Shown: piece after piece, positions 1-64,000 of the stretch
Layout: every line of letters starts with the position of its first letter
How positions within the stretch are numbered: position 1 is the first letter of the stretch
Assembly: GCA_963845755.1 (NCBI GenBank)
Contig: CAWJTV010000019.1
Span: 256,001 to 320,000 of the forward strand
DNA from: an uncultured Planctomycetota bacterium
GTDB lineage: Bacteria > Planctomycetota > Planctomycetia > Isosphaerales > Isosphaeraceae
Direction of reading: 5' to 3'
Length of the DNA stretch: 64,000 bases
Notes under the pieces: generated by a model
Seen by the model: only the letters and a program-made list of their open reading frames with translations
The model's database searches: none
What the model was told of the DNA's origin: nothing
Program-made: the position numbers and the translations under genes

Positions 1-11
1 CCTTCCTGGCG

Positions 12-419
12 GTGGGGCTGATGGGCCTGGAGTTCGGCCCGTGCTATGCAGTCCTCTCTCGCGTGGTGATGCCGAACATGCGTGCCGTGGCCTGCGCCGT
101 GACGCTCTCGGCCGCCCACCTCCTGGGCGACCTCTGGTCGCCGGCCCTGATGGGTTGGGTCATCGACACGTTCGGGCAGGCCGATTCCATGGCCACCGGG
201 TTCGGCCACGTCCTGGCCGCTCTGGGCGCCCTGCCGGTCGTCGAGCCCGGCCGCGAACCCCAAAACCTGACCGCCGGCATGCTCGCCGTCTTGCCGGCGC
301 TGTTGATCGCGGGCATCGTTCTGCTGGCAGGTTCGCGCCATCTTCCCCGCGAGATGGCCCTGATGCTCGCCAAGCTCCGGGCCGCGCCGAGCCGTCGAGC
401 CGCCAGGCCGCGGGCGTGA
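12..419 (+). CDS. MFS transporter, C-terminal part (gene starts upstream of the window)
   Basis: Hydrophobic helices with the MFS-like C-terminal pattern 'RVVMPNMRAVACAVTLSAAHLLGDLWSPALMGWVID'. Confidence 0.6.
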   Translation: MGLMGLEFGPCYAVLSRVVMPNMRAVACAVTLSAAHLLGDLWSPALMGWVIDTFGQADSMATGFGHVLAALGALPVVEPGREPQNLTAGMLAVLPALLIAGIVLLAGSRHLPREMALMLAKLRAAPSRRAARPRA

Positions 420-637
420 TGTCGGCCAGGCAATTCTGACCGAACTGGGGAGCTAAGTAGACCGGGTATGACGATCGCAAGGATCGCCCGGCAGTGGTTT
501 CCGGCGGCACACTCTTGTGATCCCGATTAATCCCATTAAATTCGGAGAAAGGCACCGAGGTTGTCCTAAAGTTCTTCGGACGGATTCGACGGGCTCCCTC
601 TCAGGGACGGGTCACCGTGGATCTCTGAAGACCGGAC

Positions 638-3600
638 ATGAAGCTGTTCAACAACCCTCGTCGCCCGCGGCGCCGCTCCCTGGGATTCGTCGAGCTCGAG
701 AGCCGCTGCCTGCTCACGGCAACGGTCACCTGCCTCGGCCAGGACGGGCAGGACCTCGTCGGCCCCGATGCCTCCCAGGGTCCTGATGGGATCCAGGACC
801 TGCATCTGCACTTCGCCGATCTCTCCGGCACCGTCTCATCGATCGCGATCCAGGCACCCGGCGGCTTCCAGTGGGCGACGGCACCCGACCCGACCGGTGC
901 GGCGCTGGCGGAGTATTTCCCGTCCGCGACGACCGGTCAGGGCGACCTGTATCTCAACCCGCAGGTCAAGAGCGACCAGCCCCCGCCCGGCGGTTCGCTG
1001 CCGCTCGGCGGCTCGACGGGGAGCTTGATCGAACTGACCAGCGGCGCGAGCCTGACCGTGACCATCGACTATCAGGGTCAGGGCACTCCCGACGTGGTGA
1101 CCGTGCCCGTCTCGAACCTGGTCTCTGCCACCGATCCGATGCCTGCCACTCCCGTCCCGGCCGACGTCGTAGGCACGTTCCAGGTGGCCGACGACGGCCA
1201 GGACGGCACGGGCCTGTCGTATGAGCAAGGGTTCGTGCACCTGGTCGTGACCGCGCCGAGCGGCGTCGCCTTCGACAGCAACACCTTCGGCCAGGTCGCC
1301 TGGGGACTCAGCGATACGGTCGGCAACGCCTGGGACAGCACCACCGCCAGCCTCGGTCACAACCACCTTTATGCGTCGCTCCGGGCGAATTCCACGAACG
1401 TCGTGGACCTCTACTTCCCGCCGGACGGCAACGACGCGCCCCCGAGCGGCTCGAATGACCCCACGATGCTCTTGCAGGTCGGCCTGCCGGACGACGGTCA
1501 GGTCTATGCCACCGCGTTCGCGGGCGCGGACTGGGACCCGACCTTGATGACCGCGGCCCCGAACGCCCAGGCCCCGCCCACACCGCCGACCACCGAGGCC
1601 CAGCTCCGCGCCGATCTCATGTCGACGAGCCCCGAGTACGACACCATCGACCTGCCCGCCAACCAGACGATCGCGATCACCCAGCCGCTCGAAATCACCC
1701 ACACGGTCACGATCGTCGGCAACGGGGCCACGCTGTTCTTCCAGCAAGGCGACACGGCGGCCTGGCCGGCCGACGCCTCGGGTGCCATCTACGTCAACGC
1801 CTCCCCGTACAGCAACATCCAGTTGACGCTGGAAAACTTCACGATCCGTTTCGACATGAGCGTCCCGATCCGATGGAGCAACCCCGCGGGGACTCAGCCG
1901 GCGCTCTGGGATCCGGAGAACGACCCCGGCGGGATCACGAAGGCGGTGATCGATACACGCGACTCGAATACCAACCTGAATCGAGACCTCCTGACGTTGA
2001 CCGGCATGACGGTCTACGGCCCCCCGGCCTTCGACGGCTCCGCGTATTCCAATCTCCAGGCCCAGCTCGTGCAATCCGGCGACACCAGCGATGAGTATGT
2101 AGGCGAGCAGGATATCGACCTGATCCGGGCCAACGACGCGGACCTCGGGACGATCGCCGACAGCACGTTCCAGGGCGGATCGATCGAGGTCTTCGGTGGT
2201 CCCTGGACCATCACGGGCAACACGATCCTCGGCTCGACGGCCGACACCTATTCGCCGGGCGCCTTCGCCCTCCACGGCTCCGACGATGCCGTCGTCGAGG
2301 ACAATCAGGTCTCGCAGTCGGATCCCGCCGGCCGGGTGTTCCGCCTGATCGTCCTCGCCACCGGCGGCACCGGCAGCACGATCGCGGACAATACCTTCGG
2401 GGGCGGCGCGGGTCAGGTCGGTAACGAGTTGAGCTACAATTCGTCCATCGGCCAGTTCGACGGCATCAACGATCCGGAGGTGATCCTGGCCGAGAGCACT
2501 TATGGCGTCCTGTTCGAAGGCCGGCCGGGTGCGATCTCGGCGGACGGACGACTGCTAGTCCTCCCGAATCTCCGGGTTTCCGCCGTTCCGGCATCGACCG
2601 GTCCCGGGATGGTGGTCTCGATCCTCTCCGGCGTCGATGGCGACGGCACGTCCGACATGACCCTCGCCGGTCAGTGGTTCCCCGTCGCGCAGCAGGTCAG
2701 CCTCGTCGGCAACACCATCGAGCTGCTGATGGCGAACCCGCTGCCCGCTCCTCCCCCGGGGGGCTACTACGTGGTCGAGGTCACCGGCGGCTACGTCAAC
2801 GATACGATCGAGGGCAACACGATCGACCTCACGGGCAAGTCCTCGACCGCCATCAAGCTCGACGGCGAGGATTATGGGATCCGCATCGTCGGCAACCACA
2901 TCATCGGCGGGACGACCTACGACGACGGCTACAACGGCACGGCGATCTTCCTGGGGGCGGCCATCGGCTCTGCCCCGAGCGGATCCGGCGCCTTCCCCTT
3001 AAGTTGGGGCTGGACCGCCCTGCCGAGCCTGGGCGCGGTGATCGAAGGCAACGTGATCCAGGACTCCCTCGGCGGCATCATCCTCGGGGTGGAGCATAGC
3101 GACGACTACTGGACCGCGCAGGTCGGCACCACCTCGGAGACCGGGCGCGTCTTCCTGACGGCGACCGTGACCGGGAACACATTCGAGTATGATGCCGCTT
3201 TTCTGAACGCATGGGCCGCTGCGTACGTCGCCGAGAGGAACGATCCCGCGCAGGATTCCACCCCCCCGACGGTGACCATCGGCAGCGGTTGGAGTGCCGA
3301 GGCCCCCGGCCAGTACGCCGGCCCGCGGTTCCCCTGGACCGTGGGCGGCGCCTTGACGGTCAACGGCAGCGACCAGCCGATCTTCGTCGACCCGATCGAG
3401 AACGTCGTGACCGTCCAGGGGAATTCGGTCGAGGACATCTCGGCCAACGGGACGACCACCGCCCAGACGGGTCCATCCGGCCAGGTCTACGAAGGCATCG
3501 TCAACGGCGTCACGGTCGCCCCCACGTTGACGCCCCAGACGTATAACAACGAACCGTATTATCCGTTCAATCTCGACAACCTGGATATCGCCGCCGCGAT

Positions 3601-4456
3601 CACGCCCACACCCACCCCGACGCCCACGCCAACACCAACACCAACACCAACACCGACTCCGACACCCACGCCCACTCCGACACCCACGCCCACTCCGACA
3701 CCCACCCCGACGCCCGCACCGCCCCGAACTCCCTTGCCAACGGCACCGTTGAACCTGGCGGCGGTCGCGGTGGGAGCCTCTGAGATCGACCTCTCCTGGC
3801 TGCCCTCACTGGGAGCGTCGCAATATCTGGTGGAGCGAAGTGTTGATGGAGGCCCGTGGAGCGTGATCGCGAGTGGGATCCTGGCACCGCTGTATGACGA
3901 CTCGGGGCTCGCTCCGGCGACGGCCTACGCGTACTGCATCGTGGCGGCTTCCAGAGCCGGTGACTCGCCGGCCAGCGCACCGGCCGTCGCGGCGACGCCT
4001 CCCCTGGCGGACGCATTGTCGATCCAGCCCCTGAGCATCGTGGCGACTCGGAAACTGCCGTTCACCGGGACCGTGGCGACCTTCACCGATGCGAACGTCT
4101 TGACCTCATCGGGGAGCTTCGTGGCGATCATCCACTGGGGAGACGGTCATGTCAGCCGGGGGACGATTACCGGTGACGACGGCGCGTTCTCGGTGATCGC
4201 CCGGCACACGTATTCCGCCCTCGGCCATGATGTGGTCCGGGTGACCGTGACGATGTCCGCGCCGGCCACAGCCGGCGCCTCGTCGGCGTCAACCGCAATC
4301 GTCGTCACCCGCGCGCGGAACCTGAACCGGAAGATCGCGCGGCTCCATCCCAGCCCGGTGAAAAGTCGTCGCATCCGGGCAGTCGGCGATCACCCCATGC
4401 GGACATCCCTCCCGCGGCCTCCGCACCGATCGGCACCAGGACGCCCGAGTTCCTGA
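638..4456 (+). CDS. Large secreted/surface protein: planctomycete N-terminal motif, probable parallel beta-helix region, Pro-Thr linker, FN3 and PKD/Ig-like domains
   Basis: Intact 1272-aa ORF; 'RRRSLGFVELESRCLL' N-terminus; repeated 'I.GN.I' motifs; (PT)n linker; FN3-like 'IDLSW...Y.VERS...Y.D.GL.P.T.Y.Y'; 'IHWGDG' PKD-like motif. Confidence 0.8.
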   Translation: MKLFNNPRRPRRRSLGFVELESRCLLTATVTCLGQDGQDLVGPDASQGPDGIQDLHLHFADLSGTVSSIAIQAPGGFQWATAPDPTGAALAEYFPSATTGQGDLYLNPQVKSDQPPPGGSLPLGGSTGSLIELTSGASLTVTIDYQGQGTPDVVTVPVSNLVSATDPMPATPVPADVVGTFQVADDGQDGTGLSYEQGFVHLVVTAPSGVAFDSNTFGQVAWGLSDTVGNAWDSTTASLGHNHLYASLRANSTNVVDLYFPPDGNDAPPSGSNDPTMLLQVGLPDDGQVYATAFAGADWDPTLMTAAPNAQAPPTPPTTEAQLRADLMSTSPEYDTIDLPANQTIAITQPLEITHTVTIVGNGATLFFQQGDTAAWPADASGAIYVNASPYSNIQLTLENFTIRFDMSVPIRWSNPAGTQPALWDPENDPGGITKAVIDTRDSNTNLNRDLLTLTGMTVYGPPAFDGSAYSNLQAQLVQSGDTSDEYVGEQDIDLIRANDADLGTIADSTFQGGSIEVFGGPWTITGNTILGSTADTYSPGAFALHGSDDAVVEDNQVSQSDPAGRVFRLIVLATGGTGSTIADNTFGGGAGQVGNELSYNSSIGQFDGINDPEVILAESTYGVLFEGRPGAISADGRLLVLPNLRVSAVPASTGPGMVVSILSGVDGDGTSDMTLAGQWFPVAQQVSLVGNTIELLMANPLPAPPPGGYYVVEVTGGYVNDTIEGNTIDLTGKSSTAIKLDGEDYGIRIVGNHIIGGTTYDDGYNGTAIFLGAAIGSAPSGSGAFPLSWGWTALPSLGAVIEGNVIQDSLGGIILGVEHSDDYWTAQVGTTSETGRVFLTATVTGNTFEYDAAFLNAWAAAYVAERNDPAQDSTPPTVTIGSGWSAEAPGQYAGPRFPWTVGGALTVNGSDQPIFVDPIENVVTVQGNSVEDISANGTTTAQTGPSGQVYEGIVNGVTVAPTLTPQTYNNEPYYPFNLDNLDIAAAITPTPTPTPTPTPTPTPTPTPTPTPTPTPTPTPTPTPTPAPPRTPLPTAPLNLAAVAVGASEIDLSWLPSLGASQYLVERSVDGGPWSVIASGILAPLYDDSGLAPATAYAYCIVAASRAGDSPASAPAVAATPPLADALSIQPLSIVATRKLPFTGTVATFTDANVLTSSGSFVAIIHWGDGHVSRGTITGDDGAFSVIARHTYSALGHDVVRVTVTMSAPATAGASSASTAIVVTRARNLNRKIARLHPSPVKSRRIRAVGDHPMRTSLPRPPHRSAPGRPSS
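3601..3716 (+). repeat. Coding hexamer repeat encoding the Pro-Thr linker
   Basis: acgccc/acacca/actccg units read directly. Confidence 0.9.
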
Positions 4457-4465
4457 CAGGCCCTC

Positions 4466-4599
4466 GAGCGCTTCACGCTTGAGTTGAATACGGGCCCGTA
4501 GGGTGCTCTGTGAGCACCGATCCTCGCCACCGGCCCACCCGATGCGCCGGGGATTTTGGTGGGCCTCACGCCGCGATGCGGCGTTCGACCCACCCTACG
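4466..4599. repeat. MITE-like left end followed by a GTAG-type REP doublet at the CRISPR trailer
   Basis: GAGCGCTTCACGCTTGAGTTGAATAC matches the 44379 element end at 21/26 positions; CGTAGGGTG (4497) ... CACCCTACG (4599) inverted pair with internal hairpins. Confidence 0.55.
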
Positions 4600-4615
4600 A
4601 CCCGTTTCGTAAACC

Positions 4616-7600
4616 CTTCCAATCCCCGCGGAATCAGGGGTCACTTAGATCTGGTCGCCGACGACGAGGGCCGGCTCTGCCCGTTTCAATCCCCGCGGAA
4701 TCAGGGGTCACTTAGATCCGTTCAAATCGCAGGGGCGAGGGCCGAACACCAGAAGTTTCAATCCCCGCTGAATCAGGGGTCACTTAGATCTGGGCTACGG
4801 TGGATTTCGTTGTCCTGGCAGCAGTCTCAATCCCCGCTGAATCAGGGGTCACTTAGATCCAGAAAGAAGGGACCATGAACAACGATCCCAGTTTCAATCC
4901 CCGCTGAATCAGGGGTCACTTAGATCAGTGACCTGTCCCCGAGCTCAAAATCCGCGTCTTGAGTTTCAATCCCCGCTGAATCAGGGGTCACTTAGATCGA
5001 TATGGTCCGATGTCGAGCGCTCTGCGCAACACCGTTTCAATCCCCGCTGAATCAGGGGTCACTTAGATCTCGAAGGGGCGGTGGGAGAAGCAGAGAATTA
5101 GATGTGTTTCAATCCCCGCTGAATCAGGGGTCACTTAGATCCTCACCAGGGCTCATCCCGGTCCTTCAACGCTAGTTTCAATCCCCGCTGAATCAGGGGT
5201 CACTTAGATCCAACGATGCGAACAAAGCCAAGTTGGCTGGCTTGTTTCAATCCCCGCTGAATCAGGGGTCACTTAGATCTTCGAAGTGCACAACACAACG
5301 CTTCTCGCCTTGGTTTCAATCCCCGCTGAATCAGGGGTCACTTAGATCATGCCCACGCCGACGACCGCGGCCGGCCGCAAGTTTCAATCCCCGCTGAATC
5401 AGGGGTCACTTAGATCTGGGCCTGCCGGCGGTCGCCGCGTTGGTGCGGTTGGTTTCAATCCCCGCTGAATCAGGGGTCACTTAGATCACGTCCCAGCCAT
5501 GGCCGAGCGCAAGCACATGTTTCAATCCCCGCTGAATCAGGGGTCACTTAGATCGAATACCAGGACTCGGAATTCGAGCTGCACGCGGAGTTTCAATCCC
5601 CGCTGAATCAGGGGTCACTTAGATCCATTATTCTCCTGATTCTGAGATACGGCGCGTCCGTTTCAATCCCCGCTGAATCAGGGGTCACTTAGATCGAATC
5701 CTCGACATCCAGCCGGCCGCGGGGTTCGTTTCAATCCCCGCTGAATCAGGGGTCACTTAGATCATTGTCAACTCCAACGTTCGTTCTGCAAAGGAATCGT
5801 TTCAATCCCCGCTGAATCAGGGGTCACTTAGATCTCGCTGCCGCCGCCAATGCTGCTCAAGCGGAGAGGAAGTTTCAATCCCCGCTGAATCAGGGGTCAC
5901 TTAGATCACAGGTCGAACCGGGTGTGTTGCCCGGTCGAATCGGTTTCAATCCCCGCTGAATCAGGGGTCACTTAGATCGATGCGACGTCTCAAGAGAATG
6001 GGCTGGCGCGCCATGTTTCAATCCCCGCTGAATCAGGGATCACTTAGATCTGGATGTACCGATCTATCGCCGGTGCATGATGTTTCAATCCCCGCTGAAT
6101 CAGGGGTCACTTAGATCTGGTTCACCCGCGCCATCTCCGAAGCCCTAAAAGTTTCAATCCCCGCTGAATCAGGGGTCACTTAGATCGACGAACCGGACGA
6201 TGCCGATAAGCTCGCTGGTTTCAATCCCCGCTGAATCAGGGGTCACTTAGATCGGAAGTTCCTCAACATGAGCACCTGGACTTCTGCGTTTCAATCCCCG
6301 CTGAATCAGGGGTCACTTAGATCAAACGCAGACTTTGTACGGAAACAAAGCTCCTGGTGGTTTCAATCCCCGCTGAATCAGGGGTCACTTAGATCGGCGA
6401 CTTCGCCACGCTGACCGGCGGCGACTAGTTTCAATCCCCGCTGAATCAGGGGTCACTTAGATCTGGATCGACGCCTGCAGAATGAACCCACCTCGTTTCA
6501 ATCCCCGCTGAATCAGGGGTCACTTAGATCAACATGCAGAGGCTCTCGACAGAATTCGGGCCAAATGGTTTCAATCCCCGCTGAATCAGGGGTCACTTAG
6601 ATCGCACTGCGGGCAATATGTTCGGGCTTTTAGTTTCAATCCCCGCTGAATCAGGGGTCACTTAGATCGCTGCGCCTCACCGAGTCTCACCGGGACGATA
6701 TGTTTCAATCCCCGCTGAATCAGGGGTCACTTAGATCAGTACAGCGAGCGGCCAGTTTGCTTCACGGCTGTTTCAATCCCCGCTGAATCAGGGGTCACTT
6801 AGATCGTCCGACGTCTACTGGATCACGCTGACGGAGGACGGTTTCAATCCCCGCTGAATCAGGGGTCACTTAGATCGAGAACCGCCAAGTTCGACGCTGC
6901 GCTTCGCGTTTCAATCCCCGCTGAATCAGGGGTCACTTAGATCAACAACTGTTTTGGTTCGTCGTGAAGATGCTCGTTTCAATCCCCGCTGAATCAGGGG
7001 TCACTTAGATCGGTATACCATAAGGTTCAACCGACCCAAACTAGTTTCAATCCCCGCTGAATCAGGGGTCACTTAGATCGCAAAGGGAGATGTCGTCATC
7101 ATCCCGCCCACGGCGTTTCAATCCCCGCTGAATCAGGGGTCACTTAGATCAATATTAGAATAATTGTAGGTAGAGAAGAGTGTTTCAATCCCCGCTGAAT
7201 CAGGGGTCACTTAGATCTTCGGTCCTCGCTTTGATGAGCTGCCTTTCTGTTTCAATCCCCGCTGAATCAGGGGTCACTTAGATCGAAGGCACTCGAAGAG
7301 AGCGCTAGCTCCTTGGGAGAGGAGGTTTCAATCCCCGCTGAATCAGGGGTCACTTAGATCCCATTCCAGACAGACCGCTTCCGCAGGCAACAGTTTCAAT
7401 CCCCGCTGAATCAGGGGTCACTTAGATCCACGGCGCTCAACGAGGCCAAGCCGCGCGTCAAGCCGAGTTTCAATCCCCGCTGAATCAGGGGTCACTTAGA
7501 TCAAGAGCGCTGGCATTGCCTTCGCTCCCTTCGTTTCAATCCCCGCTGAATCAGGGGTCACTTAGATCTCCAGCTGCTGCACGTCTCCGCCGCCATGAAG

Positions 7601-8325
7601 TTTCAATCCCCGCTGAATCAGGGGTCACTTAGATCAAAAGCGCTTCTTCTACTTTCTTTTTTTTTCTGTCGTTTCAATCCCCGCTGAATCAGGGGTCACT
7701 TAGATCACAAACTGTAGCAGCATCAGCACAGTGAGTGCCTTGTTTCAATCCCCGCTGAATCAGGGGTCACTTAGATCATCTGTCGGGCGTGTCGCGATGG
7801 AAAATGAAGTTTCAATCCCCGCTGAATCAGGGGTCACTTAGATCAAGTGCCTTTCATCGAGATCATACTCACTTGTTTCAATCCCCGCTGAATCAGGGGT
7901 CACTTAGATCACCGAACTGGTCCAGGACGGTATGTCCTACGCGTTTCAATCCCCGCTGAATCAGGGGTCACTTAGATCGGAAGTGCCAGGGCTCATCGAA
8001 ACGGCTCTTGTTTCAATCCCCGCTGAATCAGGGGTCACTTAGATCTTTACCGGGAGTGGACCGACAAGGATAGGCCGCACGTTTCAATCCCCGCTGAATC
8101 AGGGGTCACTTAGATCGGGTCGAGAGTAGCCAGTCGGTCGGTGTGGTTGGCGGTTTCAATCCCCGCTGAATCAGGGGTCACTTAGATCCTAAGTTCTACA
8201 AGGTCATCAAGGACCTCAACGTTTCAATCCCCGCTGAATCAGGGGTCACTTAGATCGCAAAGAAATGTGTAGTAGTTAAAAGTCGAGTAGTTTCAATCCC
8301 CGCTGAATCAGGGGTCACTTAGATC
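4616..8325 (-). CRISPR. CRISPR array, 54 repeats / 53 spacers (manual count); 36-bp repeat GATCTAAGTGACCCCTGATTCAGCGGGGATTGAAAC in transcribed orientation
   Basis: Repeats read directly; spacers ~29-40 nt. The ATTGAAAC 3' end on the minus strand, degenerate copies at the left (4616, 4683, 4824) and cas2 to the right all indicate minus-strand transcription. Confidence 0.98.
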
Positions 8326-8700
8326 TGCACATCCGGCCACATGTAATCTGGAAATCGTCCCAGACTGTCCTGGCATATCGACTTCCGATCAATCCGGGAT
8401 GCACGTGCCGACAAGTTAACGCGCAGTATCCCACTTGGCCACCCCTCACGTGGTTTTTTTCGGCTTGCGTTTCCGCCGGCGCCAACCAAAGCGAGAGGCG
8501 CAAACGGCGTCCCCGCGTCCCCGAGAGGACCCAGAGCAAGACCGAGGCCGCAAACCGCGGCCAGCCGCCCTGCTGTAGCGACCCGCTCATTCGCGCCCGT
8601 GGGGCCAACCTACGCCCCGGCAGGAAACGAACGGGAGTCGCGGGGGAGCGATGAACCCCCGTGCGGTATACGCTGGAACTCCCTCGGAAGTGCGAACCAT
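8326..8700 (-). promoter_or_regulatory. CRISPR leader region
   Basis: Non-coding gap between the cas2 stop and the conserved end of the array. Confidence 0.7.
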
Positions 8701-8973
8701 TCACACCACGATCACGGCATCCTCGGCGACCGGATCGCGCTGCCAGGAGATGCGTCGTTTGGGGAATCGGCGGTCGATGGGGAAAAGATCGAACGCATCG
8801 GTCTTGGCCAGCAGCAGGCCCACGCGGAACCGCAGTTCGTCGAGGTCCTCCGGCTCGACCTCGATCTCGAAGACGCTCCGCTGGACGCGGCGGCCATACT
8901 CCAGGAGGATCTCGGCGACGCGGGCCCGCCGGGAATCGCGGGTGACATCGTAGGCGGCGACGTAAAGGCTCAT
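8701..8973 (-). CDS. cas2: CRISPR-associated endoribonuclease Cas2
   Basis: 'YVAAYDVTRDSRRARVAEILLEYGRRVQRSVFE' canonical Cas2 motifs. Confidence 0.95.
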   Translation of the reverse strand: MSLYVAAYDVTRDSRRARVAEILLEYGRRVQRSVFEIEVEPEDLDELRFRVGLLLAKTDAFDLFPIDRRFPKRRISWQRDPVAEDAVIVV

Positions 8974-11738
8974 GGGTGTTCGAACGGCTCCCAGGGTGAT
9001 TCGGGGTCGACCAACCGGCGTCTCAAACCGCGGGCCGTGGCGAGAAACTGCGCCAGCCAGGGCCGCGGCTCGGTCTGGCCTTTGCCGATGACGCCCGTCT
9101 TCCAGCTCCTCTGCATCAGCGCGTGAAACGTCTTCGCGGCGTGGTGCTCCAGTACCAGTGGATAAGGACCGTCAAAGCGCGGGACGAACTGGGACGGCTT
9201 CAAAATGCGCGTGGCCAGGATCACGGCCCGCTCTACCAGATGACGGAACGGCTCCTGAAGGTCGGCGGCGAGCGAGGCATAACGGCCGTCACTGGCGTGC
9301 AGGAACCCGACCGCGGGCGAAAGTCCCGCCGCCCGGCAGGCGGCGATCGCATGGCGGTAGAGCATCGTATGGCCCATGTTCAGCATCACGTTGACCGGGT
9401 CGCCGGCATCGGGCGCACGCGCAGATGAAACGAAAACCCCCTGCCGAGAAGCGAGGGGAGCCGCCGATACCACGCCGCCGCGCCCGACCCTTCATGCCCG
9501 CGCAGCGCGTCGAGCGACCCGGCCGTCATGCATTCCTCCGCCAGCTCGCGGAGCCGGACGGCGGTCGGTTCGCCGGGCTCGGTCGCGGCTTCCAGCAGGG
9601 CTGCGAAGTTCCGCAGCTTGGCCCGAACCAGCGGACGCGCCAGGAGCAGGGCGCATCGCCGGGTCGGCGGCAGCCAGGCATTGCAGCAAGATCGCCTCGG
9701 GATCGTCGGGTGGCTCGCTCACCAGATCGCCGATGGGCCAGCCCGCGTCGGAGAGCAGATGAACCGGAATCTTGCTGCGAAGGAGCTTGCCGGGAGCATC
9801 CGGGCTCCAGCCGGCCGGCCCCAGCACGATCAGCCGCTCCAGCGTGCTCAACGGGACGTCCTTGTCGTCGCTCTCGTCGGGGCCGCGAATCTTGAGTGAG
9901 TCGCCCACCACGTCCAGAAGCGTGATCCCCGGCCCAGCCACGATCACTCCCGCACCCACCTGGTGGGGCGTCTCCTGGGGCAACGCGAGCGCGAGCACCG
10001 ACGGCGTTCGATCAGCGTCCTTCCAGCCCAGCTCCTGCACCCGTCGCGGACCCGATGGCCCCGCGTACTGCCATCGCTCCTCATGACGAAATCGGTACCC
10101 CAGGAAGTCGAACGGCTCGCGGACGTCGATCACGGCGGAATCGGCGTTGAGCTGAAGCAGGAGATCGGCGGCCAGCTCCTGCGCGCGGACGTGCAGCCGC
10201 TCGGCATCGCCGCGTCGGCGCGTGAAGATCAGGAAGTCGTCCGCGTACCGGACCAGCCGTCCTCCCTCGTTCTCGATCGCTTCGTCGAACTGGTCGAGCA
10301 GCAGGTTTCCCAGCAGCGGAGAAAGGGGCGCGCCGGTGGGTATCCCCACGTCGCCCGGCAGCTCGGCCTCGACGAAGGACCACACCGCCGCCGTCGCTCG
10401 GTCGTCGCCGAGACAGGCTTCCAGCCGGTCGCGCGCGAGCTGACGCGGAACGCGATCGAAGAAACGGTCGAAGTCGGCGCGCACCGCAAAATGCCAGCCG
10501 TCGTTGACCAGGCGCTCGATGCGACGCGCCGCCGACGCGCGATTCAGTCCCCGACGCCAGGCGAATGAGGAGGTCTCGAAGAGTCGGTCCAGGGCCGGAC
10601 CCAGCCGCGCCAGGATCAATCGCTGCAAAGCCCGGTCCTCGACCGGCGGGATGCGCAGCTCGCGCGACGCGCCGTCAGCCGATCGCAAGACCACGCGATG
10701 AGCCTGGCCCGGCTGGTACGTGCCGGCCCTCAATTCTTCGGCGGCACGCCGGAATGCCTCGGGCTCGAGGTCATGCTCCGCGGCGGAATGTGAGATGGCC
10801 GCGGGCGAGAGGCAGAGATCCAGCAAGGGCCTGGCCCGCTGGCACTCGGTCGGATCGGGGCCAAGCTCCTCGATGCGGTAGCGACCAAAGCCGAAGTGCA
10901 GGTTCTTGCCGATGCGGGTGTACTGTCCCCACATCAGCGCCGCGACGGCGACCGGGTCGTGCACGGCGACGGTGATCCGCCCGAGCGCGCCCCGAGCGAC
11001 TTCCGCTCGTCGCGCCGCCCGTACTCGAGGTCGAGCCACGTCAGACGATTCGCCAGCAGCGTGATGGCCGAATCGTCAAAGGGGGCCTCGGCACCAGTAT
11101 CGGTATCGGTGTTATGATCGCGGCGACGTAGCCCGATGGCCGCGAGCCGCTTCTGGACGGTACGAAGGAACTGCCCGACGTGCAGGCCGGCGGCATCGGC
11201 GTAGCGATGTCCGGACTGCGCTTCGGAGCCGGGCCGTTCGAGCCGGAGCGGGCTGTGGAATCGAAGCGTCAGCGACTGGCCGGCCATGGCGTACAGCCGT
11301 TCGAGCTCCCGGTCGATCGTATCCAGACCGAGTGCCGCAAACGGTTCGCCCGGTGCCAGAGATCGTTTCGCGACGAGGTCTTGCACGTTGACGAGGTCGA
11401 AATTGCCTCCCAGCGCGACGGGCTTTCGCGGAGCGTCGTGCCCCACCCTGGCGAGCCCCTCGGAGATCGCGCAACCGCCGCAGCGCCATCGCGGGGTCGA
11501 ACTCGATGAGCGTGGCGCCAAAGGCAAAAAGATCGCCGGGCTCGTACCGATCGCGACACTGCTCCGGGGCATCCAGGAGCAATCCCTCCGGCATGTGCGA
11601 CGGCCGATCGGCGTCGTTCCCCCGAGCGGCATCACACAAGAGTGCGTAAAGGATGGCGTTCTGGTGACTGTGCAGAGTCCACGCCGATCGCGCGCGAAGC
11701 GTCCAGCGGACGCGGAAGAACGGTGTCTCGATTGACAT
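8970..11738 (-). CDS. cas1: Cas6-reverse transcriptase-Cas1 fusion (several frameshifts)
   Basis: N-terminal Cas6 with G-loop 'GQYTRIGKNLHFGFGRY'. RT motifs 'LRIPPVEDRALQ', 'ADFDRFFD', 'GIPTGAPLSPLLGN', 'RYADDF'. Cas1 motifs 'DPVNVMLNMGH', 'GFLH', 'LAADLQEPFR'. The Cas6 C-terminus, RT and Cas1 N-terminus share one frame (9492-11039). Confidence 0.88.
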
Positions 11739-11964
11739 CGATCCAGCTCCCGGATCATGAGGGGATTGGGAGAAGCGGGGCCGTCGGCTCCGACACGGGT
11801 CCCCAGCGTCGCCGGAATCCGTAATCGGGCAAGGAGCCGCCGTACCAGCCTTCCGGTCGAGCGATCAGGAAACGGTTTTGGGGCCGGTCCCCTGGGATCC
11901 GCGCGAACCGATCCGCGACGACGGCGCTCCGGTCGCAAGGGAACACGACGACAGTCAACCGCAC
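11735..11964 (-). CDS. Possible small degenerate Cas2-like protein (needs one frameshift)
   Basis: 'VRLTVVVF..DRSAVVADRFARIPGDRPQNRFLI' weakly resembles the Cas2 beta-alpha-'G.R.Q..F' pattern; lies directly upstream of the fusion gene. Confidence 0.25.
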
Positions 11965-12066
11965 ACCGGGGAGGATCCGCGCGGTCTCCCGGGCGCTCTC
12001 AGCCGGGGCTGTCGGTTCGTTCGGCAGTGATCCCCTGGGCAGAGCGGTTGGCCACTGGGAGTTTGG

Positions 12067-12680
12067 TCAGGCGATCAAATCCGTCGCAAGTTCCTGAGCC
12101 TGTTCGCGATCGTTTCTTGGTTGGCCAGACAGTTCGGAGAGCCCGTGGGCCACTTTCTTCGTGAACGACACCGTGATCCGATACCACGAGTAGCCTGCAA
12201 GCGCCGTAAGTAATACCCCCAAGAGGCCGACGAGCCAGGCCAACACGGCCTGGGAGACCCCGAACTCCGGCGCCACTGCCTGCCGATAAACAGCTCGCCG
12301 CACAGGGTGATGAGTGTGAAATTGAACACGGACGATCGGCAGATCCTTACCCTCGTCCTCATGTAATCGAACTGGCGGGACAGCCATTCGTCCCGCTTAC
12401 GGCCGAGGAGACGCGTCACGGTCGGGCCGTCGTCATGCATATATCTGCGTCGGATGCGTCAACTAATGGGATGGAGCAGGTCGTCAGCCAGGTTGTCGAC
12501 GAATACGCCAGCCGGGTAAAGAATCGGCAGCAGGGCTGCCGCGATGGCCACCTCCCACCCTTTGAGTTCCTTCAGCGCGGCGGGATCGAACCCGACGAAG
12601 CTCGCGACGAGCAGGCACAGCCAGATGCCCACCTGAACGCCGGAGATCAGCAAATCCACGAAGAGCAATGTCGTGTTCAT
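12067..12680 (-). CDS. CRISPR-associated ~200-aa membrane protein with about 4 TM helices (two frameshifts)
   Basis: Joined ORFs 12459-12680, 12075-12440 and 12067-12387: 'MNTTLLFVDLLISGVQVGIWLCLLV', 'LLPILYPAGVFVD', 'DYMRTRVRICRSSVFNFTLITL', 'LAWLVGLLGVLLTALAGYSWYR'. Start overlaps the NTPase stop. Confidence 0.7.
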
Positions 12681-13301
12681 GATTCTTGAAGGGCTGCAAC
12701 GCCTTGCGGGTTGACGGCGGGCTCCGGGGCGCTCGCCAGTCGGACCAGAAGCCGGGCTAACTCCCGGACCATCGGACGTTCGTGGACGGGCTCACCGCGT
12801 TCCAAACGATGGATCGAGCCGGTCAGGAGACCCGTGTCCTTCCAACGAACGTCATCTTCAATGCCCCCGTAGTCGCTCCAGATTTCGGCCACAACCGTCA
12901 GACCCACTCGAGCCGCGAACTCACGCCACTCGTCAAACGCACCGCGGTCGCCAGCCAGGAGTATGGCGTGGGTCGCCCCGGCGCTGATCTTCTCATTCTT
13001 CTCGTCGGGCACGCCCCCGATATCAACCAGCGTCAGTGGCTCCGCACAGTTTCTTACCGAATTGGCGACGAGTTGTACGAACTCGGGAGTGAATCGCGCT
13101 ATAGGCTTTCTTGTATGCCTGGGCCCTCGCGGAATCACGTCGAACGGTTTCCTGATACCAGGCTCCCTCACCGTCGGGACAGGCGGTGATGACATAGCAA
13201 TAGGGGGCGCCGGATATGTGCGACACCGCGTCCTTCAAACCCTGCCGCAGGCAAGACTTGCCCGACTGCGGTGGGCCGCACAAGACCACTTTGATGCTCA
13301 T
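12677..13301 (-). CDS. Csx3-associated P-loop NTPase (frameshifted)
   Basis: Walker A 'VVLCGPPQSGKS', 'ACPDGEG.W', Walker B-like 'LTLVDIGG', 'ATHAILL'; follows csx3. Confidence 0.8.
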
Positions 13302-13355
13302 CGAGCACTCTCCGAACTGTCACAATCCCAAGGAAAACCCCTCGGAGATGATCGA

Positions 13356-13671
13356 TTACTCCAGTTGCTGCCCCAGTTCGAAACTCGGGGTCATGGGTGA
13401 TACACACGACGTAGCCGGGGGAGAGTTTTGGATCGCGCCAGGCCAGCGCCTCGAACTTATGAGCGACCTCATGTGCAAGCACCACGGCGACGAGCACCGA
13501 CACCGGCCCGTTGAACTTGACGAGCTTCCCACCGGTCAGGTTCAGCTCTCTGATGGCCGCCACTGCATCGCGAATGATCTCCGGGTTCTCCGCCGGGGCA
13601 CCGAATGAGGTGCGCAGTTCTACAACTCCATGGGATTCTTCTATGATCTCGACCGTATAATGCTTCGCCAC
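13356..13671 (-). CDS. csx3: Csx3/Crn3-family ring nuclease, copy 2 (one indel near the C-terminus)
   Basis: 'GGKLVKFNGPVSVLVAVVLAHEVAHKF.ALAW.DPKL..GYVVCITHDP'; GTG start behind a GGAGGG RBS. Confidence 0.8.
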
Positions 13672-14111
13672 GTGCCCCTCCCATTGGTTCATCGCTCGTT
13701 GCGACAGCGCCGAAGCGATCGCACTCTACTGCGTCAGATCTCCACAAGCCCGCGGGCCTCTCACCAGCGGAAAGCCCGGGGGGCGGCGGACACTCAAGGT
13801 CGGCGGCCCGCGGCCCTGCCCATCGAGTTCGGAACCGAAGAGTATTCGCCGGGCTCCAACGAAGATTCAGGCTCCGCGCCGCCTGGGCAACTGGGTCAGC
13901 GGCCCAGCCCGCCGACCGCACACCTGATTGATCAGCATAAGCCACACCAGGGCGGATCCGCTACCGTGTGGCGTTCGAGAAAGACCTGGAGCACATTCAC
14001 GCTTGGATTGAGCACGCGGACTTGAGAAGCCGGTGCCGACAGATCGCGATCCCCCGACACTGGCACAGGACTGATCTCTTGGAGAGGCATGATTGACGAG
14101 ATCGGCGTACA

Positions 14112-14459
14112 TCAGGATGTGCCCATTGACTCACGCTCGCAACTCGCTTGTCCTCCGGTCGTTGGGCCAGGCCCCGCGGGGGCGGGAGTGGCCGGCGGCG
14201 TTACATCGATGACCTGGCCCTCATGCCACTCAGGGCGATGGGACGCCACGACGACGGCCCCCAGGCGGGGATCGTAGACGGCGATCGCCCCGGCCGGCGA
14301 GCCATGCAGGCGGTGAAAAGCGATGCCATAACGCCAGATCGGCGCGCGGCCCTCGATGACGACCAAGGCGCCGCGCGGGATCGTGGGCAACGACGGCAGT
14401 GGCTCCTCGGGCCGGATCGGCGCGGTGACGCCGATGGAGTAGAAGACGACATCAGTCAT
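14112..14459 (-). CDS. csx3: Csx3/Crn3-family ring nuclease, copy 1
   Basis: 'LVVIEGRAPIWRYG..FH.LH....IAVYDPRLGAVVVASH' classic Csx3 signature. Confidence 0.9.
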   Translation of the reverse strand: MTDVVFYSIGVTAPIRPEEPLPSLPTIPRGALVVIEGRAPIWRYGIAFHRLHGSPAGAIAVYDPRLGAVVVASHRPEWHEGQVIDVTPPATPAPAGPGPTTGGQASCERESMGTS

Positions 14460-14619
14460 CAAAGATGTCCCCGTTGTGATCCCGGACGATGGTCCTTGCC
14501 GCCATTTGGAGACCTCTGGTTTCGACTTTGGGTGATGGGCTAAGGCTATCTCCGACATTGGTGGGACGAGGATTCCAACTTGCTGCACGCTGGCCGCGCT
14601 CGCAACCGAGGACGCGGAG

Positions 14620-14837
14620 GTTTCAACGCCCTCGGCGCGGGCGAGACCTGTTAGGGTAGCAGCCAGTGCCATGCATGTCCCTTGCGAGACGTTTCAATCC
14701 CCGCTGAATCAGGGGTCACTTCGATCCGCAGCCCGAGACGAAAACAGCTCTCTCCTGTGTTTCTAATCCCCGCCGAATCAGGGGTCACTTTGATGTCGCA
14801 GCCAGTGCTATGCATGTCCCTTGCGAGTCGTTTCAAT
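14620..14837 (-). CRISPR. Degenerate hybrid mini-array: one heterologous repeat, two cognate repeats, one partial repeat, three spacers
   Basis: Cognate repeats at 14691-14726 and 14759-14795; GTTTCAAT remnant at 14830; a different 37-nt GTTTCAAC-starting hairpin unit at 14620-14656. Confidence 0.8.
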
Positions 14838-14839
14838 GT

Positions 14840-15094
14840 TCTTGGACCGGACGAGACACATAAATCTCGTGTCCTCCTCTTGAATTTACTCGGAAACCGA
14901 GGATAATTCAAGTATCGCGGGCGTAGAATTGGAGGGAGGGCAGAGTCTCTCCATATGTAGTGCTCGGTTGACCATTACGGAACGTGGTTTCATGACCTGT
15001 TATCATCGATGATTTCAAAAGCAGCCAACGTCATTCATGTCACCTTGGAGAGACTTCTCCAGAGCGATCCACTAATCCTATCTGGAGGAATTCC
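14840..15094. promoter_or_regulatory. AT-richer divergent promoter region between the two Cas arms
   Basis: Non-coding, lower GC; genes diverge on either side; GGAGG RBS before the ATG at 15095. Confidence 0.5.
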
Positions 15095-15440
15095 ATGACG
15101 ACCGTCTCACGATTCCAAATGGACCTGACTTCCGCCGAGCTGGGACTCATCGAGCGATGGATGCGCTTCGCAGGTTTCCGAACGAAGAAGGAGTTCCTGC
15201 TCAATGCGTTCACGCTGTTCCAGTGGGCTGCGAAGCAGGTCTTACTCGGCGCACGATCCTCGCCGTGAACGAATCCACAGGAGAAATCCGTCACCTGGAG
15301 ATGCCAGGCGCTGGCTGCGATCGGGGAAAGCTATCCACCGGGCACCCTCCTGACACCCGAGGAGACCCGACGGCGGGCTGCCCAACCGGGACAGCCTTTG
15401 GAAGAAGTCCTTTCGAAGCTTCGAAGAGGAGACCAAGATG
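15095..15440 (+). CDS. Putative antitoxin / ribbon-helix-helix-like protein (frameshifted, end approximate)
   Basis: Manual translation MTTVSRFQMDLTSAELGLIERWMRFAGFRTKKEFLLNAFTLFQWAAKQ...LLTPEETRRRAAQPGQPLEEVLSKL. Confidence 0.5.
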
Positions 15441-15744
15441 CCCAGGTCGCCTGTGGAGTGGACGCCGAAGGCGGTGGATGATCTCGCGAACATACAACGA
15501 TCATCCGGATTTGCACAACGAGATCACTTCCGTCGCGCAGGAGGTTGATAGCCAGCTCGCGAAAAACCCGCGACAATTTGGCGAGTGCCATCAGGATCCC
15601 GATGATCCTGACGGCACTGAAATGGGGGTTGCATTGGAACCCGTCAGCGCCGAGTTGCTGGTCCGCATCGAGTTCGAACTTGGGGACATCGTCAAAGTCG
15701 TCTCATTCAAGCCAGTGAAAAGGCGGAGGAGGAAGGCGGACTGA
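15438..15744 (+). CDS. Putative RelE/ParE-like toxin (one frameshift)
   Basis: MPRSPVEWTPKAVDDLA...EITSVAQEVDSQLAKNPRQFGE...LLVRIEFELGDIVKVVSF fits the RelE/ParE secondary-structure pattern. Confidence 0.6.
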
Positions 15745-15975
15745 TCCTCATTCGGGCCTGGAGGACAGATGCGTTGATTCCTCTCATGGGAGCGGGTAAG
15801 TTCTCTGAAGCGGGGACTGGCCGAGATGGCGTCGAGTCGAGACGCCGACGCCCCTGAGCGAGAACCCGCGCCGGTCTGCCGCCCGATGCCCTCGGGTCGC
15901 CGGGGGTTTGGGAATCGGCAGCGGTTCGAGGTTTGAACCAACCCCAGGTTGTGCCCTCATACAAAGGTTCCAACG

Positions 15976-17416
15976 ATGGGCCGCACCATTCGCGCCTCTT
16001 GCCCGGAATCCGAGGCCCCTGCTCTGGTAAAGCCTCCCGAGGGAGCCTGGAAGATTGGGGTTCGTCTGGTCACACCGTTGTTCGGAGGGGGACCTCGCCG
16101 GGCAGTACGACGTTGGCACACCGTTTGCCCCCAAGGCGATTCGCGGCCAGCTTCGGTTCTGGTGGCGCTCGTCGCGGGGTGGGCGCTTCCTCCCGACCCC
16201 GATCGATCTGCGGTTGAACTCATGAGCCTGCGGGAGACGGAGATCTTCGGCAGCGCCGAGTTGCCCAGCCCGTTCGATCTGATCGTCAGCGATGTGCGGC
16301 TCAACGGAGAGCGCCGCCTCGATGCGAAAGAGGAATACGAATTTGGGAGGTTGGGACCAGAGGCTTACGCGCTTTTCTCTGCGAAACAGAACAAGGTCGG
16401 GGCGATTGTGAAGGAAGGAGCGACGTTCACCCTCGAAGTGCGTTTGTCGTCGGCCCGGGCGTTCTCGCGAAGGCAGTCCATCGAACAACAGCGGCGTGAG
16501 GAATCGACGAAAACTGCTTCCGATGGCAAGCGCCGACCACTCGATTGCCTGGAACAAGAAGCTGTCCGGGATCATCTCCGCGCCGCGCCTGTGGGCATGG
16601 CTCAATCTCGGCGGCCTCGGCGCACGTACACGGCGGGGTGTCGGTTCCGTCACCACGGACAAGCAGGAATTCTCCTTCCTCGCGGACGGCAAGCTACGAC
16701 ATGCCCTCCCGGCGACGATCGTCTTGGCCGATCCTAAGCAGGGGACGACTGCGGCCCTGGCGTCGGGCAGCCGCAGTGGGAGTCTATCAGAGATTCCGCC
16801 AGGGATTCCGAAGGCCTCCCGGAAAGAAGGGCCCCGCACCGGGTCGCTCGAAGTGGCCTGAGCCCGACTCGCTGCGCAAATCGCAGGATGTGCCTTGGAG
16901 CCGCGCCAAGGCGACCCGCGCATCATTCCACGCCGGTCGTTCCCACTGAGACGATCCCTGGCTTCCCTCGCGCGGCCTTGGGCCTGCCAATGATCTTCCA
17001 TTTCGCCCACGGCGACGGGCCTGGCAAGGATCAGCCGCCCAAATCCTTCAAGGATCCAGCGGACGGATCTGAATCCCAAGATTGTTGGGTCGGATGCAAA
17101 ATCCCGCAGGGGAGCGGATGGCGAGCCCCGTCCTCACTCGTGCGGTGTGGATCGAAGGCCAATGCGGTGCCCGCGATCATCGTGTTGCGACATCCCCCGG
17201 CGTTGGACCGCTGATTTTTCCATTGGAACCACACCTGAACATCAAGGGCGTCAATGCCAAGGGGAACGCGAGGACAAATCGCGAGACGTCGCTCACGATC
17301 GGATCGTGAACCCGGCCTTCGCGACGCTCGAACCGATGCAGAAGCAAAGCAACGCACGGGACGCGCTCCTGGTCTTTGTCCGTGCGAACGGTTTCCGGGA
17401 CTTCCAAGGAAAATGA
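15976..17416 (+). CDS. cmr1: Type III-B RAMP Cmr1 (multiple frameshifts)
   Basis: 'LVTPLFGGG', 'ETEIFGS', 'WAWLNLGGLGARTRRGVGS', 'FPRAALGLP', 'RMASPV'. Confidence 0.85.
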
Positions 17417-19672
17417 GCCTGGCCATGGAATACCTGATGGCGGTCTCGATCGGCCCGGTGCAGGGATTCATCGCGGCGGCGAGACGGACCCGAGACTTCT
17501 GGATGGCTTCCACCATCCTGTCCGAGTGCGACAAAGCGGCCGCGCGCTGGATCGTCGAGCAGCCGCCCGGATCGGCGGATTCCCCCGATTAGAGCGGTTG
17601 ATCTTTCCGTCGCCACGCAACAGGTGGACGAGCCCAGCGAAAAGGATGCTCTCGCCGGGGCAGTGCCTCGACCTCAAGGCTTGGGATTTCACCGAGGATA
17701 ACACGTGCTCGCCATCGGAGCGACTTCAATGTTACGAACGTCTTGCTGTTCCGATTCCAGACCGAAGATCCCGGGGGAGGTTGTCGCTCTAATCCGCGAT
17801 GATGTGGTCGGACGATGGAGTTGGTTTGTCAAGCGGACTCTGGACCGCAAGGTCAGGGTCCTCGATGGGCCCCGGGCCGGCGAGGAATTGCCCGTCGAGA
17901 CCGACCTCTGGGATGCCGCCTTGTCGGGCCAACGCGAAGCCGCGAGAGACGTCTTTCAGAATTTCGCCGCCGGGGTCCCTATTGATGCCGCTCTCGGCAA
18001 GTACGGGGACGCGAGGAATCGCGTAATGAGGCTCCTAAATGGACGTAAGTCGTGTTGCGACTTCAAACCCTGGAAAGGGGTTGCCGGCCGGCCGAAATCC
18101 TCCTTGGACGGGGTCGCGCGAATCCGTCCTGAAGGAGCCTGTGGATCGCGTATTACCCTTGGACATTCGGCCGGGCGAACAGCTCGATCTGGTGGGGCTG
18201 GTCAAGCGACTCGAGTTCGGCAACGATGCGATCCGGTTCCCTTCCGTGTCGCGCCTGGCTGCCGACCCATGGATTCGGGCCGCATGCACGGACCCTCAGG
18301 CCAGAAAGAGCCTTGAGAAGATCGAGGCGATTTGCGAGGAACTTCGTGGGCTCAACCTGATCCGAAAGCGAATGTACTTTCCTAACGCGGCCAAGGAGGA
18401 CGATCCGCCAAAGTTTCCTTGGTGGGACGATTTCCCTTTCGAAGGATCTCCGTCGTCGTTCATTTCCCGCCACCGGGAACTGATGCCGGCAACATCCGGC
18501 ATTCGAGCCGGACTTCAAACCACGACCGGGTGAGGACCCGGTAGCGACCCGAAAGCGGGAGGAGCCGGTCGGATCACTGGAGAACCCGGTCCTCTCAGAT
18601 CGAGCAGAAGCTTGACTTGGTGGAAGATTTGGTAAGATGCATGAAGCCCTCTCTCTGCGAACCATCTCCTTATTTCGCCATCGTCGTGGCCGACGGCGAC
18701 GGCATGGGGCGGACGATCTCGTCCCTTGCATCGCTGGACGACCCCGATATTCACCGAGCCTTCTCGCTGGCCCAGTCTGTCTTCGACGACGAGGTGCGCT
18801 CCCACGATCGATGGGAGATCCCCTGCGGAAATCCGCGATCCGGGGTCCCGAGGGTGATTCGCGAGTGGTCGGATTTCATGGCGCCACCGTCTTCGCCTCC
18901 CGGTGACGACGTCCTGTGTTTTCTCCCAATCGACCAGTGCCTCGTCGGGGCGAGGATGATGCACGACCTGTTCGATCAGATCCTGCGCCGAGAGTTCGAA
19001 AAGTCGCCTTCAGGTGTGACCGCTCTCCGGCATCTTGAGGACCAGGGACCGATGCCGACTCTCTCCGTCGGCATCGCCATCGGACACTTCATGGAACCGC
19101 TCGAAGACCTCCTCGCTTTCGCGAAAGCCGCGGAGTATCGTGCGAAGAACCCGACAAAAGAGGACGTGCCTTTGCCGCCAAGTCTGCGCAACGGTCTGGC
19201 TCTCGCAATCCATCCTCGAGGCGGGGCGGCCTTTACCGTGCGCGATAACTGGTCCGGAGTCGATTCCCCCGGTTTCCAGCCCCTGGATCGGCGACTGCTC
19301 GAGTGGGCAGAATTACACCAGGAGAAAGTTCTCCCCACCAAAGCGGCCTATGATTTGCATTTGGCCTCGCGTTTTTACACGAACTGGAAGTCCAACACTG
19401 ATGCCGACAAGGAAGCCCTCCGGCGAGCCATCCGGTCGAATTGCCTCCGGTACTCGCGCGGGAGGCGGTTCCGCCGGTAGGGAGGATGACAGGAGGAAGG
19501 TGCGCGACCTAATCCAGAACGTCCGGAACACCTCAGATCTGGAGAGCCTGGCCCATGAGCTGATTGCCGGCCAGTGGATCGGTGATGCGTCCGGCAGGCA
19601 TCAGTCCCGCGGCCTGACGGCAATCAGCCAGGAGAACCGTCTCAACAGCACGCCCCCGGGGGAGTCGTCTGA
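17413..19672 (+). CDS. cas10: Cas10/Cmr2 without an N-terminal HD domain (multiple frameshifts, end approximate)
   Basis: 'SIGPVQGFIAAARRTRDFWMASTILSE', 'PKSSLDG', 'GEQLDLVGLVKR', 'YFAIVVADGDGMG', 'GDDVL', 'TLSVGIAIGH'. Confidence 0.9.
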
Positions 19673-20960
19673 TGTCGGCATCGAGCATCTACCTGTCACT
19701 GACTCCCCGCGATCCGCTGATCCTCGGGATGGGCGACCGTTCTCCGCCGGGTACCGGATGAAGTCGCTGGACTGGTTCTATCCGTCCGTGTTGGCGGGCT
19801 CGTTGCGGACCTTACTCGGCCAGAAACAGGGGGGGTTTCCGCCACAAGGTTCCGACGAGTATAGCCGGCTCGTCCACTCGCTCAAACAGGTCGAGTGTGC
19901 CGGGCCTTTTCCTTGCGTCACGAGGGATGGAAAGCCTCCAGAACTCTATTCTCCACGTCCGGGGGATTTTGTGGTACGGAAGAAATGTGGGAGGCTGCAG
20001 GGCCTCCCGGTCCGACCGTGGGATCTGGACCAGGAGTGTGGTGGATGCGATCTACCGAAAGGCCTCTCGCCTGTGATTCTGAATCCCGAGGTCGTGAAGG
20101 GCGAGTTCAAACCTTCGCCGGTGCCGGCATTCTGGTCGCGGTCGCAAATCACTTCGTGGCTGACAGACGCCACCGGGACTTCCTTTCGGATGAGAACTCA
20201 ATGGGGGGATGGAGATCTGGACGCTCCGTGCAAAGAGGAACGGACTCATGTCAAAATGAGTTATGATCTGGCGCCGGGCAAGATGGCAACCTCTTTCAGA
20301 CGACGGGCCTCGTCCTCGAGGAACTTCCTCGTCCTGATCAAGAGGAAGAATGCCTAAAGACTGCTCAATCCATCATCTTGGTGTCTCGGCTCGTCTGCGG
20401 CCCTGAAAGCCCGTTCCAGACGATCGGTGCCTCCCTCAATGACTCCTCTCCCTTCGGTGGAGAACGGCGTCTCATGCACTGGCAGGCGGGAGGCGCCCCC
20501 GCCGTCGTGGGATTGCCCTAAGGCGGTGAGGGATGCCCTCAATACTCTCGAGCAGGAAGATCAACCGTGTTCGTTCGTATGGTCCTTGCCACGCCGGCAT
20601 TGTTCCGGCGCGGGTGGTGTCCGGGCTCGATGGATAGAAAACACTCACCGGCGAGGTGCCGGGAACGGGTGTGAGCGTCCGACTCATCGGGGCTGCAACG
20701 GAACGGTGGAGGCCGGTCTCGGGTTGGTCATACGAAACGGCTCTTGCGCCCAAGCCCGTCCGTCGCGTCGTTCCCGCCGGAGGTGTCTTTTTCTTTGAGG
20801 TCACGCCGGGCAGCCCTCGTCCGCCGTCTCGCTGGCGGATCACTGGCTGAGATCGGTCTGCGACGATGAACAGGATCAACGCGATGGCTTCGGCCTCGCT
20901 CTTTGGGGAGTCTGGAAACCGTTTAAAGACACGCACACTTTTATAGGATCAGCCCGATGA
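19672..20960 (+). CDS. cmr3: Type III-B RAMP Cmr3 (frameshifted)
   Basis: 'LTPRDPLI..DGRPF', 'YPSVLAGSLRT', 'PVSGWSY....PKPVRRVVPAGGVFFF', 'DGFGLALWG'. Confidence 0.88.
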
Positions 20961-21934
20961 GCACGGCAATGTCACCGACGGTGGGACAAGTGGCGCGACA
21001 CCGTGCAAGGTCCCTACTGGATTCACGCGCTGACGCCGCTCCATGTCGGCTCCGGTCGCGGGATTGGGTTCATCGACCTGCCGATCATGCGCAGAAAGCC
21101 ACCGAGTATCCCTTCGTCCCGGGATCGGCCGTGAAGGGCGTCCTGGCGGATCATCATGGCGCCGATGATGAGGCCCGCGACCAATCGAACAAGCAGAATG
21201 GCAGGTTCAAGCCGGACCTGAAACTGGCGTTCGGGTCGGGGGGAGATGAGTTCGCCAACTCCGGAGCAATCGTTTTCACCGACGCGCGACTCGTGTGTCT
21301 CCCGGTTCGCAGCCTGTATGGAACATTCGCCTGGTGCACGTCGAACCTCATCCTGAAGCGGCTCCAACGCGACCTCGTCCGTTGTCACCATTCCTGGAGA
21401 CCGCTGCCACCTCAGGCGACAAAGATCGACCGAATTGTCGTCACGAACCTATCGACCTCGGCGTTGAAGGATCAGGATCAGCGGGCCTTCTTCGAGGACC
21501 TCGATTTCACCATGGAGACCAGTGAAGCCGCGGAGGAGTGGGCGAAGTCGCTGGCCGAGTCGGTGTTTGCTGATCCCGACTGGCAGAAGCTTTTCCTCGA
21601 TCGATTCGCCGTCGTTCACGACGACGTCTTTACGTTCCTCTGCGAGACGGCCACGCAAGTGGACGCGCGCGTGAAGATCGACGACGACACCAAGACCGTC
21701 GCGAAAGGCCAACTCTGGTACGAGGAGTCGCTGCCGGCGGAATCGATCCTGTCTGGTATCGCCTGGTGCGGGCCGGTATTCGGTAACAATGGGAACCGAA
21801 ACGACCCAGAGAAACGGCGCCAACTCATGAAGGACTTCTGCGGCGGTTCTCACTATCTGCAACTTGGCGGCAAGGCGACGGTTGGTCGAGGCCAGGTGCG
21901 GTTGACTTTCTCGGACGGAGCCTCGGCGGGCTGA
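20957..21934 (+). CDS. cmr4: Type III-B RAMP Cmr4 (compensating frameshifts near the N-terminus)
   Basis: 'PFVPGSAVKGVL', 'FTDARLVCLPVRSL', 'LWYEESLPAESIL', 'LQLGGKATVGRG'; alternative frame gives 'LTPLHVGSGRGIGFIDLPI'. Confidence 0.93.
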   Translation: MSTAMSPTVGQVARHRARSLLDSRADAAPCRLRSRDWVHRPADHAQKATEYPFVPGSAVKGVLADHHGADDEARDQSNKQNGRFKPDLKLAFGSGGDEFANSGAIVFTDARLVCLPVRSLYGTFAWCTSNLILKRLQRDLVRCHHSWRPLPPQATKIDRIVVTNLSTSALKDQDQRAFFEDLDFTMETSEAAEEWAKSLAESVFADPDWQKLFLDRFAVVHDDVFTFLCETATQVDARVKIDDDTKTVAKGQLWYEESLPAESILSGIAWCGPVFGNNGNRNDPEKRRQLMKDFCGGSHYLQLGGKATVGRGQVRLTFSDGASAG

Positions 21935-21994
21935 GGACTCTTCCTTCCTCCAAGGCCCGCGAGGGCCAACCTCTTCTTGAATGACAAGAAATCT

Positions 21995-22418
21995 ATGAGT
22001 ACCACATCCGAAAGCAAGCCCATCCGAACCCGCCAGCAGACGATGGCCCAGGCTGCGTTCGAACACGTCGATCGTCGGCACGGCGCACGGATCGACATCC
22101 CCAGGGAATCCGCTCCTTCGCGCCTCTCGTTCCCATCATTGATCCAGGCTGCCGGGCTGTGTCAAGCCGTTGCATTCGCCCAGGCAAAGGGAGGAAGGAA
22201 CAAGGAGGTCTTGGACGACGTAGTTGCGACGATCAAGGAATCGAAGAGTTATGAGGGAGATTTGAGGAAGACATGCACAGAAAGGCGTCGGCGAGTACCT
22301 TCGTTTGACGCGTCTGGCTCTCCAGGCCGCGACGTGGGTCAAACGATACGTTCGAGGCGCTTGACAGAGAGACGAATGGGCCACCCAGAACCAACTTGGC
22401 GAGCACCCTGAACACCAG

Positions 22419-22431
<13 letters not shown>
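21995..22431 (+). CDS. cmr5: Type III-B small subunit Cmr5 (frameshifted, end approximate)
   Basis: 'RTRQQTMAQAAF', 'FPSLIQAAGLCQAVAF', alternative frame 'ATWVKRY'; lies between cmr4 and cmr6. Confidence 0.82.
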
Positions 22432-23690
<1,259 letters not shown>

Positions 23691-23790
23691 CTCGCTATCC
23701 CGGTCTGTCTACGAGATGCAAACGGGTGAGAGCCCGAGTCCATCCCTCTGTCATGACGAGGACCGTCGGCGTACGGAGCAGCCCGAATTC

Positions 23791-24871
23791 ATGTGGCGGC
23801 ATCTCTGTTTGACCGTACTCCAGGCCGAGTACCGGACCGATCGCTCTTGCGAGCTGCCGGAATACCTAGGCTCGACGTTGCGCGGGGCGTTCGGCCAGGA
23901 GCTGCGCGGTGAGCTGCGTCGAGGAGGGTTCGCTGTGCGCGGTTTGTCGGCGGCCGGATCGTTGTGCCTCCGGGGCGATGTTCGATGACCAGGTGATGTC
24001 CCTCCCACTCGATAGGGAGGGAAGGGGTGAATCCCCCCTCATCCGGCCCTACGGGCCACCTTCTCCCCCGAGGGGAGAAGGACTTTCCCTGGGCTTCGAC
24101 CGGCCGCGGGCGTATGTCCTCGTCCCGCCGCCGCGGCGCCGGGGCAGTTATGCGGCCGGCGAGACGATCCGGTTCGGAGTCACCCTCGTCGGCCGGGGTC
24201 GGGTCTGGTCCCCGTGGGTCGTCGCCGCGATGGCCGGGATCGGTCGACGGGGCATCGGCGTCGAACGGCAGCATTGGTCGCTGGTCCGGATCGGCGCGGT
24301 CGGTGCCGACGGCGGTCTCGTCGAGATCGATCCCGGGACCGCCGGCGACGGAGCGGTCGTCCCCGAGCTCTCGGGCGCCGGGATCATCGCCGACGGCCCG
24401 CCTCCCACTCCCCAGGCCATCGTCGCCCTGGTCACTCCGGCCGACCTTCAGCAGAAGGGCCGGCGGCTCGATCGGCTCGATGGGCCCGCGTTCTTCCGTC
24501 GGCTCATCCGACGCATCGGCACCCTGGTCGAAACCTATTGCCCCCCGTCGCCGGAAGCCGGGGCCTGCGATTATCGCGCCCTGGCCGATCTCGCCGACCA
24601 GGTCGCGGTGGAAGACCAGCAGGTCGCCGTCCAGACTTGGGAACGCTACAGCAACCGTCAGGAGGCCAAGCATCCCCTCTCCGGTCTGGTGGGACAGGCC
24701 CTGTTCACGCACATCCCGGAACCCCTCTGGCCTTATCTGATCCTCGGCCAATGGGTCCACGTGGGTAAGGGGGCCAGCTTCGGCCAGGGGCGCTACCTCG
24801 TCTTGCCGCAGGACGAGTCCGAGACCAGGTCGATCCCGAGCTCCGTGCGTTCTCGCAGGCCCGGCTGGTAG
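23791..24871 (+). CDS. cas6: Stand-alone Cas6 (one frameshift near the N-terminus)
   Basis: 'LPEYLGSTLRGAFG', Cys cluster 'C....C..C....C', C-terminal 'LGQWVHVGKGASFGQGRY'. Confidence 0.9.
23999..24081. repeat. REP-like palindromic element inside cas6
   Basis: TCCCTCCC..GGGAGGGA, GGCCC-TAC-GGGCC and CCTTCTCCCC-CGA-GGGGAGAAGG hairpins. Confidence 0.65.
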
Positions 24872-25278
24872 TCTGACGCCAAGCCCCCCCAAATCGACCT
24901 TGGTTGGGCCGGACGGCACAAGCGATTCGTTCTCAGGGGCGGCCGTTGAAAAAACGTCCGGGCACGCGCATAACCGCGCCAACGATAAAGCGCCCGTGGG
25001 TCAGGTCCTGTTTTACGTGATGCATGATCACTACGTGAAGTCCGTGCTCCATCGGCAGCTTGTCGGCGATCAGGGTCGATTGTTGTCTCCAACCCCAGAC
25101 CCATCCCAGGATTTCCGGAGCCAAGTTGCCAAATCTGCAAAAGTATCCATTAATCAAGGATGTCGGGACTTCCCGGCGGCGTTCGAGGTGCGCAGGGTGT
25201 TGAGGAAGGCGGGTGATTGCATGGGGGGACGAATTGGAATTGGGTCGCGGACGACTCGGCCAAACTCGGAAACGAAAA

Positions 25279-25425
25279 CGATGAAACGAAGCCAACCGCG
25301 CCGGCTGACGATCACGGAACCGATGAAACGAAGCCAACCGCACCGGCTGACGATCACGAAAATGATGAAACGAAGCCAATCGCACCGTTCAACTGGCGCA
25401 AAATCGGCGAAACGAAGCCACAATT
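25279..25425 (+). repeat. 42-bp tandem repeat, ~3.5 copies, core GAAACGAAGCCA
   Basis: Units start at 25279, 25321, 25363 and 25405. Confidence 0.85.
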
Positions 25426-25827
25426 ATGAGGTTTGGGAAAAGTTTGCCGGTTATACTGGGATTATGGATGGGTGCATACTCTCTAGATTCTTTCGGCTTG
25501 CCCCGTGGGTCGTATCAGGCGGGAAACGACGGCACGACTGTGCGGAAAGTATCGATTATCCCGAGCCAAACTTTTTCGGCGACACGAGTAATGCACGATG
25601 GAACGTTTGTGCTGAAAACAACGATTTCGCAGATCAGGGGATATATCCCGGACGCCTTGCGGCACTCGGAGCCGCTCCCCATAGCGCGGCGACGTACCCG
25701 GACCGCCGGGACGAAGGCGGAGTTGGGTCCGGCTCGTCGAGGACAGTCCGACCTTCCATCTCGCCCCATTTCATGACAGGCTATTGAGGTCATCGGACAA
25801 CCGATCTCTTCGACGGAGTATTCCAAC

Positions 25828-26823
25828 ATGACCACACCAATCCGCGTCGCGATCACGGGGGCAGGGGGCCAGATCGGCTACGCTCTGCTGTTCCGGATCG
25901 CCTCGGGCGCGGCCTTCGGCCCCGACCAGCCGGTGGCGCTCCAGATGCTCGAGATCACCCCGGCGCTACCGGCCTTGAACGGGACGATCATGGAGCTGGA
26001 GGATTGCGCCTTTCCGCTCCTGGCCGATGTCACGGCCAGCGATAAGGCCGAGGAGGCGTTCGCAGGCGCCGACTGGGTGATCCTCGTTGGCGGCCTGCCC
26101 CGGAAGGACGGCATGTCGCGCGCCGACCTGATCCGGGCCAATAGCGGCATCTTCACCGGACAGGGCCAGGCAATCAACGCCGCCGCCGGTCCGAATGTGC
26201 GGGTCCTCACCGTGGCCAACCCGTGCAATACCAACTGTCTGATCGCGCGGTCCCACGCGCCGAAGGTCCCCGCCGAGCGCTGGTTCGCGATGACCCGACT
26301 CGACCAGAACCGCGCCAAGTCCCTGCTGGCCAGGAAGGCGGGCGTGCCCGTCGGCGCGGTGACCTGCATGACCATCTGGGGCAACCACAGCGATACGCAG
26401 TACCCCGATTACAAGAACGCCCGGATTCAGGGCAAGCCCGCGACCGAGGTGATCTCCGATACGGCCTGGTTCGCAGAAACCTACATCCCGACCGTGGCCA
26501 AGCGCGGATCGGCCGTGATCAAGGCCCGAGGCGCGTCGTCGGCCGCCTCCGCGGCCAACGCCATCATCGACAGCGTCCGCTCGATCGTGTCGCCGACCCC
26601 CGCCGGGGATTGGTTCAGCGCGGCGGTCGTCTCGGAGGGAAGCTACGGCATCCCCGCCGGCCTCGTCTACAGCTACCCGCTCGTCTCCAAGGGGAACGCG
26701 GCCTGGTCGGTCGTACCCGGTCTGCCGATCGACGGCGAAGCCCGACAGCGGCTCGATGCCTCCGCCGCCGAACTGGTCTCGGAGCGCGATGCCGTCAAGG
26801 AACTCCTGGGGTCGGCCGGATAG
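25828..26823 (+). CDS. mdh: Malate dehydrogenase
   Basis: '[22 protein letters not shown]', 'NPCNTN', 'MTRLDQNRA', 'IWGNHS'. Confidence 0.97.
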
Positions 26824-26878
26824 TCATTGGATCATCGCTCATTGACAATTCGGTCGTAATTGCGGAATGGCCATGGAT

Positions 26879-28702
26879 TCAGCGGAGCGGCCAGGCGCCG
26901 GGGCCAGTCCCGGCGCGGGCGTTGGGGTCCAGGCCGATGATCCGGCTGCGCGGCCGGCTGCGATCGACGATGACCGGTCCGGATTCGGTCGTCTCGGCAG
27001 ACCCGTGGTGGCCGACGGTATCCACCGCCTCGACCCGGATGTGAAATCGGGTCGGCACGGTCGTCGGCACGGCCCAGATGAAGCGGCCCGTGTTCTCCTG
27101 CCCCTCGGCCAGCGGCTGCCAGCCCGAACCGGCGAGGTCTGGGCGCCAGGAGAGGGAGACCGATTTCGGGGCCAGATGCAGGTCGTTCGCCCGCCAGGTG
27201 ATCGCCACCTTGCCGGAGTTCACGCCCGTGCCGACCTGCACCGGGTCGAGTTGAACGGCCGGTGCCGTGGTGTCGATCTCGACCCAGGTCTGTGGTGGAT
27301 CGCCGGGTGCAGGGGGCTGATCGCCCAGGCCCGACGCCGATCGCGCCACCAGGCAGATGCCGTAGGTCCCCTCACCTCCGAGGTCAACTTCGATGGGTGA
27401 AGCGCGGTCGGGGTCGTCGCTGCGGCGGATCCAGGTCCGCCCGCCGTCCTGGGTGATCCAGAGTTCGAGCGTGGCGGGGCCATTGGGTCCTGCGTCGTCA
27501 ACCGCATACTGGAGCTTGAACTTTGGGCTATCCACCAACAGCGAACGGGAGCCGCCGCCGGCCCCGCCATGGGCTGTTGGCGGGGCGGAGGCAGCCAGCG
27601 CGCCGGGGTTGCCCGGCGTGCCGTTGGCCACCGGCACTGCCCCGAATCCGCCCGGGGGTGTCACACCGCCGGCCGCGGGGAAGAGGTTCGGCGAATCCGG
27701 CGATGGGATCTCGGCCGCGGGTGCCGGCGAAGGACTGGCTGGCGGCGGGCCGGGGTCGCGGACCCAATCCGGAGTGGTGGGACGAGGCCGGCCGGGCCCC
27801 GTGCTCGCCCGCCCGCGGGGCCGCATCGCACGCTCCGATATCGCTTCCGGTCGCGGGGCGGACTCGCCGTCCACCGGGGTGAAGTTCGGTCCGGCCGTGA
27901 TCCGGGGTTGGCCCGGACTGGAGATCTGCTCCACCATCGGAAGGCTCGGGTCCTCCAGCTCGTCGGGGGCGGAGTCCGGCGGGCTCGCCGTCCCTTCGGG
28001 TAGGTCAACCACCTCGGTGGTCACGTTCCCCGCCCGGTCGCCGACGGACATCCGGACTTTCAACGCTTCGGCCGTGCCGGCGTCCCACAACTGCCGGCCG
28101 GCCAGTTTCACCGGGCGATGCAGCGGCACGCGTCGCCACACGCCCACTCCCTCAATCTGGTACTCGAGCACCAGCAACTTGGGGTCGAGGTTCTGGTCCT
28201 TGACCTGCCAGCGCACGGCGGCCATGCTCGCGCACCGACCGTCCGGCTCCAGGAACAGCGAAGGAGGCGTCGTGTCCACGACAACTTTCAGGTTCGGCTC
28301 GACGGTCGCGTCCAAGGACGGGGAGACATTGCCGTCAACGGTGAGCGTCTGGACCGCGAACCAGTACTCGCCGTCATGCTTGGCCCGGAAGGAAAAGGCG
28401 GGGTGGTCCGGGAACGTCTTGCTCACCGGCTTCCATTGATATTCCGAGCCCTCCGAGACCAGGAGAGTGACCTCCTTGATCCGGTTCTTCGCCGCGGCGG
28501 GCAGCGTGATCGGGATCCGGAAGTTGCGCCCCTTGTAGTAGATCAGCGGCACCTCGGCCGGTTGCGACGACGGCGGCTCGGCCGCAGCCCGGCTGGGCCG
28601 GACCACCACGCTCGCCACGCCCAGCATGCTGAATCCCAGGACCCAGGCCATCATGCCGGGTGTGATCCGCATACGGGACATGTTCCGCCGCATACGCCTC
28701 AC
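26879..28702 (-). CDS. Secreted Pro-rich protein with Ig/FN3-like domains
   Basis: Signal-like N-terminus, 'DGEYWFAV', 'VVVDTTPP', 'IRVEAVDTVGH'. Confidence 0.7.
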   Translation of the reverse strand: MRRMRRNMSRMRITPGMMAWVLGFSMLGVASVVVRPSRAAAEPPSSQPAEVPLIYYKGRNFRIPITLPAAAKNRIKEVTLLVSEGSEYQWKPVSKTFPDHPAFSFRAKHDGEYWFAVQTLTVDGNVSPSLDATVEPNLKVVVDTTPPSLFLEPDGRCASMAAVRWQVKDQNLDPKLLVLEYQIEGVGVWRRVPLHRPVKLAGRQLWDAGTAEALKVRMSVGDRAGNVTTEVVDLPEGTASPPDSAPDELEDPSLPMVEQISSPGQPRITAGPNFTPVDGESAPRPEAISERAMRPRGRASTGPGRPRPTTPDWVRDPGPPPASPSPAPAAEIPSPDSPNLFPAAGGVTPPGGFGAVPVANGTPGNPGALAASAPPTAHGGAGGGSRSLLVDSPKFKLQYAVDDAGPNGPATLELWITQDGGRTWIRRSDDPDRASPIEVDLGGEGTYGICLVARSASGLGDQPPAPGDPPQTWVEIDTTAPAVQLDPVQVGTGVNSGKVAITWRANDLHLAPKSVSLSWRPDLAGSGWQPLAEGQENTGRFIWAVPTTVPTRFHIRVEAVDTVGHHGSAETTESGPVIVDRSRPRSRIIGLDPNARAGTGPGAWPLR

Positions 28703-29070
28703 GTGACTCGTCCCCCCACCGACAGGTTAACGTGCACCCTGCCGGCGCACCGCTCACGCGGCTTCCCGGATCGCTCGCCTTGCGATTTTCGACCGCCGGC
28801 CTTTTCTGGCCGTCTTGACGCGAAATCAGGGCGCGGGCCGGGAGTTATGCCGTGTTTATCGACTTTGATTCCTACCAGCCTTGAAGCGAATCGGCCGAAG
28901 CGTGCGATTGAAGGGGTTGCGCTGGGTCGAACATTGACCCTCTCAAGGAGCTGGATAATCCAAATAGTCTAGAGAATATTTCGGAAAATCATTAAAAATG
29001 GGCAATCTGGAAAAAGGTGGGTCTCCTCATTGCCAGAACTGCGAAACACCCTGTATCGAATGACCAGTCG

Positions 29071-29721
29071 CTATTGACTACTCCGGAACCGGCGAATGAT
29101 GGCTGTATACTGTTCGGCAAGGTTGCGAATGCGCGCGAAGTCTCCGGCGGCGATGGCCTTGGGATCGACCAGGGCGCTGCCGACCCCCAGGCAGCATCCG
29201 CCGGCCTTGAGGAAGTTCTCGGCGGTCGTCAAATCGACGCCGCCGGTCGGCATAAGTCGGATTTGCGGGAGCGGGCCGCGGATGGCTTTGAGGTAGGCGG
29301 GGCCGCCGACATCGGCCGGGAAGACTTTGACGATATCGGCGCCCGCTTCCCAGGCGGTGAGTATCTCGGTCGGTGTGAAGGCGCCGGGCATGACGGCCTT
29401 GTCATAACGGCGGCAGAGCCGGATCACGTCGAGATTCAGGGTCGGCGCAACAAGGTACTCGGCACCGGCCAGGAGTGCGGCGCGGGCCGTCTCCGGATCC
29501 AGCACGGTACCGGCCCCGAGCACGATCGCATCGCCCACTTCGCGGCGGACCTGGCGGATCACCTCGATCGCATCGGGCACGGTGAACGTCACCTCGGCCG
29601 CGCCGACGCCGCCTTCGGCCAGAGCCTGAACGACCTTGACCAGCGATGCGCTCGACTCGGAGCGCACTACGGCCACGATGCCCCCGTCCACGATTCGCTT
29701 CAGCGTCGATTCACGATTCAT
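29071..29721 (-). CDS. eda: KDPG/KHG aldolase
   Basis: 'EVTFTVP', 'LGAGTVLD', 'PGAFTPTEI', 'VKVFPA', 'MPTGGV'. Confidence 0.95.
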   Translation of the reverse strand: MNRESTLKRIVDGGIVAVVRSESSASLVKVVQALAEGGVGAAEVTFTVPDAIEVIRQVRREVGDAIVLGAGTVLDPETARAALLAGAEYLVAPTLNLDVIRLCRRYDKAVMPGAFTPTEILTAWEAGADIVKVFPADVGGPAYLKAIRGPLPQIRLMPTGGVDLTTAENFLKAGGCCLGVGSALVDPKAIAAGDFARIRNLAEQYTAIIRRFRSSQ

Positions 29722-30006
29722 CGCGATCGCCCTCGAACCCCGGCCGTAGTTGATCTCCTGTCTCGAACTGTAATGGCCCGAGGATTGCATCGTCAAGGAT
29801 CATCATCAGTTCAACGACTCACACCATCTGCCATGTGAACCGGAGTTTGCCTTGCCAATCCTGCCTCCTCCTCTGGTTTTCTCCGACTCCACGGCTTATT
29901 CTCGTAGGAGCGGGAAACCGAACTAAAGAAATCACCACTCCTCAAAATCGTGCGAGTCTGCTATCAATCTCGGATGAGTTGCGTAATGATTCGGAGCCAT
30001 CACGCG

Positions 30007-31536
30007 ATGCCTGATGACTTGAAGGCCGGGCCAACGCACCGCTCGTCGCGCGAGTTCCTCGCGGCCCTCGAGCGGTCGGGAGTCCTGCCCGATGCGCAAT
30101 GGCGGGCAGTGCGGGACCGATTCGTTCCCCGGGCGGAACGTGAGGATTCCTTGGCCCTGGCTCATCAGCTCATCGAGGAAGGGACGCTCACCGAGTTCCA
30201 GGCCCGTCGGCTCTTGACGGGGAAGAAAAGCCTGTCCTTCGGCCGCTATGCCTTGCTCGACCATCTGGGTCAGGGGGCGCGGGGCCGGGTCTTCAAGGCG
30301 CGGCACCGCCTGATGGATCGCGTGGTCGCACTCAAGGTATTCTTGCCCGAGAGTACGTTGAGCAAGACGGCCATCTCCCGGTTCGTCCGCGAGATGAAGA
30401 TCGTCGGGCTCCTCGACCATCCCAACGTGGTCCGCGCCATAGATGCCGACGTGCACGAGGGCTGTCCCTACATTGTCATGGAGTACCTGGAAGGGGACGA
30501 CCTGGAGCATGTCTTTGCACGACGCGGGCCATTACCGCCGGAAGAGGTCGTCGCGTACATGGCGCAGGCCGCCCAGGGCCTGGCTCACGCGCACGAGAGG
30601 GGCGTGATCCACCGCGATGTCAAGCCGACGAATGTGTTCCTCGTCAAGACCGGGATCGTGAAGGTGCTCGACCTGGGATTCGGGGAACTGGTTGGGATGG
30701 CGGGGCAAGCGGGCAACGTCTTCGATACCGACGAAGGCATCGTGGTCGGGACGACCGATTTCATGTCGCCCGAGCAGGTCAAACGGAATGCGATCGATGT
30801 CCGGACGGACCTCTTCAGTCTCGGATGCACGATGTACCGCCTGCTCACCGGCTGCTATGCCTTCCCCGGCGTGACCCGAGAGGATCGCCTCATCAAGCGG
30901 ATCCGGGAGGGCCATGTCCCGATCACGGATGTCCGGCCGGGCCTCTCCTATCGCCTGGTTGCGGTCGTCAACCGACTGCTCGCGATCCGCCCCGACGATC
31001 GCTTCCACTCGGCCGCCGAAGCGGCGGAAGTCCTCGAGGCGTTGTTGCCGCCGTCGGACCGATCGGAGCGCGGGACGGGCGCGAAGCCCGTGGCGAGACG
31101 GCCCGGTAGCGGCGGGGCGCCTCTTCTCGCGGAGCCCGAAGCACCTCTGGACTGGTCGATGATCGAATCGGCACTCCGTCCGACCGGTCACGGTGCCCGG
31201 GAAACCCGGCGCCTCGTCGACAGGGAGGAGCCACAACCGACCTCCACCAAGGGACTCTCGGCCCATCGCAAGGCCCTCGAAGCGGAGGGCATCGAATCCG
31301 GTCGAGAAGTGCATGAGCAATACCGCAACCAGTTGATCCAGATGAACCGGGTGACGGCCGAGCTCCACTCCATGGGGCCCAAGGATGAAGAGCCCACCGA
31401 GACCGCAACCTGGTTAGAGCGAATCGGGGAGAAGATCGGCGACTTCCTGGCGGAGCCGAGCGCAGGGCAGATCGTCATCATCATCCTGCTGGTCTTCCTC
31501 ATCCTCGCGCTGGCCATGGCCGCCGCGCTCGGATAG
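30007..31536 (+). CDS. Ser/Thr protein kinase with C-terminal TM helix
   Basis: 'LGQGARGRV', 'VALK', 'HRDVKPTN', 'DLGFG', 'GTTDFMSPEQ'. Confidence 0.93.
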   Translation: MPDDLKAGPTHRSSREFLAALERSGVLPDAQWRAVRDRFVPRAEREDSLALAHQLIEEGTLTEFQARRLLTGKKSLSFGRYALLDHLGQGARGRVFKARHRLMDRVVALKVFLPESTLSKTAISRFVREMKIVGLLDHPNVVRAIDADVHEGCPYIVMEYLEGDDLEHVFARRGPLPPEEVVAYMAQAAQGLAHAHERGVIHRDVKPTNVFLVKTGIVKVLDLGFGELVGMAGQAGNVFDTDEGIVVGTTDFMSPEQVKRNAIDVRTDLFSLGCTMYRLLTGCYAFPGVTREDRLIKRIREGHVPITDVRPGLSYRLVAVVNRLLAIRPDDRFHSAAEAAEVLEALLPPSDRSERGTGAKPVARRPGSGGAPLLAEPEAPLDWSMIESALRPTGHGARETRRLVDREEPQPTSTKGLSAHRKALEAEGIESGREVHEQYRNQLIQMNRVTAELHSMGPKDEEPTETATWLERIGEKIGDFLAEPSAGQIVIIILLVFLILALAMAAALG

Positions 31537-31570
31537 TCGCGTTTGGCGAGAATCGTCGCGGTACCCGATC

Positions 31571-32335
31571 TCACGGCCGACGGCTTAGGAACGTGACGGG
31601 CAGCAGCGGGCAACCCGGCTTGGGCTCGACCAGCGAATAAGCCTCAGCGAATTCCACGCCGCATTCGGTTCCGCGTCGACGGTGCATTCGCTCATGGGCC
31701 TGCCAAATCGCCACTGGCTCCTGGCTCTTGTGCTGATCGAGCGCCTTGTGCTTGACCTCCCGGACCGGCCCGATGTCGAGATACAGATCCGGCCGGAAAG
31801 CCAGCGTCTGCTGGTCGGTCATGACCTCGAAGAAATACAAGTTCCAACCGCCTTTGCGCTGATAGCACTGCCAGACGAGCGAGCTGACGGCGTGATGGTT
31901 CGGGTGGGTATCCAGCGGCCAGTGGGTCACCACAATGTCGGGCTTGACTTCGTCGAGCCATGAGGAGATCGCCCGCAGCGTCGCCTCATCGGCGACGAGC
32001 TTCTCATGGGCGTAGGGAAAGAATCTGGGAGTCGCGCCCAGGACCTTGCAGGCGGCGCTCGCCTCCGCCTGACGGACCTCGGCCTCCGGCCGGTCGAAGA
32101 AGCGCCGATCGCCCCGGAACGTCGTGCCGTAGGCCAGGATGACCTCGTGTCCCTGCCGGGTCAGCATGGCGGCCAGGCCGCCAGCCCCCGACTCGGGGTC
32201 GTCCGGATGTCCTCCGAAGATGACGACCTTCAGACTCTTCGGCGCCTGCCCGGCCTCACTTGGGGCGGATCCCCGCGGCGTCGGCATGGGCATCCAGATC
32301 GAGGCGGACACGAATAAGACGATCGGAAGTCGCAT
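31571..32335 (-). CDS. PIG-L/LmbE family deacetylase
   Basis: 'GHPDDPESGAGG', 'VVTHWPLDTHPNH', 'AEAY'. Confidence 0.9.
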   Translation of the reverse strand: MRLPIVLFVSASIWMPMPTPRGSAPSEAGQAPKSLKVVIFGGHPDDPESGAGGLAAMLTRQGHEVILAYGTTFRGDRRFFDRPEAEVRQAEASAACKVLGATPRFFPYAHEKLVADEATLRAISSWLDEVKPDIVVTHWPLDTHPNHHAVSSLVWQCYQRKGGWNLYFFEVMTDQQTLAFRPDLYLDIGPVREVKHKALDQHKSQEPVAIWQAHERMHRRRGTECGVEFAEAYSLVEPKPGCPLLPVTFLSRRP

Positions 32336-32826
32336 CGATTCTCCTCCGGCAAGGTCTCCGCACGGCGCCCGCATTTTACCGAGCGTTGCGCCGAGAACTC
32401 AACCATGCCAAAGGGCAGCGCGATCAGACCGGCCGATTCGCACGGATGGCCGGTCAAAGTCAACTCGAGGTACGAACGCAGCGGAGGGTCGTCCGATGAT
32501 GTCGAGCCGCGATGAAACGAGGCGGGGCCCACCGCGATCGGCCGGGCCCGCGGTGGGCCTCACGCCTCTATGCGGGCGCTCGACGCCACCCGACGTACGA
32601 CGTCTCGGACATCCTGAGCGCGGCCCAGTACCGCGTGAGCCGGCTCCGGGAAGCCGACGTTAGACTGACGTGGGCCGACCCGCTCAGCACGGCCCTCGTG
32701 GGCGATCCGACGCCGGCCGAGCTGGCCCTCCTGGCCCTGAGCCAGCACCGCTTCGGCCGGACAGATCAGGCCCGTTGAACTGGGAATTCCCAGCATTGCG
32801 CGCACGGCACGGAGATCCTACGGAGG

Positions 32827-35800
32827 TCAACGCGAGGAATCTTCCAGAGGAGCCGGCTCCGCCGTCGCCGCGTGGAGGCCGGCGTCCCTGGGCGCTCTCG
32901 TGGGGAGCCGCACGACGAATTCGCATCCGGTCCCCGGTCCCTGGCTGCGCGCCTGGACGGTGCCGCCGTGCATCTCCGCGAGTTTCTGCACGAGCGTCAG
33001 CCCGATGCCCAGCCCTCCCTGGGCACGGGCGAGCGAGGTGTCCCCCTGGGCGAAGAGGTCGAACATCTTCGGGAGCAGCTCGGGGGCGATACCGATGCCG
33101 TTATCACGGACCCGGATGACGATCTCGGCCTCCTCACGCCGCGCGGTCAGCCAGATCTGTCCTTCGCCCGTGGTGTACTTGGCCGCATTGTTCAGCAAGT
33201 TCACCACGATCTGTTCGAGCCGCGTGGGATCCGCCTCGAGCATCAGTCCCGGATGAAACGAGAGGATCAGTTGATGCCCTCGTTCCTCGATGAAGGGCCG
33301 GACCGATTCGACGGCGCTGGCCAGCGCGGCGTAGGCATCGATCGGCGCAGTGCGGAGCTGGATCTTCCCCCGAGTGATCCGCGAGACGTCCAGCAGGTCG
33401 TCGATCAGGCGGACGAGATGTTTCACCTGACGGCCGATGATGTCCATGCTCCAGGAGATCGACTCGGGCAGCGGCACGATGAGATCGATCAACGCGGCCG
33501 CGTTGCTGATGGCCGCGAGCGGGTTCCTCAACTCGTGGGCGAGCATCGCCAGGAACTCGTCCTTGCGTCGGTCGTTGGCCCTCAGCTCGTCGTAGAGCTC
33601 GGCCGAGCCGATGGCGGATGCGGCCAGGTTCGCCAGGGCGGTCGCGACGTGTACCTCGACCTCGGTGAAGTGATGCGGGCTCCGGTAGTAGAAAACCAAG
33701 GTCCCGCTGAGGGCACCGCGCACTTTCAGCGGCACGACCAGCATCGACCGGATCCCTTCGCGATCGTAAGCCTCCCTGCGATGTCCGAGCATGGCCATCG
33801 TGCGGATGTCCTCGGCGACGACCGGAGTCTCGGGCAGGCGTGGTGTGTGCTCCAGCACCTCGATTGTGGACCGCTGGTAGTCCTCGGAGAGTCCGGAGGC
33901 CAGCACGATCCCCCACCGCCCGGTCGCGGCCTGGTAGCGCCAGACGGCGTGGGCATCCGCGACGATGAGGCGTCGAGAAAGGGCCAGGACCGCATCGGCG
34001 ACGGCGCCCATGTCGAGCGACGCGCTGAGGCTGCCCGAGGCCTCCACCAGGAGGGTGAGCTGCTCCTCGATCTGGCAGTGCCGCTGCAACGCCTCCTCCC
34101 GGCGCCGGGCGGCCTCCTGCGCCTCGGCGAAGAGCCGAGCATTGTCCACCGCCAGGGCCACGCGCCGGCCCAGTTCCATCGCCAGGTGCTGGTCGTCCTG
34201 GTCATAGCGGCGCGCGGACTCCGCCGCGATCAGCGTGAGGGCCCCCAGCGTCCGGCCCCGCGCCGTCAGCGGGATGATCATTACCGAACGGAGTCCCAAG
34301 GATCGCACCATCCGAAGGTGGTCCGGGTCGCGCGCCGATTGCACGATCTGCTCGTCCGTGAGTTCGAACACGACGATCGGCTCGCCGGTCCGGATGACCT
34401 TCATCAACGCGTGGTCGTCGGAGGGTGGCGGATAGCGGCGCTGGATCTCGCGGATGAACTCGATCTTGGCCGGATCCTTGTGGGCGATCTCGAGCCGCTG
34501 AAGCCCGCCGCTGTCGGCCAGGAGGTCGAGCTGGCACCAGTCGGCGAAGATCGGGACCACCAGCCGGCAGACATGAGCCAGCGTCGCCTCATAATCCAGC
34601 GCCGAGCTCATGAGCCGTCCGGCCTCGGCCAGGAGTTCCTGACGCAGCTCGGCACGCTTCCGGTCGTCGATGTCGGTCGAACGTGCCGAACCACTTCGTG
34701 AGGGCGCCTTCGGCGTCGCGGATGGGTACGGCCCGCGTCAGGAACCAGCGGTATTCGCCGTCGGAGGCCCGCATGAGCCGGAACTCCGCCTCGAGCGCCG
34801 ACGCCGCCTCAACGGCGTCCGACCAGCGAGCCAGGAGCGTCGGCAAATCCTCGGGATGGATCACCGCGGCGAGGATCTCCCGATCGCACGTGGCGAGCCC
34901 GGTATAGTCGCGCCACCGCTGATTCAAATATTCGGCGGTCCCGTCGGGCCGGAGCACGTAGACGATCTGGGGCAAGGCGTCGGCGAGCTGCCGGAATTGC
35001 TCCTCGCTCTGCCGCAATGCATCCTCGGTACGCTTCAGGTCGGTGATATCGATGGCCATCCCGCCGACCTGGGCGACGGTGCCGTCGGCAGCCGGTACGG
35101 GGAACTTGCTGACGATCGAGTAATGCACGAGCCCGTCCGCGTGTTCCAGGGTCTCGATCGTGCGGACTCCCGCCGCGTCGGCCAGGGCCCGGCGATCATT
35201 CGCCCGGAACTGGGCCGCGGTCTCCTGCGGGAAGACCTCCTCGTCGGTCCGGCCATAGAGCAATTCGCGCCGGGTGCGGAACGCCATCAGAGCGGCGTCG
35301 TTGGCGTAGAGATAACGCCCCTGGAGGTCCTTGACCCAGGCGAGTCCCGGCAGGTTCTCCATGAACCGCCCGAACCGGTACTCGCGCTCGCGTACCGCCT
35401 GCTCGGCCTCGCGGCGGCGCCGGGCCGACGCGAGCTGCACCCGCACCCGGGCCATCAACTCGCACGGTAAGAACGGCCGGACCAGGAAGTCGTCGGCCCG
35501 CGCGTCCAGGCCGTCCAGCCGGTATCCCTCATCGATCCGCTCGGCCAGCATGATCACGGGGATCGCTGCCGTCCGGGGATCGCGCGCAGCTCGCCGAGCC
35601 AGTCGTCGCTCGACGCCGCCATGCGGCCGGCGATCACCAGGTCCGGCAGCCGCAGGCGAATGGCCGTCAGCGCCGCGGCACCGTCGGCCACGAACTCGAC
35701 AGCGTAGCATTCCGCGAGCGCCCGCCCGGCCGTCTGGCGTAGTTCGGCATCCTCATCGGCCAGCAGGACCCGCGGCCGAACATCCACGGCACAGCCATCG

Positions 35801-35892
35801 CCGTCGACCGGAGAATCGTCCAGGATGGCGATGGGTTGTTGCTTCATCAACTGCGACTTCTGGATGAGATGTGGCTCTTGGGCCGTCGACAT
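32827..35892 (-). CDS. Hybrid sensor kinase: receiver-PAS-PAS-GAF-GAF-HisKA-HATPase (two frameshifts)
   Basis: 'RVLLADED', PAS 'YLNQRWRDYTG...IHPED', 'EFLAMLAHELRNPL', 'NLLNNAAKYT', 'DNGIGI', 'GLGIGL'. Confidence 0.88.
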
Positions 35893-36075
35893 GCCCCGAT
35901 CAACGTTCTCAGTCTAATCATTCCGGCGACGGCCGGAAACCGGAGTGTCCCTGCCGCCGGCACCCGAGGGTCTTGTCACGTCGCGTCGGGCGACTTATGT
36001 TTGAGCCAGTGCTCAACCGCCGCGGACAAGCCCTGAGAGCCGGGGCACTCTCCCAACCCGATCAGGAGTGTAACC

Positions 36076-37569
36076 ATGTGGGTCCGTCAATGCGACCTCG
36101 ACGCCGAGTTCGACTTCCTGCCGCCGATCCCCTCGCGGATCGCCTCGAACGAGGAGTTCGTCCCTCCGCCTCAATCGGTCGAGCAGAAGGCGTATGAGGA
36201 GCGGCTGGCGCAGATCACCGAGCGGGTGGCGAAGCGGCAGGGCCGCTCGCGGCGCGACTTCCTCCGCAGCGGCAGCGGGATGGCCGCGGCGCTCCTGGCC
36301 CTCAACCAGGTCTTCGGCGACTGCTATGAGGTCACGGCCGAGGAGGTCGAGGACCCGAAGGCGTTCGAGGAGCGCTGGCCCAAGGACCAGTTCGTCTTCG
36401 ACGTCCAGACCCACCACGTGGATGTCTCCCGCAAGTGGTACGACGACTCGCCGACCGGGCGAGGGATCAAGGCGTTTTTCCGCGGGCTGCGCCCCGACGC
36501 CAAGAACGACGAGCACGTGATGGAGCTCCTGAACCGGGCCCATTACGTCAAGGAGGTCTTCGGCGACAGCGACACGGTCATGGCGATCATCAGCGGCGTC
36601 CCGAGTCGCGACTGGGACAAGAACCCGCTCCCCCCCGATCAGATGGTCGCGACCCGCAAGTTCGTCAACGACCTGGCCGGCAGCCGGCGCGTGCTCTCGC
36701 ACGGCCTCTTGCGACCCAACCTCGGCAAGCCCGAGCTCGAAGAGATGGAGCGTCAAATCAAGGATTTGAAGATCGACGCGTGGAAGATGTACACCGGCGC
36801 CGAGATCGGCGAGAAGGCCTGGCGGATGGACGACGAGAAGGTCGCCTATCCCTTCTGGGAGAAGACCAAGGCGCTGGGGGTGAAGAACCTGTGCGTCCAC
36901 AAGGGCCTCCCCCTGGGCGCGTTCAACGAGGAAGCCTGCCGGCCTCTCGACCTGGAGAAGGCCGCCAAGGACTGGCCCGACCTCAACTTCATCGTGTACC
37001 ATTCCGGCTACCGCGGCTTCGGCTGGCTGGCCAAGGGGACGGGGATCAAGGTCGTGGACCCCGAGAGTGACGATAAGCAGCGGATCCCCTGGATCAGCGA
37101 CATTCTGGACATTCTCAAACGGAATCCGGATATCAAGAACATCTACTTCGAGCTGGGCAGCACGTTCATGATCCTCTCCGGCTACGCGCCCGAGTCGTGT
37201 ATGCACATGCTCGGCCAGATGGTCCAGGTCGCCGGGGCCGATCATATCTTGTGGGGCACGGACTCGATCTGGAACGGCAGCCCGCAGAGCCAGATCGAGC
37301 GGATGCGGCGGATCAAGATCTCCGATGCCTTGATCGAGAAATACGGCTATTCCCAACTCACGGACAAGATGAAGGACCAGATCCTGGGCCTTAACGCCGC
37401 CCGGTTGCTGGGCGTCGATCCCGCCGCGGCGCGGAAGGCGATCAAGGCCGACAAACTGAGCTCGCTGAGGGAAGGACGCCGTTACGATCCTGCTACGCGG
37501 AGCAACACCCAGTACGGCTGGGTCTGGGTCGAGGACGGCGGCGATCCCACAACGCCGGTGGGGGCGTGA
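36076..37569 (+). CDS. Amidohydrolase family protein
   Basis: 'FDVQTHHV', 'CVHKG', 'IVYHSG', 'LWGTDSIW'. Confidence 0.88.
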   Translation: MWVRQCDLDAEFDFLPPIPSRIASNEEFVPPPQSVEQKAYEERLAQITERVAKRQGRSRRDFLRSGSGMAAALLALNQVFGDCYEVTAEEVEDPKAFEERWPKDQFVFDVQTHHVDVSRKWYDDSPTGRGIKAFFRGLRPDAKNDEHVMELLNRAHYVKEVFGDSDTVMAIISGVPSRDWDKNPLPPDQMVATRKFVNDLAGSRRVLSHGLLRPNLGKPELEEMERQIKDLKIDAWKMYTGAEIGEKAWRMDDEKVAYPFWEKTKALGVKNLCVHKGLPLGAFNEEACRPLDLEKAAKDWPDLNFIVYHSGYRGFGWLAKGTGIKVVDPESDDKQRIPWISDILDILKRNPDIKNIYFELGSTFMILSGYAPESCMHMLGQMVQVAGADHILWGTDSIWNGSPQSQIERMRRIKISDALIEKYGYSQLTDKMKDQILGLNAARLLGVDPAAARKAIKADKLSSLREGRRYDPATRSNTQYGWVWVEDGGDPTTPVGA

Positions 37570-37680
37570 GGCGCGGATTAGGTGACGTTTTCGGCACACC
37601 GCCATATAATCGTCATAAGAGGATTCCTTGGCGCGGCCGATCGAGTCGAACGGCGGGTCTGATTTTGATAGGAAGGTCTC

Positions 37681-38134
37681 ATGGCTTTCTGCGTTTGCGC
37701 GAAATGCGGCCACTCGCCAATGAAAATGGACTCGCCGTGCCCAAATTGCGGCAGCGATCACCGTATTCTTCTTGACGCGGATCAGGCGGTTGCCGACGAA
37801 AAGGCGGTGGCAGCCAGAGTCCTGGCCGAGAAACATTACCAGTTAGAAGAGGGCCTCACCCAGATTTTTCGGATCACGGAGAAGGCCGAGGTGGGAGCTC
37901 GGCCGCAACGAGACGATCAAGCTGCTCTTGGTGAATGAGAACACCGTTGAGGCCGGCGTGATGCCGCTGCATTTCGGGCCGGTACCCGCCATCGGCATTC
38001 CCTATCCCATCGATCCTCATCGAGGTGACGCCGAACGAGGTTCAGAAGATCCACTCGCACGAACTCGAGCTTCCCGAGGGCTGGGAGATTGGGGAGGAGC
38101 TGCCCAGATCGTCGGTTCTCACCGGAGGCGTCTG
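37681..38134 (+). CDS. Hypothetical protein with N-terminal Zn-ribbon, partner of the HEPN-like gene (frameshifted)
   Basis: 'CAKCG...CPNCG' followed by 'LAEKHYQLEEGLTQIFRI...IKLLLVNENTV..GVMPLHFGP'; TGATG coupling to the next gene. Confidence 0.55.
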
Positions 38135-38635
38135 ATGGCCACGAGTGCCGAGTGGGCCGAAGGCTTTGCCCGCCAGGCAAATGCAGATTTCAAGACATTT
38201 GAGATGATGCAGACGTTGGTCGTTCCGGAGTGCCACAAGCTGCAGTTTCTCCAGATGGACTGTGAGAAACTGGTGAAGTCTCACCTATGTGGGAGAGGAA
38301 CGGATCCCGCAACTCCGCAGACCAGCCACGACTATGTCGCCAAGACCCTTCCGCTCGTGCTGCAACAACAGGCCGCATCCGTGAATTTCAGCGGGAGGAA
38401 GGCAAAGGAGGTCTTGAACCATGCGCATCATCTGGCCCGGGAGATCGAGGTCCTGGCGCCGGCGGTCAAGCGCGGCGGGCAGCGCCCGGACAACTGTCAG
38501 TATCCGTGGGAAGACGATAAGGAGACACTGCACGTCCCCCCGGACTGGTCGTTTCAACCTTCTCAATTCATCGTCATGCCACCCGGCCGCACGATCCTGA
38601 AACTGATCCGTGGGGCGATCGACCGTCTCCTGTAG
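38134..38635 (+). CDS. HEPN-like protein
   Basis: 'FARQANADF...HKLQFLQMDCEKLVKSHL...SH...NCQYP' resembles the HEPN 'A..D...Q..EK..KA...H...YP' pattern. Confidence 0.55.
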
Positions 38636-38639
38636 CCCC

Positions 38640-40000
38640 GCCGGTGCCTCCGCTACGGTCCTGGGAGCGGCGCCGGCCGAGCTGGAGCAGGGCGTCGGCC
38701 AGGCGCCGGGCGTGGACTTCGGCCCACAGGCCGACGCCGGGATGCGCGTCATCGACCGACGTCGTTCTTGCATGGAAACGGTGGTCGAGTCCTTCGCGAC
38801 GCCTGCGGCGGCGGAGGGCGCCAATCGCAGCATTAACCACGGCGCGGCGGATCCAGGCCGGGAACCGCTCGGGTTAAGAGCGCTCGGAAAAAATGAGTTC
38901 ACTGGCCCAGGAGCCTCAAACAGATCAAGGAACATGCTAACTTGAGGAACGCGTCTTGAATCTCGGTGAGCCGATCCAAACGGCGGCGCAGCCGGCCGAA
39001 GGAGTGCAGCCACGCGATGGTCCGCTCTACGTACCAGCGGGACTTGCCCAAACCGCTGCCGTGCTCCGTATTGCGGGCCGCCAGCACCGGCGTGGTCCCC
39101 CGGCCGCGCAAACCCTGCCGCACCGGTTCCGAGTCGTAGCCCCGATCCCCCTGCAAGCGGTCGGGCTTCTGCCGCTTCGGCCCCGGCTTGCCGCCCACCG
39201 GCGGCATGTCGTCGAGCGTCGTGAAGACCTGGGTGATCTCGGGGACGTTGGCGGCGGTCACCGTCGCCGCCAGCGGCACGCCTTGGGCGTCGGTCATCAC
39301 GTGGTGCTTGCTGCCGGATTTGCTCCGGTCCGTCGGATTCGGGCCGGTATCCTCGCCCCCTTCCGGGGCCTTGGCGAAGGAGGCGTCGATCAGCGCCCGC
39401 TCCCAGTCGATCGCGTCAGCGCCGTTGAGCTCGGCCAGCAAGACGGCGTGCAACTGGCGCCAGACACCGGCCTGCTGCCACGCCTGCAGGTAGGACCGGC
39501 AGGTCTTGCCGCAGCCGCAGCCGAGGTCGGCGGGCAAGTCGTCCCAGGCGATGCCGGTCTTGAGCACGAACAAGATGCCGGTGAGGATCTTGCGGTAGTC
39601 CAGGGGTTTGCGTCCCGGGAAGCGGAAGCGGCGCGGAGGCGGGGGTGGCAGCAAGGGCTCCAGGCGCTTCCACAGCGCATCGGAGACAAGGGGTTTCATG
39701 GTGGTCCTCCTTCGGTTCGGGAGATCACTCTCCGAAGGACTCAAGAGCAGACAGCGTGCCAGTGGATTCATTTTTTCCGAGCGCTCTAAGCCACCGATCC
39801 GGGCGTTTCCAGCCGTTTGAGAAAGACCCGTTGACGCAGATCTTCGGCCTCGGCCAGGTCGCCGGTGATCCGATAGGCGATCCGCACGATCGACCCTTCC
39901 CAGCGCCGTACCAGCGCTGTGAAAGCTGACCGGTCGCCCCGCTGAAGCCGCGAGAACAGCTCGGCGTCGCTCTCGCTCAACTCGATTTCAGTGGACAAAG
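38640..40000 (-). pseudogene. ECF sigma factor interrupted by IS5 and lacking region 4 (limits approximate)
   Basis: 'SDAELFSRLQRGDRSAFTALVRRWE...AEDLRQRVFLK' before the IS; 'PERFPAWIRRAVVNAAIGALRRRRRR' after it. Confidence 0.8.
38878..39786 (-). mobile_element. IS5-family insertion sequence, 909 bp, intact transposase (38899-39699)
   Basis: Near-perfect TIR GAGCGCTCGGAAAAAATGA.T.CACTGGC; TAA target duplication (38875-77 and 39787-89); DDE motifs 'IDAS', 'GDRGYD', 'RWYVERTIAWL'. Confidence 0.95.
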
Positions 40001-40728
40001 TCGAAATCCGTAACCGTCGATGGCTGCCCGCTTTTTCGCGTCCGGTACGACATCCCGCCCAGGGCGCATCGCGATCGGTTGGCCCTCTTACGATACCCGC
40101 CGCTCTCCCTCCTACAATCAATGACGCCACCACGACCCGATCGGACGAAATGGCATACGGTAAACCTCTCGATTCCATCTGATCGATACCCTGTTCGCTC
40201 ATCAATATGGGCAATCGCGCCGTCGACTTTCGTTTCGCCGGATTGTTCCGAAACTCCCCGACAAGAAAGTTCTCGTTCAGGACGAAACCGGCGTGGTGGC
40301 CGCCGATACTCTTCGGCGAGGTCTTGACTCCGTGTTTCTAAGATGTCTTACTATAACGTAAAGAATGGGCGTGGGTGGATGCGCCGCGAACGCGCTGGGT
40401 CGTCGAGGCTCCTTACACGGATCGATCGTGCCGCGAGCGCGGCAAGAAGCCTCCGAATCATTGGCCATGGAGGCCGCACCCGAGGGGCGGGTCGGTCGTC
40501 ACGGGGAGCCTGGTGACGCAGACGTCTCCCCCGGCGGGCTCTTTGGGGATGAGATGGCTTCTCCATTCGAACGAGACGGTTCGCGTGGTTCTCGATCCGT
40601 TCCTGAGCGGCCACCGAGCCGGGATCCCGATTGCGTGTCGCGTGTCACATCGTACTCGTTGGCTGGTTGTTCAGCCCGGGAGTCGCCCGGCGTCCTGCCG
40701 TCATCGTTTTTTATGAGGAGGTCAGGTT

Positions 40729-41850
40729 ATGGGAGGTCGGGGATTCTCGAAACGTCCCGGTTTCACTCTCATCGAACTCTTGGTCGTCATCGCCATTATC
40801 GCCGTGTTGATTGCCTTGCTCTTGCCCGCTGTGCAGGCGGCACGCGAGGCCGCTCGCCGGGCTCAGTGCACCAACAACTTGAAGCAGATCGGTCTCGCCT
40901 TGGCGAACTACGAGCAAACCAACCAGATCTACCCGCTGGGCGGCATGACGCTCGTGACGTCGTTCGCGACTGCGAATTGGGGGAACGAGGCCAGCAACAA
41001 CGGAGTGAGCTGGGTCGCCCTGACCCTTCCCTATCTCGAGCAAAACACGGTCTACTCCGCCATTAACTTCTCGACCGGTGTCAACATCAACATGCCGGCG
41101 TTCGCGACGGCCTGGTACGCCCGGCTCGCGGTGATGTCTTGCCCCTCTGACGGCGACCAGGATGGCTTCCGTCCCTCGGGATCTGGCAACGGCAACGGCC
41201 AAGACATAGCCTCAGGTCCCCCAGCCCCTCCGAACGGTGGCACGGCGATGGTCCCGGTCGAGAATTATCTCGGCAGCTTCGGCGACAATTACTGCATCGG
41301 CTGTAACAACTCGGGCATAACATTCCCGACCGAGACACCATACACCATCTGGCCGCCGGTCCCCGGACAGCCGCGCATCGGCTGGCCCGGCGAACAGGGG
41401 ACGTTGCTCGATAACTTCAACTGCTCGAACACGGGTACTGCACCCGGCACACTCCGCGGCATGTTCGACGTCACGACGGCTCAGAGCGTGAGACTCCAGA
41501 GCGTTACCGACGGCACGAGTAACACCATCGCCGTCGGAGAGGGCCTGCCTGCTCAGCGGGCCGACAACAACGTCTGGGAGTGGAACTCCGGCGCCAATGG
41601 CACCACCGTTCCGATCAACTATTTCTCGGGGCAGAGCTGTACCATCAGTGGCAACGGTTGGGGCTCGACGAACTGGGCCTCGCGTTGTGCCTACACGAAC
41701 ACGGGCTTCAAGAGCCACCACCCCGGCGGATGCAACTTCCTGTTCGTCGATGGGTCCGTCCACTTTCTCAAGCAGACGATCAATATGTATACTTACTGTG
41801 CCCTCGGCAGCCGCGCCGGCGGTGAGGTCATCAGCTCCGATGCCTATTGA
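40729..41850 (+). CDS. DUF1559 prepilin-type N-terminal cleavage protein
   Basis: '[34 protein letters not shown]', '[14 protein letters not shown]'. Confidence 0.96.
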
Positions 41851-41998
41851 TCGAACCTTGCTCGGGCTCGCGTTCGCTCACCACCTGCTAACAGACCAGG
41901 CGGCGGTTGGGCTCGACACACCAGTCGGGCCCAATCGCCGCAAGATCAACGGCCCGCAATAAAGACGTTTGCGAACCCAGATCAGGATCACAAGACTC

Positions 41999-42574
41999 AT
42001 GCCCTCCCCTAAAATGATGGCCGCCGTCAATCGGTTCCCCCGCCGCTTTTACTCGGTGCTGGCCGTGCCCGCCCTTCTCGTCATGGCCTCTTGCGGTACC
42101 GATGACGGTCTCGGGAAGCGGTACTCCGTCTCCGGCACCGTCACCTATAACGGCAAGCCGCTCGAGAAAGGCACCATCAGCTTCGTTTCCGAAGACCTGA
42201 AGAACAACCTCGGCGCCACCGGCACAATCACGAACGGCTCGTACACGCTCTCAACCGGCGGCAATGACGACGGGGCGCAGGCCGGCAAATACAAGGTGAC
42301 CATAACGTCCAAAGAAGACTTTGTCGCCAAGGCCCAGGCCGACTTTCAGAAAGAGTCGGGAAAAGACAATCCGAAAATCCCCCCGCAGTACAGCGCGAAA
42401 GCCGAAGCGGCAGCCAAGAGCCTCATCCCCGCTGGCTACGGGGATTCGCGCTCCACAAACCTCACGGCCGAGGTCAAGGAAAAGTCCAACACGATCGACT
42501 TCACGCTCTCCGACGCCGACGCCCCGCCCGACCCCAAGGCTGCGGCCAAAGGCGGCGGCCGCAAAGGCCGCTAG
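41999..42574 (+). CDS. Lipoprotein with carboxypeptidase-regulatory-like domain (usual DUF1559 partner)
   Basis: Lipobox 'MASCG', 'VSGTVTYNGKPL', 'GA.AGKYKVTI'. Confidence 0.85.
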   Translation: MPSPKMMAAVNRFPRRFYSVLAVPALLVMASCGTDDGLGKRYSVSGTVTYNGKPLEKGTISFVSEDLKNNLGATGTITNGSYTLSTGGNDDGAQAGKYKVTITSKEDFVAKAQADFQKESGKDNPKIPPQYSAKAEAAAKSLIPAGYGDSRSTNLTAEVKEKSNTIDFTLSDADAPPDPKAAAKGGGRKGR

Positions 42575-42619
42575 GCTTCGTCGGTTTTCGAGTACAGCAC
42601 CTCCGGTACCCTGGTCCAG

Positions 42620-42812
42620 CAGTTCAAGGTCCCGAGCGGGCCGGCCGACGAGGACCCTCGAGGTCAACATCAGGACCAGCGATTCGATCCAGGTCGGCTT
42701 TGCGTCGCCACTGACGATCGCCAGCGTCCCCGAGTCCTCATCCGTGGTGCTCGCTGGGGTTGCCGGCGCCCTGGGTCTGGGTTGCTGGGCAGGCCGCCAT
42801 GGTCGGGCGTGA
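42620..42812 (+). pseudogene. PEP-CTERM C-terminal remnant
   Basis: 'VPESSSVVLAGVAGALGLGCWAGR' with no clear gene body upstream. Confidence 0.45.
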
Positions 42813-42831
42813 GGCGAGGCCGCTGTAACAA

Positions 42832-44098
42832 TCAGCGGAACAATGGCGGATCGGCGCCGGGTTGTTTGAGGAACGTATCGAGGAGGGCGGTCAGCTCGGA
42901 GGCATTGGGGATCTCCTTGAACCGGAGGATCGGGCCCTGAAGTTCCTGGAGGGCCTCCTCGTCAACCTTGAGGCGGTCGGAGATCGCCAGGGCGAACCGC
43001 GGGGGACCGTACTGGGGCAGGAGCCGCAGGAGCCGCTCCAGGCTCGCCCGCTTCCAGAAGCCGACGACTTCGAGCAGCACGTCGGTGCCGGTGGGCTTGT
43101 GGACGAGCCGGTAGTCCGGGACCCAGACGCCCTCGCGACCTAGCTCGATCACGTCGGTAATCTCGGTGATCTCCCAGGCGGGCGCGACCTGTCGGAATCG
43201 CTCGACGAACGCGGCCAGCTCGGCCGGCGTGTAGGTCCCGGTGTCGGCCTGATGCGAGATCAGGCCGTCGGTCGCTTCCAGGTGGAAGCTTCGGGGCTCG
43301 CGCTTCGGGCCCCAGCGAAGCTCGGCGTCGAGGCGGAAGTCCGAGCAGTGCAAGAGCGCCGGCAGGAACCAGGCGACCTGGAGGCCGTACTTGGTGGTGG
43401 CGCTGAAGAGGCTCAAGGGGCCGTCGATCTGGAAGACGTAGCCATCGCGCATGCTCCCCTCGACCCGGTAGAGCAGCCGGTGGAACTTCAGTCGCCGGAA
43501 GAGCTGGCGATACCGCGGAGGACGCTCGTTGCGCACCTCGGCACGGACATGGACCGAGCGGAGCAGCACCGACTGGGCCAGCGCCACATTATAGCGATCG
43601 ATCAACCGCTGGGCCGTGATGTCCTCGAAGCTCAGCAAACGGTTCTCGTCGCGGAGGTCAGCGAAGAGCGCGCTGAGCACGGCATCCGGCTCGAGCTTCA
43701 ACTCGCCGGCCACCTCGCGCAGGACCTCATCGCGGTGAAACTCGGGCCGCAGGCCCGGTACGGATGTCGCCGGTGAGGAGCCGTCGGCGATACGCGGCCG
43801 CCGCCGAAAAGACCTTCTCGCGGACCTCGTCGGGCGGCACATCGGCCACGACCTCGAACTCGGCGCGGTCTTCCAGCACCTTGGCGAGCCCGCGTTGCAC
43901 CTGGGTCGCCTTGCCGCCGCCGCCGAAGAGCTCGTCCACCTCGCTCTCGATCTCGCCCCGAGTCATCCCCGTCCCTTCGCGGTAGAGCAACAGCAGGCTC
44001 TCGGCCGCCTCCAGCCAGCGCGCGGCCTCGCGGTCGATGTACAGCGGGACCACCCGCTGTTTCGAGATCTTCACCGAGACCAGGTCGCCTGTGAGCAT
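42832..44098 (-). CDS. DUF790 (Bax1-like) nuclease (one frameshift)
   Basis: 'MLTGDL', 'RYNVALAQSVL', 'IDGPLSLF..TTKYGLQ', 'VWVPDY', 'LEVVGFW'. Confidence 0.88.
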
Positions 44099-44171
44099 CG
44101 AACCCTACCTGACGCTACGGAGTCGCAGGGCAGATGGTGCTCAAAGAGCACCCTACAAGACTGGATCCAGA

Positions 44172-44357
44172 TCACTTTGAAATCCACGTTTGAAGCTTCT
44201 TCTTTACCTCGTCGTGAGGGATCGTGCGACCCGCCTCAACGTCCTCCTGGCCCCGCCGAATCCCGGCGAGTATGGCGACTTCCTCAGCGATCTCTTCGAA
44301 GCTCGCCCGATCGGGGAGCTGACGGATCGCCTCAATTACGACTTCTTTGTCCGACAT
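44172..44357 (-). CDS. Small orphan antitoxin-like protein
   Basis: 'KE.VIEAIRQLPD.ASFEEI....I.RG.EDVEAGRTIPHDEVKK' pattern typical of ParE-partner antitoxins; no toxin follows. Confidence 0.65.
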   Translation of the reverse strand: MSDKEVVIEAIRQLPDRASFEEIAEEVAILAGIRRGQEDVEAGRTIPHDEVKKKLQTWISK

Positions 44358-44378
44358 GGCCGCATTTCCTGTAGGTTA

Positions 44379-44690
44379 GAGCGCTTAACGCTTGCGTTGC
44401 GCACGTCTCCGGCGAGAGCGATCGAGCCCCGCCCGAAGCCTGGGGGGACGTCCTGCGGCGGCCTGAAGGGCCGCAGGAACCCAGCCTGGGGTGAAACCCC
44501 AGGACTCGTGCGCCCTGCGCCCTTCTTGTGCACCCCGAAGGGGTGCCGGAAGAATCTCCTGCGGCCCTTCAGGCCGCCCGCGACGTGGGCGTGCCGTGGA
44601 CCCCGGGTTTCACCCGGGGCTGGGCTCCCGCGGCCCTTCAGGCCGCCGGAGATCGGCTGTCCTTGTGCGCAACCCATCTGTTAAGCGCTC
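44379..44690. mobile_element. MITE-like element with IS5-like ends carrying REP palindromes
   Basis: IR GAGCGCTTAAC-N6-GTTGCGCAC at both ends, flanked by TA; internal GGCGGCCTGAAGGGCCGC / GCGGCCCTTCAGGCCGCC and CCTGGGG-TGAAA-CCCCAGG hairpins. Confidence 0.75.
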
Positions 44691-44735
44691 TAGAGTCGTG
44701 TCCATAGGGGATTGTACAGTGGTTTTCCAGCTTGC

Positions 44736-46149
44736 TCAATTCCTGCCATAGGCGTCGTGCTGTCGCCGTCGGTTGGAGGTGAACTCCTCGACGGTATCGC
44801 GGGTGATGACCTCGTAGAGGACGGCCTCCTTGTCGCCCGACTTGCGGAGGACGCGGCCCAGGCGCTGGACGTGCTCGCGGACTGAGCCCGACCCGGAGAG
44901 CACGACCGCGACGTTCGCCTCGGGCACGTTGACTCCTTCGTTGAGCACGCGCGAGGTGGCGACGATCGGATAGGTGCCGGCATTGAATTTTAGCAGGACA
45001 TCGCGGCGCTCCTTCGTCTTGGTCTGGTGGGTGATGACGGGGACCAGGAACTTGCGTGCGATGGTGTAAACGGTCGCGTTGTCGTCGGTAAAGATCAGCA
45101 CGCGGTCGCCGTTGTGACGCTCGAGCAGGCGGCCCAGGAGATTCAGCTTCGCGGGGGCGCCCAGGGCGAGCGCGCGCTGCTCGCGGTAGGAGCGGAACGC
45201 CTCGCGGCCCTCGGCGGATTGGTGGGCCACGTAGATGAACCGGCTCCAGCCATTAGGCCCTCTCATATCGATGCCCATGTCGCGCACAAAGCCGCGATAA
45301 ATCTCTCTCGCACGCTCGTAGCGCGGCTCGTTCCTCGTCGCTCAACTGGACATATAACGTCATCACGCGGTAGTCGGCCAGGTAGTGGCCGCGGAGCTGG
45401 GTGATCTCGCGGCGGTAGACGATCGGACCGATCAACTGATCGAGGTGCGTGTGTGCGTTGTCGGCGCGCTCGGGCGTCGCGGTCAATCCCAGGCGGAACG
45501 GGGCAATGGCGCAGGTCGCGGCATAGCCGTAGGTCGGGCCGGGGAGGTGGTGGCACTCGTCGAAGACGATGAAGCCGAACCGGTTGCCCAGGCGGTCCAT
45601 GTTCAGGTAGGCCGAATCGTAGGTCGTCACGGTCAAGGGGCGGATGTCGTAGTAACCGCCTCCCAGGAGGCCGACCTCGACGCCGAAGCTAAGCACCAGC
45701 TCGTCGTACCACTGGTTCATCAGGTCGATGGTCGGAGTGATGACCAGGGTGGGCCGGCCGGTCCGCTCGATGCACAGGTTGGCCAGGTGCGTCTTGCCGG
45801 TCCCGGTCGGCAGCACGACCACGCCCTGACCACCGGCCTCCCACCAGGCCTTCAGGCCCTCGACCTGATGCGGAAACGCATCCTTGGCCACCTTGAGCCG
45901 CCAGGGCGTCGGCTCGTACGCCCGCGCGGCGTCCTGGTAGGGGCGCTTCTGATGCCGCAAATGCTCGACGACCGGGCGATAGCAGATCGCCTGGGCCCGG
46001 AACTGACGAGTGCGGAAGTCGTACTTCACGCCCGGCAAGCCATGCTCGTCGTCCTCGCGCAGGCCCTCGACCACGAGCGTGCCCTCGTCGAAGGCCAGCC
46101 GCAAGGGCGGGTTCGCGTGGCCATTGGGTGACTCGCCGAGGGTGGTCAT
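44736..46149 (-). CDS. XPB/Ssl2-like SF2 helicase (one frameshift)
   Basis: 'LPTGTGKT', 'FDECHHL', 'LGLTATPER', 'VLNEGVNVP', 'QRLGRVLR'. Confidence 0.92.
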
Positions 46150-46754
46150 CAGCGCAGGTCTCCCGGGGAAGGCTTCGACTTCCGTACCTTCCGCCACTCG
46201 AACAACTCGGCGATCGGCAGGCGATAGCCGGGCAGCACGGGGTCACCCTCGAGAACCCCAGTGTCCGGTAGTCTCTTTGGTCGACGGCCGGGCCTATAAA
46301 CGTAAACCGTCAGTCGTACCGGGTCGATCAGCCAGCCGAGCGGGCAACCGTTGGATCTGGAGAAGACCAACTTCTCGTGGCACTTCTGGGCCGACTGATC
46401 GGGGGAGACGATCTCGATGTGGATATCCGGCGGCCACGGAGTCGGATCGAGAACTACGTTATCCTCGTCGGTCTCGATGTGCTCCTCCAGCAAGAAGACG
46501 ACATCGGGAATCATCGAGCGGCCGGCGAACGTGCAACGCAACTCCGGAAACGTCTCACCCAGGTTTCGCGGTTTGGAGTAAGCGTCAATATGAATCATGA
46601 GGTGCTTCTCGAGCAGGCCGTGTTTCTTCTGTGGAGACAATTTGGCCTCGATCCTCCCGTCGATGTACTCCAGGTACGGACGCTCGTCGATCTCCGGCAT
46701 GCGGAGGAACTCTTCGAGCGTGATCATCTTCTCGACCTGAGCCGGACTGGCCAT
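46149..46754 (-). CDS. Uma2 family (PD-(D/E)XK-like) protein
   Basis: 'LEYIDGRI', 'PELRCTF....IPDV', 'PDIHIEIVSP', 'GWLIDP', 'VLPG'. Confidence 0.9.
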   Translation of the reverse strand: MASPAQVEKMITLEEFLRMPEIDERPYLEYIDGRIEAKLSPQKKHGLLEKHLMIHIDAYSKPRNLGETFPELRCTFAGRSMIPDVVFLLEEHIETDEDNVVLDPTPWPPDIHIEIVSPDQSAQKCHEKLVFSRSNGCPLGWLIDPVRLTVYVYRPGRRPKRLPDTGVLEGDPVLPGYRLPIAELFEWRKVRKSKPSPGDLR

Positions 46755-46927
46755 CGCCGTACCCTTCCTCCCGCCGCGAATCGAACCGCCTGACACAATG
46801 TCCGGACCTGAAACCCTTGTACCCGATCTCCGCCGGCCGGAACATGCCGAACGAATTCCTTCCAGTGTACTCCAGTCTATCCGAAACGTTGAGACGAATC
46901 GGAGAGGCGACACGGCGTTGGAGCCGC

Positions 46928-47576
46928 TCACGATCGCCGCGGCTTCCGATTGTACGGGTTGCGTCGAGGCTGCGAGCGGGTGCGGGGCCGCGATGCGCCG
47001 GTCCGAAGCGATTGCAGGGCCATGCGTTCCGCGTCGGTCAGCTCGCGCCACTGGCCGGGGGCGAGGTCGCCGAGCGAGATGGTACCGATGGCGACGCGGA
47101 CCAGCCGCAAGGTGGGATGACCGACGGCGGCGGTCATGCGCCGGACCTGCCGGTTGCGCCCCTCGCGGATCGTCATCCTCAGCCAGAGCGGTCGGCACGT
47201 TCTTGCGGAACCGGATCGGCACCGAGCGTTCCGGCAATTCCGGCGGCTCGGCCAGCAGCTCGACCTCGGCCGGACGTGTCGGCCCATCGCTCAGGACGAG
47301 GCCCCGGCGCAGGGCCTCAAGGGCCCGATCATCGGGGACCCGCTCGACCTGGACGAGATAGGTCTTGGGATGCTCGAACCTCGGGTCGGTGAGGCGATGG
47401 GCGAGCACGCCGTCGTCGGTCAGGAGCAGCAGGCCCTCGCTGTCGCGGTCAAGCCGACCGACGGGATAGACCCCCGGGATCGGCACGAACGCCTTGAGCG
47501 TAGTCCGGCCCTCGGCGTCGCGGAACTGGCTCAGGACGTCGTAGGGCTTGAACAGGGCGATGGTGCGGGAAGGCAC
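46928..47576 (-). CDS. rluE: rRNA pseudouridine synthase, RluE-like (one frameshift)
   Basis: 'KPYDVLSQF', '[14 protein letters not shown]', '[23 protein letters not shown]'. Confidence 0.9.
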
Positions 47577-47589
47577 GGTGAAGTCAATC

Positions 47590-48208
47590 TCAGGCGAAAA
47601 GCCGGGTCAACCAATCCAGCAACCCTTGCACGTGGGGGCCATCCGATTCAAAGTACCGCTTCGTGATGGCCTGGCCGAAGGGTGTTCCCGGATCGTCCTG
47701 CCAGGCGAGCCACGTATGAATCAACGCCTTGGTGAGATGGGATTCAATGAAACGGCGTTCTTCGACGGGAATCTCGCTCACACATCGCCTTGCTCGATCG
47801 AAGAGTCCATCGCCGTCCGGCACGAGGTAGCTCAAATAATCCTCCAACATTCCCGGTAGCGTGTTATCGGGCATGATCCAGATGCCGATTTTTGGCAGAT
47901 CCTCATGATCGACGATCGTTCCAGTGGGATCCGGGCTATCGGGTATGCCGGTGTATCCAGCCCGCTCCAAGGTCCCCTTGATCTGCCTCCAGCGGGCCTG
48001 GATGTCGGCGTCCGCATCCACGACGACACCAAAGCGTTCCAGATCCGTGCCGGGCTTCAGATGGACGGAAAGCCTCGCCAGAAGCTTCTCGAATCCCCCC
48101 TCATCCCGGATCGTGAACTGCGGCTCAAACTGATGGCGAGCAAGGAGGCCCAGCAGGACATGCTTGTCATCCGAATCCCTCGACGACGAGCAGGAGCCGA
48201 TCGGCCAT
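47590..48208 (-). CDS. DUF3226-like TOPRIM-fold protein (one frameshift)
   Basis: 'LLVVEG.DDKHV', 'GVVVDADAD', 'GIWIMPDN..PGMLEDYL', 'KA.IH.WLAWQ..PG'. Confidence 0.75.
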
Positions 48209-49398
48209 CAGCGGACCTCAATCTCACCTTCCACCGCGATTTCCAGCTCACGCTCATCGAACTCGCCAACGAGCGTACGGTCGCCTTTGCGGGCTAGCCG
48301 TACGAGAACCCCTTCCTCTTCGCTCTCGCGAGCAGCCTCCTCGAACGCCTTGATGCAGTCGTAGCTGTGGGTCGTCGCGAAGACCTGGACATTAAGACGG
48401 GTCGCCATCTCGAAGACCAGCCGCCAGAGATCGGGCTGGACGGAGTAGTGAATGCCGTTCTCGATCTCATCGACGAGCAACAATCCGCCCTTGGCGTGGA
48501 CAAGAGCCAATGCGATGCCGAACAGACGATTGACGCCATCTCCCAATGCACGGAGCGGGATCGGCTCTTCGAAACCCTCGATTTTGACAAAGGGGATCCG
48601 GCTCGTAGCTACACCCGCAGAACTCATGCTTTCGACATCATCTCGGGAGGCTTTTATCGCCACTCGCTCGACTCCGGGCGATATGATGTGCAATCCTGCG
48701 ACGACGTCCTTCTCCAGAGGAGATAGGGAAACTCGGTCCCAGAGTTGGCCAACGAGCCCCAAACCTAGACCGTCGGGTCCGACTGAAGTGTGGGGAAGAT
48801 CACGGATCGAGGCTGTGGTAGATTCATTACCCGAGGTCGAGGTATTCCCCAAACCCAGATTTGTGGGAAACCCATGAAACATCTGGATCCCAACTGGGAA
48901 GGTCTTGACCGCCGATTCAATCCGAAATACCAGCAATGTGATAGTATGATAGGCATAAAAAGCTGGTATCTGAGAAGGTTTCCCTGGCATATTCGTATCA
49001 TTGGCATACGAGAATTCCCATCGCACGTTTTCTTCTCTTATCGTCACCTTGAGAGAATTCTCTGGTGAATTTGCAGGGCCTATCAAGATGCGCCTTCTTC
49101 CCCTTTGGACACCTGGCGTCCGAAGAAAAGACTACCGAGAGGAATTCGGCTCCCCGGATTTCGATTCCAGGCATCGATCTCGCCCCGAGAGATTTCGTTT
49201 CGACAAGCGAGGATCTCAAGAAGAACTTCGAGTGAGGAGGGGTTTGCGAATAACCTGAGCGCTTCCAGAATTGTTGACTTCCCGACATTATTCTTGCCGA
49301 CAATGAGGTTCACCCGCCCCAGGTGTCCGATCCGCAGCTCGCGGAAGCACCGGAACCGTTGAATCTCCAGCGAATTGAGGATCAGGTCTTTTGGCATG
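48208..49398 (-). CDS. AAA_21/AbiEii-like ABC ATPase (frameshifted)
   Basis: 'LEIQRFRCF', 'VGKNNVGKS', 'LGDG', 'LLVDEIENGIHY', 'QVFATTHS'. Confidence 0.88.
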
Positions 49399-49549
49399 AT
49401 CGGCATCTCCCTCCTCATCTATTCTACCGGTCGGCGTCCGTTCTTCCCAGATCCGATGCAACCGACCGTCACAAACTGAATTGTCGCCTTGGCTCGATAA
49501 GTGTCATCTGCGAGAATGGAACCATCGACGATTCCGCCAGGAGGTTCCT

Positions 49550-50114
49550 ATGTCCACCGCAATCGCTACCATCCCGATCCTCATGACCGCCGAGGAATAC
49601 GCCCGGCGGCCCCGATCCCGGTTATCTCGAGGAACTCGTCCGGGGAAGGATCGTGCCCATGTCACAGCCAAATCGACGTCATGGTCAGATCTGTGCCCAG
49701 GCGGTCTATCTGCTGCGAGGTTATCAGGAAAGCCATGACCTCGGCCATGTCCTGTGCAATGACGCGGCCGTGATCACCGAGCGCGATCCGGACACTGTTC
49801 GAGGCGCGGATGTCGCCTTCTACAGCTATCAACGGTTACCCAAGGGACCACTGCCGCAAAGCTATGGCCCGGAAGTGCCCGAGCTGGTCGTCGAGGTCCG
49901 GTCGCCGAGCGACCGTTGGCCGAAGGTCCTTTACAAGGTCGCCGAGTACCTCGAGGCCGGTGTGCTGGTCGTCATCGTGCTGGATGATGAGTCGCGGACG
50001 GCAGTTCTCTACTTCACCGATCGGGCGTCGGTCACCCTCAACAGCGACGACGAACTCACGGTCCCCGAGATCCTCCCCGGCTTTGCCGTCGTGGTGCGCC
50101 AGGTTTTCGAATAG
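49550..50114 (+). CDS. Uma2 family protein (one frameshift)
   Basis: 'LMTAEEY', 'PDTVRGADVAF', 'PELVVEVRSPSD', 'EYLEAGV', 'ILPGF'. Confidence 0.88.
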
Positions 50115-50129
50115 GCAACACAGCCCCGC

Positions 50130-51063
50130 TCAACTCCCCTCCGGCGTCTTGACGCGGAACTCGCGCAGGCCGAAGGTCAACGCACCGAGTACCGTGAAAA
50201 CCGCGCTGATGGACAGGAGCACGATGAGGCAGGTCGCGGCCGAGGGCGCGGTCGCAAGGTCGATCGACCAGTCAACGCCGGGCATGTCGAGCCATCGCAC
50301 GGCCAGGACCCGGATGTAATACATCACCGTCGCTTCCCGGACGACGAAGTCGATGTTGGCGAAAACCTCCTCGAACACGACGATGTAGATCGCGCCGAAG
50401 ACGAGAGTTCGCCGGACCAGGAGGCTCAGCCAGCCGAAGATCGACAGGTAGGCGGAGAGGCTCAGGGCCAGCAGGGCGGCGAGGATCGGCGCACGCGCCG
50501 TCAGCACCGTCTTAATCAGGCTCTCTTCCCCCCAGTAGAGGGTCGCGAGCGTCGCGATCGTGAACGCGACGGCCCGCATGCGCCGTGACCGCGAACGTGC
50601 CCAGGAGCTTGGCGAGATAAATCGCCCAGCGCGGGATCGGCCGGATCAGGAAATACGTCAGCGTCTGCTCCTCGATGTCGTCCTGGACCATGCCCGAGGC
50701 GAACAGGAGGGCCGAGATCGGCACCAGCGCCGAGACGATCAGGCCGAAGATCAAGTCGCCCTCGACCGACTCGGGCCGATAAGCGCCTGGAACTGCCGGG
50801 TCACCGCGGCGATGATGATCGGCAGGGAGAAGAGTAAGGCGATGATCACCAGGCGAATCCCTCGGCTCTGTCGCGCCGCCGTGATCCGCACGACCGTCAG
50901 GATCGCCGAAAGGCTGAGTCGTGCGCGACAGGGCGATCGGGGCGAACTCGGCCGGTGGTCGAATCCCCCCCTCCGAGCTCGCGTCGGGGAAGAGGTCATC
51001 GAGCCCCGCGCCGGCCCGGGCCGGCGCCGGTTCCGGCTGTGGCTCAGAATGAGGTGAGGACAT
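50130..51063 (-). CDS. ABC transporter permease (frameshifted)
   Basis: 'DDIEEQTLTYFLIRPIPRW.IYLAK' plus TM helices. Confidence 0.82.
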
Positions 51064-51074
51064 CGGCGCGATCG

Positions 51075-52019
51075 TCATGAATTCACCAGGTACTTGAAGA
51101 CGGCTTCCAGGTTATCGTCGTCGGAATACACTTCGTCGATCGGAGTGTCGGCCTCGAGCGCCAGGTGGACCAATCGCCCGTAGAATCGGTCCGGCAGGAG
51201 GGTCTCCACCACGATCGCGCCGTCGTGCCGCTTCAGCTCGACTCCGACGACATCATCGCAGCACACCAGCTTGGCGGCCAGCGCCCGGGCGCCCGGCGAC
51301 TTGAGCACGATCCGATGCGGGTGCTTGTCAATCAGGTCGCGGATCTGGCGCACGTCCCCCACGGCGACCAGCCGGCCGCGGTTCAACAGGACGAACGACC
51401 GTGTGAGTGCCTGGATCTCGTAGAAAACATGGCTGGACACCAGCACGGTGCGCCCCTGGCGACCCCAGTCGATGATGAGGTCCATCAGCTCGCGCCGGGC
51501 GACCGGGTCGGTGCCCGTCAGCGGCTCGTCGAGGAACAGGACCGGCGGGTCGTGCACCAGCGCCTGGGCCAGCTTGATCCGCTGCCGCATCCCCTTCGAA
51601 TAGCCGCGGATCGGCCGGCCGGCGTGCTCCGTCATCCGAACCCGTTCCAGCGCACGCTCGGCCGCCTCGCGCGCCCTGCGCCGACCCAGGCCGCCCAGGA
51701 GCGCGCAGGCCGTCAAGAACTCCCGGCCCGTCATCCACTCGAAGAACGCATCCTGCTCCGGGCAGAGCCCGATGTGGCGATTGAGACCCGGATGGTTCCA
51801 TGGCCGATGACCCAGGACTTGAACCTCACCCTGGCTGGGTCGGAGCTGGCCGGTCGCCAGTTGTAGCAGCGTGCTCTTCCCCGACCCGTTCGGGCCCAGC
51901 AGCCCCGTCACCCCCGCCGGCACCTGGAGCGACAGGTTGTTCAACCCGATCACCTCGCCATACCACTTCGATACCGAGCGGAATTCGATGATCGGCGCCA
52001 TGGAGTCCGACGCATTCAT
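51075..52019 (-). CDS. ABC transporter ATP-binding protein
   Basis: 'GPNGSGKS', 'YSKGMRQR', 'LFLDEP'. Confidence 0.94.
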   Translation of the reverse strand: MNASDSMAPIIEFRSVSKWYGEVIGLNNLSLQVPAGVTGLLGPNGSGKSTLLQLATGQLRPSQGEVQVLGHRPWNHPGLNRHIGLCPEQDAFFEWMTGREFLTACALLGGLGRRRAREAAERALERVRMTEHAGRPIRGYSKGMRQRIKLAQALVHDPPVLFLDEPLTGTDPVARRELMDLIIDWGRQGRTVLVSSHVFYEIQALTRSFVLLNRGRLVAVGDVRQIRDLIDKHPHRIVLKSPGARALAAKLVCCDDVVGVELKRHDGAIVVETLLPDRFYGRLVHLALEADTPIDEVYSDDDNLEAVFKYLVNS

Positions 52020-52025
52020 AGGAGA

Positions 52026-52155
52026 CTCCAAATTCAAGATCCAGGATTCAAGATTCCAAACTCCGGATTCAAGGCCACGGTCGTCAAATCCTCCGGTCAC
52101 ATGTCACATAGTGTAAGCATCTTATTTTGAATATTGAATCGGGAATCTCGAATCG
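52026..52155. repeat. Heptamer repeat tracts in inverted arrangement (GATTCAA/GATTCCA versus TTGAATC/GGGAATC)
   Basis: Read directly between the two ABC genes; a similar tract lies at ~55572-55646. Confidence 0.55.
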
Positions 52156-52165
52156 CGGGGCCCTC

Positions 52166-53266
52166 TCAGCGGAGCCGATCGAGGCTGCGGATGCGCGTCA
52201 TGAGGACGGCAATGGAGGCGGCCGCCAAGGCCATGAGGACCCCGGCCGACCATTCCCAGGGGTAAGTGGCCGGCGCCAGCGGCGGCCGTCGTCTCCGGCT
52301 CGAGGTGAGTCGATCCGTCTCGTCGTCCGTCGCGGGAGCAATCGGGCGTGTTGGCGGCCCTCCTTGAATCCGAGGTCTTCGGCGCGGTCCGAACGGGCCG
52401 CTCATGAGGGTCTCGCGGGCCCGGCGCCCGCCTTCGAAGACGTTCGTGACCTTGTCCCACGCCGTCTCGGCGTCGAACAGGGCATCACGGACCCGGCGCA
52501 GGTTGTTGGTATAGGATACCAGAGGACACCATTCGGCCTTCACGGTCGCTTCCAGCACGCCAGCGGTGATGTTGCTGATGAGCCAGAATGCCATCCACAT
52601 GGCGCCGACGTATCGCGAATTACGCGACAGCGAGGAAAGGGCCAGCATGAAGAGGCCCGCCGAGGCGACGACGATGACGCCGAATGCCAGCGAGGCGAGC
52701 AAGAGCCGGGTTGTGTCGCGGATCACGGTCGGATCGAGGCTGAAGCCATAGCCCAGCGCGAACGCCAGGAGCGCCGGCACGATCGTCACCGCCGACAGGA
52801 ACACGGCGATCACGCCGAGCTTGCCGAGGAAGTACTCAATCCGCCGCAGCGGTCGCGAGAGATAGAGCGGGATGGCGTTGAAACGCAGGTCCTGGCTGAT
52901 CAGATCGGGACCGACCAGGAGCACGAGGATCATCGAGATCGAAAGCTGCACGTCGAAAAACAGGCGGAACGCCATGGTCCAGAGTGGGGTGCGATAGCCC
53001 CTCGGGCCGGCCTTGAGCTCGTCGGGTAGGCCCTGGATGAGGAACAGGAACGGCGTGAACAGCCGGGACCCTTGCTCGAACAGTCCCCAGATGGCCACGA
53101 GGCAGGTGAGCACCAGCGCGGGGCCGCAGGCCCCCAGCAAGATCCAGCGGACCCAACGGTTCTTGAGCTGGACGAGGACTCCATGGCGGGTGATCGGCAG
53201 CCAGCGCCGGGACTGGCCGGAGAGCGCGCCGTGCCAATGCTGGTATCCCTGGTCGAAGATGGGCAT
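52166..53266 (-). CDS. ABC transporter permease
   Basis: 'MPIFDQGYQHW', 'LISQDLRFNAIPLYLSRPL...YFLGK'. Confidence 0.88.
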   Translation of the reverse strand: MPIFDQGYQHWHGALSGQSRRWLPITRHGVLVQLKNRWVRWILLGACGPALVLTCLVAIWGLFEQGSRLFTPFLFLIQGLPDELKAGPRGYRTPLWTMAFRLFFDVQLSISMILVLLVGPDLISQDLRFNAIPLYLSRPLRRIEYFLGKLGVIAVFLSAVTIVPALLAFALGYGFSLDPTVIRDTTRLLLASLAFGVIVVASAGLFMLALSSLSRNSRYVGAMWMAFWLISNITAGVLEATVKAEWCPLVSYTNNLRRVRDALFDAETAWDKVTNVFEGGRRARETLMSGPFGPRRRPRIQGGPPTRPIAPATDDETDRLTSSRRRRPPLAPATYPWEWSAGVLMALAAASIAVLMTRIRSLDRLR

Positions 53267-54177
53267 CAGTGTTTTTCCGCGAGGGCGCCGAGGAAGACTT
53301 CTTCGAGAGTGCTCCGCCTGGGGCGGAGCGAGCGGATCTGTTCGCCGGCCTCGCGGGCGACCTCCCAGACGACGGCAGGCGCCGTGTCGGGAGGGAGCCA
53401 GGCCAGGAGGTGGTCGTCGACCGTCTCGGTCGTGATGCCCCGCGCAGCGAGCTGTCCGGAGAACCGGACCGGATCGCCCTTGACGCGGACCTCGATCTGA
53501 AGGTTGTGAGCTTGTTTGAGGTCGGCGATCCGTCCCTGGGCCAGCAGCCGGCCGTTGCCGAGGACCATGACATAATCGCAGACGGACTCGACGTCGGGGA
53601 GCAGGTGGGAGGAGAACAGCAGACTCATCCCCTTGTTGCGCGACAGGTCTCGGGTCAGCTCCAGGACGTCGTCCCGACCGGCCGGATCCATTCCGTTAGT
53701 CGGCTCGTCGAGGATCAGCAGCCGCGGGTCGTGCACGATCGCCGCGGCGATCTTGAACCGCTGCTTCATCCCGGTCGAATACGACTCGACGCGCCGGTAG
53801 CGCGCCTCGCCCAGGCCCACGTAGTCGAGCACCTCATCGGCGCGCTGCAAGGCGTCCTTGCGGCCCATCCCGACCAGCTCTCCCGCGAAGGCGACGGCCG
53901 ACACGCCATTCATGCCGGGGAACAGGCACTCGTCCTCCGGTACGAACCCGGCGGCCTGGCGGATCGCCAGCCGCCGCGCGCGGATATCCATCCCCAGAAC
54001 CTGCCCCTGTCCCGAATCGATCGCGATCAGGCCGAGCAGGGTGCGGATCATCGTCGTCTTGCCGGCACCGTTGGGACCGAGCAGGCCGATCGCGCCCTCC
54101 GGCAACGCGACCGACAATCCGCGCACCGCCGTGACCTTCCCGTAGGTCTTGGTGACATTCTGCAGATCGATGAGCAT
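53266..54177 (-). CDS. ABC transporter ATP-binding protein
   Basis: 'GPNGAGKT', 'YSTGMKQR', 'LILDEP'. Confidence 0.94.
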   Translation of the reverse strand: MLIDLQNVTKTYGKVTAVRGLSVALPEGAIGLLGPNGAGKTTMIRTLLGLIAIDSGQGQVLGMDIRARRLAIRQAAGFVPEDECLFPGMNGVSAVAFAGELVGMGRKDALQRADEVLDYVGLGEARYRRVESYSTGMKQRFKIAAAIVHDPRLLILDEPTNGMDPAGRDDVLELTRDLSRNKGMSLLFSSHLLPDVESVCDYVMVLGNGRLLAQGRIADLKQAHNLQIEVRVKGDPVRFSGQLAARGITTETVDDHLLAWLPPDTAPAVVWEVAREAGEQIRSLRPRRSTLEEVFLGALAEKH

Positions 54178-54514
54178 CGACGATCCCGATCACGGCCAGC
54201 CCGCGCCGGCTCCCTCTGGACCCCCGAGGATGCCCTGCGCAACCCCGGAAGAACTACCTGTGACACTTCCTTCTCAATTCGCGCAACAGTCCCGAATATT
54301 ATTTGGCGAGACAGGCTTTCACTGCAAGCGCGCAGCGTCGCTCCCCGGGCCTTGTGCCCCGGTCGTCGCCCCTTTCGCCTCGAGGACGCGGATTTTTTTG
54401 TAACCTCGGCTTCGTCTGGAACCACATACATTGAGGGATGCGGCCCAAGAACATCGATTGTGGGGGTGAGCCGAGGCCAGCGACGGTGCTCCAGACCGTC
54501 GGCGATCAAGAGGG

Positions 54515-54946
54515 CTAGCCTGGATTCCCATGGAGGCAGATTGGGCTAACATTTGTTGCCGCATGATTGGAAAAAAGCCCGCGATACTCAGCTTTTCGCC
54601 TCGGAACTGGTTATGCTCCTCCAAGAGTTAAAGGTGGGTCTCCCACTAAGTTAACTTGATCACCATGGATGATATGTTCGTCGATCGAATCTCACTTCCT
54701 CCTGGAAAACAAGGGGTTCTTGCGACAAATCTATCGAATTCACCACAGTGGATGCATTGAGTTGACACCGTGGATGCTCTTTTTTCAGTTTACGGATCAC
54801 CTAACATCGAGAGAGGCGTTTCGATGAGCCGTTTCAAGCCAGAACCACTTGAAATCCAGGGGAAAACCCACTTCGACGAATTTTGCTTCGTTTATGGATT
54901 GCGTCGTAGCCTACCCCGTTTTTGCCTCCATGGGAATCCAGGCTAG
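54515..54946. mobile_element. MITE-like element with a perfect 24-bp terminal inverted repeat
   Basis: CTAGCCTGGATTCCCATGGAGGCA (54515-54538) and its reverse complement (54923-54946); lower-GC interior without a long ORF. Confidence 0.75.
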
Positions 54947-55033
54947 GTAGTCGCCTCGGATCGATGACCTGCCCCATCGCGAATCACCCGAGAAACACAT
55001 TCCACGCCGGGACGTTCTCTGGGCGTTGCGGGA

Positions 55034-55438
55034 GTGCTCATGGAATCGTGGTTCGATGCCAGCCGGAGTCAACGACAAGCCGCCATTCATGAAGAGCTGG
55101 ACCGGTTACCGCGCGTGCATCGCACGGTGATCATCCTCTGCGGTTTCGAACGCCTACCGATCGAGCGGGCGGCCAGGGAATTGCGATGGCCGATCAGGAT
55201 CCTCGATCGACGACTCTCACGGGCACTGAAACATCTCCGGATACGCCTGGTCCGGCGTTTCTACGATGGTCCCGTGAGCATCTGGGATTCCGATATTCTC
55301 AAGGACATGGCGGCCGTCGTTCCCAGGAGTCTGATAGAATCCACGATTGCCGCCGCAACCGGCTACCTCTACCCACCCGCCGTTTCCGGGTCTCGCTACC
55401 GGGACCGCAAACTCCCGGGAAGATCCGTCTCGCCCTGA
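55034..55438 (+). CDS. Sigma-70 region 4-only protein or ECF remnant
   Basis: 'IHEELDRLP...RTVIILC..E.....AARELRWP...L.RRLSRA...LR.RL'. Confidence 0.6.
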   Translation: MLMESWFDASRSQRQAAIHEELDRLPRVHRTVIILCGFERLPIERAARELRWPIRILDRRLSRALKHLRIRLVRRFYDGPVSIWDSDILKDMAAVVPRSLIESTIAAATGYLYPPAVSGSRYRDRKLPGRSVSP

Positions 55439-55693
55439 GCCCTCGCGATCGGCTGCCGCCTCCCTCCATCGAGCGACCGTTGACTCATGATCCCGCTGGC
55501 GAGAGGACGCATTGGGCCCGAGAGGGTACAATCCACCGTCGGAGATTCTCCGCTCCATGCGCACATCTTTCCGATTTGAGATTCGCGATTCCATAATGAC
55601 GGATCCGGAATCCGTGATCGCGAATCCGGAATCCCGAATCGGAAATGCCGTTGCGGCCGTGCCGCATGAGGAAGCGATGCAGAAAGGCGTGCC

Positions 55694-56287
55694 ATGTCTA
55701 CCGATGAAGTAGGGCCAGGGCGTTCGGCTAGCATCCAGGAGCTATTGACCCGGATCAAGGACGGCGACGATGGAGCCGCACGCGAGTTGCTGACCCGCTA
55801 CGAGTTTAAGGTTCGCCTGGTCGTCCGCCGGCAATTGCCAAGGCTGTTGAGGTCACGCTTCGATTCGCTCGACTTCCTCCAGAGCGTCTGGGGGAGCTTC
55901 TTCCACAAGATCCGTACGGGACCTAACGACCTGACGAATGAGGAGAACCTGATCGCGTTCCTGGCATGGGCGGCGAGGAATAAAGTCATCGACGAGTGCC
56001 GTCGGGCCGCCACCCTGAAACAGGATATCAATCGAGAGGAACGGCTCGAGATCCAGGGGGACAAGGAGACACGCCTGGCCGCGGGCGATTCGCCAAGTCA
56101 ACTGGCTCAGGCCCACGAGATTTATGATCGCCTGCGCGACATGCTGCCGGAAGATCGACGGGTCATCCTGGATCTCAAGGCGGCCGGATATTCGTGCAGC
56201 GAGATCGGCGACCGGCTTGGCCTGAGCGAGCGCACGGTGCAACGCGTGCTGGAAAACCTCAGGGACCGTGCCCAGCTTGGAGACTGA
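55694..56287 (+). CDS. ECF sigma factor (STK-associated type)
   Basis: 'LRSRFDSLDFLQSVWGSFF', 'GYSCSEIGDRLGLSERTVQR'. Confidence 0.9.
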   Translation: MSTDEVGPGRSASIQELLTRIKDGDDGAARELLTRYEFKVRLVVRRQLPRLLRSRFDSLDFLQSVWGSFFHKIRTGPNDLTNEENLIAFLAWAARNKVIDECRRAATLKQDINREERLEIQGDKETRLAAGDSPSQLAQAHEIYDRLRDMLPEDRRVILDLKAAGYSCSEIGDRLGLSERTVQRVLENLRDRAQLGD

Positions 56288-56291
56288 TGCG

Positions 56292-59200
56292 ATGAGCCTG
56301 ACGCAATCGGGCCCCAAGTGGGACGACACGACATCGCCGTCCATCGCCTTGTTGGTGCAGAGATACGAAGCCGACTGGCGATCCTCGCCGGGGCCCCACC
56401 CGGATCCTGGGGAGTATCTACCGGGCGATCCGGAAGAGCGGACGGCCGCGCGCCTCGCGCTGTTGCGGGCCGATCTCGTCCTGCGATGGAAAGCACGGGA
56501 TCGATGCCCGATCGAATGGTACCGCGACCGTTATCCCGAACTCGACGGCGACTCCTTGGTGGCGCTGCTCTACGAGGAGTATTGCCTCAGGGAGGAGGCC
56601 GGAGAACGTCCCGAGGCGGCGGAATACCGGGTTCGGTTCCCCGAAGTCGCCGACTCGTTCCAGGAAGTCCTGGAGATTCACGACCTGATCGGCCGCGTCC
56701 GCGCACCCGAATCGCGCGGGCCCGGCCGCAACGGTACGCCGTTCCCGGAGCCCGGTCAGGCCATCGCGGGGTTCCGGCTTGTCGAGGAATTGGGCCGAGG
56801 CGCCTTCGCGCGGGTCTATCTCGCGGAAGAGCAGCATCTGGCCGACCGGCCCGTCGCCCTGAAGGTGACGCGAAGCGGTTCACGAGAGCCGCAGACGCTG
56901 GCGCGGCTCCAGCACACGCACATCGTCCCCGTCTATTCCTACCGGACCGACCCAGCAACCGGCCTGCACCTCCTCTGCATGCCCTATCTCAGCCGGATCA
57001 CGCTCCTGCGGATTCTCAGTGATCCGGGGATCCGATCCGCCCGCACGGGCGCGGACCTCGTCAGGCTGTTGGACCGCATCCAGCCACCGGACGGCGCCCT
57101 GGTAGAGCGCGCCGGCAGTCGCATGGCGCTGGCCCGACGGACCTATGCTCAGGCGATCGCCTGGTGGGGCGCCCGGATGGCCGAGGCGCTTCAACACGCC
57201 CACGACCGACAGGTCTTGCACCGCGACGTCAAGCCTTCGAACGTCCTCGTGACCGGCGACGGCCTGCCGATGCTGCTGGACTTCAACCTCGCGCAGGAGC
57301 CCCGGATCGACGATTCCGATGCCGCGGATGCCTCGGCTGGCGGGACACTCGCGTACATGGCGCCGGAGCATCTGGAGGCGCTCGCGGAAGGCAGGTCGAA
57401 CGCCGTTGACACCCGGTCCGATCTCTATGCCTTGGGCGTCGTGCTTTTCGACTGCCTGGTGAGAGGGACAAGGCCGTTTGCACCGGCATCGAATTCTCGG
57501 ACGATGACCGAGGCCTTGCTCCGCGCGGCGGAGGCCCGCCGCATCGCCGCGCCCCGGCCTGCGCGCGACGCACCCGGACATACCCCCGGCTCTCGAAGCG
57601 GTGGTGAAACGCTGCCTGGCCCCCGAGCCGGGTAATCGCTACGCCTCGGCCGCACAGCTTGCGGCCGACCTCCAGGCGGTGGCGGATGACCATCCCCTCC
57701 GCTTCGCCCACGAGTCGATCTCCAGCCGTTGCGTCGGCTGGCTCCGCCGGAATCGCCGCCGCCTGGCCTTCGTCGCGCCCCTCCTCCTGGCATTGGGCGT
57801 TTCGATCTACTCTCTGCTCGACGCCCAGTTCGCGGCGCTGCGGCTCAAGGCCGAGGTGAGGCATTGGGTGGACGAGGGCCGGCATTCGGCCGCGGCAGGA
57901 CAGCTCGAGCTCGCCGTGAGCCACTTCGACACGGCTGCCCGGCTCTCCGAAGGCGATGCGAATCTTCAAGAGTGGCACGACTCGATCAAGCGAGAGGAAC
58001 GACTCGCTCGGGAGACCAAGGAGATCAAGGACAAGGCCGAGGAGTTGTTCGAGGTCGGGGAGCGACTTCGGTTCTCCCTGCTCGGCTTCCGAGGCGACCT
58101 CAAGGTCGCCTGCCAGTGGGTAGAATCGGCCCTGGCGAGTTTCTCCATACCGGACGACCCGGATTGGATGCGACGTTCGTTGGGGCTGCTCGACGTGCCC
58201 CGGCGCGACCGCCTGGTCGGCGAGGTCAACGAGCTGCTTTTCCTCTGGGTCTTCGCCATGGACCGCGAGTGGCCCCGCGACCCGGCGGCGGCCCGCCGGG
58301 CCGTCCAGATCTGCGACGTCGCGCTGGCCTTCGCGACGACGGTCGGTCCCTGGCGGGCGATCCGGGATCGTTGCGTCGGGACGCTCGCCGGCGAGCGGAC
58401 CACCTCCCAGGTGCCCGCCCGCACCGAAGGCGAGACGTCGGCCCGCGGTTGCTTCCAGTGGGCGCTCCTGTGCGACCTGGAGGAGCAAACGGAAGCGGCG
58501 GTCGCCTGGCTGGAGCGAGCGACTCTCCTCGAGCCCTCAGACTACTGGTCTCAGTTCTACCTGGGCACCCATCGCTGGCGCCTCGGCCAGAACGGACGAG
58601 CCATGGAGCATTATCAAGCCGCCGTCGCGCTACGGCCCGACTCGCCCTGGGCCCGATGCAACCGGGCGGTCCTCTATCACGCTCGGGGCGACTGGGATCG
58701 GGCTCTGGACGACCTGAATCGGGCACTGGCGTCGCCCCAAGGGGCCGACCTCCTGGAGGCCCGCCTGGAACTCGGCGTCGTGAAGCAAGTCCTCGGCGAT
58801 GACGAGGGAGCGCGCGCGGCCTATGAGACCGTCATCGCCGCCGGGAATGGCAGCGCCCTGCGCGAGCCGGCCGGCTCAACCGTGCGAAGCTCGACTTCGA
58901 CGCCGGCGCTGTGGACCGGGCCTGGGCCGAATACTCGGCGTTGCTGACCGAGGATCCGCGTGACGCCCTCGCGCGGTGGAATCGTGCCCTGTTGGCCGTC
59001 CGGTTGGACCGTGCGGCACTGTGCGAGGCGGATCTCACCATCTTGCTCCACGAGACACCCGAGCGAGCCGACGAGATCCTCGCGCGCCGCGCCCTTGCTC
59101 GGTTGGCACTCGGCCGACTGGAAGGCGCGGAGGAGGACGCCGCAGTCGCCTACCGCCGCAAGCCGAGCCCGAGCCGCGAGCGGCTCTGGGTCCGGACGTT

Positions 59201-60001
59201 ACTCGCCCTGCGCCGCATCGAGGACCTCTTCTGGCTCAGCCGTCCCGATGAACTCACGATCCTACCCGGCGGCGGACCCTCTGTGATGGCCGATCTCCGC
59301 GAGGCGGAGATGCGACTCCGATCGATCAGCCGGGTGAATGGGCGCGAGATGACACCTTCGCGGGTCCACCGAACCCGCGCCGTGCTGCTCGAGCGCACTC
59401 AATGATCCGTCGGCCGAGGCCGAGGCCACCCACGCCATCGCGCTGGCTCCCGAGTCGGCGGACGCCTATCTGGTGCCGCGCCCGTGTCCGCCGCCTATCC
59501 GGCGACCGGCGGTCCGCCTTGGTGGACGTCGAGTCTGCCCTGGCCCTCGCGCCGGGCGATCCGCGCCTGCTCGAGCTACGGGGCATCCTGAAGACCGAAT
59601 CCGGGAACCATCAGGGAGCCCTGATCGACCTGGACCGTGCCATCCTCCGGGGAGCCCCGGGGACGGTCCGTGCACCACGGGCCTCGGCCTTGATGGCCCT
59701 GGGTCGCAACGAGGCCGCCGTCCGCGACTGGTCGCTCGCTCTGGACGAGGATCCCGAGGATGCTGGCGCCTATCTCGGACGGGCCAGGGCTCTCATCCAG
59801 CTCCGACTCCACGACCGGGCCCTGGTTGATCTCGAACAGGCCGCCGACTGGGCCACGGATAGTCCGTCGCTGTTACCACGGATCGCGGCAGCCTACACTC
59901 TCTGCCTGGGTTCGCGACCGGATCAATTCCCGCGCTGGCTCAGCCTCGTTCGACGTGCGTGGTCGGTGTGGAGAGAATCGGCTCGAGCGGGAGATGGCTG
60001 A
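56292..60001 (+). CDS. Ser/Thr kinase with TM helix and TPR repeats (three frameshifts)
   Basis: 'LGRGAFARV', 'HRDVKPSN', 'LDFNLA', 'GTLAYMAPE', then TPR-like helices in successive frames. Confidence 0.88.
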
Positions 60002-60053
60002 AAGGCAGGGATCGAGCGGGATGCGATGACCGAGCTGGGTCGCCGTTGTGGCA

Positions 60054-61603
60054 TCACCTGTCGGGAGGCGGTGCGGACTTTCGGAGTCGATCCCTCCGGA
60101 ATGGTCGAGGTCCGTCGCCTGCGGCCATGCGGGAAGTCAGATAATCGAAGCCGGCAATTGGTTGGGAGAGGACGGCGTTCAAGGTAAAGACGGTCGCCAG
60201 TCCCAGGCCGGAGAAGACGGAGATCGTCAAACCTCTCCAGCGGCGATCGTGAGGAGTTCGGGATCGGTCCGCAACATCCGCTCCGGCGGCGAGACTCTCG
60301 GCGTTCGCCAGTAGGACCTGGGCCGCATCGTTCGAAATCCAGCCGGTCATCGCCGGCGGAGTTGCAAAGTCACCGACAACTCGGGCCGGATTCCTCCGTT
60401 GATGTCCCAGCGCGACCGCCCCCAGCAACCGAAACCCGCCGGGACCGTTGATCTCCACGAGGGCCTCGGGTTCGTTCTCCCGACCGGACGACGTCAGGGA
60501 CTCAATGTCGTTCCCCGGTCGGGCGCCGGGCCGTTGGGAGACTTCTCGTCCCATTCTTTGTTGACCACAGCGTGGAAGTCGCTCGCGGCCGGGGGCGCGG
60601 GCTCGCCGTCGGACAACAGTCCCCCCGGGGGCCTGGCCGATCGCATCGCCGGCGACCCGACGGCTACCCGCAAGCCCCCGGATTCGTCAGCAGGTGAACC
60701 CGGAGTGGCCTGTGAGCCTCCACTTGACGGTTGTACGCCGCGTCCGGTCGAGGCCGGCGGTGGCGCCGCGAGCCCAGGTGAGATCGCCGAAGGAGAGCCG
60801 GCCGGATCCGCGCTCGGAGCGGTTGTCGGAGGAGAATTCGGCTGGCGGGCCACCCAGAGTTGATAACCGGTCGACGTGGACGGTCCTGCGGATCCGCTCG
60901 AATATCCCCCGGTGATCCCGAAGTAGACGGTTGAGCCCGCAGGCAAGGCACCGAGCCCGCCGTACAGAGACGTGGCGCCACCCTGGCCACCCAACGCCCC
61001 CTCACCGAGCAGGTGACCCGACCCATCGAAAACCAGCAATTGCACCGGGATCGTCGGTGCCGACTGATTCGACTCGAATCCGAACTCCAAGCGCACCACC
61101 CCGGCATTGAGGGTCACACGGTACAGGTCGATGGGATCTCCTGAGCCGAGTGTCCCAACCACGCCGACAAATGGGAGGTTCGGGAAGCCCTGGGCCGTCC
61201 CCAGGGTGTGATGCGGGCGATTCGTTTCGGGCACGACCACATACTGGTCTTGCGTCTGGCCGAGCATCGTCGCGAGGTTACGGCTGGAAAACCAAACCTC
61301 GTCCCCTGAGCCGGCCTGGTCAACGCTCGAGGCCGACCCTCCATCAGAACTCGCCCAGGAAACGGGCTGGGAGACGCTCCGAGGATCGAGATCGCGCAAT
61401 GCGTTGGACATCGCGGCGGCCGCCGGGCTGCGGCTTGGCATGGGTATGCCGTCGTACAATTCGCTCCCCGGATTCCAGCCCGACAACAGGCAACGCCCCT
61501 CCAAGACCTCGAGGCGCGGCCTTATCCGAAGGCTGCGGCGCAACCGCTCGGCCACTTCCTGGCCCGACCTCTCGGTGAGCGTTTGATCGCTAATGGATGG
61601 CAT
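60054..61603 (-). CDS. Secreted protein with planctomycete N-terminal motif and PPC-like domain (one frameshift)
   Basis: 'RPRLEVLEGRCLLS', 'GTLGSGDPIDLYRVTL', C-terminal TM helix. Confidence 0.65.
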
Positions 61604-61884
61604 CGTGGCTCCGTGGATGCGTCCGGGGCCGTCTACTCTCCGGGGGGGACTGAATAGGTCCCTCAAGACGGTGACGAGATTTCCCGACAAACCCGACAGA
61701 AAATCTCGCAACACGTCCCCTGATGGATCCATCCTCTGAAACGAACCCTCTCTCTGGGGTGAGGGAGGTCTCTGTACGGAGACGTTGCATCCGGATCTTA
61801 TGCCCGAACCGTCGATTATACAAGATGCGACGAAAGGGACGGGTTTCGCTCGAGCTGGCCTCTCGTGAGAAGCGGCTACACCGA

Positions 61885-62544
61885 TTATCCCCGAGGGATG
61901 GTACCCAGCGGCCCCTCATGGGACTCCACGCCGCGACGAATCAAGCGATCCCGCAAAGTCTTCCGAGCCCTCGAAAGCCGCCCCTTGATCGTCCCAACCG
62001 GGCATCGCAACTGCAAGGCGGCTTCCGTGTTGCTCTTTCCCTCCAGGTAACACAAAACCACGGGCAGCCGATAACAATCCGGCAAGCGACTCACCTCTTC
62101 GCGAAGTGACTTGAGAAGAGAGAAGTCGGGCGCGTCAGGGGGATACTCGACTTCGGAGGTGAATCGGTTTCTCTCGCGGTCCCGACGTTGGGCGGCCTTG
62201 AGCCGTACCCTCCGCGCCGTCCGGACGGCGACCCGATGGAGCCATGGGGCGATGCTATCGCTGTGCTTGATCGTAGTCGCACGGCTGGCCAGAATCAGGA
62301 ACGTATTCTGGAAGGCATCTTCAGCATCGTGCTGCTCGTGGAGGACGTCACGGCAAACCGAGAGGACCATCGGTCCATGAAGGTCGATCAAGACTCTGAA
62401 TGCGTCGGGATCCTTGTCGGTGATGAAACGATCCAGAAGGTCTCTCTCCGTCATTGCTCGATGCTCCTCGGACGATCGATACGGGGCCGGAGATCGATTC
62501 GGTCCAGGTGTCGTCCCGCTTGACGTCGCCTGATTTTCGGGCAC
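61885..62544 (-). CDS. ECF sigma factor
   Basis: 'HGPMVLSVCR', 'DAEDAFQNTFLIL', 'WLHRVA', 'LCYLEG', 'GTIKGRLSRAR'. Confidence 0.92.
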   Translation of the reverse strand: MPENQATSSGTTPGPNRSPAPYRSSEEHRAMTERDLLDRFITDKDPDAFRVLIDLHGPMVLSVCRDVLHEQHDAEDAFQNTFLILASRATTIKHSDSIAPWLHRVAVRTARRVRLKAAQRRDRERNRFTSEVEYPPDAPDFSLLKSLREEVSRLPDCYRLPVVLCYLEGKSNTEAALQLRCPVGTIKGRLSRARKTLRDRLIRRGVESHEGPLGTIPRG

Positions 62545-63226
62545 GATAGCCAGAACGACCTGCGGTTCTGTTGCCGGGGTAATCGCGATGCTTGCGTCAA
62601 CTCGAAAGGACTGCTATCGACACTTCCGCTTCAAGGCCGGCGGCCGGACCGACCGCACTTGCCGGCCATGATCCCCGCTGACTCCCTAGTCAAGGACGAG
62701 AACGTTCCGCGTTCCCGACATCAAATTCCGGGGTGGCTCATGGCTCAGGGCGGTGATCCTGACTCCCGTCGTCTTTCCGCGGCCCGGCATCAATGAGGAT
62801 CTCTCCGGACCGCCACGGACAGCCGGGGATCTCGTGTCACCGGTGTCGGGGTTCGAAAAGAAAAGGGCGGCCGCTCGCACCATGCGGGATGCGAGTCGGC
62901 CGCCGTGTTTCCCTGGGGTCCCTGGCCAGGAGAGATGCACCGATCTCGCTGTCTCACCCGGCCGATGGATCCGAGATCGGCGAGCTTCAAGGCGTGCCTG
63001 CGGAGCTCCGCAGGGGCAGCCGTGTATAGCCCGATCGTGCCTACCCCAGCGGCCGATCCCGATACCACGACTCCCCTTTCTACGAGCCCCGGCGGCGGTC
63101 GCAGGAAATCGAGGACATCGCGCTCCCGTGACCCCGGAGTTAATACCCTGGGCGTCTACCAAGACTTCGGCTGATTCCGCCAGGCCGGCGATACGCAAGA
63201 GATGACTTGACGCGGGCGAGACGAGT

Positions 63227-63688
63227 TCATTTTTTCCACGGGCGTTGCAGTCGCCGAATCACGAGAAAACCAAACGACCCAATAACAAGCGTCCGCAACA
63301 CGGCCGCGATGGGGTGAGTCTTGCCCTCGGGGTGAGTCACGGGCTGCCCGTCGCGGACATTGCGATCGTCCACGATCGGCATATCCGTGAACGGTGTTTG
63401 CCCGAGGGCGGCGGGCGTACTCGTGGAAGGCAGATCGTCGGTAAGGACCGGTGTTCTGATGGACTCACTGGAGTCGTCGAAGTCGCCGCTGGCATGGGAT
63501 CCGCGACCACTCGACGTGCGCAACTCGATCGCGCCGACCGTGTCGCGGCCGATTTCGGACGATCGTGCCCCAGAAGTGGCAGGGGTTACGCCGAGAGAGT
63601 CCGTTGACGAATCCCCCAGAACGGTCGTCGTGAGAAGGACAACCGAGCCGAGGACGAACCCAAGTGTTGGAGTTAAACGACCAGTCAT
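63227..63688 (-). CDS. Hypothetical exported protein with C-terminal TM anchor
   Basis: Signal-like N-terminus, hydrophobic and basic C-terminus, GGA-rich upstream region. Confidence 0.5.
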   Translation of the reverse strand: MTGRLTPTLGFVLGSVVLLTTTVLGDSSTDSLGVTPATSGARSSEIGRDTVGAIELRTSSGRGSHASGDFDDSSESIRTPVLTDDLPSTSTPAALGQTPFTDMPIVDDRNVRDGQPVTHPEGKTHPIAAVLRTLVIGSFGFLVIRRLQRPWKK

Positions 63689-64000
63689 GATCGGAAGGGA
63701 ATCCTCTGAGGCATCGAGGTCAACTCCCGCTTGATTTCGCGTCCCGCCCCCATCGTGGAATGGGAATTGACGGGCTCGCCTGGCGCTGCCCGCGAGTTTT
63801 CTGGCGCGTGCGGCGAGGTGTCGAAAAAAGGGCGCAGGCCGCTCGCATCGTGCGGGATGCGAGCACCCTCGAGCCGCTCCCTCGGTCGCCGAGGGAGCGC
63901 GTCCTTGGAATCGATCCGAGAATTATGTCCGTTCTATATAAGGTGGGTGAAACCCACCGGAACTGGGCCGTTTCTCTTCCGAAAAATCGGTAGCGTGACA

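Follow-up and report, generated by a model that had tools for sequence, protein, structure and literature searches.

Whether a gene that changes reading frame four times in a draft assembly is one intact enzyme gene in the living organism, or a damaged one, is the question raised by a putative Cas6-reverse transcriptase-Cas1 (Cas6-RT-Cas1) gene found next to a long CRISPR array in an uncultured planctomycete. The window analysed here is a 64,000-nt stretch of its genome assembly (G000), and it was compared with a congeneric genome (G046), a genome from another genus of the family (G068) and metagenome contigs (X1, X2, X3 and X5).

The Cas6-RT-Cas1 gene and its domains

As assembled, the gene has four frame breaks, at 11467-11470, 10989, 9655 and 9416/9417, which divide it into five segments:

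8970..11738, minus strand: Cas6-RT-Cas1 gene, whole, about 920 codons read through the four frame breaks
11471..11738, minus strand: frame segment 1, N-terminal part of the Cas6 domain (dN/dS 0.037 against G046)
11467..11470, minus strand: frame break 1, 2 nt missing by comparison with G046 and a peat-metagenome contig
10990..11466, minus strand: frame segment 2, middle and C-terminal part of the Cas6 domain (dN/dS 0.228 against G046)
10986..10989, minus strand: frame break 2, immediately ahead of the Cas6 G-rich loop, where a run of four G (minus strand) is 1 nt short
9656..10985, minus strand: frame segment 3, Cas6 G-rich loop, RT and Cas1 N-terminus (PF00078, 6.4e-20; PF01867 positions 10-96)
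9655, minus strand: frame break 3, 1 extra nt, left out in X3 and X5 and absent in G046
9417..9654, minus strand: frame segment 4, the central part of Cas1, where the conserved E of the EG motif falls at 9493 (PF01867 positions 97-183, 1.1e-10)
9416..9417, minus strand: frame break 4, 1 nt missing (-1 nt at 9414 in the alignment)
8970..9416, minus strand: frame segment 5, the C-terminal end of Cas1, carrying H (9299), D (9263) and E (9254) (PF01867 positions 184-282, 1.4e-20)

The gene starts with an ATG at 11738. In a frameshift-aware alignment, residues 1-914 of the intact relative P0002 (914 aa) were matched by window positions 11738-8973, with 612 of the 914 residues identical and no stop codon along the read-through path; four frame changes are needed for end-to-end alignment to P0002 and to a second intact relative, P0004 (954 aa). 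The conceptual translation keeps all 57 invariant columns of the family and 95 of the 98 nearly invariant ones, those of YADD and of the Cas1 E/H/D/E residues among them. A profile built from 33 relatives matched the Thiomicrospira Cas6-RT-Cas1 of solved structure (PDB 7KFT) over positions 13-913 of 921 (E = 8.9e-165), and matched the Cas6 domain of Marinomonas MMB-1 (6DD5) with E = 5e-20.

Each of the three domains could be followed through the breaks. The RT domain, found in the ORF at 9492-11039 (minus strand), was matched by PF00078 and by TIGR04416 (2.8e-45, under the full-length cut-off of that model), and its catalytic YADD lies at 10247-10236; the residues D415, D493 and D494 are all kept in frame segment 3, together with the Cas6 glycines G270, G276 and G278. 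The Cas1 profile is covered at positions 10-282, spread over three frames, and the conserved E741, H806, D818 and E821, which we take to be the metal-binding residues of Cas1, are retained. For Cas6, neither Pfam nor NCBIfam gave a direct match on the separate frame pieces of the window; PF10040, whose extent in the relative P0003 is residues 159-282, is cut by break 2. Read through the breaks, the domain aligns with its relatives and keeps G243 and G246 as well. A sequence-only reading of this DNA had placed the G-loop, the YADD motif and the Cas1 N-terminus in one frame, which holds for the ORF at 9492-11039, while the first two thirds of Cas6 occupy two other frame segments (11738 to about 11471, and about 11467 to 10990); its description of one frame plus a single indel gives way to four breaks and a Cas1 profile in three frames. 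As judged from these alignments, the gene at 11738-8970 (minus strand) is a genuine Cas6-RT-Cas1 and an unremarkable representative of a known family, the CRISPR spacer-acquisition enzymes able to copy RNA into DNA.

The adjoining array and the type III-B genes

The features flanking the gene are as follows:

8701..8973, minus strand: cas2, 90 aa, intact (PF09827, 1.4e-13; TIGR01573, 2.2e-12)
8326..8700, minus strand: leader, 375 nt, from cas2 to the first (newest-end) repeat, adjoining the non-degenerate end of the array
4616..8325, minus strand: CRISPR array, with 53 unique spacers (29-40 nt) between 54 repeats (36 nt each) and the trailer end at 4616
14115..14693, minus strand: homologue of the csx3/crn3 ring nuclease (PF09620, 8.5e-22; TIGR02579, 4e-19)
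15937..23690, plus strand: type III-B effector operon cmr1-cmr6 (Cmr2_N, Cas10 palm2, Cmr3, RAMPs, Cmr5)
23870..24868, plus strand: separate cas6, which shares its Pfam family with the fused Cas6 domain (PF10040, 5.1e-12)

The ATG of cas2 and the stop codon of the fusion gene lie in a 4-nt overlap of the two genes, and cas2, leader and array all lie on the strand of the fusion gene, with the degenerate repeats at the far end of the array. Fifty of the repeats are identical; the variants are those at 4616 (3 changes) and at 4683, 4824 and 6015 (1 change each). In the minus-strand reading, a 5-bp hairpin (z-score -0.89, not significant) is followed by ATTGAAAC, the last letters of the repeat. 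A search of the whole array against a phage collection (blastn, E <= 0.01) returned no match. There were two partial self-matches of spacers, and a comparison of the ORFs at those places with PHROGs gave one weak match only, to a tape measure (E = 5e-4). A 129-aa ORF within the leader (8315-8704), for which Pfam gave no match, is unlikely to be a gene. Contigs from peat metagenomes (records 1, 16 and 24) span 8300-8910, that is, the leader and most of cas2; over about 520-610 nt they show 42-45 changed letters with respect to the window, and they have a 2-nt insertion at 8569-8570.

Within the effector operon, cmr4 (20957-21934) is intact (TIGR02580, 2.5e-49), and cmr2, cmr3 and cmr6 each extend over more than one frame: Cmr2 was recognized by its match to TIGR02577, Cmr6 by TIGR01898 in two ORFs, and Cmr3 by profile positions 12-184 and 292-341 in different frames. 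The cmr1 call is based solely on a weak RAMP match. Cas10/Cmr2 thus occurs together with Cmr3, Cmr4, Cmr5 and Cmr6, a gene content that assigns the locus to type III-B (Cmr). The separate cas6 shares 34% identity with P0002 over 50 aa around the G-rich loop (E = 4e-4). A second, weak Csx3-like ORF was seen at 13171-13725, with a score (0.0056) below the cut-off.

The sequence-only reading had proposed a fusion followed by cas2 and feeding a 53-spacer array in a planctomycete-like host, and this picture is borne out by the gene order, the array count, the 7KFT match, the full set of invariant family columns and the relatives described below. From sequence and arrangement, Cas6-RT-Cas1 is a genuine gene that forms, together with cas2, the adaptation module of a type III-B (Cmr) locus; the planctomycete draft genome that carries it is a large one.

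Origin of the frame breaks

Broken frames are found throughout the G000 assembly. Its rpoC has two internal frame breaks, at 569329 and 571064 of contig C34, as compared with the intact rpoC of G046 (1422 of 1463 residues identical), and a codon-potential scan recorded 2781 frameshift-like junctions in 14.27 Mb, with at least one in 42% of 14,141 3-kb intervals. Other genes of the window are split in the same manner (an XPB helicase at 45253-46197 and 44736-45287, and a PAS / GAF-histidine-kinase pair), as is a second Cas1 of the G000 genome. We counted lasting frame changes between G000 and G046 in 15 conserved blocks (the 15 of 119 HSPs that reached 1,000 nt in length and 88% identity), and found 37 in 33,818 nt (1.09 per kb), as compared with 6 in 2,802 nt (2.14 per kb) in Cas6-RT-Cas1. 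Three of the 15 blocks were about as high as the fusion gene or higher (3.04, 2.20 and 2.13 per kb), and by our own arithmetic the Poisson probability of at least six frame changes in the fusion gene is about 0.09. Raw blastn gap counts (134 frame-shifting gaps in 30 kb) had been tried as the error measure and were dropped in favour of lasting frame changes, because they gave 16 gaps in rpoC where the protein-level alignment shows 2-3. Homopolymers were rejected as the cause of the errors: runs of at least 4 occurred within 8 nt on either side at a fraction of 0.104 of 1,199 junctions, whose positions are approximate, versus 0.112 of 20,000 random coding positions, so that no simple error model emerges.

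The G068 copy of the gene has an intact frame of 933 aa. Short-read contigs from peat and soil metagenomes (two studies) carry a frame-restoring indel wherever they bridge any of the four sites and have no other coding indel, including at three sites broken only in G046; these contigs come from relatives 85-100% identical, of which only X2 is close to the window. At break 1, where the alignment puts a loss of 2 nt at 11462-11468, CA stands behind 11467 in contig X1 and is present in G046. At break 2, X1, X3 and X5 have an extra C behind 10989, and the window and G046 align without an indel. At break 4, a T stands behind 9416 in X2 and X3, which come from two studies, and G046 has a G. When the window was compared with 60 kb of G046 by megablast, in order to set the housekeeping flanks of the locus side by side, only 8075-11754 aligned. 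Among public sequencing runs, none contained half or more of the sampled window words (best share 0.10), and there was no RNA run among those listed. Over 906 codons, the window and G046 copies of the gene give a dN/dS of 0.115; taken one by one, the five frame segments range from 0.04 to 0.23.

The most likely reading is that the living organism has the gene as a single uninterrupted frame of about 920 codons and that the four breaks are indel errors of the assembly. Were some or all of the indels real, Cas6-RT-Cas1, and perhaps the whole type III-B locus, would be a recently inactivated pseudogene in this strain, and the 53-spacer array would be a relic that no longer grows. We regard this as unlikely. 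With four breaks in 2.77 kb, the gene stands at about double the mean background of frame changes and in the top 3.3% of 3-kb intervals of the codon-potential scan, as inactivation might leave it, and the G046 copy has four breaks too; but the essential rpoC is broken in the same assembly, conserved core blocks also differ between the two genomes at the background rate given above, and the intact form is seen in all bridging short-read contigs. The cmr genes look more broken than the flanking housekeeping genes, with cmr2, cmr3 and cmr6 spread over several frames, which leaves real decay of the locus some probability, and the lack of any indel in the 54 repeats (1,944 nt) is slightly unexpected at a local error rate of 1.4 per kb. 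The fusion gene itself, however, has no stop codon, has lost no catalytic residue or invariant position, and has a low dN/dS in all segments, also downstream of the breaks, so that any inactivation would have to be very recent and to have occurred in two lineages independently. Programmed frameshifting across all four breaks was rejected, since their signs and contexts differ and three of them are absent from the congener G046.

Break 2 stands apart, since it is common to G000 and G046, a coincidence for which we estimate a by-chance probability of about 0.03; random errors account for it poorly. It could be a real feature of the genus, with errors behind the other breaks, such that Cas6 and RT-Cas1 are two separate polypeptides, or are brought together when the ribosome or the RNA polymerase slips at the G run. 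The window and G046 have equal length at 10989, both one base short of the intact relatives, and purifying selection is evident on both sides; secondary fissions of such fusions are mentioned in a passage of Silas et al. 2017 (PMC5513706). The downstream ORF is opened by a GTG at 11039, which could conjecturally act as the start of a separate RT-Cas1 polypeptide. A cut inside PF10040 would, however, part the G-rich loop from the rest of the Cas6 fold, three runs of one peat-metagenome study contain the extra base, inspection of the sequence by eye at 10989 showed neither a slippery heptamer nor a long homopolymer, and the G000 and G046 assemblies are both error-prone. We consider a split or recoded gene very improbable; if it were true, it would be a natural split or recoded triple fusion with both sides under purifying selection.

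With assembly errors as the preferred explanation, conserved coding sequence in the G000 assembly, rpoC included, is interrupted by a frame-breaking indel roughly every 1-2 kb. Calls of pseudogenes, split genes or frameshifts made from G000, and probably from G046 too, should be discounted until polished sequence is at hand.

Relatives and proposed working of the locus

We found 80 long relatives of the gene, of which 78 have precomputed RT and Cas1 domains and 53 also the Cas6 family (PF10040). Those closer than the Tuwongella protein below (53-76% identity) occur only in metagenomes and metagenome-assembled genomes (MAGs). The named ones come from Tuwongella immobilis and from MAGs with the labels Planctomycetota, Planctomycetia and Pirellulaceae, in line with the planctomycete-like host. 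The Tuwongella protein (P0015, 918 aa) combines PF10040, PF00078 and PF01867 and is 46% identical to the 515-aa ORF of the window. A search of genome contigs for related loci with P0002 returned only its own 1.5-kb MAG contig.

The Thiomicrospira enzyme (7KFT) is a distant relative (197.6 bits against P0002) from a gammaproteobacterium rather than a planctomycete; its RT motif is FADD where the window gene has YADD, and the window copy is, as assembled, broken four times. Marinomonas mediterranea MMB-1, also of type III-B, has a Cas6 domain homologous to that of the window family, and the window locus differs from it in having also a separate cas6 gene and a csx3/crn3 gene. Work by Silas (2016) and Mohr (2018) reportedly describes RNA spacer acquisition by MMB-1 and its requirement for Cas6. 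The three-domain order of the window gene is that of the Thiomicrospira Cas6-RT-Cas1-Cas2 complex (7KFT/7KFU) as presented by Wang et al. 2021 (PMC8102632), where H873 is named as a Cas1 active-site residue; by eye from the alignment, the mutated RT D540 and Cas1 H873 of that work appear to equal D493/D494 and H806, kept in the window. MMB-1 is placed in the Cas6-RT-Cas1 branch (branch 1) by Silas et al. 2017 (PMC5513706) and belongs to Toro clade 8A. Table 1 of Toro et al. 2017 (PMC5541045) already lists Planctomycetia in clade 8B, alongside Beta-, Gamma- and Deltaproteobacteria, and its combined row for clade 8 counts 16 Cas6-RT-Cas1 fusions. The clade 8B RTs match the window gene in phylum and architecture, and a putative place of its RT within clade 8 goes by two proxies, the end-to-end match to 7KFT and the Cas6 match to MMB-1. 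With 80 long relatives and Planctomycetia catalogued in that table, the label "divergent" given in the sequence-only reading was overstated.

By analogy with the family, the Cas1 domain and Cas2 would insert new spacers at the repeat nearest the leader (8325), with the RT domain permitting the integration of RNA-derived protospacers; membership in the family suggests that the RT lets this module take up spacers from RNA. The fused Cas6, and perhaps the separate one too, would then cleave the array transcript within each repeat, leaving the 3' end of the repeat as a tag on the crRNA. The Cmr complex may use these crRNAs against complementary transcripts, and Csx3/Crn3 would degrade the cyclic-oligoadenylate signal.

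The locus, with its long array, is one more planctomycete Cas6-RT-Cas1 / type III-B system in a family whose members have been catalogued before and whose structure has been characterized. If the gene is intact in vivo, it would be another candidate for RNA recording, with nothing that sets it apart from dozens of relatives.

The Cas6-RT-Cas1 fusion gene and its relatives

The Cas6-RT-Cas1 gene (8970-11738, minus strand) is distributed over several frames and is followed by cas2, the ATG of which overlaps the stop codon of the fusion gene by 4 nt:

9492-11039, minus strand: 515-aa ORF with the Cas6 G-rich loop, the RT domain (PF00078, 6.4e-20) and Cas1 profile positions 10-96
9392-9697, minus strand: Cas1 profile positions 97-183, in a second frame (Pfam scan)
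8970-9473, minus strand: Cas1 profile positions 184-282, in the first frame again (Pfam scan)
8701-8973, minus strand: cas2 (PF09827, 1.4e-13; TIGR01573, 2.2e-12)

We aligned the DNA of the gene, with frame changes allowed, to two intact relatives from the homologue search, P0002 (914 aa) and P0004 (954 aa). The alignment spans the ATG at 11738 to the final codon before cas2 and takes in residues 1-914 of P0002; it needs exactly four frame changes, meets no stop codon and has 612/914 identical residues. In a 33-sequence family alignment, the resulting translation keeps all 57 invariant columns and 95 of the 98 nearly invariant ones, including the glycines of the G-rich loop, RT D415, the YADD aspartates (10241, 10238) and Cas1 E741, H806, D818 and E821. 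The sequence-only reading, which had recognized the fusion and described it as broken by one indel, was therefore right in substance but not in its count of breaks; it also overlooked two other frame segments, into which the first two thirds of the Cas6 domain fall.

A profile of 33 relatives matched the structure of the Thiomicrospira Cas6-RT-Cas1 (7KFT), which has the same domain order, from end to end (13-913 of 921 positions, E 8.9e-165), as well as the Cas6 domain of Marinomonas mediterranea MMB-1 (6DD5, E 5e-20) and then group II intron RTs and Cas1 structures. The homologue search yielded 80 long proteins, named ones coming from Tuwongella immobilis (Gemmataceae) and planctomycete MAGs; RT and Cas1 domains were precomputed for 78 of them, and the Cas6 family was present in addition in 53. 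The nearest BLASTP match of the 515-aa ORF among database proteins was P0001 (906 aa, 76% identity). Next to other relatives, the C-terminal region of its Cas1 seems to be out of frame, and this protein too was probably predicted from a frameshifted assembly. Within the host family, full-length fusions occurred in 3/121 genomes: the source genome (G000), a congeneric genome (G046) and one from another genus (G068). The other 16 genomes with matches were hit over the RT part only, like group II intron RTs. Such RT-only matches are numerous in G000 (C41:23350-23928, C41:28865-29443, C47:7572-8150, C47:18902-19480 and others) and some score identically, a pattern that suggests multi-copy group II intron-like elements.

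Published classifications assign Cas6-RT-Cas1 fusions to Silas branch 1 / Toro clade 8, plus an independent clade 11 of Bacteroidetes (PMC5513706, PMC6013744). Planctomycetia appear under clade 8B in Table 1 of Toro et al. 2017 (PMC5541045), and this clade is the likely, if putative, placement of the RT in the window. RT D540, Cas1 H873 and R835, and Cas6 R37 are functionally important according to the Thiomicrospira paper (PMC8102632); D540 and H873 appear, as judged by eye from the alignment, to match invariant columns kept by the window.

Organization of the type III-B locus

The locus is type III-B with an RT-containing adaptation module, and comprises, in addition to the genes listed above:

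4616-8325: CRISPR array, 54 repeats of 36 nt with 53 unique spacers of 29-40 nt
8326-8700: leader, on the right side of the array
13171-13725: second, weak Csx3-like ORF adjoining the clear csx3/crn3 (PF09620, E 0.0056, below the cut-off)
14115-14693, minus strand: csx3/crn3 homologue, upstream of the fusion gene (PF09620, 8.5e-22; TIGR02579, 4e-19)
about 16412-16858, plus strand: cmr1 (weak RAMP match)
17239-17589, plus strand: Cmr2_N
18545-19477, plus strand: Cas10 palm2 domain
cmr operon, plus strand: Cmr3, spread over two frames
20957-21934, plus strand: Cmr4, intact (TIGR02580, 2.5e-49)
cmr operon, plus strand: Cmr5
cmr operon, plus strand: Cmr6, in two ORFs
23870-24868: separate cas6, after the cmr operon (PF10040, 5.1e-12)

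Near the G-rich loop, the separate cas6 is similar to the Cas6 domain of the fusion (34% over 50 aa, E 4e-4), and the small minus-strand ORFs at 12070-13234 had no family match. G000 and G046 share the array repeat, leader, cas2 and fusion gene at 92-94% identity. No blastn match to the csx3 and cmr stretch (12053-23800; compared with G046:C12:140214-150074) was found in the 60 kb of G046 covered, and short matches flank this stretch at 11894-12053 and 23800-23949, which suggests either exchange of the effector module or its much greater divergence.

Four of the 54 repeats are variants, at 4616 (3 changes) and at 4683, 4824 and 6015 (1 each), and the other fifty are identical; the array thus has its degenerate, old end on the left, with the leader on the right. 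In minus-strand orientation, which is consistent with that of the cas genes, the repeat contains a small hairpin, with a fold no better than that of shuffles (z -0.89), and then a terminal ATTGAAAC, which resembles the 8-nt tag found on type III crRNAs processed by Cas6. The same ATTGAAAC ends the repeats of a second array in this genome (about 84 repeats of 37 nt, at positions 10592-16834 of the stretch C36:380000-397000), in a CRISPR-Cas locus that looks like type I from its genes (DevR/Cas7, Cas3 HD, a Cas1 split over two frames, Cas2 and a PD-(D/E)XK protein). The whole window array gave no match to a phage collection (blastn, E <= 0.01). Two spacers partially match the host genome: spacer 19 (5908-5942; 28/35, C3:44276-44310) and spacer 29 (6604-6632; 25/29, C36:278682-278710), the latter in the sense direction within a coding segment that has a weak PHROG match to tape measure (E 5e-4). 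This second site may represent a prophage-like element that resides in the genome and is related to the true target.

By analogy with the family, Cas1-Cas2 would integrate spacers at the leader-proximal repeat, the RT domain would let RNA-derived protospacers be taken in, and the Cas6 domain, which is reportedly required for RNA acquisition in MMB-1, would process the repeat RNA. Cmr complexes would use the crRNAs against transcripts, and Csx3/Crn3 would remove the cyclic-oligoadenylate signal.

Origin of the frame breaks

The four breaks, numbered 5' to 3' along the gene, and the indels found at them in metagenome contigs (runs X1, X2, X3 and X5) are:

about 11465, minus strand: break 1, 2 nt missing in the window; CA inserted at 11467 in X1
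10986-10989, minus strand: break 2, 1 nt missing from a four-G run ahead of the Cas6 G-rich loop; C inserted at 10989 in X1, X3 and X5
about 9650, minus strand: break 3, 1 nt extra in the window; one letter omitted at 9655 in X3 and X5
about 9414, minus strand: break 4, 1 nt missing in the window; T inserted at 9416 in X2 and X3

These short-read contigs, from peat and soil in four runs of two studies, are 85-100% identical to the window over 8300-12200, and their coding-region indels are exactly these four frame-restoring changes and no others. None of the bridging contigs agrees with the window at any break. The G046 ortholog (94.4% DNA and 96.1% protein identity) also has four breaks, sharing only break 2 with G000, and the contigs show no indel where they cover its three private sites. 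Between the two copies dN/dS is 0.115 over 906 codons (0.037, 0.228, 0.159, 0.044 and 0.051 for segments 1-5), and segments downstream of breaks have thus been under purifying selection. The frame is intact in G068 (933 aa).

Similar breaks occur throughout the source assembly (14.27 Mb, 49 contigs, completeness 87.88%). Profile matches to rpoC (C34:567326-571694) fall in two frames, and comparison with the intact rpoC of G046 (1422/1463 residues identical) shows the frame shifting at C34:569329 (+2 nt) and at 571064 (+1 nt); an additional change, at residue 24, possibly precedes the true start. A codon-potential scan, which caught 3/4 breaks of the fusion gene, found 2781 frameshift-like junctions genome-wide, with at least one in 41.8% and three or more in 3.3% of 3-kb windows (n=14,141). 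Two further genes of the window look split by frame changes:

34589-35710 and 32827-34611: PAS / GAF-HisKA-HATPase sensor kinase
45253-46197 and 44736-45287: XPB-type helicase

A pseudouridine synthase (about 47188), which runs into a Uma2 ORF, and an ABC-2 permease (about 50573) also look split. In conserved blocks shared by G000 and G046 (the 15 of 119 HSPs with a length of 1,000 nt or more and an identity of 88% or more), lasting changes of relative frame numbered 37 over 33,818 nt (1.09 per kb; blocks ranged from 0 to 3.04). The fusion gene has 6 in 2,802 nt (2.14 per kb), about twice the block mean but still within the block range (Poisson P(>=6) ~0.09 by our arithmetic).

Assembly error is probably the source of all four breaks, because rpoC and other genes are broken too, junctions occur genome-wide and in core blocks, the gene is under purifying selection, metagenome contigs restore its frame and the G068 copy is intact. 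A real, recent inactivation would fit the density of breaks in the fusion gene, and apparently in the adjoining cmr genes, above that of flanking housekeeping genes, as well as the absence of indels from all 54 array repeats; moreover, the junctions are not enriched in homopolymers, and therefore no simple error model fits. We nevertheless consider such an inactivation unlikely, as selection acts on all five segments, the essential rpoC is broken as well, and every bridging contig carries a frame-restoring indel.

The sharing of break 2 also speaks for a real change: by our estimate, random errors would place it in both genomes with a probability of ~0.03. Its possible causes are chance, a systematic miscall or a genuine feature of the genus; a genuine split or recoding across the genus is highly improbable, given that contigs from peat metagenomes carry the extra base at this site.

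The fusion gene was correctly recognized and is an ordinary representative of a known family; the assembly that contains it is of poor quality. Every finding of a broken gene from this genome needs the same frame-break caveat, and this warning is the most useful by-product of the analysis.

What the first reader, a model, noticed from the sequence alone, without database searches (positions are those of the whole stretch)
12067..14459. Candidate undescribed type III effector/regulator cassette: csx3 - csx3 - P-loop NTPase - 4TM membrane protein, with no recognisable cOA effector
Seen: four co-oriented genes upstream of the adaptation module. They are two divergent Csx3 paralogues, a Walker A/B NTPase and a ~200-aa membrane protein whose start overlaps the NTPase stop. 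I recognise no CARF, SAVED, NucC or CorA gene between 4.6 and 25.8 kb, and Cas10 has no HD domain. Known: Csx3/Crn3 is a cA4 ring nuclease, and HD-less Cas10 generally relies on second-messenger effectors beyond Cmr4 RNA cleavage. Inference: two off-switches with no visible on-switch suggest either that the membrane protein (Y..G in TM2 and an Arg-rich loop, loosely Csx27-like) is the effector, or that one Csx3 is a cOA sensor coupled to it through the NTPase.
Basis: partly seen in the sequence, partly recalled or inferred. Interest (0 to 1): 0.82.

Follow-up and report, generated by a model that had tools for sequence, protein, structure and literature searches.

The report
Split Csx3-NTPase pair plus membrane protein
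Beside a type III-B CRISPR system that lacks any recognisable alarm-signal effector sit an ordinary signal-degrading enzyme (Csx3), a two-gene form of the known but unexplained "Csx3-AAA" accessory protein, and an uncharacterised four-helix membrane protein that may or may not be the missing effector.

Summary
Four co-oriented minus-strand genes lie at 12067-14429: csx3-1, csx3-2, a P-loop NTPase and a 204-aa 4TM protein whose ATG overlaps the NTPase stop.

- csx3-1 is a standard Crn3/Csx3 ring nuclease with all catalytic residues.
- csx3-2 plus the NTPase are not a new coupling device. They are the split form of the catalogued accessory family Csx3-AAA/AAA-Csx3 (PADLOC PDLC01045; Shah et al. 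clusters 35 and 67). The two partners are adjacent or fused in 77 of 80 foreign loci, and most of these have no CRISPR nearby.
- The NTPase folds like SIMIBI or kinase-type P-loop proteins, not like AAA+.
- The membrane protein belongs to an unnamed family (856 representative clusters) with no Pfam, PADLOC or structural match. That family is not linked to cas genes or to Csx3-AAA elsewhere: 0 of 80 NTPase loci, and 0 of 13 family contexts scanned.
- The csx3-2/NTPase/4TM block does recur in one second organism (about 70% identity).
- No CARF, SAVED, Card1 or Csx1/Csm6 gene was found in the 14.3-Mb genome.
- A relative's syntenic cmr operon carries card1-csx3 where this locus has none.

The frameshifts look like assembly noise; an in-frame TGA in the membrane gene may be real. 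Verdict: a new variant of a known kind, of moderate interest.

The parts
14112..14429 (-). csx3-1: canonical Crn3/Csx3 ring nuclease, 105 aa
   Evidence: PF09620 7.8e-22, TIGR02579 above cut-off. Matches AfCsx3 structures at 2.5e-13, with G45, R46, I49, H57, H60, D69, R71 and H80 equivalents kept. 76-77% DNA identity to csx3 of relatives G015 and G002.
13356..13692 (-). csx3-2: divergent Csx3 domain protein, the Csx3 half of a split Csx3-AAA. Likely start is the GTG at 13671; frameshift near 13381; true C-terminus ...DPEFELGQQLE
   Evidence: PADLOC PDLC01045 positions 13-95, E 1e-11. 104-aa orthologues P0285-P0288 are 64-74% identical. The same family is adjacent to or fused with the NTPase in 77 of 80 loci.
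12677..13301 (-). P-loop NTPase (the 'AAA' half of Csx3-AAA), about 207 aa, one frameshift near 13095
   Evidence: 419 homologues at E<=1e-3. Homologues P0002 and P0005 match PDLC01045 positions 108-285 at 5e-57 and 1e-61. The window copy keeps 62 of 63 family-invariant residues; the exception is C107 to S. The fold is nearest Get3, GPN-loop, SRP and MinD proteins and small kinases.
12067..12680 (-). 4TM membrane protein, 204 aa if read through. In-frame TGA at 12459-12461 where orthologues have Arg; one-base deletion in a C run near 12270
   Evidence: Orthologues P0122 (71-81% identical to the three window pieces) and P0123 (56-76%). The family has 856 representative clusters. All 15 positions conserved at 90% or more are kept. 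AF2 model pLDDT 91.5.
14691..14719 (+). Solitary CRISPR repeat, with a degenerate second copy beside it, directly upstream of csx3-1
   Evidence: Exact repeat match outside the main array. Two 'VTPDSAGI' translations in the 14651-14911 ORF.
8315..11938 (-). Adaptation module downstream of the cassette: (Cas6-like)-RT-Cas1 broken over several frames, plus a likely cas2
   Evidence: RVT_1 6.4e-20 and Cas1 matches in ORFs 9492-11039 and 8970-9473. The Cas6-like N-terminal part and cas2 are my reading only.
4616..8318 (-). CRISPR array, 54 repeats of 36 nt, degenerate at the 4.6-kb end
15949..24871 (+). cmr1-cas10(cmr2)-cmr3-cmr4-cmr5-cmr6-cas6 interference operon, many frame breaks. The cyclase motif region at 18890-18915 reads ...ATVFAS/PPGDDV across a frame break
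   Evidence: Pfam and NCBIfam hits. Three-frame reading. Collinear with the cmr operon of G015.

Best explanation
The region holds two separate type III accessory modules next to a type III-B (Cmr) system.

Module 1 is csx3-1, an ordinary Crn3/Csx3 ring nuclease that degrades cA4 made by Cas10.

Module 2 is a three-gene unit:
- csx3-2 and a small P-loop NTPase, together the split form of the known but functionally unexplained Csx3-AAA accessory protein;
- a lineage-specific 4TM protein, co-transcribed and translationally coupled to the NTPase.

Proposed working, inferred and not shown:
1. The csx3-2 dimer binds cA4 or its linear product.
2. Ligand-driven head-to-tail stacking, as in Crn3, brings the partner NTPases together. 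These have a SIMIBI-like, dimerisation-type fold.
3. This switches their nucleotide state.
4. In this lineage the switch is read out at, or anchored to, the membrane through the cytoplasmic Arg-ladder stalk of the 4TM protein.

The cassette sits in a locus whose relative carries card1-csx3, so the three-gene unit is the best local candidate for the missing output. The frameshifts are assembly errors.
For: Identity (shown):
- Pfam, NCBIfam and PADLOC assignments.
- Catalytic residues of csx3-1.
- csx3-2-family domain beside or fused to the NTPase on the same strand in 77 of 80 loci: 38 downstream, 19 upstream, 20 fused in some form. The 3 misses have the NTPase at a contig end.
- NTPase fold.
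- Literature: Csx3-AAA and AAA-Csx3 are type III accessory clusters 35 and 67, with the ATPase proposed to be regulated by the Csx3 domain (PMC6546367, passages). [quoted passage not shown]

Linkage of the 4TM gene:
- ATGA start/stop overlap.
- Orthologues of csx3-2 (74%), the NTPase (72%) and the 4TM protein all come from a 3625-bp NCBI/ENA contig.
- All conserved residues are kept in both proteins.

Missing effector:
- Only one Cas10 in the genome.
- No hit for Card1 (protein query and 2 Pfam models), SAVED, APE2256, Cas02710, Csm6 HEPN or Csx1 HEPN.
- The G015 cmr operon is collinear and ends in card1-csx3.
- Relatives that have csx3-1 lack both the NTPase and the 4TM family.

Assembly noise: a second assembly of the same organism (P0121, P0284) has different indels at the same spots.
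Against: - The 4TM family is not a general partner of the pair. It occurs in 0 of 80 foreign NTPase loci within 10 kb and in 0 of 5 whole genomes carrying the pair.
- Only 6 of 80 loci have any ORF with 2 or more hydrophobic segments within 1.5 kb on the same strand (crude hydropathy).
- No NTPase was found in the 36 loci of other genomes that hold the 4TM family (33 metagenome contigs and 3 genome stretches).
- In the 13 family contexts scanned with Pfam, neighbours were type I R-M plus TIR or NucS-like genes (2), a cyclase-STAND protein (1), and otherwise metabolic or housekeeping genes such as pfk/ftsY. None had cas genes. Many of these contigs are short.
- Deletion of the Synechocystis Csx3-AAA gene did not affect plasmid interference (PMC9676260, passage citing Shah et al.).
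- The in-frame TGA in the 4TM gene seems to be shared by the second assembly, because P0121 starts just after it. The gene may therefore be broken.
- The genome is 87.9% complete. Three of the seven Pfam models rang in no control genome, so absence of an effector is not proven.
- Same-contig linkage in the second organism rests on equal contig length only.
Confidence: 0.5

Rival explanations
1. The 4TM protein is a bystander: a small membrane protein of a widespread, mostly stand-alone family that happened to land downstream of the Csx3-NTPase pair. The locus simply has no cOA effector. Either card1 was lost and the system relies on Cmr4 RNA cleavage, or the effector lies in the unassembled 12% of the genome. 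Both Csx3 proteins only tidy up cA4.
For: The family occurs in unrelated contexts and never with cas genes or the NTPase elsewhere. It is rare and scattered: 4 of 400 other genomes of the window's own phylum and 3 of 401 of another phylum, each count including one marginal match. Thirty-two ring-nuclease loci without a known effector are reported (10.1101/2024.09.24.614671, passage). A possible real TGA lies in the gene.
Against: The ATGA overlap and the apparent conservation of the same three genes at about 70% identity in a second organism argue for selection on the linkage. All family-conserved residues are retained.
Confidence: 0.3
2. The whole CRISPR locus, cassette included, is decaying. 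The frameshifts and the stop codon are real, and none of these genes functions.
For: Frame breaks occur in RT-Cas1, Cas10, Cmr3, Cmr6, csx3-2, the NTPase and the 4TM gene, while the flanking mdh and a 1272-aa ORF are intact.
Against: A second assembly of the same organism carries different indels at the same sites (P0121, P0284). One break was read at base level and is a missing C in a C run. Genome completeness is low although the assembly has few contigs, as in several relatives, which is typical of noisy long-read assemblies. Conserved residues are all but fully intact: 62 of 63 in the NTPase and 15 of 15 in the 4TM protein. The array has 54 near-perfect repeats.
Confidence: 0.1
3. One reading: the 4TM protein is itself a Csx27-, Cam1- or Csx23-like effector that binds cOA directly.
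For: A conserved cytoplasmic Arg ladder (R108/R110/R112/R115) and acidic residues D62/D66 could bind phosphates. No other effector was found.
Against: There is no CARF or other soluble sensor domain; the protein is 204 aa of helices. It has no Pfam or PADLOC hit and no structural match above background. The family is not linked to cas10.
Confidence: 0.07

Closest known systems
Csx3-AAA / AAA-Csx3 type III accessory proteins (Shah et al. 2018 clusters 35 and 67; PADLOC PDLC01045, PDLC01059, PDLC01515; Synechocystis Slr7080; 'Csx3-prime' of Athukoralage et al. 2020)
   Same: csx3-2 and the NTPase match the two halves of the fusion. The pair lies next to a type III-B locus, as in cyanobacteria. 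The function is unknown in both cases.
   Different: Here the two domains are separate genes, as in 57 of 80 loci. They are followed by a translationally coupled 4TM gene seen in none of the 80 foreign NTPase loci examined. The NTPase fold is SIMIBI- or kinase-like rather than AAA+.
Crn3/Csx3 ring nuclease (A. fulgidus AF1864; PDB 3WZI, 6YUD, 6VJG)
   Same: csx3-1 shares the family models and all residues shown to matter for cA4 cleavage (PMC7371418, passages).
   Different: The csx3-2 family keeps G45, H57, D69 and H80, but has K for R71, HxxxH for HxxH and lacks R46. Its nuclease activity is untested.
card1/can2-csx3 arrangement in the related genome G015
   Same: Collinear cmr1-cmr6 operon and a 76%-identical csx3.
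   Different: G015 has Card1 (CARF plus nuclease) directly before csx3 and lacks the NTPase and the 4TM protein. The window lacks Card1 and has csx3-1 inverted beside the three-gene unit.
CRISPR membrane effectors Cam1, Csx23, Csx27, Csx28
   Same: A small membrane protein encoded in a CRISPR locus; the proposed role would be analogous.
   Different: No sequence-model or fold match, no soluble cOA-binding domain, and the family is not CRISPR-linked. The features of those effector families are recalled, apart from the mentions of Cam1 and Csx23 in 10.1101/2024.09.24.614671.
CRISPR-less Csx3-NTPase islands of Patescibacteria (with TrmB, HD_4, MoxR-VWA)
   Same: The same two-gene core.
   Different: Those islands lack cas genes and carry other partners. 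The window's copy is in a true type III-B locus with a membrane partner.

Membership tests
Crn3/Csx3 (csx3-1) | Match to PF09620 / TIGR02579 above the curated cut-offs | tested here: met
   77.4 bits (cut-off 21) and 68.8 bits (cut-off 55.4)
Crn3/Csx3 (csx3-1) | Catalytic and cA4-contact residues H57, H60, D69, R71, H80, G45, R46, I49 (AfCsx3 numbering, PMC7371418) | tested here: met
   The alignment to 6vjg/3wzi shows all of them conserved; only S44 is E.
Crn3/Csx3 (csx3-2) | Match to PF09620 above the cut-off | tested here: not met
   17.1 bits against a cut-off of 21. No NCBIfam hit. Not found by PF09620 in the genome search.
Crn3/Csx3 (csx3-2) | Full set of catalytic residues | tested here: inconclusive
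   G45, H57, D69 and H80 equivalents are invariant. R71 is K throughout, the second His is shifted (HxxxH), and R46 is absent.
Csx3-AAA (PADLOC PDLC01045; Shah cluster 35) | Csx3 domain and the specific P-loop domain both present | tested here: met
   csx3-2 matches model positions 13-95 at 1e-11. NTPase homologues P0002 (72% identical to the window) and P0005 match positions 108-285 at 5e-57 and 1e-61.
Csx3-AAA (PADLOC PDLC01045; Shah cluster 35) | Both domains in one polypeptide | tested here: not met
   A stop at 13358-13356 and an ATG at 13301 separate them. Orthologues of csx3-2 are stand-alone 104-aa proteins.
AAA+ ATPases (for the NTPase) | AAA+ sequence models or fold | tested here: not met
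   No AAA Pfam family reached its cut-off at E<=1. The 13 Foldseek matches at E<=1e-3 are Get3, GPN-loop GTPases, SRP54, dephospho-CoA kinase, CTP synthase N-domain and ApbC.
CRISPR membrane effectors (Cam1, Csx23, Csx27, Csx28) for the 4TM protein | Sequence or fold likeness, or a cOA-binding soluble domain | tested here: inconclusive
   No Pfam or PADLOC hit. Foldseek PDB gave nothing at E<=1e-3. The best VIA-align Z was 7.1, on generic helical hairpins. The model is all-helical with no extra domain.
Type III accessory gene (for the 4TM family) | Recurrent neighbourhood with cas10/RAMP genes | tested here: not met
   cas genes appeared in 0 of 13 contexts scanned with Pfam. The family is absent from all 80 foreign Csx3-NTPase loci. 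Many contigs were short, so the sample is weak.

The most novel reading that the evidence does not exclude
In this lineage the Csx3-like sensor, its dimerising NTPase and the 4TM protein form a new three-part cA4-responsive membrane effector that replaced Card1. More broadly, the Csx3-NTPase pair would be a portable signal-to-switch module that plugs into different outputs: a membrane protein here, and MoxR-VWA, HD_4 hydrolase or other partners elsewhere.
Probability: 0.18. Interest if true: 0.8.

Novelty: new variant of a known kind. Interest (0 to 1): 0.5.

Why it matters
Csx3-AAA has been listed as a type III accessory protein since 2018. In the passages I read it is still described as being of unknown function, up to a 2024 preprint. 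About 32 ring-nuclease loci without any known effector are on record (10.1101/2024.09.24.614671).

This locus offers a clean test case. It has a single HD-less Cas10 in the genome, no recognisable cA4 effector, and a close relative with card1-csx3 at the syntenic place. Here, instead, there is a split Csx3-NTPase pair welded to a membrane protein.

If the trio proves to be the output, it would give Csx3-AAA a function and add a new membrane effector type. If not, the locus is one more effector-less type III system, and the 4TM family remains an unrelated orphan.

Tried and rejected
- Co-folding of the NTPase (A1) with the 4TM protein (A6): no verdict, score 0.00, controls not run. This is no evidence either way.
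- Public reads: one soil-metagenome run held only two 151-nt contigs, identical to the window at 13975-14125 and 14395-14545. It gave nothing on the indels or the TGA, and no RNA holder was listed.
- Metagenome scans for the 4TM family:
  - Alignments A2 and A3 were too divergent for the tool.
  - Single protein P0122 found no relative.
  - The narrower alignment A4, of a distant subfamily, gave 33 mostly short contigs.
- Viral contigs with A4: none.
- ESM Atlas for P0122: only unnamed 'hypothetical protein' clusters.
- Remnant of card1 upstream of csx3-1: none. Homology to G015 starts at the csx3 start codon.
- Promoter and terminator scan of 11.8-15.1 kb: counts not above shuffles.
- ORF 24900-25787 after cas6: no Pfam hit. 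The translation looks non-coding and contains a 42-nt tandem repeat.
- PDB sequence search for the NTPase and for csx3-2: nothing significant.
- SLATT/DUF4231 likeness of the C-terminal half was considered from memory. No Pfam hit supports it.
Full report
**What is there.** The window is G000:C19:256001-320000, from a 14.27-Mb genome in 49 contigs that is 87.9% complete.
- A 54-repeat CRISPR array lies at 4616-8318.
- A frame-broken RT-Cas1 adaptation module lies at 8.3-11.9 kb on the minus strand.
- A cmr1-cas10-cmr3-cmr4-cmr5-cmr6-cas6 operon lies at about 15.9-24.9 kb on the plus strand.
- Between them, on the minus strand, lie the four genes of the finding:
  - csx3-1, 14429..14112.
  - csx3-2, 13692 or 13671..13356.
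  - A P-loop NTPase, 13301..12677.
  - A membrane protein, 12680..12067, whose ATG overlaps the NTPase TGA.
- About 420 nt separate csx3-1 from csx3-2. The last three genes are tightly packed.
- A solitary CRISPR repeat sits just upstream of csx3-1, at 14691-14719.

**Frame breaks.**
- csx3-2, the NTPase and the membrane gene each carry one frameshift.
- The membrane gene also has an in-frame TGA at 12459-12461, where both orthologues have Arg.
- Two proteins from another assembly of the same organism (P0121 and P0284, contig 12136 bp) show different indels at the same sites.
- The break in the membrane gene, the only one I read at base level, is a one-base loss in a C run.
- The NTPase keeps 62 of 63 family-invariant residues. 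The membrane protein keeps 15 of 15 positions conserved at 90% or more.
- I therefore read the indels as assembly noise.
- The TGA may be real, because P0121 begins just after it.
- Public reads gave no help: two 151-nt contigs only.

**csx3-1.**
- It is a standard Crn3/Csx3: PF09620 7.8e-22, TIGR02579 above cut-off.
- It aligns with the A. fulgidus Csx3 structures at 2.5e-13.
- The equivalents of G45, R46, I49, H57, H60, D69, R71 and H80 are conserved. These are the residues that Athukoralage et al. (PMC7371418, passages read) tie to cA4 binding and cleavage.

**csx3-2 and the NTPase are a split Csx3-AAA.**
- The NTPase has 419 relatives at E<=1e-3 among 807 candidates. Most are 190-196 aa and about 60% identical, none has a Pfam family, and JGI labels many of them 'Csx3'.
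- PADLOC places full-length homologues (P0002, 72% identical to the window; P0005) on positions 108-285 of model PDLC01045 'Csx3-AAA' (5e-57, 1e-61). They also match PDLC01515 and PDLC01059 'AAA-Csx3'. csx3-2 falls on positions 13-95 of PDLC01045 (1e-11).
- I examined the best 80 of 193 confirmed genomic loci. A csx3-2-family domain lies on the same strand beside the NTPase, or fused to it, in 77 of them:
  - 38 downstream.
  - 19 upstream, as in the window.
  - 10 with an N-terminal fusion plus an extra upstream copy.
  - 6 N-terminal fusions.
  - 3 C-terminal fusions.
  - 1 scored on both sides.
  - The 3 misses have the NTPase at a contig end.
- Shah et al. (PMC6546367, passages) list these as type III accessory clusters 35 and 67. 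They suggested that the ATPase is regulated by the Csx3 domain.
- Later papers still call the domain's function unknown (10.1101/2024.09.24.614671; PMC8284326; PMC9676260; passages).
- Only 19 of the 80 loci have type III genes within 5 kb, nearly all cyanobacterial. The cluster representatives were checked by Pfam.
- The many Patescibacteria-type loci instead carry a TrmB regulator (25 loci), an HD_4 hydrolase (23), or MoxR (10) and VWA (9).
- Earlier notes of this scan describe the same CRISPR-less islands.
- In the window's own phylum the NTPase was found only in G000, apart from one marginal hit, among 401 genomes.

**Nature of the two halves.**
- The csx3-2 family keeps the equivalents of G45, H57, D69 and H80. 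It has an invariant Lys for R71, HxxxH instead of HxxH, and lacks R46. It is likely still a nucleotide binder; whether it cleaves is open.
- An AlphaFold model of the NTPase (pLDDT 83.3) is nearest to Get3, GPN-loop GTPases, SRP54/FtsY, MinD/ParF, ApbC and the CTP-synthase N-domain, and to small kinases. E-values are 8e-5 to about 1e-3 and TM-scores 0.4-0.6. It is not near AAA+ proteins.
- Walker B reads hhhhDxGG.
- Four cysteines are family-invariant. The window has Ser at one of them.

**The membrane protein.**
- Read through, it is a 204-aa protein. Orthologue P0122 is 71-81% identical over the three window pieces, and P0123 is 56-76% identical.
- An exhaustive HMMER search found 856 representative clusters at E<=1e-3, of which 280 are at 1e-10 or better. 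Typical length is 185-215 aa.
- Invariant residues are G14, Y55, G58, R112, R115 and N120. The motifs are YP(L)GI.D..AD at the end of TM2 and (D/E)Y.R.R(I/M/L)R(I/V).R(S/A)...N before TM3.
- The model (pLDDT 91.5, pTM 0.84) has four long helices. TM2 and TM3 extend into a stalk that carries the Asp pair and the Arg ladder. By the positive-inside rule I place this stalk in the cytoplasm (inference).
- There is no Pfam or PADLOC hit, no Foldseek match at E<=1e-3, and a best VIA-align Z of 7.1 on generic hairpins. The Atlas neighbours are unnamed.

**Is the membrane protein tied to the pair or to CRISPR?**

Against:
- A family HMM hit none of the 80 foreign NTPase loci.
- It hit none of 5 whole genomes that carry the pair.
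- Only 6 of 80 loci have any ORF with 2 or more hydrophobic segments within 1.5 kb on the same strand.
- The family is rare. It occurs in 3 of 401 genomes of one phylum and in 5 of 401 of the window's phylum including G000, each count including one marginal match.
- In the 36 loci of other genomes that hold the 4TM family (33 metagenome contigs of a distant subfamily and 3 genome stretches), the NTPase HMM found nothing.
- Pfam scans covered 10 of these loci (132 ORFs) and 3 loci from the window's phylum (44 ORFs). They showed:
  - two defence-type contexts: NucS-like plus HsdR in L102, and two pentapeptide-TIR proteins plus HsdM/HsdS in L110;
  - one cyclase-STAND neighbour;
  - otherwise metabolic or housekeeping genes, for example between pfk and ftsY in G321;
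  - no cas gene.

For:
- The ATGA overlap.
- The closest homologues of csx3-2 (P0285, 74%), the NTPase (P0002, 72%) and the membrane protein (P0123) each come from an NCBI/ENA contig of exactly 3625 bp. I take this to be one contig, that is, a second instance of the trio. This is an inference from contig length.

**Is an effector missing?**
- The genome has one Cas10 and one Pfam-level Csx3.
- The following searches found nothing:
  - the Card1 protein of G015;
  - PF23400 and PF09002;
  - PF18145 SAVED;
  - PF09651;
  - PF09659;
  - PF09670;
  - PF09455.
- Three of these models (PF18145, PF09651, PF09659) rang in no control genome, and the assembly is incomplete and noisy. Absence is therefore 'not found', not proven.
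- In relative G015 the cmr operon is collinear with the window's and is followed by card1 (CARF_Card1 plus Card1_endonuc) and a 76%-identical csx3.
- G015, G002, G001 and G018 lack both the NTPase and the 4TM family.
- In the window, csx3-1 is inverted and moved next to the three-gene unit, and no card1 remnant remains.
- The Cas10 cyclase motif lies exactly on a frame break and reads ...FAS/PPGDDV. I cannot say whether it is GGDD-like.

**Reading.**
- Settled: this is one ordinary ring nuclease, plus a split Csx3-AAA, plus a lineage-specific membrane protein.
- The mechanism is inferred. I propose that ligand-driven stacking of the Csx3-like dimer controls a dimerisation-type NTPase, which here acts at the membrane protein.
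- I give about 0.5 to the overall account with the membrane protein as a functional partner.
- I give about 0.18 to the bolder claim that the trio is a new cA4-responsive effector that replaced Card1.
- The main rival (0.3) is that the membrane gene is a bystander in an effector-less locus.

**Comparison and novelty.**
- The core is already catalogued as Csx3-AAA.
- New here are the split pair inside a true type III-B locus with no known effector, the welded 4TM partner from an unnamed family, and the contrast with a card1-bearing relative.
- The only literature searches I ran for functional work used the terms 'Csx3'+'AAA' and 'Csx3-AAA'. One search found the term in 3 held papers, 2 of them listed. 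Neither title concerns its function, and only the 2018 survey was read.
- Supplements were not consulted.

Noticed in passing
window 14691-14719 (and about 14770-14830): A solitary exact CRISPR repeat with a degenerate second copy, forming a one-spacer mini-array. It lies 6 kb from the main array, directly upstream of csx3-1 at the place where relative G015 has card1.
   Followed up: partly
window 4616-8318: The repeats degenerate at the 4.6-kb end. The reverse complement of the repeat ends in ATTGAAAC, the usual 8-nt crRNA tag (recalled). The array is therefore probably transcribed on the minus strand, from a leader next to cas2/cas1.
   Followed up: no
window 8970-11938: An RT-Cas1 fusion (RVT_1 plus Cas1), apparently with a Cas6-like N-terminal part, is spread over at least three frames. 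The Cas6 part is my reading only.
   Followed up: partly
NTPase family (A1); window about 12990: Four cysteines (C17, C41, C86, C107 of P0002) are invariant in 26 homologues, which hints at a metal or Fe-S site. The window copy has Ser at C107, its only departure from 63 invariant positions.
   Followed up: partly
L141 (G015:C209) 2155-10261: The relative's locus reads cmr1-cas10-cmr3-cmr4-cmr5-cmr6-card1-csx3 on one strand. No CRISPR repeat of the window's type occurs in the 14.8 kb fetched.
   Followed up: partly
L012-L058 and other Patescibacteria-type loci: The split Csx3-NTPase pair recurs with a divergent TrmB regulator (25 of 80 loci), an unnamed 858-aa protein (11), and MoxR (10) and VWA (9), without cas genes within 5 kb. 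An HD_4 hydrolase is near the pair in 23 of 80 loci, across cyanobacteria and Patescibacteria.
   Followed up: partly
L110 2848-9094; L102 3653-8461: Members of the 4TM family sit directly before two pentapeptide-TIR genes and a type I R-M system (L110), and before a NucS-like gene and HsdR (L102). These are the two longest metagenome contigs recovered.
   Followed up: partly
L138 (G321:C7) 7956-9472: In a complete genome of the window's class, the 4TM family gene lies 27 nt upstream of ftsY, a SIMIBI GTPase. This is a curious parallel to its position after a SIMIBI-like NTPase in the window, and may be chance.
   Followed up: no
L054 9815-11143; L066 9836-11149: Two Paceibacterota loci have the NTPase fused to a 189-aa C-terminal extension with no Pfam match.
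   Followed up: no
window 15095-15744: Small plus-strand ORFs between the mini-array and cmr1 look like a two-gene antitoxin/toxin-type pair. The first (15095-15265) had no Pfam hit and the rest was not scanned. The region also has a frame break.
   Followed up: no
window 25272-25387: A 42-nt tandem repeat (2.8 copies, 90% matches) lies in an apparently non-coding stretch between cas6 and mdh.
   Followed up: no

Follow-up and report, generated by a model that had tools for sequence, protein, structure and literature searches.

A nested mini-array of two repeat types ahead of csx3 in a planctomycetal type III-B CRISPR locus, possibly assembled by recombination

A short orphan array in which units of two repeat types and a duplicated spacer are nested in one another is situated in a type III-B CRISPR locus of an uncultured planctomycete, between the halves of the locus. 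Read on the minus strand, its order is U2–A'–R2–B–R1–A–U1, in which R1 and R2 are repeats of the cognate type III-B type, U1 and U2 are pseudo-repeats of another type, and A' is a copy of spacer A. In our judgment there is an even chance that the region is a composite orphan mini-array built by recombination, which is mostly decaying, keeps one crRNA unit intact, and is carried in the leader of csx3. Beyond the production of a crRNA from spacer A, no dedicated function is claimed for it.

Results

The type III-B locus and the position of the mini-array

The window, that is, the whole stretch of 64,000 nt that was analyzed, is part of a 431-kb contig in an assembly of 14.27 Mb (64% GC, 49 contigs, 87.9% complete) and contains a type III-B locus, the features of which are collected in Table 1. 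The main array is read on the minus strand because its repeats then end in ATTGAAAC, because the degenerate repeats are found at its 4604 end and the leader at the opposite, cas2-side end, and because the sole hint from Rfam, a weak match of R1 to CRISPR-DR9 (E = 2.1) with nothing else returned by the search, is on that strand. The mini-array is located in the 635 bp that separate csx3 from the first ORF on the plus strand (15095) and, as the sequence-only reading had it, is co-oriented with csx3 and lies just upstream of it. The only other true array of the genome, on contig C36, is composed of ~173 copies of a different 37-nt repeat and is part of a type I system that includes Cas7, Cas3 HD, Cas1, and Cas2. 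Planctomycete-type domains adjoin this second CRISPR locus.

Table 1. Features of the type III-B locus and of the mini-array, in window coordinates.
Feature	Position	Length	Strand	Remarks
Main array, 54 repeats	~4604-8330		read on minus	
cas2	8701-8973		minus	
RT-cas1 (Cas6/RT/Cas1 gene)	8970-11938		minus	
Split Csx3-AAA gene	12677-13692		minus	
csx3, stand-alone	14112-14459		minus	ring nuclease family; Pfam 7.8e-22; TIGR02579 1.5e-19
Long, imperfect hairpin	14592-14648		minus	U1 core with downstream csx3 leader; TTGAAAC in loop
U1, pseudo-repeat after spacer A	14620-14656	37 nt	minus	ends in GTTGAAAC
Spacer A	14657-14690	34 nt	minus	R1 upstream supplies canonical ATTGAAAC handle
R1, cognate type III-B repeat	14691-14726	36 nt	minus	
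Spacer B	14727-14758	32 nt	minus	
R2, degenerate cognate repeat	14759-14795	37 nt	minus	3 substitutions and a 1-nt insertion; handle changed to ATTAGAAAC
A', copy of spacer A	14796-14829	34 nt	minus	3 derived substitutions
Handle of U2	14837-14830	8 nt	minus	ATTGAAAC
U2, second U-type pseudo-repeat	14830-14866 (core 14830-14857)	37 nt (nominal)	minus	ends in ATTGAAAC
Promoter-like palindromic region	14880-14911		both	potentially bidirectional
U3, remnant after A''	14987-15018		minus	has TAACAGGTC, TGAAAC, and the perfect palindrome ATCATCGATGAT
A'', third, diverged copy of spacer A	15019-15054		minus	candidate RNA target, given plus-strand transcription
Small ORF	15095-15268		plus	ribbon-helix-helix lead; heads divergent operon running into cmr2-cmr6
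cmr2-cmr6	~17254-23690		plus	

The RT-cas1 gene contains 1-nt homopolymer indels that differ, within 70 nt, between G000 and the same-genus genome G001, and the metagenome contig L135 has neither of them. Some genes elsewhere in the window also look truncated. The frameshifts in the cas genes and the truncated genes are probably assembly errors and not signs of decay of the locus, and such likely errors demand caution with single-base indels in any alignment of the mini-array.

Nested order of the units

If A'–R2–B–R1 is taken out of the mini-array, what is left is a plain repeat–spacer–repeat unit, U2–A–U1. R1 and R2 have the same orientation as the 54-repeat array and are separated by 32 nt, and by orientation and spacing they count as cognate repeats of the resident array type. 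The 34-nt spacer that had been noticed at two sites with 3 mismatches was recovered as spacers A and A' (31/34 identity), and the leftmost unit was likewise confirmed to read on the minus strand as described, to differ from the array repeat, and to extend over 37 nt in register after A. The rightmost GTTTCAAT (14830-14837), which had been taken for a truncated cognate repeat, proved instead to form a U-type unit, U2, together with the adjoining positions 14838-14857. The leader of the main array is absent upstream of the mini-array: a local alignment of 8290-8720 with 14830-15100 scores 27, against a shuffle mean of 27.6, and duplication of the leader was rejected as the source of this upstream region since the alignment is at the level of shuffles.

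The duplication of A comprises the 8-nt handle, the 34-nt spacer, and 1 further nucleotide, and 40 of these 43 nt are identical, a length near that of the 36-nt repeat. Since the duplicate starts at the handle, an origin of A' as a retro-copy of mature crRNA-A made by the RT was considered, but it was rejected because it needs a full upstream R, which is absent, and because 43 nt exceeds the 29-37 nt of the spacers in the main array. Spacer B was also compared with A as a possible internally deleted copy, and the likeness was not significant (835 and 486 of 2000 shuffles). Spacer A is itself quasi-palindromic (18/24); a role of the A copies as operators of a ribbon-helix-helix (RHH) protein was nevertheless dismissed, as their exact spacer register favors a CRISPR origin.

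The changes that separate the copies could be polarized by using the diverged copy A'' as an outgroup for the three differences between A and A' and the repeat of the relatives as the ancestral state of R. By this reckoning A' has acquired 3 substitutions, R2 has acquired 3 as well as a single insertion in its handle, and A and R1 are free of derived changes; the count is 0 of 70 sites for R1–A and 7 of 71 for A'–R2 (Fisher P = 0.013). R1–A alone has both a canonical cleavage hairpin upstream and a canonical handle; it is intact and, judged by its sequence, looks constrained. The terminal repeats of the resident array itself show only mild changes.

The U-type units and their relatives

Over the 20 nt that precede the handle, compared in register, U2 matches U1 at 14 positions (P = 1.6e-4 given the base composition) and the cognate repeat R at 4, whereas the core of U1 matches R at 7 of 20 positions. 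The two U units are identical at 21 of 28 positions, and the score of their local alignment was reached in 6 of 500 shuffles with the handle included and in 4 of 1000 with the handle left out. The idea that U1 is a decayed copy of R was rejected because, outside the handle, 792 of 1000 shuffles reach the observed score. U1 and the remnant U3 share the 9-mer TAACAGGTC together with TGAAAC, and no shuffle reached their score (0/500 and 0/1000). A third, decayed block was suspected downstream of U1, ending at GTCGAAAC (14519), and was discarded for want of a significant alignment.

The relationship of these units to other repeats is weaker. U2 can be aligned with the type I repeat of C36 at 17 of 22 positions with one 2-nt gap, and 1 of 1000 shuffles reaches the score, this being the one significant pair out of 15 tested; U1 shows no likeness to that repeat (488/1000). 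The design of a GC stem followed by TTGAAAC occurs in arrays of 7 of 60 other genomes of the family, none of them with the sequence of U1. In one of the family genomes, G026, such an array adjoins a csx3 homologue, and kinship of U1 with its repeat was considered and rejected (103/1000 shuffles reach the score). In the C36 and G026 repeats, TTGAAAC is preceded by four bases that neither U1 nor U2 possesses.

The sequence-only reading had proposed a search of the genome for arrays that use the 37-nt unit. None was found, the array on C36 being built of a different repeat, and at up to 3 mismatches the unit is absent elsewhere from the 14.27-Mb assembly, which is 87.9% complete. A U-type array was likewise not found in 400 other genomes of the phylum, among which one single-copy match with 3 mismatches was obtained. 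A scan of the genome_contigs collection with a degenerate and rather loose stem pattern gave only single-copy matches among the matches listed (at least 120), and neither U-type nor R-type units gave a match in viral contigs. Several isolated hits were inspected and set aside: a U-like site at C19:151233 is ordinary coding DNA, and of the single pattern matches in relatives, two (L152 and L153) proved to be coding DNA, a third (L151) a solo repeat, and L155 a small, decaying array with a different repeat.

These comparisons bear on the very improbable case that the structure is an artefact or a product of chance, that is, a contig mis-joined within repeats, or a 37-nt unit that is GC-rich DNA happening to end in TTGAAAC. 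The core of U1 is matched at 21 or more of 28 positions at 18 other sites of the genome, the assembly contains the homopolymer errors described above, and public reads reach only 13975-14125, 14395-14545, the R1 repeat, and 14409-14443 (35 nt, <90% identity). However, in the flanks (13975-14125 and 14395-14545) the reads of run X1 show no difference from the assembly. There are moreover 3 differences between the spacer copies and 4 between the R units, a pattern that a collapsed or duplicated assembly would not give, and the units keep exact register across 218 nt. The resemblance is also position-specific, with TTGAAAC 30 nt after spacer A and a U1-like core exactly before the other handle.

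Transcription and folding of the leader

The mini-array is probably transcribed as the leader of csx3, judging from a promoter-like site on the minus strand, TTGAAT-16-GATAAT (14880-14907, 9/12) being its counterpart on the plus strand. The minus-strand site, TTGAAT-17-TAAATT (8/12), was read by eye and is under the threshold of the scan; a start near 14876, ~10 nt before U2, may be inferred from it.

The 37-nt unit had been credited with a stem of its own, and the CGCCC/GGGCG arms and the TTGAAAC-type ending are indeed present, but U1 folded alone is no better than its shuffles (z = -0.36). The 3' arm of the stem pairs downstream instead: the core of U1 and the 25 nt of csx3 leader that follow it form a hairpin of -38.7 kcal/mol, which competes with the unit's own stem. 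In this context the minus strand gives z = -3.32, with 2 of 200 shuffles equally stable, and the plus strand z = -0.69. U2, for its part, pairs with its immediate upstream sequence.

These features might suggest that the region acts in cis, or by simple pairing of RNAs, and has no role as a guide. The R1 and R2 hairpins would then serve as Cas6 sites and the U1 hairpin would cap the processed csx3 mRNA, such that the stability of the csx3 operon mRNA tracks Cas6 activity; in a variant, A and A' would pair as antisense with A'' and couple the decay of the two mRNAs. The location of the mini-array between the promoter-like site and csx3 on the same strand is in keeping with this idea, as is the stability of the hairpin on the transcribed strand only, which points to selection at the RNA level, and the antisense variant can draw on two copies of A in the csx3 leader and one partly complementary copy in the divergent leader. 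We nonetheless consider it improbable, because the csx3 genes of relatives follow coding DNA and have no such leader, because the minus-strand promoter falls below the scan threshold, and because the duplication of A and the pseudo-repeats that keep their handles would be left unexplained.

A foreign repeat variant and the exchange of the module

R1 is identical to the repeat of the metagenome arrays L135 (39 copies) and L136 (22 copies), and ...CACTTCGATC is common to R1 and the array of G001 (35 copies). It differs from the consensus of the window's own array by 1 nt (35 of 36 positions match): 50 of the 54 resident repeats have ...CACTTAGATC, and the remaining 4 agree with them in that base. 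Since R1 carries the variant of the relatives and not the resident one, it was not copied from the present array. To judge from this variant, R1 would be either older than all 53 spacers of the resident array or brought by foreign DNA.

The arrival of R1 with foreign DNA would fit the replacement of a module that is seen against G001. That genome, of a sister species, aligns with the window from the array (array, cas2, and RT-cas1) as far as 12053 and again from 23740, and the 11.7 kb between these points, which in the window hold the csx3 genes, the mini-array, the small ORFs, and the cmr genes, are in G001 unrelated DNA with a weak RAMP match. When the 635-bp intergenic region was used as a query against 60 relatives, only repeats were matched, in 1 of the 60. 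A metagenome scan with the core of R yielded 3 contigs with arrays, leader, and cas2/RT-cas1, none of which extends to csx3.

Csx3 proteins with 70-82% identity are found in other families of the class. In none of 7 loci of relatives does a TTGAAAC unit occur within 700 nt upstream of csx3, and coding DNA directly precedes the gene there, so that csx3 of the present locus was cut from its usual upstream neighbor. On the other side of the gap, the ORFs at 15095-15744 gave no Pfam, NCBIfam, or PADLOC match. The toxin-antitoxin pair that had been placed near the mini-array thus could not be recognized as belonging to families in these collections, and all that was obtained is a ribbon-helix-helix lead for the small ORF at 15095-15268 (Atlas score 0.89, rated a lead only).

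The spacers and the third copy of A

No protospacer for A or B was found in the phage collection or in viral contigs, and none of the 155 spacers of 5 related arrays resembles either. The search of the genome returned chance matches of 11-15 nt, with nothing beyond 15 nt for B. Partial matches of the spacers to cas promoters or transcripts and to mobile elements had also been suggested as worth a search; no foreign protospacer emerged from the phage and viral sets, but A'', a partial match to A, was found in the leader of the divergent cmr operon. Without gaps (15019-15052) it matches A at 24 of 34 positions and, A' aside, no second site of this quality exists in the window or in the genome (28.5 million positions), the next best site in the window after A' and A'' reaching 21/34. 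With gaps (15019-15054) there are 28 matches, 6 mismatches, and two 1-nt insertions. A'' lies 330 nt from A in the same sense, and a guide transcribed from the minus strand is thus antisense to a plus-strand RNA; within the leader of the divergent RHH-like/cmr operon, it precedes the ATG at 15095 by 40 nt.

The main alternative, which we put forward tentatively, is that R1–A is a type III counterpart of the CreR/CreTA regulators. Cas6 would free crRNA-A, and Cmr would bind A'' and cut or block the RHH-like/cmr mRNA. In this way the level of working Cmr complex would govern how far the effector operon, or a toxin-like gene at its head, is expressed. The mismatches and a partial pairing of the handle would keep Cas10 signaling off, and csx3 could mop up cyclic oligoadenylate.

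A'' is the sole site of its quality in the genome, is on the correct strand, and lies between the promoter-like site at 14880-14907 and the ATG, all of which would suit a target of this kind, as would the absence of derived changes from R1–A. In the duplex of a type III guide with its target, every sixth guide position is unpaired. When the gapped alignment with A'' is divided accordingly, the 5-nt guide segments pair at 5/5, 5/5, 5/5, 4/5, 4/5, and 3/4 positions, and the every-sixth positions hold 3 of the 6 mismatches (P = 0.029). This periodicity is, however, lost in the ungapped alignment (P = 0.14), and the two 1-nt bulges may not suit a type III duplex. U3, which follows A'', shares the 9-mer and TGAAAC with U1, and A''–U3 may on that ground be regarded as an old DNA duplicate of A–U1; on the question of whether A'' is a target of A or merely its paralogue, its sequence looks like that of an old duplicate rather than that of an independently evolved target. 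The module is also absent from G001, the csx3 loci of the 7 relatives have no such units, and type III self-targeting is usually harmful. The comparison with known regulators cuts both ways. Pseudo-repeats that retain the handle and a site between divergent cas operons match the CreR/CreA design, as far as the available portions of the sources describe it (PMC12737573; 10.1101/2023.03.10.532045; PMC9458426), but CreR appears in the accessible part of the 2025 review for type I and V-A alone (PMC12737573), and the type III mini-arrays in the accessible part of Shmakov et al. are without targets (10.1101/2023.03.03.530964).

Discussion

The reading to which we give an even chance, a decaying composite that was built by recombination, begins from an ancestral one-spacer unit U2–A–U1, the pseudo-repeats of which would be of another type, weakly related to the type I repeat. 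A cognate R unit would then have entered spacer A and left A duplicated on both flanks; insertion is indicated by the fact that R–B–R is flanked by a direct duplication of A. What is established is that the units are nested, that U1 and U2 are homologous, that R1 carries a foreign variant, and that the module was swapped; two insertion routes might be inferred. In the first, a circle of the form R–A–R–B would undergo a single crossover inside A of U2–A–U1 and give U2–A'–R2–B–R1–A–U1; small A–R–B–R circles are what recombination between repeats cuts out of an array. The weak step of this route is that spacer A is needed in both an R-type and a U-type array, which nothing explains. In the second, one R would be inserted at a staggered cut of ~36 nt, and B would be gained later by ordinary acquisition; its weak step is that a whole repeat must insert like a spacer, for which we know of no precedent. 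With respect to the suspicion that the region is a recombination scar between two CRISPR systems, the scar is borne out in that two U-type units bracket the duplicated spacer, which itself brackets R–B–R, with a foreign R1 variant and an exchanged module around them. The participation of two systems is supported by the weak resemblance of U2 to the type I repeat of the genome, although no array of the 37-nt unit itself was found there. That a U-type array was found neither there nor in the 400 genomes of the phylum speaks against the preferred reading as a whole.

If transcription from the promoter-like site that precedes U2 by ~10 nt makes the composite the 5' leader of the csx3 accessory operon, R2 and R1 would be cut by the Cas6 belonging to the RT-Cas1 module. 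R1–A would then give a crRNA with the canonical ATTGAAAC handle, B would give one with an altered handle, A' would be without an upstream cleavage site, and U1 would be folded in the long hairpin that bounds the csx3 mRNA. Signs of decay are seen in R2 (4 changes), in A' (3 changes), and in the agreement of U1 with U2 at only 21 of 28 positions. A pure fossil would be expected to decay evenly, yet the changes are unevenly spread over R1–A and A'–R2, and the only notable match of A in the genome is 330 nt off and on the strand that an RNA-targeting guide needs.

Arrays commonly end in a degenerate terminal repeat, and U1, as the last unit with its length and register kept, resembles one; it differs from ordinary terminal decay in that outside the handle it is no closer to R than shuffles are, and in that it has a homologue, U2, at the promoter-proximal end. 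Integration by Cas1-Cas2 duplicates the repeat, and off-target integration can create new arrays. The mini-array shares with such events a direct duplication of about repeat length that flanks the insert (35-43 nt, compared with a 36-nt repeat), and B between two R units would be the product of one normal acquisition. In contrast, the duplicated segment is here a spacer and not a repeat, and the first piece inserted would be a whole repeat.

Mini-arrays have been described near 10-14% of type III loci, where, according to the accessible part of the preprint, they are judged degraded because neither conservation nor targets were seen (Shmakov et al., bioRxiv 10.1101/2023.03.03.530964). As far as that part allows comparison, the present case is similar in having a few repeat-like units off the main array and near type III cas genes, at a position not conserved in the nearest relative and with no external target found. 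It is dissimilar in being placed between cas operons rather than at their flank, in the nesting of two repeat types, and in having a duplicated spacer, an internal partial match on the right strand, and one unit without derived change. The CreR/CreA regulators of type I and V-A systems are described, in the available portions of the sources, as binding DNA via Cascade or Cas12a and repressing transcription (PMC12737573; 10.1101/2023.03.10.532045; PMC9458426). Measured against these descriptions, the mini-array has in common with them the degenerate, handle-keeping repeats (U2 with ATTGAAAC, U1 with GTTGAAAC) that flank a spacer-like segment near a cas operon promoter, a partial match nearby in A'', 40 nt before an ATG, and possibly a toxin-antitoxin-like gene in the target operon. 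It differs from them in that a type III complex would act on RNA and that two full cognate repeats are also present. A CreR-like case of type III was not found in the parts of the literature searched, though one may be in print.

Regulators resembling crRNAs are known from type I, type II, and type V systems. It is doubtful, though conceivable from the sequence, that the locus represents the first type III crRNA-like autoregulatory circuit, in which the R1–A guide would direct Cmr to its own RHH-like/cmr leader at A''. If this were true, the every-sixth mismatches and the partial pairing of the handle would allow binding or cleavage without Cas10 signaling, and the nested layout would record a regulator that was rebuilt when the locus changed its repeat type. 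The locus is a concrete test case: guide and partial target are both defined, the latter lies 330 nt away on the right strand, and the prediction is simple. Should it have no function, the composite mini-array still clearly records in its nested layout an exchange between two repeat families, and the locus also records the swapping of modules in a type III-B/RT-Cas1 system; both bear on how arrays and effector modules are re-paired during evolution.

Comparison of the effector module with that of the sister species

The same-genus sister species (G001, contig C12; L010/L011) and the window have in common the array, cas2, RT-cas1 and the right-hand flank, while the csx3/mini-array/cmr module (window 12053-23740) is replaced in the sister by about 9.8 kb of unrelated DNA, in which a weak RAMP match was found. 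The sequence comparison indicates a swap of the effector module within a single genus.

A frameshift splits RT-Cas1 both in the source genome (window 9380-9600) and in the homologous stretch of G001 (L010). The 1-nt homopolymer indels differ between the two genomes and lie about 70 nt apart, and neither is present in L135, a metagenome contig carrying the array, its leader and cas2/RT-cas1. They are probably long-read assembly errors and, therefore, the split Cas10, Cmr3, Cmr6 and Csx3-AAA of the window need not be pseudogenes. Cmr6 appears as two ORFs in one frame, separated by a TGA at 23100-23102; since the reading most like Cmr6 around this codon falls in a different frame, two indels close together are suggested.

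Palindromes around the mini-array

A near-palindrome centred on CTCGGAAACCGAG, with -35/-10-like hexamers on both strands, occupies window 14880-14911, and a perfect 12-nt palindrome, ATCATCGATGAT, lies within the plus-strand leader at 15002-15013. Each may serve as an operator for the ribbon-helix-helix-like protein encoded at the head of the divergent cmr operon. Spacer A of the mini-array is itself quasi-palindromic, 18 of 24 positions (window 14662-14685) being self-complementary about CATGCATG.

Csx3 proteins and repeats in coding DNA

One operon contains two csx3-family genes, one encoding a stand-alone Csx3 and the other a Csx3-AAA fusion. Two repeats were also found in coding DNA of the window (table).

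Coordinates of csx3-family genes and repeats in coding DNA of the window
Feature	Position	Strand	Remark
18-nt-period repeat	3582-3741		encodes a Thr/Pro-rich stretch within a 1272-aa fn3/NosD-like protein
Csx3-AAA fusion	12677-13692	minus	seen as two overlapping ORFs
Stand-alone Csx3	14112-14459	minus	
42-nt tandem repeat	25272-25420		2.8 copies; coding DNA

Close Csx3 homologues (72-78% identity) in three relatives, G002, G026 and G309 (L138, L140 and L142), are placed at the end of a longer protein or directly behind one, and a single open frame spans both parts in G002 and G026. The C-terminal part of the longer protein has an R-N-D-x-x-H-A-G-F-like motif, which we take to resemble the HEPN motif of Csx1/Csm6.

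Other CRISPR loci in the genome and the family

Contig C36 of the source genome bears a very large type I array (390435-403621; with its flanks, L158 and L159), in which a 37-nt repeat occurs about 173 times. It lies downstream of Cas7, Cas3 HD, Cas1 and Cas2, and a 1253-aa TIR–nSTAND1–TPR protein is encoded just past the array. Repeats of the GC-stem/ATTGAAAC family occur in relatives as a small, decaying four-unit array (L155, G029:C20) and as a solo repeat (L151, G018:C31); these relics show that orphan repeat relics are common across the Isosphaeraceae.
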